From the NCBI GenBank assembly GCA_043228905.1, contig JBHGNT010000001.1:19778001-19842000 (forward strand): a stretch of 64,000 nt of DNA, read 5' to 3'. Source of the DNA: Azolla caroliniana (taxonomy: Eukaryota > Plantae > Polypodiophyta). The first letter of the stretch is position 1; the number at the start of each line of letters is the position of its first letter. Positions 1-64,000 of the stretch are shown here, one piece after another. Both the position numbers and the translations under genes were made by a program. The notes under the pieces are model-generated. The model did no database searches, was not told the origin of the DNA, and saw only the letters and a program-made list of their open reading frames with translations.

Positions 1-1527
1 CATTACTTGCTCACTACAGTCTTGCTCTACATAGCCTGAAATCAATGCATTCCATGAAACCACATCTCTCCTCTCCATTTCATCAAACACTTTTTGTCCC
101 ATTGCCATCCAGCCGAATTTCGAATACATGTCCACCAAAGCATTAGCAACTAAAATATCACTTTCAAGCCCTTTCATGATAATACTTGCATGAACTTCTC
201 TGCCCTCGATAGTGGCACCAACACTGATACAAGATTTCAAGATGCAAATCGATGTAGCTGAGTTCAAAGAGATTCCATGAAATCGCATTGTTTCAAGATA
301 GCAGAGAGCATCCTCACCATACCCGTGATTGGCTAGCCCTGATAAAAAAGCACTCCAAGAGACACTATCTCTGGTTGGAAGCTTTTCAAATACTTGTTTT
401 GAATCTGCAAGAAGACCACATTTTGCATAGAAATCGACCAACGTATTCCCAATTAGTGAAGCATTTTCTAACCCTTTAATGACAATTGCAGCATGTGTTT
501 GGTATGCATCAGTCATAGATCCTATTGCTCCACAAGCTTTCAAGACACAAACAAAGGTGATAGCATCCCCCGAAACTCCTTCACTTTCCATTTTGTTGTA
601 ACAATCTATTGCTTTCTCACCACATTCACTGTCCAAATAACCTCCCAGGAGTATATTCCAAGAAACCACACTTCTACCACGAATCTTGTCAAAAATTTCC
701 TTTGCTGTGGTAATTAATCCAAATTTCACATACATGTCCACTAGTGTATTAGCTACAAGTAGTTCACATTCCACTCCTTTAACCACAATTTGTGAATGGA
801 TTTCGTACCCTTTCTCTATTGAGCCTAAACTACTGCAGGCTCTCAAGCCACAAACATAGGTAAAAGCATCTGGAGAGACATCTTCATCTTGCATAGTTTG
901 AATACAAACAATGGCTTCTTCATCATGACCACATTCAACATGTGCTGCTATTAGAACAGTCCATAAGACCACATCTCTATAAGGAAGAGTAGAGAACACC
1001 TCTTCTGCTTTCAAAGGACAACCACATTTACTATACATATCAACTAAAGTGGTAGCAATGAAAATATCACATTCTGAGAGACTTATTCTGCATATCTCAG
1101 CATGAATAGAAGAACCCATTTGCACATCTTTGAGGGCTATGCAAGCCTTAAGCATGGCAACGTACGTGTAAGGGCTAAGTTTCAAATATTGGTTTCTTTG
1201 CATTTCTCTATAGAGGGAAAAGCCATGAATGTAGTAACCCTTTTCCATATAACCGGTGATGAGCCAATTCCATGAGGACCTATCTCTGTTGTTTTCAAGC
1301 TTTTGAAAGACTTGGCATGCATAGAAGAGCCCGTCACATTCAACAAACATTCTCACAAGCTTATGACCAAAGGTCTGCTTTTCAAGTCCTCTTTTGCACA
1401 AATGAGTATGTAAATGCAGGGCTTTGCTCAAATTTCTGTCTACAAGTCTGCATTTGTTCAATAGAGATGCAAGGTCCTCGAGTGATGATGAAGGAAACAA
1501 TCCATTTGAGCACATGTTCAGATTCAT
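1..1527 (-). CDS. PLS-class pentatricopeptide repeat (PPR) protein, N-terminal >=509 aa, continues off the left edge; probable organellar RNA-editing factor
   Basis: Manual translation: stop-free from ATG 1527 (MNLNMCSNGLFPSSSLEDLASLLNKCRLV...) to base 1. Repeated P/L/S motifs such as GREVHASIIMKGLESDILVANALVDMYSKFGWMAMGQKVFDEMERRDVVSWNALISGY and TTLVDMYSKCGCPLKAEEVFSTLPYRDVVLWTVLIAAHVECG. Absent from the ORF track because no stop lies in the window. Confidence 0.93.
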   Translation of the reverse strand, partial: MNLNMCSNGLFPSSSLEDLASLLNKCRLVDRNLSKALHLHTHLCKRGLEKQTFGHKLVRMFVECDGLFYACQVFQKLENNRDRSSWNWLITGYMEKGYYIHGFSLYREMQRNQYLKLSPYTYVAMLKACIALKDVQMGSSIHAEICRISLSECDIFIATTLVDMYSKCGCPLKAEEVFSTLPYRDVVLWTVLIAAHVECGHDEEAIVCIQTMQDEDVSPDAFTYVCGLRACSSLGSIEKGYEIHSQIVVKGVECELLVANTLVDMYVKFGLITTAKEIFDKIRGRSVVSWNILLGGYLDSECGEKAIDCYNKMESEGVSGDAITFVCVLKACGAIGSMTDAYQTHAAIVIKGLENASLIGNTLVDFYAKCGLLADSKQVFEKLPTRDSVSWSAFLSGLANHGYGEDALCYLETMRFHGISLNSATSICILKSCISVGATIEGREVHASIIMKGLESDILVANALVDMYSKFGWMAMGQKVFDEMERRDVVSWNALISGYVEQDCSEQVM

Positions 1528-1792
1528 GAATAGTTACCGGTGTACATATAATATATACATACAAGATTTCGTCCATTATGTATGCATGCATGTACATATA
1601 TATATAAATGAATGTATGCATGTGAATATGTATAAATATGTATCCATGCATTGTATGAATCAATGTCCATGAAGGAACTGTGAGTAGATCATAGCATCGC
1701 TAGTTCATACACAGAGAGAGAGAGAGAGAGAGAACTACAAAAGCCGAGGCATAGATACAGATAGAGAGATTGGTAATTTTATTTATTTTTTG

Positions 1793-1990
1793 TGTTGAGA
1801 ATCAACCTCAACCCATCCTAGTGTGTATGTATACACACTAGAGAGTTACACACCACCACTATGTAATATAGCTAATGTGTCATAGGAGTTATATTATATG
1901 ACACATTATTAATGTGTCTTGTAACATAACTCATGTGTCATATGAGTTACACTCTATGACACATAGTTAATGAGATTCCCCACTCCCTGA
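1793..1990 (+). mobile_element. Truncated Copia LTR fragment (family E-like U3)
   Basis: Starts TGTTGAGAATCAACCTCAAC..CTAGTGTGT like the LTR at 16523 (TGTTGAGAATCAAGCTCAAC..CTAGTGTGT) and shares the CTATGACACATA block. Confidence 0.6.
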
Positions 1991-1996
1991 GATTCT

Positions 1997-2063
1997 AGAG
2001 AGTGAGTGAGTGGTTTATTGGTACTGTTTGGGCAGAGAGTGAGTGAGTGGTTTATTGGTACTG
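1997..2063 (+). repeat. 30-bp direct repeat, 2 copies
   Basis: AGAGAGTGAGTGAGTGGTTTATTGGTACTG at 1997-2026 and 2034-2063. Confidence 0.9.
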
Positions 2064-2977
2064 ATTCTTCCGAAGTCAATTCGTCGTCATTGTTTGCCTC
2101 CAATTCTCTTGTCTGCTGACAACGTTCCTTCTCATAAGAGTCAAGCTCCATTGCAGTTGCCATATGTTGGTTGTCATATTCTTCCATCAGCTTGGTGACC
2201 TCTTCCCTGTGGTGCGTTAAAAGATCGTATATGTCATTGGCCAGCTCTTCTTGAACCGTATAGCCGCGTCATCTATTTTGAAGAAGTCTTGACCTTGCTT
2301 CTTCCTGTTCCCGGGATCGGCTTGTAATAGTTGTAATTTGGCAGCTTGAGCCGACCACGTCCTCCAGCCATTGTCTAGGGTTTCGGCAACCATTTTGCGC
2401 ATCTTGTCCTTGTGTCTAGACAAGATGAGGTGCACTTTTTCCTCTCCCATGTTGAGTTTGTATTGCATCGTGGCCAGTTCCTTTCGTCGGCAATTTGAAC
2501 TTTGGCCGAATGTTGGTCGAATTGTAGTTTCGCTTATGCCACCAATAAACACGTTCGCATTCACAAGTGGAAGGATAAGGAATATTCCATTTGATTTTGG
2601 GGCATTTTTTCCCATTTCACAAAATACCGTGATACTAGTATCACATGCTCTCAAAAACTTGATGAAAAAGTTAAATTTTCACCATTTGGAAAAATTGAAA
2701 AATGTCAAAATTTGGTCAAATACAAAAAGTAACTTTGTGTATTTTTACGGAAATATGACAACTAATAAGTTTTTAGATCTTAAAGAATCCAGAAGCAAAA
2801 GATTTCAAAACAATTAATTTCTTTTTTTTTCCAAAAAAAAAACAATTAACTTTTTTATATCATTCGATAAAATGTTGTCTAAATTTGTTACATATTGTTG
2901 CACAAAAAATACATTCAAGAGTTATTTGCATCACTATGATCACTCCTTTCATGAGAATCACTACTATAGCTAATATA

Positions 2978-5900
2978 TGACAAGAATACACGCTCCCGAT
3001 GAACAACGCTCAGCCACAACCGAGCGTAGGATCAAACATAGAAAACGGGTAATGAACGCACGACACAGTGAAGAGAAGAGTACACAGGATGTTAACGTGG
3101 AAAACCCAAACTAGGGAAAACCACGGCAGCCCACAGACTGCAAACTATCACTATATCACAATATACAATAGTAAAGCACCGAGGCAACGACCTCGAGCTT
3201 GCTATCTTCGCCACAGGCGGCGGTTACAACAGAGGCAACGACCTCTTCCTCTCTCTCTCTCTCTCTATACACAGTTACGCACTCAAATCTTGCACCAACA
3301 AGAATGACAACTACACTTAGTTTGCCCTAAGTCATATTTATACTAATATGACTTTTCGGCTATTTACAAATATAGCCCCGATGGCCTCTCAGAAAACATA
3401 TTTAGGAATATGTCCCTTCATTCGGTGAGCACTTCTCATTGGGCCTTCACCATCTAGCTCTTGCCGGGTACTCGTCATCCGGTTCTCACCGGGTCTTCCG
3501 TTGACGGGTACTCATCATCGAGAGTTTGCTCATCAACACTGTTCTTCTCACTTCCCATCCGGAGGGACCTGTTTCCTAACAAACTCCCCCTTCACTCTGG
3601 CATGGGATGTCTTACTAGTCCAATCCGCTTCCGACATGCATCCAGCTTGTCGGGTATCAGTACTTTGGTCAGCATATCTGACCCGTTCTCGGCCATGTGG
3701 ATCTTCGTTAGCGCAAACTCTCGATCTTCTACTCGCTCTCGGATCCAGTGATACCTACGCTGGATGTGCTTCGTCCCGGAATGGTACGCTGCGTTCTTAG
3801 CAAGGTGGATGGCACTTTGACTATCGCAATAGAGTCGGTATTCATCTTGCCGGATACTGAGCTCTCCGATGAAGTCCTTCATCCATAATATTTCCTTGCC
3901 GGCTTCCACAGCCGCCATGTACTCCGCCTCCGTGGTTGACAACGCAACCGTCTTCTGCAGCCTTGACTGCCACGAAACAACTCCCCTTGCATATGTCATT
4001 ACATACCCGGGTGTAGACCGACGAGTATCCACATCAACCGACATGTCCGAATCGGTAAAACCATCAAATTAAAGGTTTACCGGAGCCGAATTGGAGACAC
4101 ATATTTGAAGTGCACTTTAGGTAACGGAGTATCCATTTGACCGCGTTCCAGTGCACCTTGCCGGGATTGCTCATAAACTGGCTCACCACTCCGATTGCGT
4201 ATCCAATATCTGGTCGAGTACACACCATTGCGTACATCAAGCTCCCGACGACAGAGGCATATGGAACCTTCATCATATCAGCCTTCTCTGCTTTCGTCTT
4301 CGGGCTTTGCTTACCGGATAGGCTGCACTTTGTCGGGAGTGTCGATCCGACCGGTTTTGCTTCTAACATGTTGAACCGCTGAAGCACCTTTGTCATGTAT
4401 TTCTCCTGTGACAGCCACAATTGCTTCGTTGGCCGGTCCCGGATGATATGCATCCCCAACATCTGTCTTGCCGGATCCAAGTCTTTCATTGTGAAAGTTC
4501 GGTTGAGAGCCTTCTTCAGCATCCGTATTTTGGCTTGGTCCCGTCCGATGATCAACATGTTGTCCACGTACAGAAGGAGTATTAGGAAGTCGCCTCCTTC
4601 GAACTTCTTCACAAACACGCAGTGATCGGCCTGCGTCTTGTGGTACCCTTGATCGGTCATGAAGGAGTCGAACTTCCGGTACCATTGTCGGGGAGCCTGC
4701 TTCAGTCCGTACAGGCTCTTCTTCAACCGGCAAACCAGGTGCTCCTTCCCTTTCTCCATGTATCCTTCCAGTTGCTGCATGTAGATCTCCTCTTCGAGGT
4801 CACCATGAAGGAATGTCGTCTTCACGTCCAACTGCTCTACCTCAAGGTCCATGCTTGCCGCTATACTCAGCACCGTCCGGATGGAGGTCATCTTTACTAC
4901 TGGGACAAATATCTCGTCGAAGTTCACGCCCTTCTTCTGTTGGAACCCCTTCACCACGATCCTGGCTTTGTATCTCGAAGGGTTGCCGGCATCTCCCGGT
5001 TTCAACTTGTACACCCACTTGTTTCGGAGTGCCCGCTTTCCTTTCGGCAACTCCACCAATTCGTACGTATGGTTCTCATCAGGAATCCATCTCATCCTGC
5101 ATGGCACTTAACCATTTGCGGTTGTGGGTGTCATCCTTCGCTTCTTCGAAGCTTTCCGGCTCTCCCTCATCGGTCAGCAGCACATGCTCTGTATCTGGAA
5201 ATCTCCGGGGGGGCCTTCTCTCTCTGAGAGGATATCTCTGTCTTTGGCTTTCAGCAACCGGCTCCACTATTTGTTCTTCATCCGAATCCGATTTGGGATG
5301 TTGGCCGGTTCCGATTTCAGCTTCCTCTACTTCTTCTTCTACCAGTTCGGTATCCTCACCGTAACCGGCTGGTTCCTCGAGTGTCAACCGGCTCTTAGCC
5401 GGGTGTGTCCGAATCTCATCGGAGTTCATTATCTTCTTCTCCAACTCCCAGTTGGCAAGAGTCTTGTCCTCCATGAAGATAATATCTCGACTCTGGAAAG
5501 CCTTCTTGTCAACCGGATCCCGATAGCTGAACTCATCATGACCGTATCCGAGGAATATGCATGGTCGGGTCTTTGGATCCAACTTTCCTCTCCGGTCCTT
5601 AGCAACATGCACATACGCGAGACACCCGAACACCTTCAGATGCCGGTAGGACACTTCCTTACCGGTCCACACCTTTTGTGGTGTGTCTCCATCCAAGGGC
5701 ACTGAGGGTGATCTGTTTATCACATACGTCGCTGTTGACAGCGCCTCAGCCCAAAACGTCTTGGGTAATTTTGCATACGCCAGCATACTCCGGACCCTTT
5801 CCATTATGGTCTGGTTCATCCTCTCAACCAACCCGTTTAGTTCCGGCGTCTTCGGCATGGTAAATTCGAGCCGGATTCCCTTCGAGCGACAGTACTCCTC

Positions 5901-7877
5901 GAACTGCCCCCGATATTCACCTCCATTATCTGCTCGAACCGCCTTCAGCTTCCGACCAGTTTCTCTTTCCACTCTCGCGTGGAGCTCTTTGAAGACGGAT
6001 AACACCTGATCCTTCGTCTTCAACGGTGTGGTCCACAGCTTTTGGCTGTGGTCATCTATGAACGTCACGAAGTACTGCGATTCGGCATGTGACTTCATGT
6101 CCACTTGACATACATCAGTATGCACCAACTCCAGTGGTGCATTACGTCTCATCGGTGGCCTCGATCGGAAGGAGGTCCGGTTTTGTTTACCGACTAGACA
6201 ATCAGTGCACTTCTCCAAGTGCACGTTCTTCACTAGAATGAGGTTGTCGTCTGCAAGCCTCTTCATCCCCTTCTCGCTCATGTGACACAACCTCTTGTGC
6301 CACAGCTCACCGGTAGTGTCGGAAGCCATGTTCACTTCTTCCGGGCATAACTGGGCATTCATCAGGTACAACATGTTTACCTTCCGGGCCCGAGCCACAA
6401 TCAGGTTCCCTTTGCTGAACTTCATAACACCGTTCAGGATGCTACCCATGTAGCCTTCATCATCTAGCCGACCGGCTGATATCAGGTTCAGACGAACCTT
6501 CGGAACGTGTCGAACATCCTTCAGCAGCAGCTTGCATCCGGTTGGTGTTGTCAACCACACGTCTCCTATGCTGACAATTCGGCATGTACCTTCATTCCCC
6601 ATCCGGACACAGCCGTGATCACCGGCTGAGTAGGATGAGAAGCATTTTCTGTCTGGGGTAAGGTGGAACGACGCTCCGAAGTCGACCACCTAGGTCATCT
6701 CGTCGCCGACAAGGTTTACCTCACTCTCCTCGGTGATGAACATCAACTCTTCTTCACTTGCCGCGATTGCCGTCGTTTCCTTCCGGTCCGTCCCCCTCCG
6801 GTCTTTACCGTTCCGGTCCGGTGTCCGCTTCGAATCGGTACCATCGGTTTCCTTGTCTTTTTGGAAGTGCCGACAGTTCTTCCGGAAGTGTCCCGGCTTG
6901 CCACAATAGAAGCAGGTAGTCCTCCCCCTTGACTTTGACCGTGTCCCCGACTTCTCCCGGTTCTGGGGACTATGGTTCCTTTGTCTTCTGCATTCCAATT
7001 CGGTAAGGAGCGCTCTGGAGTCGGAGTTCGTATCCTTGTCTTTCCGACGCGCCTCCTCATCTAGCAAGCTCGACTTCACTCTTGCCAGGGATAACTGTTT
7101 CCCTTCCGGCCCGGCGTTGCCCAAAGTGACGACCAAGCAGGAGTAGTGCTAGTACCACATCAGTGAGAGGTACTTCTAATGATGTTGCCTGGTGCATCAG
7201 CCCCTGGAAGGCATTCATGTGCTCCGCCATGCTGGAGCCATCTTGGTACCGGAGTCGTACTAGCTTCCGAAATACCGAAACCTGATTAATAACATTTTTG
7301 TTCTGAAACATAATGTCGATCTTCTCCCAGAGCTCATGAGCCTTGCTCTCTTCATTGAAGTTGTTGTATAGACTCATGTCGATGAAGCACCGTATGTACG
7401 CCGTTGTCTTCATGTGCATCACCTCCCATATCGTGGAATCAATTTTGTGCGGTCTCTTGTCCCTGAACTGAACCGGCAACCAAAGATCTTTAACCACGAG
7501 CATGTCCCTCATCTTCGACTTCCACACGGAATAGTTGGAGCCGGTGAGCTTGAACATGCCTCCCAATGATTCGTCCATTTTCTGTGTCGTTTCGCTTTGA
7601 TACCAATTTGACTGGAATACACACTCCCGATGAACAACGCTCAGCCACAACCGAGCGTAGGATCAAACACAGAAAATAGGTAATGAACACACGACACAGT
7701 GAAGAGAAGAGTACTCAAGATGTTAACGTGGAAAACCCAAACTAGGGAAAAACCACGACAACCCACAGATTGCAAACTATCACTATATCACAATGTACAA
7801 TAGTAAAGCACCGAGGCAACGACCTCGAGCTTGCTATCTTCGCCATAGGCAACGGTTACAACAGAGGTAACGACCTC

Positions 7878-7916
<39 letters not shown>

Positions 7917-8242
7917 ACAGTTACGCACTGAAATCTTGCACCAACAAGAATGACAACTACACTTAGTTTGCCCTAAGTCATATTTATACTAATATGACTT
8001 TTCGGCTATTTACAAATATAGACCCAATGGACTCTCAGAAAACATATTTAGGAATATGTCTCTTCATCCAGTGAGCACTTCTCACCTGGCCTTCACCATC
8101 TAGCTCTTGCCGGGTACTTGTCATCCGGTTCTCACCGGGTCTTCCGTTGCCGGGTACTCGTCATCCGGTTTCGGCCTCGGCCGAGTTTGCTCATCAACAC
8201 TATTCTTCTCACTTCCCATCCGAAGGGACCTGTTTCCTAACA
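2978..8242 (-). mobile_element. Full-length Ty1/Copia LTR retrotransposon (family A, copy A1; Tnt1/Tork-like), degenerate
   Basis: LTRs 2978-3581 and 7609-8242 (TG...CA); TSD ATATA (2973-2977, 8243-8247); PBS TGGTATCAAAGC (tRNA-iMet) at 7594-7605; PPT AGAGTGAAGGGGGAG next to 3581. Confidence 0.96.
3592..7578 (-). pseudogene. Copia gag-pol (gag, zinc knuckle, protease, integrase, RT, RNase H) with frameshifts and stops
   Basis: [75 protein letters not shown] across ORFs 7057-7650, 6690-7136, 5079-6689, 4064-5107 and 3592-4044. Confidence 0.95.
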
Positions 8243-8869
8243 ATATACAATTGTGACTCTCCTCATTTTCAAATGTACCAATCAAATCATTGTCTTCACC
8301 AAATGGTGTCTCCAAATTGTGTCTATTAAATTTTGTTCGACTTCAATCTGAGACATCTCCTAGACTTGGTAATATCTCTTTTATTATGGCTATTAGTGTC
8401 TTCCGTAAACGTCCAGCTTTTGTGAATGTAAAGTCATACACAATGATATTCACCTCACTAATGTCAATGATAGATGTATTACAAAGGTTTAATGCATCAC
8501 CACATCCAAAACTTTACCAATCCAGATTTGGTGTCCTGGTCATCTACATGTGTAGCTATTAATATCCCCACCTTGAGTTCTTGCATGTTTCCTTGTCACC
8601 TGAGTTATGCTCGTGTTGTCATCCTTGGTTCCACATAAATGTTTCTCTGTTGTGGATGTACCAAACTGTGAAGATCAACATTAAGTGCTTGAAGTGGTAA
8701 TTGAGAACCACAAGAATATTTTATAGACATGTAAATGACATTTGCAAGGTTCAATTACCATCAACACAACTATTAATGGTTTTTTGTTGATCAATGAAGA
8801 ACATATTTACCATAGGGTGTCTTGTTGTGCAACATACTTCTTTGCATTATCGATATGCTTCTTTTTCTC

Positions 8870-9515
8870 TTATAAAAACAAAGATTTTAGTACAATTCGA
8901 GTTCATGTTTAGAAAAGCTCTTTTATTTTAAAAAAAAGAACATTTTTAAACATGAACTTCATATATTGTATTGAGTTCATGTAAAAAACAGAGTTCTCAT
9001 CACAATTTGATACAATGTATCGAATTCATGTTCAGAGTTTTCTTTCCTAGATTTAAAAAAAGAATTATTATTTTTTGAGCTTGAGTTGATGAAAAAAACT
9101 AGGTTTTTCATCACAATTCAATACAATGTATCGAGTTAATTGTTTTAAATTTGTAAAAAAAATAAATTTGTTTTTTGAAATTGTTTTTTTATTTTTTATT
9201 TTTGGGGAAAAAAACTTTTAACATGTATTCGATACATTATATCAAATTGTGATGAGAACTCTGGTTCTTTCATCACTTCAAGGTCAAAAAAAGAATAATA
9301 ATAAAAAAAACCAAAATAAATAGAAAAAAATCAAAAATCAAAAATTAAAAACAAGAAAATAAAACTTTAAACATGAACTCGATACAATGTATCAAATTCA
9401 TGTTAAAAACTTAACAAGAACTAGATAGAATGTATCTAGTTCATGTAAAAAATTGAGTTTTTAACATGAACTCGATACATTGTATCGAATTGTACTACGA
9501 AGTCTCTATTTTATT
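8870..9515. repeat. Foldback/MITE-like array of ~8 palindromic units, consensus AACATGAACTCGATACA-W-TGTATCGAGTTCATGTT, with AT-rich spacers
   Basis: Units near 8890 (partial), 8949, 9001, 9111, 9220, 9369, 9413 and 9463. The outer ends are inverted (TAGTACAATTCGA ... TCGAATTGTACTA), and 8985-9032 is an inverted copy of 9220-9265. Confidence 0.8.
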
Positions 9516-9830
9516 GTTAAAATTATCGAGTTGCTGAATAAATTGTATATTTTCACAAATAATCTCTATTTTTGTAATGAATTTCTATTTTTTTCCAAGA
9601 TTTTCCGTTACGAAAAATTGCTTGATGGGAGTGTTTTTACTGCACTATTTAGTGTTTGTTTCGCATATTAGTTAGCAAAAAATCATTAATGTTTGTAATA
9701 TTTCGCATCTACTTGTCTTTTTTTTGGAATTTAGAGCCCTTTTCTAACGTTAATCTGTCTTTAAACATATAAGTTGTTAGAAATTACTTATTGGTTCATA
9801 TAATTGAGTTTCTCTATATTTTTCGATCTT

Positions 9831-10262
9831 GTGCCAAGAAGGCCAACTGAAAATCAAGATGAGCGTATGGCCAAGAAAATTCATTTGAATAATCGAGGCT
9901 CGCCTTTAGAATCTACTCAACGTGGGAAAGCCATGTATAGTCAGATAGGAAAGAAATATTGTTCAACAATGATATACCAAGATAGTGATAGTCAGAAACT
10001 ACGAGCAGTTAAAGATATTCTTCATTTTTCTACATCATTTCTTGCACGTCTTGAAAGAGCGCAAAAAGAAAAGGACTATCGTTTAGCGAAGGCATATGTT
10101 GTAAAAGATGGTGCCACTTTTAAGAAATTTCGCCACAAAAAGGATAACAGCTAGGAATTATACAATAATGTCTATTGTGGTGATGTGTATGAGATGATAC
10201 ACATATTGCCAATGAAGGAATACATATTATTGATTGTTGACATACCATACGAATTTTGTATG
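9831..10262 (+). pseudogene. N-terminal fragment of a putative beta-class N4-cytosine/N6-adenine DNA methyltransferase, truncated by an LTR insertion
   Basis: Reading through TAG 10152-10154 gives ...KKFRHKKDNS*ELYNNVYCGDVYEMIHILPMKEYILLIVDIPYEFCM. This resembles the N-x-I-Y-x-G-D ... L-I-x-x-D-P-P-Y start of N6_N4_Mtase domains. The GTG at 9831 (VPRRPTE) may be a mutated ATG. Confidence 0.6.
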
Positions 10263-10711
10263 TGTTAAGAATTAGGTGATTAAGCAAGGGTTAATTAACA
10301 TCTAAATATGTGAGCGATTGATAAGCGGAAGATTATGTGATATGTGTGTGTATGTGTGTGAGAGGAAGAGAGAGAGAGAGAGGAAGTTACACTTATGAAC
10401 AATAATACGAATGGGGGATGATTAACGAGAGTCTATATTAAAAAGGATCATCAAATACAAAAATACCCATAATGTGGTATATATACATCTCATGTGCAAA
10501 GGTGCACATGTGTGAGTAGAATATAGATAGAAAGGTGTAAGTCCTATATTAAATGAACATGGGAGTAGAGGATCTACAATGTATCCCACTCAAGTACAAA
10601 ATCCTATTTAAGGCTTTAAGGTCAACACACTAACTCGATTCTATCTAGGTAACTACTAAGTTACGTGTGTTGACTAATTAACTAAATCTAGTTGAGCTTG
10701 ATATCTCAACA
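10263..10711 (-). mobile_element. 3' LTR of a minus-strand Copia (family E, copy E0)
   Basis: TGTTAAGA...TCTCAACA. On the minus strand it begins TGTTGAGATATCAAGCTCAAC directly after PPT TTGAGGGGGCG; the pol C-terminus (...RLTLELEGAC) lies at 10706-10903. Confidence 0.85.
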
Positions 10712-10947
10712 CGCCCCCTCAAGCTCAAGTGTGAGGCGTCCGACGTCCGCATTAGCTTTCGTTGGCTTCCATCTAGCCTTCGGCTTTCTTTGGCCTTTCT
10801 GAGGCAATCTAGATTCTTCACCCTCAAACCGGTGATGAAGGCAATCTAAATTCTTCGCCCTCATGCCGGTGAAGGCCGACTGCTTCCAACCATTGTGGGT
10901 CATGAGTTGTTTTGGTAGAGCTCTCGGGCTCTTGTTCAGCTCCTACC

Positions 10948-13900
10948 TGTTAGGAAACAGGTCCCTCCGGATGGGAAGACCCGGTAAGAACCGGATGAGG
11001 AGTACCCAGAAGCGGAAGACCCGGTGAGAACCGAATGATGACTGCTCGGCAAGTGCCGGATGAAGGAGTACCCGGAAACGGAAGACCCGGTGAGAACTGG
11101 ATGATGAGGGCCCGGAAAGCACTGGATGATGTAGGCCCGGTGAGGAGTGCTCACCGGATGAAGGGACATTCGTAAATATGTTTCTGAGAGTCCATCGGGG
11201 CTATATTTATAAATAGTCGAAAAGGCAAACTTAGAGAAGTAGTTGTCATTCTTGTTGGCGCTAGATCAGAGAGCGCGTAACAGTGTACAAAGAGAGAGAG
11301 AGAGAGGAAGAGGTCGTTGCCTCTGTTGTAACTGCCGCCTGTGGCGAAGATCGTGAGCACGAGGTCGTTGCTTCCGTGAGCTCACTGATTGTAATCATTG
11401 TGATATAGTGATAGTTTGGAGTCTGTGAACTCCTGTGGTTTTTCCCTCTCAGGGTTTTCCACGTTAAACATCCTGTGTACTCTTCTCTCCTTTGTGTCGT
11501 GCGTTCATTATCCGTTTTCTGTGTTTGATTTTAGACTCGGTTGTGGCCGAGCATTGTTCATCGGAGCGTGTAGTTCCTGTCAAAGTGGTATCAGAGCAAA
11601 ACGACACAGAAGATGGACGAATCATTGGGCAGCATGTTCAAGCTCACCGGCTCCAACTATTTAGTGTGGAAGTCGAAGATGAAGGACATGCTCGTGGTTA
11701 AAGATCTTTGGTTGCCGGTTCAGTTCGCGGACAAGAGACCGGACAAAATCGACGCCACGATATGGGAGGTGATGCACATGAAGACAACGGCGTACATACG
11801 GTGCTTCATCGACATGAGCCTATACAACAACTTCAATGAAGAGAGCAAGACTCATGAGCTCTAGGAGAAGATCGACATTATGTTTCAGAACAAAAATGCG
11901 GTTAACCAGGTTTCGGTATTCCAAAAGCTTGTAAGACTCCGGTACCAAGATGGCTCCATCATGGCGGAGCACATGAATGCCTTCTAGGGGCTGATACACT
12001 AGGAAACATCATTGGAAGTACCTCTCGCCGATGAGGTACTAGCGCTACTCCTGCTCTGTTCCCTCCCGGATAGCTGGGAGACGTTGGTTGTCACTTTGGG
12101 CAACGCCGGGCCGGAAGGGAAACGGTTATCCCTAGCAAGAGTAAAGTCGAGCTTGCTAGATGAGGAGGCGCGTCGGAAAGATAAGGATACGAGCTCCGAC
12201 TCCAAAGCGCTCCTTACCGAATCGGAATGCATAAGACAAAGGAACCGTAGTCCCCAGAACCGGGAGAAGTCGGGGACACGGTCAAAGTCAAGGGGGAGGC
12301 CTACTTGCTTCTATTGCGGCAAGCCGAGACATTTCCATAAGAACTATCGGCATTTCCGAAAAGACAAGGAAAGCGACGGTACCGATTCGAAGCGGACATC
12401 GGACCAGAACTGTAAAGACCGGAGGGGGCCGGACCGGAAGGGAACGACGGCAATCACGGCAAGTGAAGAAGAGTTGATGCTCATCACCGAGGAGAGTGAG
12501 CTAAACCTTGCCGGCGACGAGACGACCTGGGTGGTCGACTCCGGAGCGTCGTTCCACCTTACCCCGGACCAGAAATGCTTCTCATCCTACTCAGCTGGTG
12601 ATCACGGCTGTGTCCGGATGGGCAATGAAGGTACATGCCGAATTATCGGCATAGGAGACGTGTGGTTAACAACGCCAACCGAATTCAAGCTCATGCTGAA
12701 GGATGTTCGACACGTTCCGGAGGTTCGACTGAACCTGATATCAGCCAGTCGGCTAGACGATGAAGGCTACACGGGTAGTATCCAGAACGGTGTTATGAAG
12801 TTCAGCAAAGGGAGCCTGATTGTGGCTCGAACCCGGAAGGTCAACACCATGTACCTGATGAATGCCCGGTTATGTCCGGAGGAAGTGAATGTAGCATCCG
12901 ACATTGCCGGTGAGCTGTGTCACATGAGCGAGAAGGGGATGAAGAGGCTTGCAGACGACAACCTCATTCTAGTGAAGAACGTGCACTTGGAGAAGTGCAC
13001 TGATTGTCTTGCCGGTAAACAAAACCGGACCTTCTTCCGATCGAGGCCACCGATGAGACGTAATGCAGCACTGGAGTTGGTGCATACTGATGTGTGTCAA
13101 GTGGACACGAAGTCACATGTAGGATCGTAGTACTTCGTGACGTTCATAGATGACCACAGCCAGAAGCTGTGGGCCAGACCGTTGAAGACGAAGGATCAGG
13201 TGTTATCTGTCTTCAAAGAACTCCATGCGAGAGTGGAAAGAGAAACCGGCCGGAAGCTGAAGGCGGTTCGAGCAGATAACGGAGGTGAATACCGGGGGCA
13301 GTTCGAGGAGTACTGTCACTCGAAGGGAATCCGGCTCGAATTTACCGTGCCGAAGACGCCGGAACTAAACGGGCTGGCCGAGAGGATGAACCAGACCATA
13401 ATGGAGAGGGTCCGGAGTATGCTGGCGCATGCAAAACTACCCAAGAAGTTTTGGGCTGGGGCACTGTCGACGGAGACATATGTGATAAACAGATCACCCT
13501 CAGTACCCTTGGACGAAGACACGCCACAGAGAGTCTGGACCGGTAAGGAAGTGTCGTACCGGCATCTGAAGGTATTCGGGTGTCTTGCGTACGTGCATGT
13601 AGCTAAGGACCGGAGAGGAAAACTAGATCCGAAGACCCGACCATGCATATTCCTCGGTTACGACGACGATGAGTTTGGCTACCGAGTGTGGGACCTGGTC
13701 GACAAGAAGGTATTCCGGAGTCGAGATATTATCTTCATGGAGGACAAGATGCTCGCCGACTGGGAGTCGGAGAAGAAGATAATGAACTCTGAGTCGACCG
13801 GTAAGGATCGATTCCACGATGAGCAGACCCAACCGGCAAGAGACCAGTTAGCACTCGAGGAACTAGCCGGTTACGGTGAGGATACCGAACCGGCAGAAGA

Positions 13901-14109
13901 AGAAGTAGAGGAAGCTGAAACCGGAACCGGCCAAGACCCCGAATCGGATTTGGATGAAGTGCAAATGGAGGAGCCGGTTACCAAAGCCTAGAGACGGAGA
14001 TATCCTCTCAGAGAGAGAAGGGCCCCCTGAAGATTTCCGGATTCAGAGCATGTGCTGTTGACCGATGAGGGAGAGCTAGAAAGCTTCGAAGAAGCTAAGA
14101 ATGACACCC
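10948..14109 (+). mobile_element. Copia family A copy A2, 5' half only (5' LTR, gag, PR, INT)
   Basis: LTR 10948-11582; PBS TGGTATCAGAGC 11586-11597; gag ATG 11613 (MDESLGSMFKLTGSNY); ORFs 12012-13130 and 13137-13991 are highly similar to A1; homology ends at about 14109. Confidence 0.92.
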
Positions 14110-14342
14110 GAAGGCATAATGTGTTAGGGGATATGTCCCTCTAGTGGGAGGAACCGACTATTTGGAAGTAGCCGACAATTGAGGAGTCGAAGGAACTAAC
14201 TGTTTGGAAATAGTCGACAACAGAGAGTCGATTCTTTAAACAGATTGATTATTATTAGTATTATTATAGTAATAATAATAGTAATGATATGTAGCTGTGG
14301 CTACAATTGTAAATAGTCCATACGATGTATTAGTATAAATAC

Positions 14343-16374
14343 TGTTGAGCGGCAAGCTCAATTGGAGCCAGATCAGCTGAATAAGCCTGAGCCGGCAAGC
14401 GAGACGGATCGGTAAGCTGTGAGCAACCGAGACGGCAAGCAACAGAGCCGGTGAGCTAGGGAACTGGTTAGCCAGATCCAAGCAGTAACCGGAAGCCTAG
14501 TATTAGTGTAGACTACTAGGCAATTATAGTCTCGTAGTAAGTGTCAGATGCTCGTGTGAGCATTGAAGTACGCGGTACTTCTGTTAGTCCCACGAGGACT
14601 TGTATAAATAATGCTACTGAGCAAAGTTGTATGTACAGAGTGTTTTTATCATTTTTGAATATAGCCTTGAAGTTCTGCTCTCTCTGTCTCTCCCGTTACT
14701 CTGTGTATTACCTACCTTCTCTGTTTTCTAACGCTTCTGCAAGTATTGTTTACATGGTATCAAAGCGCGAGGGTTGAGAACCTCTGCAACCGACAAACGC
14801 TTGAAAGCAAACCCTAACAGGTCGTAAAACAACAGACAGAGAAGTGATGGATAGAGGGATGGCTAGCTCGCTCCTTGTGGAGAAACTCAACAGATCCAAC
14901 TATGCATCTTGGTCGTATAAGATGCACCAGTACTTGCTTGGGCATGGCTACTGGAGTTTCGGCGAAGGAGCCAGCGAAACAGCACCTGATGCGGCACATA
15001 AGGACTTCCTAGTGTGGGAAGAATCGACAAGCAAAGTGATGTACTGCTTCGCATCCAGTGTCGGAGACCAGCTGCTGAGCAACATCCGAGACGCCAAGAC
15101 GCTGAAGGAGGCTTGGGGGAACTTGAAGAAGGTTTTCGCCGCGAGCACTATAGCCCGAAAGCTGCAACTCCGACAGGAGTTGACCAATGTCCGACAGAAG
15201 GACATGTCGGTGGCGGATTACACAGCCCAGATCAAAGAGATCATTGAGCCACGTCAGACAGAAGGGGAAGCTGGTGAACGTATTACACGTTCCAACAATC
15301 ACGAAGAACTTGGTGTCGGTCGGAAAGATCGTCGACCAAGGGATGCAGGTGCGGTTTACACACCTCGGGTGCTTCATCGAGGAAGAGGGCCAGATTATTT
15401 CGCAAGGGTGCAGAGACGGGAGGATGTTTATCCTTGACACCAATGACGTCGGCACCGCTCTGTTTGCAAAAGGACAGAAGGTCGAATCGGACATCGACCT
15501 GTGGCACAAGCGGATAGGCCACATCAATTACCGGAGGCTTCAAGACCTGCAAATGAAACAAGTTGTTTTCGGTTTGCCGAAGTTTAGCGGCCGGAAGGCC
15601 CAAGTATGTGAAGCCTGCCAACTCGGGAAGCAACACCGGCTTCCATTCCCCACCGAACGTAACCGGAGCCGTAACAAGCTCGACCTTATCCATTCGGATG
15701 TGTGGGGATCGGCACAGAATGTTAGTCTTGGCGGGAGTCGATATTTCGTCTCCTTCATCGACGACTATATGCGACACACATGGATCTAACTCATTGAGCG
15801 GAAGAGTGAAGTCTTCGAGTGTTTCCGGAGTCTCCAAAGCATGGTGGAACGGGAATCGAAGAGGAAGATCAAATGCTTGCAGTCGGATGGCGGAAAAGAG
15901 TACTTTTCCGGCCAATTCAACAATTATCTGTAGCAAAAGGGAATTCGATGAGAGTTCAGCTACAGATACACACCGCAACAGAACGATGTTGCCGAAAGGA
16001 AGAATCTGTTGCTTATTGATGCGGCAAGGGCAATGCTGGAGGAGAAGAGCATGCTGGAGGAGCTGTATTTCGGGCACAAGCCGAATTTGAGACACCTTAA
16101 GATCTTCGGTAGCATTGCATATGTGCATGTACTGGAAGAGAAGCGGAGGAAGCTGGATGCAAAATCAGAAAAATGCATCCTAATCGGCTATGCTCAAGAG
16201 CAGAAGGGTTATAAGTGTTATAAACCCCGGACAAAGCAAGTCCGAGTTAGTCGAGATGTCGAGTTCGATGAATCGGCATCGTGGTACTCCTTACCGGCTC
16301 CGACTTCCGAATCCGACCCGGTGCCGGTGGATGAGGCTAGTGAGCCTGAACCGGCCGAGCTAGAGGATGATGAA
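14343..16374 (+). mobile_element. Copia family D copy D1: 5' LTR plus internally deleted gag and integrase
   Basis: LTR 14343-14754; PBS TGGTATCAAAGC 14755-14766; gag ATG 14847 (MDRGMASSLLVEKLNRSNYASW); deletion at about 15245; LWHKRIGH and SDGGKEY motifs. Confidence 0.88.
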
Positions 16375-17762
16375 AGGTTGAACATGTCGGATGCAAAGCC
16401 GGTCAGCTCGGTGTTGCCGACAAACTGCAAGTTGAATGTGAAGTAGTGCCCGAAAGGGGAGAAGGAGAAGGTCAAGATGAGGAAGGTACCATATGCCTCA
16501 GCCGTCGGCAGTGTTATGTATGTGTTGAGAATCAAGCTCAACTTGGTCTAGTGTGTGAACTCACCTTGAGAGTGAATAGACACTCCAACGGTCAAGAGTC
16601 ACCATTATGTCACCACTTTGTATTCTAGCATTTAGTATGAGTCATAGAATCATATTCTATGACACATAACTTATGAGCTTTCACATTCCCCATGCTCCAT
16701 GAGTCTTGTAGTTAATGAAGAGAGAGGGTGACTATATAAAGCACCCTCCTCCCACCTTGTATAATGTTGTGTCTTACTCCTTGTCTCTCTCTCTCTCTCT
16801 CATACACACACACAGTTCATATCTATTCTGCTGCATAAAATCCATCTCTTGATTCTTTACATGGTATCAGAGCGAGGTTGGTAGCTCCATCTAGCCCATC
16901 CGCGTGTGTCGAGCTCTACGCCGACGTTCAAGAAGAACCGGCTCATCGCTATCGTAGTGAGACTACATAGCTCACATTCGAAGGGAGAAGAAGAAGAAGA
17001 AGAATAAGAAGAATCGACATAATGATACTCAAATGAGGAGCACTCTCCCTACCGAGAAGTTGGATTGAAACAACTTCACATCTTGGGAGTACAAGATGCA
17101 CCAATACTTAGTCGGACAAGGCTATTGGAGCTACATCAAAGGAGCACACGAAGACCGACCAATCGAAACGGCTCCCGGACACACGACATGGGAGCAAGCC
17201 ACAAGTCGTGTGATGTATTGCTTGGTGACATGTTTTCACCATCACATGCTCGGCTACATTTGTGAAGCCAAGACGCCGAAGGAAGCATGGGAAAATCTAC
17301 AAAAGATTTTCGCGTCTAACACAACCGCAAGAAGGCTTCAACTCCGCCAAGAGTTGAACAACATTCAACAAAGGGACATGTCCATCATGACATACACCTT
17401 GAAGATAAAGGAGCTTTGCGACTCGCTCGGCTCAATAAGCGTAAATATCGACGATGATGAGATGGCGCAAATATGCCTCGGTGGCCTCACACCACGATTC
17501 GGCGCGATGTGAACCGCCGTTCTAGCAAGGGAGAAATCTCCCACCTTCTTCGAGCTCCGATCAATGCTATTGGTCGAAGAAAACCACGTGCGTACAAGGA
17601 GCAATGAGTCCGAAGGCCACATGCTCTACACACACTCGAACGAAGGAAGAGGACGCGAACGAGCGAGAGGCCGATTCGGCCAAGGACAAGGCAGACGAGG
17701 TCTGACCTACGACAACAACTCCTAATTTCGGCCGTAAAACGGAAGCCCACGAGGAACCTTTG

Positions 17763-20700
17763 TGTGGAAGCGTATGTGCGGAAGTGTAAGACAATAGCTT
17801 GGTTGCGTAGCAGCAAAGAGAGAGAAAATAATACACAGAATATAGAGAGTACTCAGGAGAGACAGAGAGAGAGAAGAACAAGAATCTAAATTCAAATATT
17901 ATATCAACACTTTGTACCTACAACGTGCTCAACAACACTATTTATACAAGTCCTCATGGGACTTACAGAAGTACAATGTACTTCAATGCTCACACGAGAG
18001 TCTGACACTAACTATGAGACAATAACTACCTAGTAATCTAAGCTATTACTAGGCTTCCGATTACTTCTGGATCTGGCTAACCGGCTCCCTAGCTCACCGG
18101 CTCTTTTGCTCACCGGGTGCTTACCGGCTCAGGCTTATTCAGCCGATCCGGCTCTAATTGAGCTTGCCGTCCAACACTCCCCCTCAAGCTCAACTTGAGG
18201 TCCGATCATAGTGTCAACGTCTGTGGCAACCGATCCTTCTACCCGGCTCCTTCTGGCATCGTTCCGCCTCTCTCGTGCTCCTCGTCCGGTTCGGTTCTGT
18301 TTGTCGCGACCCCTCTTATTCTGCGCACCTCAACCTTCTCGGTCGGCTCGTCAGCTCAACAAGCCCAATTCAGCTCCCTCGCTGCTGTGACTTCGGCGTG
18401 TGCTAGTTAGCCGATTGCTTCGTGCTGGCTTCTTGTCCTCTTGGCCTTGAATTGATCCGGTTCTTCCTAATCCGTCTGTTGAATCAAATCGGCTGTCTCC
18501 GATTCGTTCCAGCTCTTGTCCGAATCGGTTGCTCCCGATTCGTCTTTTGGTTCCATGCCCTTCACTACATCGAACAAAGTCCGGGTCTTGGCCTTGTTCT
18601 TCCGGTCGGCTCTGTCCTTCTTGAATCTGCCGCCGCTGCCGGTTATTCCGACTTGTTCGGATGTGTCAACTTCTCTTGTCGACTCGGCTCCTTTCTTCTT
18701 CTTGTCTCCCCCTTTGTTGGCTCTTCCCTTACCAGCGCAATCGACAGTCTCTTTGCCTTTGCCCGTTCTCCCCCTCAAGTGTGGCACGTCGAGATGCTGA
18801 ACACCAAGCGTTTCGGTGAAGTGCTGCAACTTGTCCGATCCGAGCAGTTTGGTGAAGATGTCGGAAACTTGCCGATCCGTATGAATATACCAAAGTTCTA
18901 CTTCACCACTCAGGACCCACTCACGCACGAAGTGATAATGCACTTCTATGTGCTTTGTGCGAGCATGTAACACGGGTTTCTTGGCAAGCTGCATGCTACT
19001 CATATTGTCGCAGTAGATCAGGATCGGGGTCGGTACCTCGATCATTAGGTCTTGCAACAGTCGCCGAAGCCAAATGGCTTCACAGGTGGCGATGGTAGCG
19101 CCCCGATACTCAGCCTTAGTGCTTGATAGAGCCATTGTTGGCTGCTTCTTGCTGCTCCACGCAACAACCGCGCTACCTAGGGGAAACATGTAACCGGAAG
19201 TTGATCGGCGATCTGATGCATCGCCGGCCCAGTCGGCATCCATGTAAGCGACTAGCTCTTCGGTTATACCTCGCCGGTATAACAATCCCCGGTCCTTCGT
19301 GCCGCTCGCATATTGCAGTATTCAGTGCGCGCACTGAAGATGCTCTACGGTCAGCTTTTGCATGAACTGGCTAATCACAGCAACCGGATAGCTGATGTCG
19401 GGTCGGGTGATGGTCAAGTATATAAGGCTTCCAACAATTTGTCGAAACCGGTTTAGGGTTTAGGGTTGAGACAGAGGTTTTGGTTCCGGTCCAGGGGTGT
19501 TGAGACAGATCGGCATTCTATCATGTCGAACTTGTACAACATATTCAACACATAGTGTCTTTGTGAGAGCAATATGCCGTCGGGAGTTCGGATCACCTTG
19601 ATCCCAGTGAAGGTCCCCCAGGTCCTTCATCTCAAATGTGTTCGATAGTTGGGACTTGACTCGGCTGATTTCATCGAGTCTGAGTCCGGTGATGACTAGA
19701 TCATCAACATACAACAAGATGCAAACTGGACCGTTCGGACCTTACCAGATGAGCAACGAAGAGTCGGACTTGGAGGCCGCAAACCCCATCTTACGCAACC
19801 GGTACGTAATCTTTGACTTCCAAGCTCGGGGGGCTTGCTTTAGGCCATAAAGCGAATTCTTCAGCTTGCTTTAGGTCATAAAGACCTCTTCCTCAAGATC
19901 GCCTTGAAGAAATGCATTCTTCACGTCCATTTGGTGAAGATAACACCCCCTTGCCGCAACAACTGCTAGCACCACACGAACCGTCGTCATCTTCGCTACT
20001 GGAGGGAAGGTCTTGTCGTAGTCGATTCTGTGGGTCTGTGTGTATCCCTTCGCTACTAGCCGGGCCTTGTACCGGTTAACCGAACCGTCGGCATTGTACT
20101 TTACCTTGTACACCCACTTACATCCGATCGGTTTACAGCGTCGGGGCGGGTCAAGTAGGTCCCATGTGTCGTTGGCATCAAGTGCCCACATTTCTTCCTC
20201 CATAGCGGCATGCCAATGTGTGTCCTTTGCTGTTTCTGCGTAGCTCTCCGGCTCACACACGTCCGCCACCTTGGTCATGTACGCATAGTAATGCGCCATG
20301 TACTCATTGTACCCGTACCGCGTCACGGGGTTCTTCTGGAGGGAAAACCAGCGTAACTTATCGTTACCCGGTTTGGGGCCCTCTTGGCCGTTCCGGACTT
20401 CGTTCTCGAAGATCCGCCTTCATCCTTGCCGGAGTCGGATTTGCTCCGATCCGACTCATCATTACCGGTTTCATAATCTGGCACCTTCTTCTTCCCTTTC
20501 TCTTTGCGCGTGAATTGTCTCCTCGGTTCCTTGTGCGGGGAGAGCACGACAGAGTCTTCAATACTCGCCGGTTCCTCATCTGACTGGTCGGATTGACCCA
20601 GTCTCTCATTCGGCCCACTCAACCGAAACGATTTCGGACTCTCTTCTTGAGTCCCGGATTCATCATCTTCTACTTGGGCCGGTTCAGGCTCACTAGCCTT

Positions 20701-23506
20701 GTCCTCCGGCATCCTCCGGTTCATCGAACTCGACATCACAGCTTACTCAGACCTACTTCGTCCGGGGGTTCTAACATTTATACCTCTTTTCCTCATGTGG
20801 GTAGCCGACGAGGATGCATTTCTCCGACTTTGCATCCAACTTCCTCCGCTTCTCATCCGGCACATGCAGATATGCAATGCTACCGAATATCCGAAGGTGT
20901 CGCAAATTCGGCTTACGCCCGAAATACAACTCATGCGTGGACACCTTGTCACCGATCCGGTTTTGGATATAAACAGTCGTTCGAACCGCCTCCGCCCAGT
21001 AGAAATGGGGCTTGCTCTTCTCTTCCAACATTGCCCTTGCCGCGTCGATAAGCGACCGGTTCTTCCTTTCGGCCACACCATTCTGTTCCACTGTGTATCT
21101 GCAGTTGAACTCTTGTCGAATTCCCTTTTGCTACAGATAATTGTTGAATTGGCTGGAAAAATATTCTTTTCCGCCATCCGACCGCAAACACTTGATCTTC
21201 CACTTTGTTTCCCGTTCAACCAAGCTTTGCAGGTTCTGGAAACACTCAAAGACTTCGCTCTTCCGCTCAATGAGGTAGATCCATGTGTGTCGGTTGTAGT
21301 TGTCGATGAAGGAGATGAAATATTGACTCCCACTAAGTCTCACGTTCTGTGCCGGTCCCATACATCCGAATGAATAAGGTCGAGCTTGTTACGGTTACGG
21401 TTTCGTTCGGTGAGGAATGGAAACCGGTGTTGCTTCCCGAGTTGGCAAGCTTCACATACATGGTCCTTCCGGCCACTAAACTTCGGCAAACCGAAAACAA
21501 GTTGTTTCGTTTGCAAGTCTTGAAGCCGCTGATAATTGACGTGGCCGATCCGCTTGTGCCAGAGATCAATGTCTGATTCAATCTTTTGTCCTTTGGCGAA
21601 CAACGCAGTGCCGACGTGATTGGTGTTGAGGATGAACATCCTCTTGTCTCTGCGCCCTTGCACAATGATTAGGCCCTCTTCCTCGATGAAGCACCCGAGG
21701 TGCGTAAACCGCACCCGCATCCCCTGGTCGACAATCTGTCCAACCGACACCAGGTTCTTCGTGATAGTCGGAACGTGTAATACGTTCATCAGCTTCCCCC
21801 TCTGTCTGACGTGGTTCAAAGGGACTTCTTCGATATGCACGATTGGGTGGGGAGTGTCGTCTCTGGTTTCAACAACTCCCGGTTGTTCCGGTTTCTCCAG
21901 GAAGGAGAACCACTCTTTGTGGCTTGTCATGTGATTCGACGCATCGGAATCATTTGGAAGTAGTCTTCTTCATCGAATTTGCCTCGTGCTTCATCACCAA
22001 GGCTGGCCCCTTACCAGTCTTCCCGGTTCCGGATCCTTTCGATCCTTGTGCATAGTGCGAGATTTGCCAGTTCTCTCGACCGGTTTTGCCGGATCCAGAT
22101 CTGTCTAAATCAGCGCGCTTCTTCTAGCACTCGCTTTCTCTGTGGCCCTTTTTGCCACAGTACTAGCATTCCGTGGCGGATTTTTCTTGCCGATCTCCGG
22201 CACAGCCTTGACTCCCCCTGCTTGTGGAAGTCTTGGAACTACTGTCGGCACGCTCTCTGTGCCTTCTTTCCTGCTCTTGTCGGCCGCCTCCAGTGCGTGC
22301 CGACCCACCTCATCCCCCACGCCCAGGGGGCCTATCCGCCTCCATGTACAACATCCGGTTGTTCAATTGAGTGGTCTTGGACCCACTCGTGTGGTTTTCT
22401 TCGACCATCAGCATCGATTGCAAGTCGAAGAAGGTGAGTGGTTTCTCTCGGGTGTAGATCGCTGTCCGGATTGGCCCGTACCTTTGCGCTAGACCACTGA
22501 GGCAGATTTGTACCATTTCGTCTTCGTCCACCGTCACGTTGATGCACCCGAGCACGTTGCAAATCTCCTTTATTTTGGTGGTGTAGTCCGTAACCGACAT
22601 ATCTCTTTATCAGATGTTGTTCAGGTCTTGCCGGAGCTGCAACTTACAAGCTGTGGTACTTGCAGCAAAAATCTTACGCAGATTTTCCCAGGCCTCCTTC
22701 AACGTCTTTGCATCCCTGATGTAGTCGAGCATTTGGTTGTGCACACAGGACGCGAGGCAGTATAATACTTGGCTCGTTCCTTGCTCCCATACCGGGAAGT
22801 CCTTGTGTCCAGGCTTTGGTGCTACCTTATTACTTCCTTCACCGAAACTCCAATACCCATGCCTCAGTAGGTACTGCTGCATTTTGTATGACCAAGACAC
22901 GTAGTTGCTCCAGTCGAGCTTCTCTGTAGGAAGTGAACTCGCCATACCTCTGTCCATCTTTTTTTTTTCTCTGTCTACTATTTTGTTCTCACAACCTGTA
23001 GGGTTTGTCTTGCGAAAGCAAATGTCGGCTGCAGAGGTCTTCAACCCTCGCGCTCTGATACCATGTGGAAGTGTATGTGTGGAAGCATAAGACAACAGCT
23101 TGGCTGCGTGGCGGCAGAGAGAGAGAGAGAGAATAATACACAGAATGCAGAGAGTATTCAGGAGAGATAGAGAGAGAGCAGAACAACAATCTAAATTAAA
23201 AAATTATATCAACACTCTGTACATACAACGTGCTCAACAACACTATTTATACAAGTCTTCATGGGACTGACTGAAGTACAACGTACTTCAATGCTCACAT
23301 GAGCATCTAACACTAACTACGAGACAATAACTACCTAGTAATCTAAGCTATTACTAGACTTCCGGTTACTGCTGGATCCGGCTAACCGGCTCCCTAGCTC
23401 ACCGGCTCTTTTGCTCACCGGGTGCTCACCGGCTCACCAATCCGTCTCGCTCACCAGCTGAGGCATATTCAGCCGATCCGGCTCTAGTTGAGCTTGCCGC
23501 TCAACA
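17763..23506 (-). mobile_element. Full-length Copia family D copy D2, degenerate
   Basis: LTRs 17763-18176 and 23064-23506; TSD CTTTG/CTTCG (one C>T difference); PBS TGGTATCAGAGC 23052-23063; PPT TTGAGGGGGAG; fragmented gag-pol 22957 to 18467 (LYVDDLVITG, KHIEVHYHFVRE). Confidence 0.93.
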
Positions 23507-24837
23507 CTTCGCAAGAAGGGGGAGCTTCCACTCCGGCCCGAGCTGTCAAAACGCAACCGAATGCGGATATTGAGGAAAGCTCGCCCACGACGAAGAAGAG
23601 TTGCGAAAGAAGATGTGTGAATTGGCTTCCACAAGCTGACAACTCACGAATTACGCACACAATTCCGACTATGAAGAGTATAGTGGAATGTACGGGCACA
23701 ACTCCGACTACGAAGATCGTGGCGGAATGTATGCACACAACTCCGACCGTGGCGGAATGTTCATGATGAAACATAGAGCAAACTCTATGTCGGCTTCTAC
23801 CTCAACTAGTACCCTCAATCCGGAGGATGTATGGTTTGTTGACTCAGGAGCCTCAAACCATATGACATCTCATAAAGAATGGTTTCTCGAACTTCAAGAG
23901 CTAGAGCTATCCGGTTATGTCGAAACTAGAGATGACACTACGCACCCGATTTAGCACATCGACAATGTTCCGTTCGGAGAAAGAGGTAAGCAAACATACA
24001 TTAAAAATGTCTTGCATGTTCCTACAATCACGAAAAACTTGGTCTCAGTCGGCCAAATGGTTGAGCAAGGGATGCAAGTACGATTCGACCAAGAAGGGTG
24101 CTTCATCGAAAAAGAGGGCCGAATCATTGCGCGCAGAAGAAGAGAGGGCCGGATATTCATTCTCGATTCACACGAGATGAAATCCGCCATGTTCGCAAAA
24201 AGCACGAAAGACGACTCCGACATAGATTTATGGCACAAGCGAATCAGCCACATCAATCTCAACAAACTCAAAGCAATGAAATCGAAAGGAGTCGTCATCG
24301 GACTCCCGACATTCAAAGAGAAGGAGATTGAAGGTGTATGTGAAGTGTGCCAATTCGGCAAGCAACACCGACACCCATTCCCGAAAGAGCGGAACGTGAG
24401 CAAAGGTCTACTCGATGTAGTCCATTCTGACGTATGGGGACCGACGCAGACGACGGATGCCGATATTATGTGCTCTTCATCGACGACTTCTCCAGGCACA
24501 CATGGCTCTATCCGATGCGGCAAAAGAGAAAAGTGTTTGGACACTTCCAAAGGTTTAAAAACGAAGTCGAAAAAGCTATTGGTCGTCATGTACGATGCCT
24601 TCGATCGGATGGTGGCAAGGAGTACTTCTGTTGGGGGGAGACAGGTCCCTCCGGATGGGAAGGGAGAAGAACAGTGCTGATGAACAAACTCGGCCGAGGT
24701 CGAAACCGGATGAGGAGTACCCGGCTATAGAGAGCCGGATGGTGCATACCCGATATGAACCGGATGAGGAGCACCTGGCTACGGAGAGCTGGATGGTGCA
24801 GACCCGGTATGAACCGGATGAGGAGTACCTGTCATGA

Positions 24838-24901
24838 GATGGCAAGACTCGAACCCATGACCTTGTGGTATATGGGTCGAGCTCTTAACCATCACACCAT
24901 C
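24838..24901 (-). ncRNA. tRNA-like A-box/B-box cassette, antisense in the chromovirus LTR U3 (second copy 30035-30098)
   Basis: Minus strand: A-box TGGTGTGATGG (24899-24889) and B-box GGTTCGAGTCT (24855-24845), with a 44-nt offset as in tRNA genes. Confidence 0.6.
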
Positions 24902-25330
24902 TATTGTAATTCATAGGATATTATTTTCATTTATGTTTTATTATAAGAAAGTAATGTATATTCCAGATTTCTCTGGAACATTCTAGAAGTTTCAGGATTA
25001 CTCATGACAACACTATAAAAGAAGGCACTAGGCATTATGTTGAACCAAATTGGTTCAACACCAGTCTTAAGCCTCTTAGCGATTTGTACTTATCTTTCAT
25101 ATAATATAAGAGCTGCTGTCATCATCCTCTCTCTCTCTCTCTCTCCTCTTCTCACTTCCTCTCTCTCGGGAATCTTACGCAGTCCCGTCCTCTTAGTACT
25201 AATAGTATTGTTCTTCTTAGTACTAATTCCATCTCTACTTTAGTACTATTCCTGACAGTTTGAACCAAATTTCCCTTTCCTCCAGCCTACATGTCGTTCT
25301 CCCTCATCCTCCTACCCTTTTCCCTATATT

Positions 25331-26503
25331 ATGGCTACTATTAGCGCCCAAGAATATCAATCCGTTTTCTCTGAGTTACAGTGCCTAAAAGAAAAGTTTG
25401 TTGCCCTGGAACAAGAAAACCAACGGTTGATAGGGGATCTGCAACAAATCGCTCTTGAAAAACAACAAATGCAACAATAACATGGGGAGTTAGCATTACG
25501 GGTACAACAACTCGAAGCAGCGTTGCAACAACAAGGATCAAGTCCCCAAGGATTTCATAAAGAGCCCAAGATTGGACTTCCTGTGAAATTTGATGGAACG
25601 TGATCGCAATTCCGGGGATTCCTTAACCAGGTACGCTTAGTCATCCAGATGCATCCTTCCCGATATCCCACTGATGCATCTCGAGTCGGCCTAATAGGCA
25701 CGTTACTTAGCGGCTCAGCCTTGGCATGGTTCACTCCGCTTCTAGAAAAACAATCCCCCTTGCTTAATAACTTTGAAGATTTTATTGGTGAGTTTAAAGC
25801 CTGCTTTGGAGATACCGACAACATCAGGACGACGATCAACAAGATCCGAAGATTGCGTCAAGGCGATCGTCCAGCCTCTACCTATGCGGCGGATTTCCGT
25901 CTACTCGCCTCAGATATTCCTTGGGATGATCAGGCCCTCATGGAGCAGTTTCACTACGGCTTGCGCAATGATGTCAAAGATCTGCTTTTAACCTTCCCCG
26001 AAGAACCAAAGTCTCTTACGGAGGCAATCAGTCGAGCGGTCCGATGCGACAACCGCCTTTTCGAACGGCGTTCGGAGCGTCAGTTACAAATACCACGCTC
26101 TCGACCAGAACCCACATACGCCTCAGTCACGGCTAAACCGTTTGCATGCGATGTACCTCAAGCCAATATTCCGACACCGATGGAGATCGACACCATGCGT
26201 CGACGCGGCCCGTTATTGGAAGAAGAAAAGCAACGACGACGTGCCAATCGATTATGCCTTTATTGCGGTGGACCAGGGCATATCGCCATCAATTGTCCCC
26301 ATAGGCCAAGAAGACAGGTAAATCAAATCGTCGCCTGTACTAAACCCGAGTCAATTCTTCCCTTCGGAGTGTCTGATAGTATTAATAATACTAATAGAGT
26401 GTCAGATAGTATTCATAGTACTAATAGCCCAAGTATCTCAAACAAATTTGAAATCCTTAGTCAATTAGATGAAGAGTTAAACGATCGAGTCCAGCCAAAA
26501 TAG
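25331..26503 (+). pseudogene. Gypsy gag (capsid plus CCHC knuckle) with two premature stops
   Basis: ATG 25331 in frame with ORF 25649-26503; stops TAA 25478 and TGA 25601; motifs PTPMEID and CLYCGGPGHIAINC. Confidence 0.9.
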
Positions 26504-29500
26504 GAGCCGTTGGGTTGGACAGCAGCCCTAGATCTGTACAGCCCATTAGTGGTTCCATTCCTTCCAAGCAAGTTAGCAATGTGTTCCTAGCCCAAGTCAT
26601 TGTTAGTACTAAAAGTACTCCCCCAGTACCCGTCCTAGCACTCTTAGATTCTGGAGCTAATTCCTGTTTCATGGATCGAAATTTTGCCCAAGCTTCTCAG
26701 ATATCCCTAAGAAAACTTCCTTGTCCCACATCTGTAGTAGTCATTGATGGTCGTCCCATTGCTTCCGGGAATATTGTAGAAGAATCAGAACCCATTCAAG
26801 TTGTCCTAGGTAGTTTTGTGTGTGTAATATCATTTAATATAATTAGTAGTCCAGAGCATCCCATTGTCCTAGGATTACCTTGGTTTGAATTACATAATCC
26901 AACCATAGATTGGAGAATAAGAGAAGTCCGCTATCGACCACCCCAAGAATCTACTCACCGAGTTTCGACCATTTCACTCCATCAATTACGCGAAGAAGGA
27001 CACAAGGAGGCAGTGTTCCTATTTGTAATATCAGTACATCCTTCCAGCACTATTAAGGACTCCTCAGTACAACTTCCGGCAAAATATCATCCTTATGCCG
27101 ATGTATTTGACAAGGTAAAAGCCAATACCCTTCCTCATCACCGTCCCTATGATTGTCCCATCGATTTACAACCAGGAACCGAGCCACCATGGGGACCAAT
27201 TTACAACTTGTCACCCACCGAGTTAGAAGTCCTTCGAGCCTACATAGAGGAGAACTTGGCAAGCGGGTTCATCCGTCATTCGAAATCTCCGGCCGGTGCA
27301 CCCATCTTCTTTGTCAAGAAGAAAGATGGCTCACTTCGTCTCGTCGTTGATTACCGCGGATTGAATAAGGTCACCATCCGGAATAGGTATGCACTTCCTC
27401 TTATATCAAGTCTTTTAGAATCAGTTAATGGTGCCAATTTTTTTACCAAAATCGATCTACGAGGAGCGTATAACCTCGTGCGGATCCGACCAGGAGATGA
27501 ATGGAAGACCGCCTTTCGCACGCGGTATGGGATTTTCGAGTATACTGTTATGCCGTTCGGCCTAACCAATGCACCCGCAGTCTTCCAACACATGGCAAAT
27601 GATATATTCAGAGACCTCTTGGATATCTGCTTGATCATCTATCTTGATGATCTATTGATTTATTCGAAGACCCAGCAAGAGCACGATTCTCATGTACTAT
27701 TAGTACTAAAGCGACTCCGCGAGAATGATCTTTATGCCTAGCTAGAAAAATGTAGCTTTGACTGCAAGCAAGTGGAATTTCTAGGCTACGTCATCTCCTC
27801 AAAGGGCATCGCCATGGATCCAGCTAAAGTCCAAACTGTACTAGAGTGGCAAATTCCACGGTCGGTACGAGATGTACAATGTTTTCTAGGTTTTGCTAAC
27901 TTCTACCGTAAGTTTATACAGGATTACTCGAAGATTATCTTACCCCTCACACAACTTACGAAGAAGGGCCAAGCATTTCTTTGGTCCATTGAAGCAGATA
28001 TGGCTTTTCGGCATCTTAAGAAAGCCTTTACATCAGCATCGATTCTAGCTCATGTGGATACTAGCAAACCATTCATCATGGAGGCCGATGCTTCCGATTT
28101 CACCCTCGGTAGCATCCTTTCTCAACAAGGAGATAAAGAAGAATTGCATCCGGTGGCTTTCCATTCGCGCAAATTCGATGTTGCGGAAATCAACTATGAA
28201 ATACATGACAAGGAGTTATTAGCCATCGTGGATTCATTTGTGCAATGGCGGCATTTCTTGGAGGGCTCTCAACATCAGGTCGTTGTCTTTACTGATCATA
28301 CAAATCTTGCTTATTTCCAGAACGCTCGCGTACTAAATCGACGGCAAGCTCGGTGGGCGCAATTCCTCACGCGTTTCGACTTCAAAATCACATATCGACT
28401 GGGGAAGCAGCAAGGAAAAGCAGATGCACTATCATGGTGTTCATATCTTGCACCTCGTCCTGGTGATCCAACATTTGATAATCAAAAGCAAGTAATCTTG
28501 GGACCAACACGGTTGCACACGACGTGGATTTTTCACACCCCGATAGATTCACAGATTACCGACGACATACGTGCAAACTTGAAGATGGATAGTTTTGCTC
28601 AAAACATCTTGGCGCACATTGATACTTCTCGGGCATCCTGTTCTCAGTCTCAACAACCAGGTATTGACTATCGACTATTCGAATATCATGATGGTTTGTT
28701 ATTCTTTAAAAAGCGCGTATATGTCCCCGATTGCTCCTGTCGCCTTCAAATCGTCCAGCATTGTCACGACACCCATACGGCGGGACATTTCGGTAGTACT
28801 AATACGTTGGAGCTAGTGCAACGATCTTGTTGGTGGCCCCACATGCGCCGTTTTGTCGACGACTACGTTCGGACCTGTGATGCTTGCTGCCAAGCAAAGA
28901 TGCCACGACACCATCCATATGGCTTGTTGGAACCCTTACCGATTCCAAGTAAGCCGTGGCAATCTATTTGTCTTGATTTTATCACAGATCTGCCGGTCTC
29001 GCAGGGGTTCGATGCTATCTTAACCGTCGTCGATCGATATACGAAGATGGCACATTTTGTTCCATGTACTAAGGCCATCACTAGCGAGGAAACCGCCGCC
29101 CTAGTCATGCGTGAGGTATTCCGGCATCATGGCCTCCCAGACAGTATCATTAGTGACCGAGGACCGCAATTTGTCTCCAAATTTTGGCAGCATCTCTTCA
29201 AGATGCTCAAGGTCTCTTGCAACCTCTCCTCCAGCTACCATCCTCAGACCGATGGGCAGGCAGAACGAACAAACCAAACGTTGGAGCAATATCTCCGGTG
29301 TTTCCTGAGTTATCAACAAGACGATTGGGCCGAGATTCTCCACTTTGCGGAGTTTGCGTATAATAATGTTGTTCACTCCTCGACTCGAGTCTCCCCATTC
29401 TACGCTTATACCGGTTCTCATCCTCGCTGGTCGGTGATCGACACCCCGGAGCTACCTACCAATCCTAGTGCCGGGGATCATTTGGAGAGACTACGCAAGA

Positions 29501-30015
29501 TCCAAACAGATCTCTCGACTCATCTTCGTCATGCTCAACAGACACAGAAGACTTACGCGGATTGTCATTGGCTTCCCTCCTCTTTTGCCATCGGAGATCG
29601 AGTATGGCTCTTACGTTGTCACATCAAGACTACTCGACCGTGCGACAAGTTGGATTATCGACGACTCGGTCCTTTCCTTATTACGGGTAAAGTTAATAAT
29701 GTCACATTCCGCCTTGATCTCCCTCCGCAGCTTCAGATACATCCGGTTTTCCATTGTTCTCTTCTTGAACCTTATAAAGCAAACATCATTCCCGATCGTG
29801 TTACACCACCGCCGCCCCCGCTAGAGTTGGACGCCGGCCCGGAGTATGAAGTTGCTACCATCCTCGATTCCAAACTTATTCGCAACAAACTTTATTATTT
29901 GGTCGATTGGGTTGGTTATAGTCCGAGTGAACGCACTTGGGAACCTATCGAGCAAAAGTATCCGGACAAACCCGGTCCACAATCAGCGCTGACTCGTTCC
30001 ACTCGTCGTCTTTAA
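26476..30015 (+). pseudogene. Gypsy pol (PR, RT, RH, INT, chromodomain) with one premature stop at 27739
   Basis: ALLDSGANSCF, IYLDDLLI, EADASDF, HDTHTAGHFG, SDRGPQF, HPVFHCSLLEPY, chromodomain EYEVATILDSKLIRNKLYYLVDWVGYSPSERTWEP. Confidence 0.95.
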
Positions 30016-30284
30016 GGGGGAGATAGTGTCATGAGATGGCAAGACTCGAACCCATGACCTTATGGTATATGGGTCGAGCTCTTAACCATCACACCATCTA
30101 TTGTAATTCTTAGGATATTATTTTCATTTATGTTTTATTATAAGAAAGTAATGTATATTCTAGATTTCTCTAGAACATTCTAGAAGTTTCAGGATTACTC
30201 CTGACAACACTATAAAAGAAGGCAGTACTTAAGCCTCTTAGCGATTTGTACTTATCTTTCATATAATATAAGAGCTGCTGTCAT

Positions 30285-30320
<36 letters not shown>

Positions 30321-31616
30321 CTCACTTCCTCTCTCTCGGGAATCTTACGCAGTCCCGTCCTCTTAGTACTAATAGTATTGTTCTTCTTAGTACTAATTCC
30401 ATCTCTGCTTTAGTACTATTCCTGACAGTACCCGGCTACAGAGAGCCGGATGGTGCAGACCCGGTATGAACCGGATCAAGAGACATATTCGTAAATATGT
30501 TTCTGAGAATCCATCGAGGCTATATTTGTAAATAGCCGAAAAGTCATATTAGTATAAATATGACTTAGGGCAAACTTTTAGTTATGTGTCGTTGTCATTT
30601 CCTGTTGGTGCAAGAAGAAGAGAGAGCACGTAATAGTGTACAGAGAGAGAGAGAGAGGAAGAGGTTGTAGCCTCTGTTGTAACCGCCGCCTGTGGCGAAG
30701 ATCGTGAGCACGAGGTCGTTGCCTCCGTGAACTCACTGTTTTGTACATTCCAACATAGTGATAGTTTGCAACCTGTGGGCTGCCGTGGTTTTTCCCTTAG
30801 TTTGGGTTTTCCACGTAAACATCTTGTGCACCCTTTCTCTCCTTTGTGTTGTGTTTTTCGTTTCTTGTTTTCTGTGTATGATTCTAAGCTCGGTTGTGGC
30901 CGAGCGTTGTGCATAAGGAGCGTTGAGTTTCCGTCAACTTCTTGGATGATTTCACGACGTATCTTCGAAAGGAAGGAATTCGGCAAGAATTCACTTGCCA
31001 ACACACTCTGCAATAAAACGAAGTAGCCAAGCGCAAAAATCGGCACATCCTCGAAGTAGCACGGGCCATGATGAACGAGAAGCATATGCCCAAGTTATAT
31101 TGGGCCGAAGCTGCAAATACGACCGTCTACCTAATGAACCGGTGCACATCATCTGGAGTGCACGAGGTCACTCCACACGAAAAATACTTCAGAAAGAAGC
31201 CGGACTTATCGCACACCCGGATATTCGGCGCAATAGCATACGTGCACATACCCGACGAAAAGCGGCAAAAGCTAGATCCAAAGTCGGAGAAATGTATCCT
31301 CGTAGGATACTCACTCGAACAAAAGGGGTACAAATGCTACAACCCATCTACCCGAAAAGTTCGAGTAAGTCGAGACGTCGTGTTCGACGAATCCACATCC
31401 TGGTACGCACCAGAGAAGATTCCGACTTCGACCCCGATCGACGTGGAACCGGCCGAACAAGAGTGAGAAGAGATCGCCTCGAAGACATGTTCGAAGATAG
31501 CCCGATTACCACAAGACTAAGTGGGCCACAAGAGCCCCCGAGCGATCAAAGCACATCACGGCCTAGCCCGAAGATGGACAAAGGCAAGGCAAAAATGGCG
31601 GAATACGAAGACGATC

Positions 31617-34519
31617 GCTTCGGGTTCCTATTAAAGAATGAAGAAGAACGATTCCGTGGGATGCTAGAGCGACATGGGAGAGCATTTGCATTTACATCAA
31701 AAGAAATAGGGTGCGTTGATCCGAAGATAGTGGAGCCGATGGTGATCTTCACGATTGACCATGTGCCGTGGAACCTGAAGCCGATTCTGGTGCCACGGGC
31801 GCATATTCCGAAAGTCATCGACTTGCTCAAGGAGAAGGTGGCGATGGGGATTCTAGAGCCATCAAACGCTCCGTACTCAAATCGATGGTTTACAGTTCCG
31901 AAGAAGAATGGGTCACTCCAATTTATTCAAGATTTGCAACTGGTGAACAAGGTCACGATCCGGAACTCTGGTGTCGGTCCGATAGTGGACGAATTTGCGG
32001 AAGCATTTTCCGGTCGGGCGTATACTCCATCAGAGACCTATACTCTGGATATGACCAATTCTAACTAGCCGTGGAGAGTCGAGACATCACTACCATGCGG
32101 ACACCGATAGGATTAGTCCGTATGTGCACACTACAACAAGGCGCAACAAACTCGGTCACACATATGGTGAATGCAATGAACAAGGTGCTCCGGGACTGCA
32201 TTCTGGAGATAACAATGCCATTCCTAGATGACATTCTGATAAAAGGATGCGCGGTGGAAGAAAAAGATGAGACTACAGATGATCGGGGATGCCGACAGTT
32301 CGTAGTCGACCATATTCGCGATTGCGAGAAAGTGCTTCGAAAGTTAGAAGATGTGCACCTAACACTTTCCGGGGAGAAATCGGCATTTGGGCAAGAAGAA
32401 ATATTGGTAGTCGGACATCTATGTGGGCCCTACGGCTGAAGACCGTCACCGACCAAGATCAATGCAATTCAAGCTATGAAAGAAATATGCGAGTCACAAT
32501 CTGAAGTCCGAAGGTTTCTCGGAGCATGTGCATTCTACCACATATGGATTCCGCACTATGCACATATTGCAGACCCACTCTATGACTTGTTGCGGAAGGG
32601 TAAGAAGTTCAAATGGAAACCGGAGCATACCAAAGCTGTGAAGAAGCTCAAGAAATCACTATGGAGGGCAAGAGCACTAAAGAAGCCGAACTATGACCGA
32701 TCGATCATAGTAACGGTTGACACAAGTCCAACCGGAATCGGATGGGTCATCAATCAAGCTGATCCGGATGGTTCACGATATCTGATCCGATTCGGAGCAA
32801 AGATTCTCAACGAAAGGCAACACAGATATGCACAAGTCAAAAGAGAATTATGCGGAGTCGTGTCGGCAATCAAAACGGATCGAGATTATTTGATCGGAGC
32901 CGAAGTAGAGATCGAAACGGATTGTCTTCCAATACTCAGGATGATGCGGTGTTGCACGATACCGGATGTGGCTATGCTAAGATGGATTGCATATGTTAAG
33001 TCGCTTAATCCGGAGGTACGCCACATCTCTAGAAAAGACAACGTGGTAGCGGATATGTTGTCAAGGGCGCGGTTCGATGATGACATAACCGAATCTGATA
33101 ATGAAGAAGTTTCCGAAGACTACTTTGCTTCGGAGCACATATGCCGGGTGAACGTAATTCGAGAATTCCGGGAAGGGACAATAAAGAGAAGAGAGCCGAG
33201 ATCCAAAGTAAGAAGCGGCAAGTCCGAAAGTTCTTCTTGAAAAATGGATTAATATGCAGGGAGCCGAAAAGACCGGATGGCATACCACTTCGGGTAGTCG
33301 GGATGAAAGAGCAACGAAACCGGATAATGTTCGAATTTCACGAATTCGATTGGGCTGGACATCGAGGAACGTGGACAACTTTTGTGAAAATCAAACAAAA
33401 ATATTGGTGGAAGAACATGTACAAAGATATAGCGGAGTTCACGGAAAGCTGCGAGAAGTGTCAAATCTACTCCGGAGTTCGACACCGAGATGAGTTACAT
33501 CCGACATTCTCACCGACAATCAACTTCAAATGGATGGTTGATATTGTAGCCATGCCAACCGGAATCAGACAAAAGAAGTACTTGGTGTTAGCTCGGGAAG
33601 ATCTCACAAACCAAGTAGAAGGTCGGGCATTACGAAGGAAAACGTGTTCTGCAGTGTACCAATTTCTTTTGGAGGAGTTGTTTTGCAGGTACGGGTGCGT
33701 AGGACAAGTGATTGCAGATCGGGGAGAACTCGACTCTGATAAAGCTAAGGAATTCTTCACCAAACATGGAGTTCGGTTAACACTGACAACGACATACAAT
33801 CCAGAAGCCAACGAGGACATAGTCCGATCGTTAAAGCACTTGCGAAGGCATGCGATGGAAGGGTGAAGGATTGGCCGCAGATGCTTCCGTATGCACTATG
33901 GGCAGATCGGACGATGCATAGCTCCGTAACTGGTTACATGCCGGTAGAACTCATGACCGGACAAGCACCAGTAATGCCAATGGAAACCGCGATCGTGACA
34001 TGGACAATGCTACCGTGGAAGGAAGAGATTAGCTGGGAAGAACTACTAGCGGTCTGGATACGACAACTAGAGGGAAGACCGGAAGACATAGCGGAAGCAA
34101 TACGCCGACAACAAGAAGCGTGATTCCGGAATAAAAGCCGGTTCGACACAAAGCACCGACTACGACCACGGAAGATTGAAGAAGGAGATTGGGTGATTGT
34201 CTACGACAGTAGTTTGGATCATCAACATACAACGATGCGGAAGTTCGCGAAAAGGTGGTTCGGGCCATACGAGGTTCGGAAAGTTTTCGACAACGGAACT
34301 TACCGACTATGCGAGTTGGATGGAACGATGCGACGAGTGCCTATAGCTGGGAAACGGGTGAAGATTTTCAAGAAGCAGACTGATGTGATCCTAGACAAAA
34401 CCGACAAGAAGGAGCAATCGGACGAAGATCGCAGTGATCTGGAAAGCGAAGAAAGTGGATTACAACTCATAGTTGACTTAAGGGGAGAATCGGAGGAAGC
34501 TTCGGATGAAGGTGAATAG
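31617..34519 (+). pseudogene. Non-chromovirus Gypsy pol (RT, RH, INT), degenerate and 5'-truncated
   Basis: YSNRWFTVPKKNG, PFLDDILIKG, VDTSPTGIGW, WAGHRGTWTT, IADRGELD, FAKRWFGPY; joined abruptly to Copia E1 integrase at about 31616. Confidence 0.9.
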
Positions 34520-34575
34520 CAACCATCGGGGACTTCGGCACATACCGGAGGATGTGCGGGTTCGGAGGGGGCGAG

Positions 34576-35272
34576 TGTCGTAGTGTGAATCACACACTAT
34601 GTGAAATATGTAAAATACTATATCCAATTTAAAGTACGCATAATAAATAAAATAAAATATTAAAAATATTTATTACGTGCATAGGGCAAGATTCAAACCT
34701 TGTACCTCCACATAGACAAACCCCAACCTTACCATTGTACTAACTTATCCTAAGTGTTCTAAATATAGATTTAATGCACATAAGACCTTTATTTATGCCT
34801 ACCTTTAAAAGGTAAGCCATGCATTTTTTAGAATGCGTGAATACTTTATTTATAAGAAAAATGTACACCAATAAAAAATGACTCGTGCACATCTAGTGAG
34901 CATGAGCACTATATTTAGGAAATAAAAGCATAGTGTAAAAAGGCAACTCATGCACATTTAGTGTGCATGAACACTTTAGAAAAAGCATGAAGCTATGCTT
35001 AGCCTCTTCCATCTAAGGAGGAGAGAAAGATGTATGGGGGGTTGTTGCTTATTTTACAAGGGTGGATTAATATAATATAATCGTGGGATTCACGAATTTG
35101 CTAACTATTTTTTCTCTCTTAATCTGAGTAATCACTAATACACTATACTCGTGGGATTCACGAGTTTTTCATATCTTTCTTTCTTACAATATATTTCATA
35201 TTCTTAATTTCCTTAGAATTTTCTTTTGTCCTAGTCCAAAAACCTCAGTGGTTCCCACCCGATTCACGCAAC
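34576..35272 (+). mobile_element. 3' LTR of the non-chromovirus Gypsy element
   Basis: Starts TGTCGT after PPT GGAGGGGGCGAG; the right end is approximate (..GATTCACGCAAC). Confidence 0.75.
34683..34745 (-). ncRNA. tRNA-like A-box/B-box cassette, antisense in Gypsy LTR U3
   Basis: A-box TAGTACAATGG (34742-34732) and B-box GGTTTGAATCT (34699-34689), 43-nt offset. Confidence 0.5.
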
Positions 35273-36646
35273 GATCTGGAGCCGAAAGGCATGAGAGCGG
35301 TGAAGTTTATACTCAAGTACTTAAAAGGCACCTCAGGGGTGTGCCTAGGGTATGGTGTTGGAAAACCTGAGGTGGAAGGTTTTATCGACTCGGACCTGTC
35401 GGGAGATGTAGAATCAACCTGATCCACGTCAAGGTACGTAATGACCTATGGAGGGGGAGCAACGTCGTGGCAATAACGACTACAGAAGTCTGTAGCCTTG
35501 TCGATTACAGAGGCAGAGTATATGGCAGCGGTAGAGGCCGGCAAAGAGCTGATCTGGATGAGAAATTTTCTCAACGAGCTAGGGATGAAGCAGAGGGAGT
35601 TCTTGCTTCACTGTGATAGCCAGAGTGCCATACATCTTGCCAAGAATGCCGCATATCACTCCTGGACCAAGCACATATGGAGAAGGTATCACTAGTTGCG
35701 GGAGAAAGTCGAAGAAGAAGAGTTTACACTTGTGAAGATCCACATGGATAACAATGAATCTGACATGCTCACAAAGAACCTACCTATGGACAAACTTAGA
35801 GTATGTCAATAGAAGACAAGATTGACTGACTCCCTCCCACAAGAGTGAAGGGGGAGTTTTTTAGGGGATATGTCCCTCCAGTGGGAGGAACCGACTGTTT
35901 GAAAGTAGTCAATAGTCGAAGGAACTGACTGTTCGAAAATAGCCGACAATCGAAGAGTCGACAACAAAGAATCGATTCTTTAAACAGATTGATTATTATT
36001 ATTATTATAGTAATAATAATAGTAATGATATGTAGCAGTGACTACAATTGTAAATAGTCCATACGATGTATTAGTATAAATACATCTAGGGCAAACATAG
36101 TAAGTAGAGGACAACAAAAGTGTGCGTAACAGAGATGCAGAGAGAAGGAGAGAGAGAGAGAGAGCCATAGAGAGTGGTGCCATAGCTGGGTGCGTAACAA
36201 CAGACACCAAGAACCCTGTGTGGGTGATACACTCGGAAGGAGTGTTGTAATCTCTGTTTTGTACATCTATTGTATAATGAAGTTTTTGCTCTCTCGTGGT
36301 TTTCTCCCGTTTTAGGGTTTCCACATAAATCTCTATGTATTGTGTCGTTGTGTGCATGTGTTGTGTATTTTCAACATCGTTTGATCTTGTGGTTTTATGA
36401 ATCGATTCTCAACATAATGATGGGCCATATACTCGTTGTTGCCGAGATGACTGATAGGGTTCTTTTCTCTAGATGAGCATAGAAGTTTTTCGCTTGCTGA
36501 TGTGAGCACCTTCTTTACGCCGGGTTTCCGCATGATGGGTACACCAAACTCATTGTCTAGTGAGCGAGCCGACACATCCGAATCACTGTCGACGGGATGG
36601 TCGACTTCGTATTCGAGCATCTTACCTTTGCCTTTGTCCAATTTCG

Positions 36647-39600
36647 TGATGGGACTCAGTCGTCAATCCACAATAGATTCACTATAAGGTACTCAACATA
36701 GAACAGAAAATAGCAAGATGGACAGAAAGTACAGTGCATTGACTTACGTGGAAACCCTAAAATGGGAGAAAACCACTGGAGAACACGAGTTCACTATACA
36801 GTGGATGTACAAGGGAGAAGATTATAACACTCTTGACTATGGAGCGTATAAGCCTCACAGGGCTCTTGGCATCTGTTGTTACGAACACAACTATGCCATC
36901 GCTCTCACGCTCTTCTCTCTCTCTGTCTCTCACTTTGTGTCTCTCTATGAGAACAGAGACTAATCGCTTATTCTGTTCAACACTAACTATGTTTTTTCCC
37001 TAGATGTATTTATACTAATACATCATATGGGTTATTTACAAGTGTAGCCCCTACCACACATCGTTACTACTACTATTATTATTATTACAATAATAGTAAT
37101 CGACAATTAATCAGCGGAATCCCTACTGCCGACTCTTCGACTCTCGGTTCTTGACCCGAACAGTGGGTTCCTTGTCTTTGACTGTCGTCTCTTCTAGGCC
37201 CAAACAGTTGTCTCCTCCCATTGGAGGGACATATTCCCAACAAACTCCCCCTTCATTCTTGTGGGAGGAAATTGGTTAGTTTTGTCTTCTGTTGACAGAC
37301 TTTGAGTCTGTCCATCGGCAGGTTCTTTGTCAACATGTCGGATCCATTGTCATTAGTATGGATCTTCATGAGGGTAAACTCTACTTTTTCGACTTTCTCC
37401 CTCAACCAGTGATACCTTATCTGTATATGCTTGGTCTGAGAGTGGTACGCGGCAGGCATTCTTTACTAGATGTATGGCACTCTAGCGGTCACAATGAAGG
37501 AAGAACTCCCTTTGCTTCATCCCCAACTCACTGAGAAATTTTCTCATCCAAATTAGCTCTTTGCCAGCCTCGAGAATGGGTTTTTTCGACACCATACCTT
37601 AGGCATAACCCCAAGGTGCCTTTTAAGTACCTGAATATCCATTTCACCGCTGCCCAATGTTCTCTTCCTGGATTACTCATGTATCGGCTTACTATTCCCA
37701 CAACAAAATCTATGTCTGGTCTCATGCAGACCATAACATACATTAGACTGCCGATGGCTGAGGCATATGGTACTTTCCTCATCTCATTCTTTTCTTTCTC
37801 CCCTCTCAGGCATTGCTTAGCATTTAATTTGCAATTGGTCAGCAACACAGAGCCGATCGGCTATGCTTCCGACATGTTGAACCTTTCTAAGATCTTTGTC
37901 ACATACTTCTGTTGTGACAACCACAACACTTGCTTAGTCCTATTTCAAACTATGTATCTATTTAGCTGGTCCAAGATCTTTCATGGCAAACGATTTGCCT
38001 AGGGCTTTCATAAAGCTCCCGATCTTCCTTGTATCTTGACCGACTATCAACATGTCATCTACATATAATAAGAGAATCAAGAAATCACCTTCTTCATACC
38101 TTTTGACAAACATATAGTGATCAACCTTTGTTTTCTGGAACCGATGTTCTATCATGAAGGATTCAAACTTCTTGTACCATTGGTGTGGAGCTTGCTTCAG
38201 ACCATACAAGCTTTTCTTTAGTCGACACATTAGGTCCTCTTTCCCTTTCTCCTTAAAGTCTTCAAGCTGTTGCATGTAAATCTCTTCATCCAACTCCCCA
38301 TGCAAGAATGTTGTTTTGACATCCAATCTCTAGGTTCATGCTGGTAACTATGCTCAGAACAATTCAGATGGATGTCATCTTCAGGACTAGTGGGAAAATC
38401 TCGTCGAAGTCGACACTCTTTCTCTGTTGGAACCCCTTCACCACTATGTGGGCTTTATATCTAGGCACGTTGTCGACTTCTCTAGTCTTCACCTTATCAT
38501 TCAAGAGGATGTATTGATAGGCATATGTTGGGTGCTCTTCTCTCTCTAAGAGGATATCTCCTTCCATTCGCCATTGGCTCCAGCTTAGATGTCTCTGCTA
38601 ACTCTTCTCTCGGCTCGGGTTCATTCATGTCGATCGGTTGTTGGATGTCCACTAAATCCGATTCGTATTCTTCAATCGACTTCAATAGGTTCGTCGACTC
38701 CGAATCATGGGTCGGTTGCTTTGAGTCGATAGAATCCAATTTAGCTCTTCCTTCTAGCTGTCTCCGATTAGCCGACTGTGCCAGTTCAGCTGGTCTTAGG
38801 GTGGTAGTCAAGGGCGACTAGGGAGTAATTTCCGACTTCTGTTTCTTCCAGGCCTCGATTGTTTTGTCTTCCAAGAAAACTATGTCCCGACTCCTCACTA
38901 CCATCTTGTCTACTAGGTCCCATAGCCTGTAACTGAACTCATCTTGAGAGCATCCCATGAATATGCATGGTTTCGACTAACCGTCGAGCTTCACCCTCTG
39001 ATCCTTAGCCACATGCATATACACCAAGCATCTGAACACCCTTAGGTGTCGATAGGAGACATCCTTTCCTATCGACACCCTTTGTGAGACATCACCTTTT
39101 AGTGGTACTGAGGGGGACATGTTGATCAGGTAAACCGTTGTGTACATCGCCTCAACCCAATACGATTTCGGCAGTTTAGCATGAGAGAGTATGCTCCTTA
39201 CTCTCTCCATGATTGTTTGATTAATCCTCTCTGCAAGCCCATTCAACTCAAGGGTCTTTGGTATAGTGTATTCGAATCAAATGCCTTGGTCCTTGCAGTA
39301 TTCCTCAAACTGCCCTTTATATTCGCCCCCATTGTCAGTTCAGACAACCTTAAGCTCCCGACTTGACTCCCGTTTAGCTCTTCCCTAGAAATCCTTGAAG
39401 AATGGAAGTACTTGATCCTTTGACTTTAGTACGAAGACCCATGTCTTCCGACTATAGTTTCACCTCCATGCAATGGTGCATCTACATAGCACACGTCGGT
39501 GTGCACTAGTTCCAACACAACTTTTCTTTTGCTTGGTGGTCTCGTGTGGAATGCTGCTTTGTTCTTCTTACCAACAAAGTAGTCGACACACTTCTCTAGG

Positions 39601-42351
39601 TGCACTCCCTTGACTTCAGGTAGAAGCTTCTGGTCAGCTAATAGATGCATTCCTTTCTCGCTCATGTGACCAAGCCTCTTATGCCATAACTCCCTGCTCG
39701 AGTCGGTTGCCAAATTTACTTTCGACTTGCCTAGTCGAGCATGCATCATATACAATGTGCCTTGTTTTTGTGCTCGGGCCACTATCATATTTCCTCAGCA
39801 GAACCTCCACTTGTCGTTCCGAAAACTACCATTGTAGCCTTCGTCATCTAATCTTCCACTTGATATTAGGTTCAACCTGATATCGGGGACATGTCAAACT
39901 TCCTTAAGAGTCAACCGACACCCTGTCGACGTTGTGAAGCAGACACTTCCGACTCCGGCTATCTTGCACTGTCCATTGTCACCCATCTTTACATGACCAT
40001 GGTCCTCGGCTATGTAAGTCAAGAAATACTCTGTCGACGGAGTTATATGGAAAGATGCACTGGAGTCGATCACCCAAGTGCATTCTTCACTAGCTAGGTT
40101 TGCACTTGTCTATTCACAGAGGAACAAAAGTTCTTCATTACTCGTAGCAATGGCCGAAGAGCCCTTTTCAACTTGAATCTTCCTGGGTTCGACATTATTA
40201 CCGACACTCTTGTCCTTCTTAAGATGTCGTCAGTCCTTTTGGAAATGTCCAGGCATTCCACAATAAAAGCATGTTAGCTTACCTCTGGACTTCGATCTCG
40301 CTTGGGACTTTTCCCTTCTTTGTGGACTCCTTTGCCGGTTCCTTCCTTTGTCCGAATGTTGTATCACGTTCACATCTGCCTGGGACAGAACACCCTTGTC
40401 CTTCCTCCTCATCTCCTCGTTCAAGATACTTCTCTTTACCACTTGTAGATATAGGCTCTCTTCTTGGCACGAGGTGCTGAGAGTCACCACTAGATTCTCC
40501 CAACAATCCGGCAAGGTGCATAGTAGCAGGATGGCTTACATTGCATCCTCAAGGGGGAACTTGGTTGCTGCAAGTTGATTTACGTACCCCATGACTATGT
40601 TGATGTGTTCAACAATGCTCTCACCGTCTTTGTATGTCAGCCGTACGATCTTTCTCATCAATGAGGTTTTATTAAGGGCATTCTTCCTCTTGACATATAG
40701 AACTGACAACTTCTACCACATCTCGTCAGCATTCGTGTCGTTCACCACATGCTGAAGGACACTTACATCGATGCACACTGTCAGATCGTTGTCACCGCCT
40801 TTTTGTTAAGAAGTTTCCATTCTGATTGTAATACCCCCATGTGTATTTTTGCTCTGTCGATCGGCTCTTACAAATCTTTGACGATGAGAAGGTCTTCCAT
40901 CTTAATCTTCCAGACCGCAAAGTTTTGAGAGTTTAGAACTATCATACTTGGGAAGCCACTAACACCTCGTTCCATGCTTGTGTTGGGAAACAGGTCCCTC
41001 CGGATGGGAAGGAAGAAGAACAGTGCCGAAGAAGAACAGGTCCCTCCGAAACCGTATGAGGAGGACCCGGCTACGGAGAGCCGGATGGTGCAGGCCCAGT
41101 ATGAACCGGATGAGGAGTACTCGGCTACGGAGAGCCGGATGGTGTAGGCCCGGTATGAACCGGATGAGGAGGACCCGGCTACGGAGAGCAGGATGGTGCA
41201 GGCCCGGTATGAACCGGATGAGGAGTACCCGGCTACGGAGAGCCGGATGGTACTGACCCGGTGAGAACCGGATGAAGAGACATATTCGTAAATATGTTTC
41301 TGAGATCCCATCGAGGCTACATTTGTAAATAGTCGAAAAGTCATATTAGTATAAATATGACTTAGGGCAAACTTTTAGTAACTGTTGTTATTGTCATTTT
41401 TCTTTGTTGGTGCAAGAAGAAGAGAGAGCACGTAATAGTGTATAGAGAGAGAGAGAGAGAAAGAGGTCGTTGCCTCTGTTGTAACCGCCGCGTGTGGCGA
41501 AGATCTGTGAGCACGAGGTTGTTGCCTCAGTGAACTCACTGTTGTACATTCTCACATAGTGACAGTTTGCAGGCTGTGGGCTGCCGCGGTTTTTCCCCTA
41601 GTTTGGGGTTTTCCACGTAAACCTCCTGTGTATTATTATTTTTCCTCTCCACTGTGTCGTGCATTTGTTTCCCGTTTTCTGCGTATGAAAAGAAGCTCGG
41701 TTGTGGCCGAGCGTTGGACATAAGGAGCCTTGAGTTCCCGTCAGCTTGCACCTCACACTTTGATACCAGTCTGATGGGATTGAGTGGTCAATCCACAATA
41801 CATATATTGAAAGGTACTCAACACAGAATAGAAAACAACAAGATGAACAGAAAGTATAGTGCATAGATTTACGTGGAAACCCTAAAATGGGAGAACACGA
41901 CTTCACTATACAGTGGATGTACAAGGGAGAAGATTACAACACTCTCGACTATGGAGTGTATAAGCCTTACATGGCTCTTGGCGTCTGCTGTGACGAACAC
42001 AACTATGACGCCGCTCTCACACTCTTCTCTCTCTTTGTCTCTCACTTTGTGTCTCTCTTTGAGCACAGAGACTAATTGCTTATTCTGTTCAACACTACCT
42101 ATGTTTTTGCCCTAGATGTATTTATACTCATACATTATATAGGCTATTTAGAAGTGTAGCCCCCACTACACATCCTTACAATTATTATTATTACAATAAT
42201 AATAATTGATAGTTAATCAACCAACTCCCTACTGTCAACTCTTCGATTCTTGGTACTCGACTTGAATAGTTGGCTCCTCCTTGTCTTCGACTGTCATCTC
42301 TTCTAGGCCCGAACAGTCGACTCCTCCCACTAAAGGGACATATTCCCAACA
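36647..42351 (-). mobile_element. Copia family C-related copy C2 with both LTRs, heavily degenerate
   Basis: LTRs 36647-37242 and 41772-42351; TSD TTTCG/TTTTG; PBS TGGTATCAAAGT 41757-41768; gag-pol fragments 40975 to 37253 (LLLYVDDMLIVG, LWHKRLGH). Confidence 0.9.
40981..41743 (+). mobile_element. Solo LTR of Copia family A with ~4 copies of a 54-bp tandem repeat
   Basis: TGTTGGGAAAC...CCCGTCA; TSD GCTTG on both sides; repeat units start at about 41048, 41103, 41157, 41211 and 41265. Confidence 0.92.
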
Positions 42352-42408
42352 TTTTGGACTTGGCCGCAACACGCTTTGGTCGCATGGAGGCTCATGTGGG
42401 CCACTTAG

Positions 42409-44257
42409 TGTTGTTGGGGTGGGGGGTGAAGCCATTCGGGGGTGAAGCCTAGAATGGCTTCAACCCCCTCCCAAGGGGGTTAAGTTCGAGAGAGAGCTAG
42501 AGAGAAAGACAAATACAAAATGACACCAAAATGAGAGGGAAAAAGTTATATTCATTACATACCCCATAGGGGGTTTATATAATACATCCAATGGAATGGT
42601 TACATGACCGTTATAAATAAGATCGCTACACATTCTTGTACTCGTGCTTATAATTGTGCATGTGTCCATACACATACTCATTCTCACACACTCATTTATT
42701 TTACACATACACATCAACCACATCATTACACCTACCCTTATGCTTCCCTGTATATTCTTACGGGTAACACATGGCACGCTTGTGGGATAGTGCATTGCAC
42801 GGTGAACCCACTCGCCATGGCAACTCTTCTCGACCGGGTTTCCATCAGTCATCTCAACGGTCGGAAATCCCTCAACCGGATCACTGCTCTACGATCGATA
42901 ACTTCGATTGGAGCTTTGCTTGACTCAAACCTTCTTGTTCAGTCAGCAAAAGTCGCGATTGGATCATACACCAATTGGCTAGTTCAATGTGGCATGGGTC
43001 ATGAAATCATGTTGTGTGTTTGTGTATTCTTTTTTTCATCATGTGAAGTGAGTTACATATTTTTTACCCTCTGGTCTTTAAAATTTTGTGCTCGGGTTTT
43101 TTTTTGTTTTTTTTTTAAATAAAAATAAAAATAAATTTATTGCCCTCCGACGTTTGAAAATTCCTCTCATGGCCTCACGCTTTTGGAATTTCGTTGTCTA
43201 CCCTCTGGTTTTTGAAATTCATCTGTATACCCTTGTCTTTTTTTAAATTTACTCTCATGCCCTTCTTTATATTTCTTCTCTCCTCTTTTCTAAAATTTGG
43301 TCAATTTCTTCTTGGTCTTCTCTTTTCTCTGTTTGTCTATCTTCTTCTTCTCTTGTTGTCTGCATCCTTTTGTCTTCTTCCATGTACCTTCTCCTTTTTT
43401 TTACTTAATTCTTCTTGGCTCTTCTTCTTCCATCTGCCGTTTCTAGCCCGTTCCCACCTGTGCTTGTCCCTCTATCTGTGAGTCGCCTCTGTTTCCCTGC
43501 CGCCGACTGTGTAACTGATAGGCCAGCTCTGTCCGTGGCCATCTGTCTGATCTATAGGTCATCTTTGTCTGACGGGTCGCTTGGTCATTCCTAGATTGTC
43601 TCGTGGCAATCATTCGGCCGCTTCTTCGCCCGAGATCAGTTTCTCAAAGATTTCTTGGTTGTGTGTCTCGACTGCGCGTCTTGGCCACACTCTTGGCCAT
43701 GCGTCTCTTGCCGGTTTGGTTGTGGCTATGCAACAACTAGCTATGTTTGGGGCCATCTTAGTCCGGCCAACATGTGTGCCCAGTTCTTAGAGGAAGCTTT
43801 GCCATTGTTATTGAGAAAGACTCTTCTCCATCACAGTGTAGAAGGCAGTACTGAGATCTCCATAGCAAGCTGGCTATCACACAAAATGTCCACACACAAT
43901 ATCACACTCTCTAACACAAAAGCACACTCTCTAACAAAGAGACACATAGAAGAGTGAGGGATTAGCAATGGAGAGGGAGAGTGCGGCATAGACTTCCTCC
44001 CAAGGGAGGGAGCTTTCAAGCTGAATGGCCATGGAAGACGTTGCTTAGATTTAGGTTTCCTTCACAATAGCAGACACCCACACAAAGAGATGCAATAAGA
44101 CATAGAGATGCAATAGAGAGGGAGGGATAAATTTCTTCTCAAAGGAGGGTCGTCCGTTCGGGCGTACCAAAAGTGTTGTTGGGGTGGAGGGTGAAGCCAT
44201 TCGGGGGTGAAGCCTAGAAAGGGGGTTAAGCTTGAGAGAGAAAGATAAATACAAAAT
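42409..44257 (-). mobile_element. Non-coding LTR-element remnant (possibly Tat-like, non-autonomous)
   Basis: Direct repeats TGTTGTTGGGGTGG..GTGAAGCCATTCGGGGGTGAAGCCTAGAA at 42409 and 44174; PBS-like TGGTACGCCCG 4 nt inside the second copy; no pol ORF between them. Confidence 0.55.
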
Positions 44258-46935
44258 TGTTGAGAGACAACCTCAACATTTGGTGCGAAGTACGTAGTGT
44301 AACCTAGTGCGTAGACTGGGTGCATGAAAAAGTACACACAACAGGGCCGCATCGGTTTGAAAACCGAAGAGGCCGTTAGAGCATTATTCCTCGTAAAGCA
44401 ATAAGTTTGGGAGTTTGTGTAGTCGGCTCATTTATGAGCATTCAAGTACTGTTAGTACTTGTGTCAGCTTGATTGTCAGGGATTGTATATAAGGTGCTCA
44501 CTGAGCATGAAGTGTATACACACAAAACAGAGTGTCATTATTTTGAATCTGGATTTTCTGTTGTCTGCTCTCTCTCTCTCTCTCTCCATCTCCATCTCTG
44601 CGTTTTCTGTGTTTTACTGAATTGTCTTATTCCTCCAAACTGTGTACTTTGTGTTTACGCACACGCTTCCGCACAACGTATTCTTTTACATGGTATCAGA
44701 GTGCGAGGGTTGAAGTCCTCTACAGCCGACAAGAAAAGTTTGTGACGAAACAGAGTTGAAGTTCGCTTTCGGAGAAGAAAAAGACAGTACTATGGACAGA
44801 GGAATGGGAAGCTCACTTCTGACTGAAAAGCTTGACAGAAGCAACTACGCATCTTGGTCTTACAAGATGCACCAGTACCTACTCGGCCAAGGCTACTGGA
44901 GTTATGTTGAAGGAGCAAACGATGTGGCACCCGACTCAAGACATAGGGACTATCCGGCTTGGGAACAAGCGGCAACAGAGTGTTGTACTGCTTCGTGTCC
45001 TGTGTGAGCAATTAGCTTTTGAGCTATATTCGGGATGCCAAGACGCCGAAGGACGCGTGGGTGAATCTCAAAAGGATTTTCGTCACAAGCACAACGGCCA
45101 GAAAGCTGCTGATCAGACAGGAGCTCAGCAATGTACGAGAAAGAGATATGTCAGTGGCTGATTACACCACCAAGATCAAAGAGATCTGCGACTCTCTTGC
45201 CTCCGTCAACATGAACGTCGAAGAAGATGAAATGGTGCAGGTTTGTCTTGGTGGCTTGGCGTCAAAGTTCGGACCTTTCCGAACAGCAGTCTGCATGAGG
45301 GAGATTATGCCTTTGTTTTTCGAGCTTCAGTCAATGTCGCTCGTAGAAGAAAACCACGCGGGTGCGTCGACGAGTGCACACGCCGATGGCAAGATGCTTT
45401 ACAGGGAGGATGATAGGCCCCATGGTCGTAGTGGACGAGGCGAATCAGTGCCCAATGGAGGCGGCCGAAAAGAGCAGAATGTACGGCATAATAGAGATGC
45501 TGGAAGCAATTCCGAATGCTCCGCAAGCAGGGGGAGTCATGGCGGCGGCGGAAGATGGCAAGAGAAGACTGCACCGGATTGCTGGTACTGTGGCAAGAAA
45601 GGCCACAAGGAGAGCGAGTGCTAGAAATATCGGGCCGATTCGAACAAAGCCGGATCGAGTCGAAGAGACGCAGAGAGGCGTCAGAGATTGCACTACGTAG
45701 AAGGCTCTGAACGAGCCAGAGACAAATCGGGCCCAACCTTCGTAATGAAGCATAAGGCCAATTCTATGGCCATGAACACCTCAAAATCAAGCGAGGTGTG
45801 GTATGTTGATTCCGGAGCGTCAAATCATATGACGAGTCACGAGGAATGGTTCTCGTACCTAGAGAAACCGGAATCACAAGGAGTGGTCTAAACGGGAGAC
45901 GATACTCCGCATACCATTGAACGTGTCGGCGAAGTTCCTCTCAGCCATGTCGGGCAGAAAGGGAAACTCATGAACGTGTTGCACGTCCCGACAATAACGA
46001 TGAACCTAGTGTCGATCGGTCAGATCGTCGACCAGGGAATGCAGGTTCGATTCACGCATCTCGGCTGCTTCATAGAAGAGGATGGCAAAGTAATAGCGCA
46101 TGAGCGCCATGAAGGGAGGATGTTTATCCTTGACACTAATCAAGCCGGAATTGCGTTGTACACGAAAGGATAAAAGGTCGAATCGGATATTGACCTGTGG
46201 CACAAGCGGTTCCGCCACAGAAATTTCCCACAACTTCGTGAAATGCAAACGAAGAACATTGTATTCGGATTGCCGAAATTTCGGGGCCGTAATGCCCAAG
46301 TCTGTGAAGCCTGTCAGATGGGAAAACAACACTGACTTCCATTCCCCAATGAGGGTAATCTTAGTCGAAGTCCGTTGGATTTGATCCATTCGAATGTGTG
46401 GGGTCCGGCACAGAACGTGAGTCTTGGTGGAAGCCGTTACTTTGTAACCTTCATTGATGACTTCACTCGGCACACGTGGGCATGCATGATTGAGAAGAAA
46501 AGCGAAGTCTTCGCATGTTTCTTGAAGGTGAGGAGCCTTGTGGAAAGGGAAACAAGGCGTAAGATCAAATGCCTATGGTCCGATGGCGGGAAGGAGTACT
46601 TCTCCGACCAGTTCAAATGTTATCTACGGAAGGAGGGAATTCAACGCGAATTCTCATGTAGATATATGCCAGAGTAGAGCGGTGTAGCCGAGTGGAAGAA
46701 TCGGACGATTGAAGAAGCGGCCAGGGCAATGCTTGAAGAGAAGCATATGCAGAAATTCTATTGGGCCAAAGCCTGGAAGACAACTGTCTACCTGTAGAAT
46801 CATACTTCTGCTAATGGTGGAGTGTCGCCACATGAGTTGTATTTTGGGAAGAAGCCGAACTTGGCACACTTGAGGATCTTCGGTACCGTTGCATATGTGC
46901 ATGTGCCAAAGGAAAAGAGGAGGAAGTTAGACGCC
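44258..46935 (+). mobile_element. Copia family D copy D3, 5' half (LTR, gag, PR, INT)
   Basis: LTR 44258-44690; PBS 44691-44702; gag ATG 44792; CWYCGKKGHKESEC, WYVDSGASNHMT, SDGGKEY. Confidence 0.9.
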
Positions 46936-49900
46936 TGAGCTTGAGGTCGGATCGTGGTGTTAGTGTCGGTGGCACCCAGTTCTTCTACCCGGCTCCTTCT
47001 GGCGTTGCTCCGCCATGTTTGTGCTCCTCATCCGGTCGGGTCCTGTTTGCCGTGACCCTTCTAGTTCTGCGCACCTTGACCTCCTCGGTCGGCTTGCCTG
47101 CTCAACAGATCCATCTCAGCTCCCTCGCTGCTGCAACGACGACGCTTGTTGACCCATTGGTTCCTCCGTGTTGGTTTCAACTTCCGCTACCTTCTCGTCT
47201 GGTTGGCATTTAGTTGATCCGGCTTCTCCGAATCGGTTTCCTCAGATTCGTTCCAACTCTTGTCTGAATTGGTAGTCTCCAACTTGTCTTCCGTTTTCAG
47301 GCCCTTCAAAACATTAGACCATCTCCGAGTCTTGGCCTTCTCCTTCCGGTCGGCTCTGTCCTTCTTGATTTTGCCTTCCATTTTCAAGCCATTCACCACT
47401 TCCTTCGTCGACTTGGCTTCCTTTTTCCTCTTGTCTCCCCCTTTGTTGGTTCTTCCCTTTCCGGTTCCTTGTCCGGTGCCATCAGTAGTTCCTTTGCCTT
47501 TGCCTATTATGGCACCAGTTTCTTTGCCTTTGCCCGTTCTCCCCCTCAAGTGCGGCACGTCGAGATGCTGAACACCAAGCATTTCGGTGAAGTGCTACAA
47601 CTTTTCCGATCCGAGCGGTTTGGTGAAGATGTCGGCAACTTGCCGATCCGTCTGAACATACTGAAGTTCGACTTCACCACTCAGGACCAGCTCTTGTAGA
47701 AGTGATAATGCACTTCTATGTGCTTTGTTTGAGCATGGAATACAGGGTTCTTGGCGAGCTGTATGTTGCTTATGTTGTCGCAATAGATTAGGATCGGGGT
47801 CGGCACCTGGATCCGGAGATCTTGCATTAGTCACCAAAGCCAGATGGCTTCACAGGTGGCTTTGATAGCGCCTCGATATTCAACCTCGGTGCTCAACAGA
47901 GCCACTGTTGGCTACTTTTTGCTGCTCCACGCAACGGTTGGGCTACCAAGGGAAAACATGTACCCCAAGGTGGATCGGCAATCCGATGCATCACCAGTCT
48001 AGTCGACATCTGTGTATCCAACTAGTGCTTTAGTTATACCGTGCTGGTATAACAGTCCCTAGTCCTTCGTGTTGCTAACATATCGGAGTATACGGTGTGC
48101 GCATTGAAGGTGCTCGATCGTCGGCTTCTGCATGAACTGGCTGATCACCCCTACCGGGTAACTGATGTCGGGTCGAGTGATTGTTTGGTATATCAAGCTT
48201 CCGACTATTTGTCAGAACCGTTTCTCATTGCAAGCCAGTACGGAGTTGGGACGGAGCTTCTGGTTCCGGTCGTAGGGGTGTAGAGATTAGTCGGCATTTC
48301 GTCATGCCGAACTTGTACAACATATTCAACACATAATGGCATTATCAGAGCAATATGCCGTTGGTGGTCCGGATCACCTCGATCCCAAGAAAATAATGAA
48401 GGTGCCCCAGGTCCTTCATTTCAAATGCGTCTGACAGCTTGGACTTCACTCGGTCGATTTCAACGAGTCCGGATCCGGTGATGACTAAATCATCTACATA
48501 AAGCAAAATGAAAATTAGACCATCTGGACCTTGCCAGATGAACAATGAGGAGTCGGACTTTGAGGCCGCAAACCCCATCTTACGCAACCGGTGCGCAATC
48601 TTCTCATTCCAAGCTCGGGGGGCTTGTTTCAGACCGTAAAGCGACTTCTTAAGCCGGCACACCGCCGACTTTTTCATCTCCAACTAAAATTCGGGAGGTT
48701 ATATAGACCCGTTCTTCAAGGTCACCTTGAAGAAAAACATTCTTCATGTCAATCTGGTTAAGATGCCATTCCCTTGCTGCAGCAACCGCCAGTACCACAC
48801 GAACCATCGTCATCTTCGTTACCAGAGCGAAGGTCTCTTCGTAGTTGATTCCGTGGGTCTACGTGTATCCCTTTGCCACTAACCGGGCATTGTACCGGTT
48901 AACCGAACTGTCGACATTGTACTTTACCTTGTATACCCATTTGCAACCGATCGGTTTCCAGTGTCATTGGCATTGAGTGCCCACATTTCTTCTTCCATAG
49001 TGGCACGCCAAATAGCATCCTTTGCCACTTTTGTGTAGCGCTCCAGCTCATGCACCTCTGCCACTTTGGTCATGTACGCATAGTGATGCGCCATGTACTC
49101 ACCTGTACTACACAATGGGGTTCTTCTGGCGGGAAGACCGGCGTAACTTGTCATCACCCGGTTTGGGGCCCTTCTTGGTCGGTTCAGACTTTGTTCCCGA
49201 AGATCCTCCTTCATGCTTTCTGGAGTCGGATTCGCTTCGATCCGACTCAACGTTGCCGGTTTCGTATTCCGACATCTTCTTCTTCCCCTTCTCTTTGCGC
49301 GTGAATTGTCTCCTCGGTTCCTTGCACGGGGAGAGCATGACAGAGTCTCCACTACTCATCGATTTCTCATCCGACTGGTCACTTCGACCTAGTCGCTTGT
49401 TCGGTCTGGTCAACCGAAATGATTCCGGACTCTCTTCTAGATTCTCAAGCTCGTCATTTTCTATCTGGACTGGTTCATGCTCACTAGCCTCATCTTCCGG
49501 GATTGGGTCGGAGTCGGTAGAGAGTACCACAATGTTGTCTCGTCGAACTCAACATCTTGTCTTACTTCAACATGCTTCGTCCGGGGGTTATAGCACTTAT
49601 ACCCCTTCTACTCATGCGAGTAACCGACCAAGATGTACTTCTTCGACTTCGGATCAAGCTTCTTCTGCTTCTCATTCGGTACATGCACATATTCTATGCT
49701 ACCGAATATCCGAAGGTGCCTCAAATTAAGCTTCCGCCCAAAATACAGCTTGTGTGGTGACATCTTATCACTGATCCTGTTTTGGATGTAGACGGTTGTC
49801 CAGACCGCCTCAGCCCAGTAGAATTGGGGCATGCTCTTCTCCTCCAGCATTGCCCTCGCCGCTTCGACAATCGACCATTTCTTTCTCTCGGCCACACCAT

Positions 49901-52331
49901 TTTGTTCCGGTGTGTATCAACAGCTGAATTCTCTCCAAATTCTGTTTTGCTGCAGATAACTATTGAATTGGCCGGAAAAGTATGTTTTTCCACCATCTGA
50001 CTGCAGGCACTTGATCTTCCACTCTATTTCCCTTTCGACTAAACTTTGAAGGTTCCGGAAACAGTCGAAGACTTCTCTTTTCTTCTCGATGAGGTAGATT
50101 CACGTGTGCCGGCTGTAGTCGTCGATGAAGGAGACGAAATATCAACTCCCACCAAGACTAATGTTTTGTTTAGTCCCCATACATCCGAATGGATTAGGTT
50201 CATCTTGTTACAGCTCCGGTTTCATTCGTTGGGGAATGGAAGCTGGTGTTGCTTCCCGAGTTGGCAGGCTTCACATATTTGGGCCTTCTGGCCACTGAAT
50301 TTCGGCAATACGAACACAACTTGTTTTAATTGCAGTTCTTGAAGCCTCTGGTAGTTGACGTGGCCGATCCGCTTATGCCAGAGATCGATGTCCGATTCAA
50401 TCTTTTGTCCTTTGGCAAACATGGTGGTGCCGACGCCATTAGTGTTGAGGATGAACATCCTCCCTTCTCTACGCCCTTGCACGATTATCCGGCCTTCTTC
50501 CTCGATGAAGCACCCAAGGTGCATAAACCGCACCTGCATCCCCTAGTCGACGAATTGTCCAACCAACACCAGGTTCTTTGTGATTGTCCAAATGTGTAAT
50601 ATGTTCATAAGCTTCCCCCTCTGTCCGACATGGCTCAAAGGGACTTCTCCGACATGCACAATCGGGGGAGGGGTGTAATCTCTGGTTTCGACAATCCCCG
50701 ATTGTTCCGGCTTCTCCAAAGAAGAGAACCACTCTCATGGCTCGTCATGTGGTTGGACGCTTCAGAATCAACGTACCATACTTCCTCCGATTTGGAAGTA
50801 TTCTTCTTCATCAAGTTACCCTTCTACTTCATCATGAAGGCCGGCCCTTTACCGGTCTTCCCAATTCTGAATCCTTCCAATCCTTCCGCATAGTGCGAGC
50901 TTTGCCGGTTTTGCCGGATCCTGATTTGTCTGAATCGTCACGCTTCTTCCAACACTCACTTTCTCTGTGGCCCTTTTTGCCACAATACCAGCATTCTGTG
51001 TCAGCTTTTCCTTGTCGGCTTTTGACGCCACTTTGACTCCTCCTGCTTGTGGAGGGTTAAGAACTACTAATGAGACCATCTTTGTGCCTTCGGTTTTGCT
51101 CTTGCCGGCCACTAGCATTGTGTGCCGGCCCACCTCGTCCACCACATCGGTGGGGCCAATCTGTCTCCATCTACATCATCCGGCCGTCCGATTGAGTGGT
51201 CCTCGACCCACTCACGTGGTTTTCATTGACCATTAGCATTGATTGCAAGTCGAAGAAAGACAATGTCTTCTCCCGTGTGCAGATTTTTGTCCGGATTGGC
51301 CCGTACCTTTGCGCTAGACCACAGAGGAAAATTTGTACCATCTCGTCTTTGTCCACCATCACGTTGATGGACCCAAGTGCATCACAAACCTCCTTTATCT
51401 TGGTGGTGTAATCCGTAACCTACATGTCTCTTTGCCAGATGTTTTTCAGCTCTTGACGGAGCTGCAACTTACAGGCTGTGGTGCTCGCGGCGAAAATCTT
51501 CCTCAGATTTCCCCAGGCCTCCTTCGGCATTTTTGCATCCTTTATGTAGCCGAGCATTTGGTTGTGCACACAAGACGCGAGGCAGTACAATCCTCGGCTC
51601 GTTCCTTGCTCCCATACCGGGAAGGCATTGTCCGTCGGCTCCAGCGCTACCTCGTTCGTTCCTTCCATGAAGCTCCAATATTCATGCCCTAACAGGTATT
51701 GATGCATCTTGTATGACCATGACGCGTAGTTGCTCTAGTCGAGCTTCTCTGTTGGAAGTGAACTCGCCATTCCTTTGTCCATATCTTCTCTCTGTTTGTT
51801 GTTACCGGGTTTTAGGGTTTTTCTACGAAAGCAAAAGCTTCCGCATGTTAACCCTCATGTTCTAATACCATGTGAATGTTAACGTGCGGAAGAGTTAGAA
51901 AGAACCGACTCAGCTGGATAACAACAGAGAATAAGAGAAGGTTTAGTGGAGACGCTTAATGCACAGAGAGTATCCGCGGCAGAGACAGAGAGAGGAGAAC
52001 GTAAACATATATTCAGTAATAAAAGCACTCTATAAAACTCTGTACATACAACGTGCTAAACAACACTATTTATACAAGTCCTCAAAAGGACCGACAGAAG
52101 TACTATGTACTTCTATGCTCATATGCGTGATTGACACTAACTACGAGAGAGTGATTACCTAGTAGTCTAGGCTACTACTAGGCTTCTGGTTCGCACTTGA
52201 ATCTACCTCCCCGATCCGACTGGTTGTTTCCGAATACCATCCGGATAACGATCCAGCTCTTGGTTCTGGTTGCCGATTCGGCTCAGGCTTATCCAGCCGA
52301 TCCGGATCCGATTGAGCTTTCTTGCTCAACA
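46936..52331 (-). mobile_element. Copia family D copy D4, lacking its 3' LTR
   Basis: 5' LTR 51871-52331; degenerate PBS 51859-51870; fragmented gag-pol 51782 to 47187. Confidence 0.9.
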
Positions 52332-52735
52332 TTTGTCAACTCGGCTAATCCATTGGCTTGCGAATAGTATGGTGTACTCTTTTTATGCATTACTGCATAA
52401 TAATTCGTAGATGACTTTGTTAATAAAATGAGTACCTTGATCACTAACAAGGTCGATTGGACAACCGAATTTGCACCATATGCATTCGTATAGGAATTTG
52501 GCCATTGAAGCCACCGTACTATCTTTTTTCGTACAATAGTCGGTAATGACTATCACACAGTGGTTGCCGGTTCATGTTGTTGCTGGCTTAAATGGTCCGA
52601 TAAAGTTGAGACTCCATTTTTGGAAAGGTTCGAGCAACAGAACTGGTTGATGTGTCATGCGATCCTTTCCATTTGGTTGACTGATCCTTTGACACAAGTC
52701 ACATTTTTTACACTAATTAACCGCATCATTCAAGT
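52332..52735 (-). pseudogene. Gypsy integrase core fragment (Athila/Tat-like)
   Basis: LEPFQKWSLNFIGPFKP...IVITDYCTK...FLYECIWCKFGCPIDLVSDQGTHFINK...STPYYSQANGLAE. Confidence 0.8.
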
Positions 52736-53242
52736 ACTTGTGTTAGCCCACTTGTCAAGGCTTGTATAAAGATTGCTCTTTGAGCACAGGTTTATGTATA
52801 GAGTGTTCATTATTTTGAATCAAGTTTTGTTGTCTACTCTATCTTTGTCACTCTCACATCTCATCTCTGTTCGATTGTGCTTTCTATGTCTCGCATAAGC
52901 TTCCACACGTACTCTTTTACATGGTATCAGATCACGAGGGTTAGAAGAATCCTCTACTACCGACAAAGCAACCAAGACAGAGACAAACTTTCGTCTTCCG
53001 GAAAAGAAAAGAGAGGAACATGGACAAAGGCATGGGTAGCTCGCTTCCTACGAAGAAGCTCGACAGAAGCAACTACGAATCTTGGTCATACAAGAAGCGC
53101 AATACTAGTGCGGACACAGGTACTAGTGCTATGTCAAAGGAGACAATGATGCAGCACTGGATTCAACACACAAAGATTTTCCGGCCTTGGAACAGGTGGC
53201 AAGCAGAGTTTTCTTAATGCTTCGCATCTAGTGTGAGAGACC

Positions 53243-54095
53243 TATTGGGAATTCGGTCCCTCTGGACGAGCCAAATTGGACGAGCCGAAGGAAAGATCAG
53301 GTGTTGTCCGTCTTCAAGGAGCTCCACGTGAGAGTGAAAAGGCAAACCGGAGGGAAGCTAAAGGAATTTTGGAACAGATAACGGAGCCGAATACCGGGGG
53401 TAGTTTGAGGAGTAGTCTTGATCGAAGGGAATCTGGCTCGAATTTACCGTGCCGAAGATGTCGGAATTGAACGGGTTGGCTTAACGGATGAACCAGACCA
53501 TAATGGAGAGAGTCTGAAGCAATCTAGCACATGCAAAGTTATCCATGACATTTTGGGTTGAGGCGCTGATGACGATGACATACGTGATTTACAAATCACC
53601 CTCAGCACCCTTGGAAGGAGATACACCGCAGAAAGTATGGACCGATAAAGACGTTTCTTACCGGCATCGGAAGGTGTTTGGTTGTATGACAAGAGAGAAA
53701 AGTTGGATCCGAAGTCCAAGCCATGCATATTCCTTGGATACGACACTGATGAGTTTGGATACCGAGTGTGGGACTTGGTTGACAAGAAGATGTTCCGGAG
53801 TCGAGACATAGTCTTCATGGAAGACAAGACTATTGCCGACTGGGAGTCGAAGAAGATAGAGGACTCCAGATCGACCGATAGGACCCATCCGGCCGGAAGC
53901 AAGATAACACTCGAAGAACCGGTTGGAGTTGGACAAGAAACCGAACCAATCGAAGAAGAAGAAGATCAGGACATTGGAACTAGACAAGACTTTGAATCAG
54001 ATTCGGATGAAGAAGAGACGCAGGAACCGGTGGACGAGAACCAAGGAAGAAGATATTCTCTCAAGGAGAGAAGAGCCCCCCGGAGATTCTCTCTG
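53243..54095 (+). mobile_element. Copia family A fragment: ~50-bp LTR tip fused to degenerate integrase
   Basis: GGGAATTCGGTCCCTC..GGACGAGCCGAAGGAA matches the start of the LTR ending at 55942, followed by KDQVLSVFKELH and KLDPKSKPCIFLGY. Confidence 0.8.
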
Positions 54096-55942
54096 ATGCC
54101 ACGTTCACTTCTTCCCGGCATATCCAGGCATGCATCAGGTACAATGTGTTGATCTTCTGGGCTCGGGCCACGATCAAGCTTCCTTTGCTGAAGTTCATGA
54201 CTCTGTTCCAGATGTTACCCATGTAACCTTCATCATCTAGCCGACCGACTAATATCAGGTTCAACCAAACCTCTGGAACGTATCAGACGTTCTTCAACAA
54301 CTTTTTTCACCCGGTTGATGTCGTCAACCACACATCTCCTATGCCGACAATTCAGCATACACCTTCATTTCCTATCCAGACACAACCGTGATCTCCGACT
54401 CTATACGATGAGAAGAATTTCCGGTCGGGGCTCAGATGGAACAACACTCCGGAGTTGACCAGCCATGTTGTTTTGTCGCTCACAAGATGCAGCTTAGTTT
54501 CCTTAGTGATTAGCAACAGTTCTTTTTCACTTGTCGCGATCACCGATGTTCCACTCCTTTCCGAATTCTTCTTCGGTTCCGGAATGTCACCTCCCCCTTT
54601 GGTTTTCCGGAAGTGTCGGCAATTCTTTTGGAAGTGCCCGGGCTTTCCGCAGTAAAAGCATGTGGGCCTCCCCCTTGACTTCGACTCGTCCCCGATTTGT
54701 CCCGGTTTTGGGGAAGCCGATTCCGACCTCTTCCCTGGTTATGGTCATCTTCCGTGACCAAGGCCTTCGGATCGGTTCCGAACTCTCGGTACTTCCGGCA
54801 AAAGCTTCTTCATATAGCAAAGCTTGATTTTACCCTTGTTAGGGACAACATTTTCCCTTCCGGCCCGGCCTGCCCAAAGTAACAACTAGCATTTCCCAAC
54901 TATCCGAGAGGGAACCGAGTAGTAGCAACGCAAGTACCTCGTCAACTAGAGGTTCTTCCAGCAAGGTTGTTTGATTTATGAACCCTTGGAATGCATTCAT
55001 GTGCTCCGCCATGCTAGATCTATCTTTGTACCGGACTTTCACTAACTTCCAAAATACCGAAACCTAATTTACGACGTTTTTACTCTCCAACATGGTACCA
55101 ATTTTCTCCTAGAGCAGATGATCCTTACTTTCTTCATTAAAGTTGTTGCACAGGGTCATGTCGATGATGCATCTAATGTATGTTGTCGTCCCACTTCATG
55201 GCATCGATCTTGTCGTCCCACTTCATATGCATCACCTCCCACTTCATGGCATCGATCTTGTCCGGTTTCGTGTCCCCGAACTGTACCGACAGCCAGAGAT
55301 CTTTGACCACGAGCATGTCCTTCATCTTCGACTTCCACACTAGGTAGTTGGAGTCAGTGAGCTTGAACATGCTTCCAAATTACACTTCCATTTTCTTTAA
55401 GATTTAGAACCTGTGCTCTGATACCAGTTTGTGTGGAATAGCGCTCGACCATAACTGCGCCTCAAACACTTAATGGAAGAAAAAAAGAAAAAAAGCAGAT
55501 GATGCAGGATGCGTACGTGGAAAACCCTTACTAGGAAAAACCATGAGAGCTCACAAAATCCAACTATTACTATACAAGAAGGAGGTACAACTGAAGACTC
55601 AGAGGCAACGACCTCGAGCTCTATATCTTCGCCAACCGACGGTTACAACAGAAACTCTCTCTCTTACCCTCCCTATACAACAGAATGATAATCATGTACA
55701 CTCTAAAGTGATTGCCCTAAGTCATGTATTTATACTTATATAACTTTAAGACTATTTACAAATATAGCCTTTATAGGCACACTAGAAACATATTTGAAGA
55801 TTTGTCCTTGGCTCCAGTTCACACCGAATCCATCCGGATACCTTTTGGTCCGGTCCGGTTGCTGCATCTAGTCTGGTTCCTTCCTTCGGCTCGTCCAATC
55901 TGGCTCGTCCGGATCTCATCCGGAGGGACCGAATTCCCTACA
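54096..55942 (-). mobile_element. Copia family A fragment: 5' LTR, PBS, gag-PR
   Basis: LTR 55430-55942; PBS TGGTATCAGAGC 55415-55426; MFKLTDSNYLVWKSKMKDML; WLVNSGVLFH. Confidence 0.87.
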
Positions 55943-57062
55943 CAAAACATTAAAGGATGCTTCGGGAAATCTCAAGAAGTTTTTTGCAACAAGCACGACA
56001 ACTAGAAAGCTACAACTAAGACATGAGTTGAGTAATGCCCGATAGAGAGACATGTCGATGACTGACTACACCTCCAAGATAAAGGAGATTTGCGAATCTC
56101 TTGGGTCTATCAACGTGACAGTTGAAGAAAATGTGATGGTGCATGTCTGCCTTGGAGGGTTGCCGTCAAAGTTCGGAGCATTTTGAATGACAATCTCCAT
56201 GATAGAGAACAAATCGTCATTCTTCGAGCTACAATCAATGTTGCTCATTGAAGAAAACCACATGGGTGCCTCAATGAGCACACACACCTACAACAAGATG
56301 TTGTACACTAAGGTGAATCGGTCCCATGGTCGTGGTGGATGAGGTGGGTGGGCACGCAGTGGAGGCGGCCGACAAGAACAAGACCAAAGGCATAATCAAA
56401 ATGTCGACAACAGTTTCAGACCCTCCACGAGCAACGAGAGTCAAGGCGATGCTAGAAGTTAGTAAGGAAAAGCTACCACGGACTGCTGGTATTTATGGCT
56501 AGGAAGGGCCACACAGAGAGTGAGTGTTAGAAGGAGCGTGCCAATTCGGACAGAACCGGATCAAGCCGGGGTGATGTAGATAAGCGTCACTAAATCACAC
56601 TTCGCCAAAGGCTCAGGGTGAGCCAAAACGGGCCCTGTTGTCGTGATGAAGCAGAAGGAAAATCAGATGGGAGTTTGCATCTCTAAGACAAATGAGGTGT
56701 GATATGTGGATTCTAGGGCATTAAACCACACGGCGAACCATACATAATGGCTCTCCTTCCTTGAGAAGTTGGATAAGCCAGGAGTTGTAGAATTTGACGA
56801 CAACATTGTGCATTCCATCGTGCACGTGAGTGATGTACCGCTCAACCTTGTCGGATAGAAGGGGCTAATGCATAATGTGTTGCATGTCCAAACAATTGCA
56901 AAGAACTTGGTAGCTATCAAATAGATTATCGATCAGGGCACGCAAGTCTGATTTAATCACCACATCTGCTTCATCGAAGAAGAAGGCCGGTTGGTCACAC
57001 AAGGGCGCAAAGATGGGAGGATGTTTATCCTCAAAACAAATTATGTTGGCACCACAACGTTT

Positions 57063-57375
57063 TGACAATAATATGAGGAATAATGCTCGGCCACAATCGA
57101 GACTTCAATCACTTCGTTAGAATCACAACCACGGAAGAAATGGGCAATGAAGTTAAATGCACATATACACAGTCAATATGAGAGGGAGTACACAATATGT
57201 TAACGTGGAAAACCCTGAGAGGGAAAAACCACGGGAGCCCACAGACTCCAAACTATCACTATGTCAAGGAATACAACAAGGAGCACATAGGCAACGACCT
57301 CTTGCTCTCAACCCTCGGCTAGCGGCGGTTACAACAGAGACACACTCTTTGTATCGTTCTCTCTCTGTTACGCTT
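57063..57375 (-). mobile_element. Copia family A LTR (U5/R part), interrupted by D6
   Basis: Shares GTTAACGTGGAAAACCC, CAAACTATCACTAT and GGCGGTTACAACAGAG with the A1 and A2 LTRs. Confidence 0.8.
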
Positions 57376-60247
57376 TGTAAAAGATTATGTGTGGAAGCAA
57401 TAGAAAACCAAACACACAGAAAATACGCAGGTTTAATGGAGAGCTTGAATATACACAGTACACGGGAGAGACAGAGAGAGAACACACGAAAAAATCAATT
57501 CAAAAAATACTAACTCTTTGTACATACACCGTGCTCAGTGAGCACCTTTTATACAAGCCCTGACAATCGGGCTGACACAAGTACTGACAGTACTTGACTG
57601 CTCATAAATGAGCCTCAACACTTACTTCCAAAACTATTCCTTATGAGGAATATCTCTCTAACAGCCTTTCCGTTTACGCACTGATACGGCCTCTCGTTAC
57701 GCACCGGTTTGTGTATCCATTTTATGCACTGGTCTGGCCTAACCGATCGGTCCCAACCGATCCGGTCCTCGGCTTGCTCAGCCGATCTGGCCGATGTTGA
57801 GCTTGTCTCTCAACACTCCCCGTTAAGCTCAACTTGAGGCTCTTCGGGATCTTCCGGATCACTGCTCCGGTTCCTCTTGGCTCCACGCCTTGCTCGCGCT
57901 CCTCGGCCTATTCGACTCCGTGCGCTTCAACCCTTCTGGTCGGCTTGTCTGCTCCCACGGCCCTTCACAGCTCCCTTGCCGTCGCGGTGTTGGCGCTTCT
58001 CTTGCTGCCTTCTTTTCTGCTTGGCCCTCGGTTGATTCAGTATATCCGAATGAAACACCCGAACCGACTCGGCTACCTCCGATCGGTTTTTGGTCTCGTC
58101 TGAGTTGGCTGTCTCCAACTCGTCTTCGGTCTTCATGCTCTTGACGACATCATCTCCCCCATGCTTGGATGGCTTCGGCTCTTTCTTTCGGCTGCTCCCC
58201 TTATGTTCTCTTTTGGACTCTTCCGCGGATCCGCCTTCGGCTTCTTCAGTCGATCCAAAGTCGAATTCGTCATCGGACTCGGTGTCGCGGTCTTCATCTT
58301 TCGGAACTTCTCTCCCTCTTCCGTGGTCATTCGGGATGTCTCTCCCCCTCAAGTTCGCCACGTCGAGGTGACACAACCCAAGCGTACTCGAGAATTGCCT
58401 CAACTTGTCCAGACCAAGAGGCTTGGTGAAGATGTCGGCAGTTTGCCGATCGGTCGGAACATACTGAAGTTCGATTTCACTAGAAAGGACACGCTCACGG
58501 ACAAAATGGTAGTGCACCTCAATGTGCTCGGTCCGTGCGTGGAAAATAGGGTTCTTCGCGAACTGGATGTTGCTGAGGTTGTCGTAGTATATCATTGTCG
58601 GATCGGACACCTCCTCTTGCAGGTCCTTAAGTAGCCGCTTCACCCATATGGCTTCGCATGTCGCGACAGCCGCTCCTCGGTACTTAGTTGCGGTGCTCGA
58701 CCGTGCAACTAACGACTGCTTCTTACAGCTCCACGCTATCGCGGCACTCCCAAGAGAGAACACGTATCCGGATGTGGATCGGCGATCGGCGGCATTGCCA
58801 ACGCAATCAGCATCAGTGTAGCCGACCAACTCCGAAGCTGTACCGGTTCGATATAGCAGTCCCCGGTCCTTAGCTTATGTACCGCAGTACGCGTTGCGCA
58901 CACTGAAGGTGCTCCTCGGTAGGTCGTGCCATGAAGTGACTGACCACCCCGACCGGATAACTGAGATCGAGTCCGGTGATTGTCAAGTAGATAAGGCTTC
59001 CGACAATTTTTCGGAACCTCGTCAGGTCGCATACCTTTTCGGAATTGGGGCGAAGCTTGACGGTTCTATCCAGAGGAGTTGAGACGGACTTACAATCGGC
59101 CATCCCGAATTTGAAGAGCATACTCAGCACATAATGGCATTGGCTGATCAATATGCCTTTGGGGGTACGGATCACTTCGATCCCGAGGAAGTAATGAAGA
59201 TCCCCCAGATCCTTCATGTCGGACAATGCCGCAAGCTGGAGCTTCACGCGGTCGATTTCACCTAGGTCGGCGCCGGTGATGACCAAGTCATCAACATATA
59301 GTAAAATACTGACCGGACCAAGTCGACCTTTCTGGATGAACAGGGAAGAGTCCGATTTTGACGTTGCAAAGCCCATCTGATGCAGTTGTTGCGTGACCTT
59401 TGCGTTCCAGGCATGCGGGGCTTGCTTAAGCCCGTAAAGGGACTTCTTCAATCGGCACACTACCGACGTGTTCGTTCAGGAGTGAAATCCGGGGGCTGTA
59501 CGATGTACACCTATTCCTCAAGCTCACCTTGTAGGAACACATTCTTTACATCCATCTGATGTAAGTGCCACCCGTTTGCTGCAGCTACCGCGAGCAAAAC
59601 ACTGACGGTCGTCATCTTCGCGACTGGCGCAAACGTCTCATCGTAGTCAATGTCGTGTTGTTGCATGTAGCCTTTCGCTACTAACCGGGCCTTGTATCGG
59701 TTGATCGAGCCATCGGTGTTGTACTTGACCTTGTACACCCACCTACATCCGATCGGCTTCACACCCTTCGGTGCATCAACGAGGTCCCAGGTCTCATTTT
59801 CTGCCAATGCGTTCATCTCTTCCTCCATCGTGGCGCGCCAATTCGTATCCTTAGCCGTTTCTGTGTAGCTCTCCGGCTCACGCACTTCCGCTACATGGGT
59901 TATGTACGCATAATGATGCGCCATGTATTCGTTGTATCTTCTGGCAGGTAGATCGGCGTAATCGGTCATTAGCCAATGTCGAGGTCTTCACGGCTGACGT
60001 AGACTTCTCTCCTGAAGACCCGTCACCAGCTCCCTCGCAGTCGGACTCGCGTCGGTCTGACTCGTTCCTATCCATGCTGGAATCCGACACCTTCTTCTTC
60101 CCTTTCTCTTTGCGCGTAAGCCGTTGTCGTGACGATTTTTGGCTACGGTGTGAAACCGAGTGAGACGAATAAACCAAGGATGTGCAACATTGCACATGCA
60201 CTTAGCAAATAAACCTAGCCTAGTGGCACTTGAGTTCATACAGAGGG

Positions 60248-60313
60248 GTGCAAGCAAGGTTTGAACCTTGCACCTCTAAGATACAAGATAATTGCCTTAC
60301 CACTAGGACAACT
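60248..60313 (-). ncRNA. tRNA-like A-box/B-box cassette, antisense in the gag-only element's LTR U3 (second copy 63122-63187)
   Basis: A-box-like TGTCCTAGTGG (60310-60300) and B-box GGTTCAAACCT (60267-60257), 43-nt offset; GCAAGG-TTCAAA-CCTTGC hairpin. Confidence 0.55.
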
Positions 60314-60811
60314 ATCATATAGTGTAGATTTTATGTATTTCCTTTTCATATACAAATTATAGACGAAACAACCATAGAAAACCATGTGCACAAAACCATG
60401 GTTTTAAACCCATGGTTTGTGCATGACATAAGCAAAACCGTGTGCACAAAACCATGGTTTTAGCCCATGGTTTTGTGCATGTCACGAGCATGGAAAGACC
60501 TATAAAAGCCTCTAGTTGGGCTTGTGTAAGGGGGGCTCAATATGTGATATCACCAACACCATTATCATCAATATAAATTATATTTGTCTTTATCTTCTTC
60601 ATTATTTTCTACTTCTCAAGTGTACAAGCTTTCTTCTTCTCAAGTGAACAAATTCCGTCTAATCTTACATTGATCGTCATCTCTTCGATAATTCCGCGAA
60701 CGTCCTCCCCAGTCCAAGACCCCGGTGGTCGCTCGAGTAGCACACGCACGCGCGAATCTTCGCGACATCATTTGGTGAACCCGACGTGAAGAGCAGCAGG
60801 GGAGGACGAAG

Positions 60812-62908
60812 ATGGATGGCGAATATCTCATGGAGGCAATGTCAAGAAGGATGATGGAGTTTCTGAGAGAAGGGAAAAGAAGAAATGAAGCCCAACAAGC
60901 CGTCGACAAGGTAGTCGAACGAATGAGCTATTTCAACGGTGCCGAAGTCCAAAGTTTCCTAAAAGTCTACAATGCGGAGATGGATTCAAGAGGTGTGGAC
61001 AAAGCTATGAGGCTAGAGTACTTTTGTCGGGTGGTGTCTCAACCGATCTTCAAAGATGTAAAAGAGCTTCTAGAAGCTCATGATTCGTGGGCGACTTTCG
61101 AGAAGGCTCTATTGGAGGAATATGGCTATGAGAGACTGAAGGGACAAGATCGACGCATTTTCGACCAATGGGTGACATCAGCGAAGACCCACCAAGGTGC
61201 GACACAAGCATTCGTAGACTTCGAGCATCATTTTTCTCAATTGTCGGAGCGGGAACAAAGATTGGTGGGGGTCGATAAGGTCCTTATGTTCGTGAAGTCA
61301 ATCGATCGAATGGAAAGGATGGCGATCGGTCTCAAACTCGAAGAAGATGATGGTGCAAATGGCCTCATCGAGGATTGGAGCAAAGTGGAAAGTGTATGCC
61401 GACTACACGATAAGGGGCAAGCGAGAATATCGACGACAACAAGACGGCCCATGAGGGACGATCGAAGAGGGACGAGATGCAACAACGCGCCACCAACAAA
61501 AGAAATGAAGCTTAAAAGGGAGACAAAACCGAGGCGAATGGTGATCGAGGAAGAAGAGACCTCCCAACAAATGCGGGTTAATGAAGTGGCCGATACAAAG
61601 GCTCTGGTTCGGTATGACGGTACTGAGAGAGAAGGTGTGAAACAAGTCACCTTCTTGTCTTACAAAGAAACGACGGCGAAGGAGGAGGCCGATGACTCGA
61701 GGACGGCGAACGCCACTTCGAGGGAGGATAAATGTTTCGGAACACGCATTGTGTACGAAACATCGGGTGATGACGGCGCAAGCATGAGAAAAGCTTGCAT
61801 GATCGAGGGAGAAAAAGTGTTTGAGTCTGAAGAGATTGAGGAGGTAGCCATGACAAACGACATCGAGTCGGAGGTGGCTATGGACGAGTCGACAACGGAT
61901 AGCCATGTCAAGACTTTCTCCACGATTGTTCCAGAGACTTCGGCGGTTGCGCCTGTGTGCCAACGTGAGACCGAAGAGACGGAAGGTGGTGACGGGAAGA
62001 CGAAGGCCCAACACAAGGAAGAAGAAGATCGAGGAAGAAAGGATATCCCCACACCTATTCTAGAGACTTCGGCGGTTGTGCACGTACGCCAACGTGAGAC
62101 CGGAGAGACAGAATGTGTGGACAAAAAAGAGGACGACCGGAAGGGCGATGAAGAAGACAAGGTAAATGTAAATGAACGAAGGGATTCCTTCACACCGGTT
62201 CCGGAGACTTCGGCAGTCGAGATCGTGTGTCGGCATAAGACCGAAGATAAAGGAGGTGGCGAAGAGGAGACAATATGGCTCGAGGCGAGCATACACGGAG
62301 GGAAGGATATGGCCGACGTGGAGGCCAAGGATGAAGCTGCGGTTCAGTTCGATGGAGAGGTTGCATGCGGGAAGGAAGGAAGAGTCGAGAACCGGTTGAA
62401 CCGGAAGACGATCCGGCCGGGATTCCGACCCGAACGAAGGAAGATCCACATGGGAGCCGATCGACAGGGGCCGACCCGGCCGAAACCTGATTCGGCGAAA
62501 ATCGATCGGACGATTCCGATCCAAAAGGGGGCCAACCCAGCCAGAATCAATCGGTCGAGCCCGACTCGGGGAAATGTGAATGCAGATGAAGGCCAACCAA
62601 GCCAAGAAGCGATCGGTGGAGACCGATCCAGACAAGGGCAAACCCGGCCTAATCGGAGATCGACACGAACGATCTACAATACCCAGTTGAAGACGGTGAG
62701 CGTGAGGAGTGGCCAGGAGTCCAATCGAAGGACACGCGCGGTGGACGAAGGAAGAGCGGTCGTATCGACGACATCGTTCGGTAGATCTACTATAACCGAT
62801 CGGGGAAGAAGGTGTGAGCGCCGGATATGGTGGATCGGGTGGCTACGGTGGTTCGGTTGGAAAGATTGTGCATACTCGAAGTGGAAGACGAAGTCGACGA
62901 GCGTGTAG
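60812..62908 (+). CDS. Intact 698-aa Gag-like protein with a long acidic, repeat-containing C-terminal extension
   Basis: Gag-like N-terminus (FNGAEVQSFLKVYNAEM...SWATFEKALLEEYG...FDQWV); three P-ETSAV..VC..ETE repeats at about 61921, 62051 and 62191; no CCHC, PR or RT motifs seen. Confidence 0.8.
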   Translation: MDGEYLMEAMSRRMMEFLREGKRRNEAQQAVDKVVERMSYFNGAEVQSFLKVYNAEMDSRGVDKAMRLEYFCRVVSQPIFKDVKELLEAHDSWATFEKALLEEYGYERLKGQDRRIFDQWVTSAKTHQGATQAFVDFEHHFSQLSEREQRLVGVDKVLMFVKSIDRMERMAIGLKLEEDDGANGLIEDWSKVESVCRLHDKGQARISTTTRRPMRDDRRGTRCNNAPPTKEMKLKRETKPRRMVIEEEETSQQMRVNEVADTKALVRYDGTEREGVKQVTFLSYKETTAKEEADDSRTANATSREDKCFGTRIVYETSGDDGASMRKACMIEGEKVFESEEIEEVAMTNDIESEVAMDESTTDSHVKTFSTIVPETSAVAPVCQRETEETEGGDGKTKAQHKEEEDRGRKDIPTPILETSAVVHVRQRETGETECVDKKEDDRKGDEEDKVNVNERRDSFTPVPETSAVEIVCRHKTEDKGGGEEETIWLEASIHGGKDMADVEAKDEAAVQFDGEVACGKEGRVENRLNRKTIRPGFRPERRKIHMGADRQGPTRPKPDSAKIDRTIPIQKGANPARINRSSPTRGNVNADEGQPSQEAIGGDRSRQGQTRPNRRSTRTIYNTQLKTVSVRSGQESNRRTRAVDEGRAVVSTTSFGRSTITDRGRRCERRIWWIGWLRWFGWKDCAYSKWKTKSTSV

Positions 62909-64000
62909 AGGAACTCGGTTGATCACCGTTGCCAAAGATCTCACCTCTTCACCTTTCTCGGCACATACCGGAGGATGTGCGGGTTTGGTGGGGGTGGATG
63001 TCGTGACGATTTTTGGCTACGGTGTGAAACCGAGTGAGACGAATAAACCAAGGATGTGCAACATTGCACATGCACTTAGCAAATAAACCTAGCCTAGTGG
63101 CACTTGAGTTCATACAGAGGGGTGCAAGCAAGGTTTGAACCTTGCACCTCTAAGATACAAGATAATTGCCTTACCACTAGGACAACTATCATATAGTGTA
63201 GATTTTATGTATTTCCTTTTCATATACAAATTATAGACGAAACAACCATAGAAAACCATGTGCACAAAACCATGGTTTTAAACCCATGGTTTGTGCATGA
63301 CATAAGCAAAACCGTGTGCACAAAACCATGGTTTTAGCCCATGGTTTTGTGCATGTCACGAGCATGGAAAGACCTATAAAAGCCTCTAGTTGGGCTTGTG
63401 TAAGGGGGGCTCAATATGTGATATCACCAACACCATTATCATCAATATAAATTATATTTGTCTTTATCTTCTTCATTATTTTCTACTTCTCAAGTGTACA
63501 AGCTTTCTTCTTCTCAAGTGAACAAATTCCGTCTAATCTTACATTGATCGTCATCTCTTCGATAATTCCGCGAACGTCCTCCCCAGTCCAAGACCCCGGT
63601 GGTCGCTCGAGTAGCACACGCACGCGCGAATCTTCGCGACACCGTCTCCTCGGCTTCCTACGCGGGGAATGCACGGCCGAGTCTCCACTACTCGCCGGCT
63701 CTTCATTGGATTGGTCGAACTAACTCAGTCTTCCATTCGGTCCACTTAACTAAAACGAAATCGGACTCTCTTCGCAGGTCCCGATTTCAGGCTCATCCGG
63801 AGGCATCTCAGTCTTGCTGACCTCATCGTCAGAACTCAGATTGGAGGTGAGGTCCGGAGTCGGAGGCAAGTACCAGGACGCGGACTCGTCAAACACAACG
63901 TCGCGGCTCACGCGCACTTGTTTGGTGCGTGGTTTATAACACTTATAACCCTTCTGCTTGTCTGAGTAACCAACCAAGATACATTTCTCGGCCTTTGCGT

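What the first reader, a model, noticed from the sequence alone, without database searches (positions are those of the whole stretch)
24838..24901. Antisense tRNA-like Pol III cassettes in the U3 of three different Gypsy LTR families
Seen on the minus strand: chromovirus LTR TGGTGTGATGGTTAAG...AGGTCATGGGTTCGAGTCTTGC (24901-24838, 30098-30035); non-chromovirus LTR TAGTACAATGGTAAG...AGGTACAAGGTTTGAATCTTGC (34745-34683); gag-only element TGTCCTAGTGGTAAG...AGGTGCAAGGTTCAAACCTTGC (60313-60248, 63187-63122). All have a 43-44 nt A-to-B offset as in tRNA genes, lie in U3, and point outward from the element. The LTRs show no other obvious similarity, and I saw no such cassette in the Copia LTRs. Established: Cassandra TRIMs carry Pol III-transcribed 5S domains in their LTRs, and TFIIIC-bound B-boxes act as chromatin barriers in yeasts. 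Inference: these Gypsy elements carry a tRNA-mimic module acting as an anti-silencing insulator, a Pol III antisense RNA source or a primer-related RNA. I know of no description of this system.
Basis: partly seen in the sequence, partly recalled or inferred. Interest (0 to 1): 0.8.

Follow-up and report, generated by a model that had tools for sequence, protein, structure and literature searches.

The report
Outward Pol III promoters in LTRs
Two unrelated lineages of jumping genes in what is likely a fern keep the two promoter boxes of a tRNA gene, back to front and at fixed spacing, at the outer edge of their end-repeats while the DNA between and around the boxes has turned over, so these elements likely carry their own RNA polymerase III landing site, which would shield their promoter from silencing.

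Summary
All five A/B-box pairs sit where stated, antisense, in U3, with offset 43-44. The host is likely a fern. E1 is a self-priming Tcn1-type chromovirus; E2 and E3 are Phygy-type. Relatives picked by integrase, not by the cassette, carry it in 8 of 8 close LTRs, 2 of 13 intermediate and 0 of 18 distant ones; 0 of 12 Copia LTR stretches have it. Across 8 Tcn1-like families, pairwise identity is 0.59 (A block), 0.94 (AGGT) and 0.83 (B box), against 0.31 in the spacer (chance 0.28). It is no tRNA: acceptor and anticodon stems pair at chance. It is no Ty3-type primer site: E1 self-primes and E3's cassette does not match its primer. Best reading (0.45): a DNA-level type-2 Pol III promoter that likely binds TFIIIC/TFIIIB and would keep the LTR open in heterochromatin. 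Binding and transcription are untested. Closest known: Helenus TRIMs, which are short, non-coding and sense-oriented. Earlier AI notes report LTR-borne Pol III boxes in other, fungal-like genomes, none on this sequence.

The parts
24830..25257 (+). E1 5' LTR (TG...CA), Tcn1-type chromovirus; left TSD 24825-24829
24889..24899 (-). E1 5' LTR A box
   Evidence: most copies laid carry the canonical A at tRNA position 14 (place 24893)
24860..24863 (-). E1 AGGT block (tRNA variable-loop positions 44-47), nearly invariant across families
24845..24855 (-). E1 5' LTR B box, 15 bp from the LTR end
24910..24949 (-). AT-rich stretch upstream of the A box (85% AT); inferred TFIIIB site
   Evidence: 75-95% AT in 10 families vs 50-80% at a similar place in 10 LTRs without cassette
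25014..25020 (+). E1 Pol II TATA box
25050..25058 (+). E1 self-priming segment at the inferred RNA 5' end, complementary to the PBS
25258..25270 (+). E1 PBS, self-priming type, not tRNA-complementary
25604..30015 (+). E1 gag and pol (protease, RT, RNase H, integrase, Tf2-like SH3, chromodomain), with stops
30014..30026 (+). E1 polypurine tract
30027..30427 (+). E1 3' LTR; right TSD 30428-30432; 7 mismatches in 394 aligned bases to the 5' LTR, plus a deletion
30042..30096 (-). E1 3' LTR cassette (A 30086-30096, B 30042-30052)
31620..34520 (+). E2 pol, 5'-truncated, non-chromovirus (Phygy-type), broken
34576..35259 (+). E2 3' LTR (3' end approximate); PPT 34564-34575
34689..34742 (-). E2 cassette (A 34732-34742, AGGT 34704-34707, B 34689-34699); T-run 22 nt after the B box
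60125..60767 (+). E3 5' LTR, identical to the 3' LTR over 643 bp; 4-bp TSD of NCGN type at 60121-60124 and 63642-63645
60257..60310 (-). E3 5' LTR antisense cassette (A 60300-60310, B 60257-60267)
60216..60268 (+). E3 second, sense-strand A/B pair sharing the palindromic B box; likely an inverted duplication of the cassette
60773..60790 (+). E3 tRNA-type PBS (tRNA-Trp: label recalled, from no call)
60779..62908 (+). E3 single long ORF (709 codons, no Pfam hit; gag-like by position only), no pol
62999..63641 (+). E3 3' LTR with antisense cassette 63131-63184 and sense pair 63090-63142; PPT 62987-62998

Best explanation
The cassette is a tRNA-derived type-2 RNA polymerase III internal promoter (A box, AGGT, B box at fixed spacing) kept by selection at the outer U3 edge of Tcn1-type and Phygy-type Gypsy LTRs; it likely acts as DNA, binding TFIIIC and placing TFIIIB on the AT-rich stretch inside the LTR, which would hold a nucleosome-poor barrier between flanking heterochromatin and the element's Pol II promoter. 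Shown: position, orientation, spacing, selective conservation, loss of the cloverleaf, presence in two lineages. Inferred: TFIIIC/TFIIIB binding; a short outward Pol III transcript as a by-product; the barrier effect. The outward orientation fits because, with the B box 15-48 bp from the LTR end in the Tcn1 group, only this orientation keeps the upstream TFIIIB site inside the LTR, where it travels with every copy. Origin is likely a captured tRNA gene or SINE head, gained or swapped at least two or three times.
For: Motif-only conservation over 8 Tcn1-like families (28 pairs): A block 0.59, AGGT 0.94, B 0.83, against spacer 0.31 (expected 0.28), upstream 0.35 (0.35), downstream 0.29 (0.27); between Tcn1 and Phygy (16 pairs) 0.59, 0.97, 0.76 vs spacer 0.24. 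Offset 43-44 in all 10 families. A matrix trained on the three window cassettes scores 10 of 39 locus LTRs at p<=0.003 antisense, none of those 10 on the sense strand. In E2 copies from 4 runs the B box shows one variable place of 11, where most copies carry the canonical C56, AGGT 0 of 4, spacer 8 of 16, and one subfamily has an unrelated 16-nt spacer of the same length between intact boxes. E1 subfamilies show different words that fit the A-box consensus (loose ends). Stems are lost: acceptor 27 of 70 (shuffle 29.5), anticodon 21 of 50 (21.2), so selection is not on an RNA fold. The A box is kept, which a fission-yeast tDNA barrier needs, and that barrier works in either orientation (PMC2040200, passages). 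The window is almost wholly nested LTR elements.
Against: No binding, chromatin or RNA data were obtained. Barrier activity of tDNA is shown in yeasts, and I read nothing that shows it in plants. Related elements thrive without the cassette (L012, L014, L011, L016, L018-L020, L028, L080; SM-Tcn1 LTR by eye), so it is not essential. AGGT is more conserved than the A box although it is not part of the textbook B box; this is unexplained. The A box is weak in L017 and L053, and G10 is replaced in most E2 copies of two runs. The 19 bases downstream of E2's B box show no listed variant either; with them counted the box-versus-rest contrast (5/31 vs 18/43, p=0.02 without them) weakens, though they lie beside a masked edge. 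A T-run terminator inside the LTR is present in only 4 of 10 families. The Phygy side rests on two families.
Confidence: 0.45

Rival explanations
1. The Pol III transcript is the working product: a short outward or antisense RNA (from the 3' LTR it would run over the PPT into the integrase end) that tunes silencing or copy number.
For: Both boxes, tRNA-gene spacing and an AT-rich upstream are kept, which suits real transcription. T-runs lie 11-22 nt after the B box in 4 of 10 families.
Against: Only the boxes are conserved, not the transcribed body or its fold. Read-through length before the first T4 varies from 11 to over 400 nt, so no common RNA product.
Confidence: 0.17
2. The cassette is a landing pad or decoy for Pol III-targeting integrases, as Ty3 targets tRNA genes.
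For: Earlier unchecked AI notes report this for LTR-borne boxes in a fungal-like genome. Ty3 targeting is established knowledge (recalled; listing only).
Against: No insertion lies upstream of any of the 5 window cassettes or in the 60 bp upstream in 7 locus families. E1 sits in a Copia LTR repeat and E3 in Copia coding DNA with no cassette near. Metagenome contigs collapse copies, so the test is weak.
Confidence: 0.1
3. The motifs are read by something other than TFIIIC (a Pol II factor, or Gag/integrase on RNA or cDNA ends), or the Pol III complex dampens rather than protects the Pol II promoter.
For: AGGT is the most conserved block and lies outside the textbook B box; the cassette is close to the cDNA end in the Tcn1 group.
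Against: Two separate blocks match the A and B consensus at tRNA-gene offset in two lineages with unrelated proteins (about 24% identity) and different distances to the end (15-48 vs 113-131 bp).
Confidence: 0.13
4. Ty3-like bipartite primer site: U3 of the genomic RNA pairs with the D and T arms of a host tRNA during reverse transcription.
For: Antisense D-loop and T-loop words in U3 of a Gypsy element are the Ty3 layout (PMC5371799, passages).
Against: E1 and 5 relatives have a PBS complementary to their own LTR 31-36 nt below the TATA (9-12 nt, covarying between families), so no tRNA primer. E3's PBS implies primer positions 61-65 CACGT, its cassette has CTTGC. T stems pair only 1-4 of 5, so the cassette is not the copy of an intact T arm.
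Confidence: 0.07
5. Neutral relic of a SINE or tRNA insertion carried along in U3.
For: Proposed origin of Helenus (PMC10886601). T stem still slightly above chance (30 of 50 vs 21.3). A stand-alone look-alike lies outside any LTR in L019.
Against: Spacer and flanks are at chance identity while boxes and spacing persist over integrase branches up to 0.5 changes per site.
Confidence: 0.08

Closest known systems
Helenus TRIMs / TRIMp3 (Kojima 2024, PMC10886601; whole main text and searched supplement passages read)
   Same: tRNA-derived sequence in both LTRs, conservation centred on boxes A and B, no functional tRNA, no role as primer; one plant family (Selaginella).
   Different: Helenus are 311-1263-bp non-coding elements, and in the consensus sequences I saw the boxes face inward (sense), to make the template RNA. 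Here they face outward, in 3.5-5.6-kb coding elements that keep a TATA box and, in E1, self-priming. The paper argues autonomous elements must use Pol II and expects no such sharing.
Cassandra TRIM (as described in PMC10886601; primary paper not read)
   Same: Pol III internal promoter inside plant LTRs, ferns included.
   Different: 5S-derived (A, IE, C boxes), drives the element's own RNA, non-autonomous.
Ty3 bipartite PBS (PMC5371799, passages)
   Same: U3 sequence complementary to tRNA D and T arms in a Gypsy element.
   Different: Ty3 matches its own primer tRNA; E1 uses no tRNA primer and E3's cassette does not match its primer.
Fission-yeast centromeric tDNA barrier (PMC2040200, passages)
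   Same: A and B boxes plus upstream TATA, independent of orientation, at a heterochromatin edge.
   Different: A host tRNA gene at a fixed locus with tested activity; here a non-folding module carried by the transposon, activity untested.
Tcn1 and Phygy clades (PMC6317226 passages; PMC2864245 passages and supplement 3)
   Same: Chromodomain and self-priming (E1); no chromodomain and NCGN target duplication (E3).
   Different: Described from moss and club-moss; the passages read mention no Pol III boxes, and the SM-Tcn1 LTR shows none by eye.

Membership tests
Helenus / TRIMp3 | tRNA-derived A and B boxes in the LTR | tested here: met
Helenus / TRIMp3 | short non-coding TRIM (screen limit 1000 bp) | tested here: not met
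   E1 5.6 kb with gag-pol, E3 3.5 kb with a 709-codon ORF
Helenus / TRIMp3 | promoter faces the internal region and makes the template RNA | tested here: not met
   antisense in all 10 families; Helenus sense in the passages seen; E3 alone has an extra sense pair
Helenus / TRIMp3 | Pol III transcription | not testable with these tools
   no RNA data obtained
tRNA gene | cloverleaf stems | tested here: not met
Ty3-type bipartite PBS | element primes from a tRNA | tested here: not met
   E1 self-primes; E3 does have a tRNA-type PBS
Ty3-type bipartite PBS | U3 segment matches the primer's T arm | tested here: not met
   E3: positions 61-65 differ between PBS-implied primer and cassette
tRNA-derived SINE insertion | body, simple-repeat tail and target duplication around the head | tested here: inconclusive
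   none seen by eye in the rows; an old insertion would have lost them
tDNA chromatin barrier | TFIIIC and Pol III occupancy, block of heterochromatin spread | not testable with these tools
   needs ChIP and reporter tests
Tcn1 chromovirus (E1) | chromodomain on integrase | tested here: met
   PF00385
Tcn1 chromovirus (E1) | self-priming PBS instead of tRNA PBS | tested here: met
   same layout seen by eye in SM-Tcn1
Tcn1 chromovirus (E1) | placement with reference Tcn1 in a pol tree | not tested
   the tree held no named reference
Phygy (E2, E3) | no chromodomain; NCGN target duplication | tested here: met
   no chromo in E2 ORFs scanned or relatives; E3 TSD CCGT; motif per PMC6317226
Phygy (E2, E3) | placement with reference Phygy in a pol tree | not tested
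   reference sequences could not be read

The most novel reading that the evidence does not exclude
Fern Gypsy retrotransposons have repeatedly captured a stripped-down tRNA promoter and use it as a portable, outward-facing Pol III chromatin barrier that lets them stay transcribable inside heterochromatin: a cis anti-silencing device borrowed from host tDNA insulators and shared between unrelated lineages, which may help explain LTR success in giant fern genomes.
Probability: 0.35. Interest if true: 0.85.

Novelty: new variant of a known kind. Interest (0 to 1): 0.68.

Why it matters
Pol III boxes in LTRs were known from tiny non-coding elements that use them to make their own RNA. Here they are selected in long coding elements that cannot use them that way, and in two lineages of one host group. 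If they recruit TFIIIC as a barrier, this is a transposon-borne insulator and a direct way to test whether tDNA barriers work in plants, with many genomic copies and natural cassette-less sister families as controls. It would also scatter TFIIIC sites across fern genomes, with likely effects on chromatin layout.

Tried and rejected
No whole genome is held, so no genome-wide copy test was possible. ARAGORN: 0 tRNAs in the window and in 60 of the loci, so no host tRNA set to compare. Rfam: no tRNA-like hit to E 10. Viral collection scans with both integrases found no relative. The prokaryote-genome scan gave 3 contaminant-like Phygy-type contigs; only L080 has an LTR, without cassette. Sequencing runs: no RNA holder listed. 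Loose box scans were not above chance. Of 79 metagenome loci, 40 had no recognisable LTR start or too little LTR and were left out of the per-LTR test; whole-locus scans covered them and found no strong hit. LTR starts of L008, L017, L023 and L080 were placed by eye; starts in distant loci and the 12 Copia stretches are unverified. L023 (p 0.043) and L014 may be relics and were not counted. The tree is the quick version; the careful search did not finish. Considered and rejected: the cassette RNA as minus-strand primer (priming at the U3 edge could not rebuild the LTR; inference); confusion with the PPT-less, tRNA-Arg-end lineage noted elsewhere in this genome (E1-E3 all have a PPT). Ten literature searches found no report of antisense A/B boxes in autonomous LTRs; subscription papers, Repbase entries and the large supplements of PMC6317226 and the .doc supplements of PMC2864245 could not be seen and may bear on novelty.

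Full report
Setting. The window is a nest of LTR retrotransposons beside a PPR gene whose best named relatives are mostly from the ferns Ceratopteris and Adiantum, so the host is likely a fern. No whole genome is held. E1 (24830-30427) has gag, pol, a Tf2-like SH3 and a chromodomain, a 5-bp target duplication and LTRs differing at 7 of 394 bases. Its PBS is complementary to its own LTR 36 nt below the TATA box, as in 5 of 5 relatives checked (11-12 nt, changing together between families). That is the self-priming reported for Tcn1 (PMC6317226, passages). E2 is a 5'-truncated non-chromovirus whose named relatives are liverwort elements. E3 has identical LTRs, one long ORF, a tRNA-type PBS and a 4-bp NCGN duplication, the Phygy trait. 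E2 and E3 share a 21-nt signature before the PPT. The labels Tcn1-type and Phygy-type rest on these traits, not on a tree with references.

Observation. The five cassettes are as described. A strict box scan gives 8 hits against 0.85 in 40 shuffles; looser scans are not clearly above chance. A profile made from 7 cassettes outside the window finds exactly these five sites. New here: each E3 LTR also has a sense-strand A/B pair that shares the palindromic B box, likely from an inverted duplication. No tRNA is called by ARAGORN or Rfam.

Distribution. I fetched 79 metagenome loci by integrase similarity. In 39 an LTR start with at least 100 nt was found; 40 were left out of this test. A matrix trained on the three window cassettes scored the antisense strand at p<=0.003 (floor of 300 shuffles) in 10 of 39: 8 of 8 at 61% or more integrase identity, 2 of 13 at 50-57%, 0 of 18 below 48%. 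None of 12 Copia LTR-end stretches and not the one outside Phygy-type LTR (L080) scored. The 10 loci and E1 make 8 Tcn1-like families. On a quick integrase tree of 37 rows, 10 of 11 positives form one branch (SH-aLRT 98) and L017 sits among negatives. With the Phygy-type families this means at least two or three gains or transfers, or one old gain with losses. Whole-locus scans found one more strong hit, a stand-alone copy outside any LTR in L019.

Selection. Across the 8 Tcn1-like families, mean pairwise identity is 0.59 in the 16-nt A block, 0.94 in AGGT, 0.83 in the B box, and at chance in spacer (0.31 vs 0.28), upstream (0.35 vs 0.35) and downstream (0.29 vs 0.27). Between the two lineages it is 0.59, 0.97, 0.76 and 0.24. 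The offset is 43 or 44 in all 10 families. Contigs of 4 public DNA runs laid on E2 show one variable place of 11 in the B box, where most copies have the canonical C56, none of 4 in AGGT, 8 of 16 in the spacer, and a subfamily with an unrelated spacer of equal length. Against this: G10 is replaced in most E2 copies of two runs, and 19 bases beyond the B box list no variant either. On E1, most copies have the canonical A14, and diverged subfamilies use other A-box-conforming words (only the 40 best-supported rows were shown).

Not a tRNA, not a primer site. In tRNA register the acceptor pairs 27 of 70 (shuffle 29.5), anticodon 21 of 50 (21.2), D 22 of 40 (17.0), T 30 of 50 (21.3, p 0.013), and predicted folds differ between families. 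The kept positions are loop letters, as in a promoter. Ty3 has U3 segments that pair with its primer's D and T arms (PMC5371799, passages), the strongest look-alike. But E1 needs no tRNA primer, and E3's cassette differs from the primer its PBS implies.

Mechanism. From established knowledge, A and B boxes bind TFIIIC, which places TFIIIB upstream (PMC2040200, passages). Upstream here is 75-95% AT in all 10 families, against 50-80% at a similar place in 10 LTRs without cassette. In the Tcn1 group the B box is 15-48 bp from the LTR end, so only the outward orientation keeps the TFIIIB site inside the LTR (inference). The Pol II TATA lies 115-190 bp inward. A bound complex would stand between the flank and the Pol II promoter. 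In fission yeast such a barrier needs the A box and Pol III and works in either orientation. I give this 0.45; a functional antisense RNA 0.17; another reader or a dampening role 0.13; a landing pad 0.10; neutral relic 0.08; tRNA pairing 0.07. No step beyond sequence conservation is shown. The strong AGGT conservation is unexplained.

Known systems. Helenus TRIMs carry tRNA-derived boxes in LTRs (PMC10886601, whole text), but are short and non-coding and, in the supplement passages seen, sense-oriented. These elements fail two defining features and are not members. The same paper notes that other Repbase LTRs resemble part of a tRNA without describing them, so scattered cases may be on record. 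Ten searches found no account of this layout. Earlier AI notes mention LTR-borne boxes in fungal-like genomes, one read as a neutral relic and two as landing pads; none covers this sequence, and I tested only the landing-pad idea, weakly and without support.

Verdict. Real, selected and shared by two lineages; a new variant of Pol III-promoter-bearing LTRs with a different layout and probably a different job. Interest 0.68.

Noticed in passing
window 60216-60310 and 63090-63184: E3 LTRs hold a convergent double cassette: sense and antisense A boxes flank one palindromic B box, likely an inverted duplication.
   Followed up: partly
L019 14367-14418 (minus): Stand-alone cassette look-alike followed at once by a T-run, outside any LTR, in an AT-rich plant-like contig; may be a worn tRNA gene or SINE head.
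   Followed up: partly
window 25030-25065 vs 30220-30230: E1's 3' LTR lacks the palindrome that holds the self-priming segment present in the 5' LTR.
   Followed up: no
PMC2864245 supplement 3 (SM-Tcn1): By eye the SM-Tcn1 sequence has a 13-nt self-priming match between PBS and LTR, although the paper reports no evidence for self-priming.
   Followed up: no
L011 4015-4630 and L016 2981-3530: Tcn1-like elements with a related extra stretch of about 550-620 nt, apparently coding, between integrase and PPT; a similar stretch follows the PPT-like signature in L080.
   Followed up: no
window 24650-24883 and 40996-41283: Copia LTR family with a 54-nt tandem repeat; E1 is inserted inside this array.
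   Followed up: no
window 60378-60474: Duplicated inverted repeat in E3 U3, between the cassette and the TATA box.
   Followed up: no
window 1-1527 (minus): 5' part of a PPR gene with fern-like best hits, next to the retrotransposon nest.
   Followed up: yes
L080-L082: Plant-type Gypsy contigs inside prokaryote genome records, likely contamination.
   Followed up: partly
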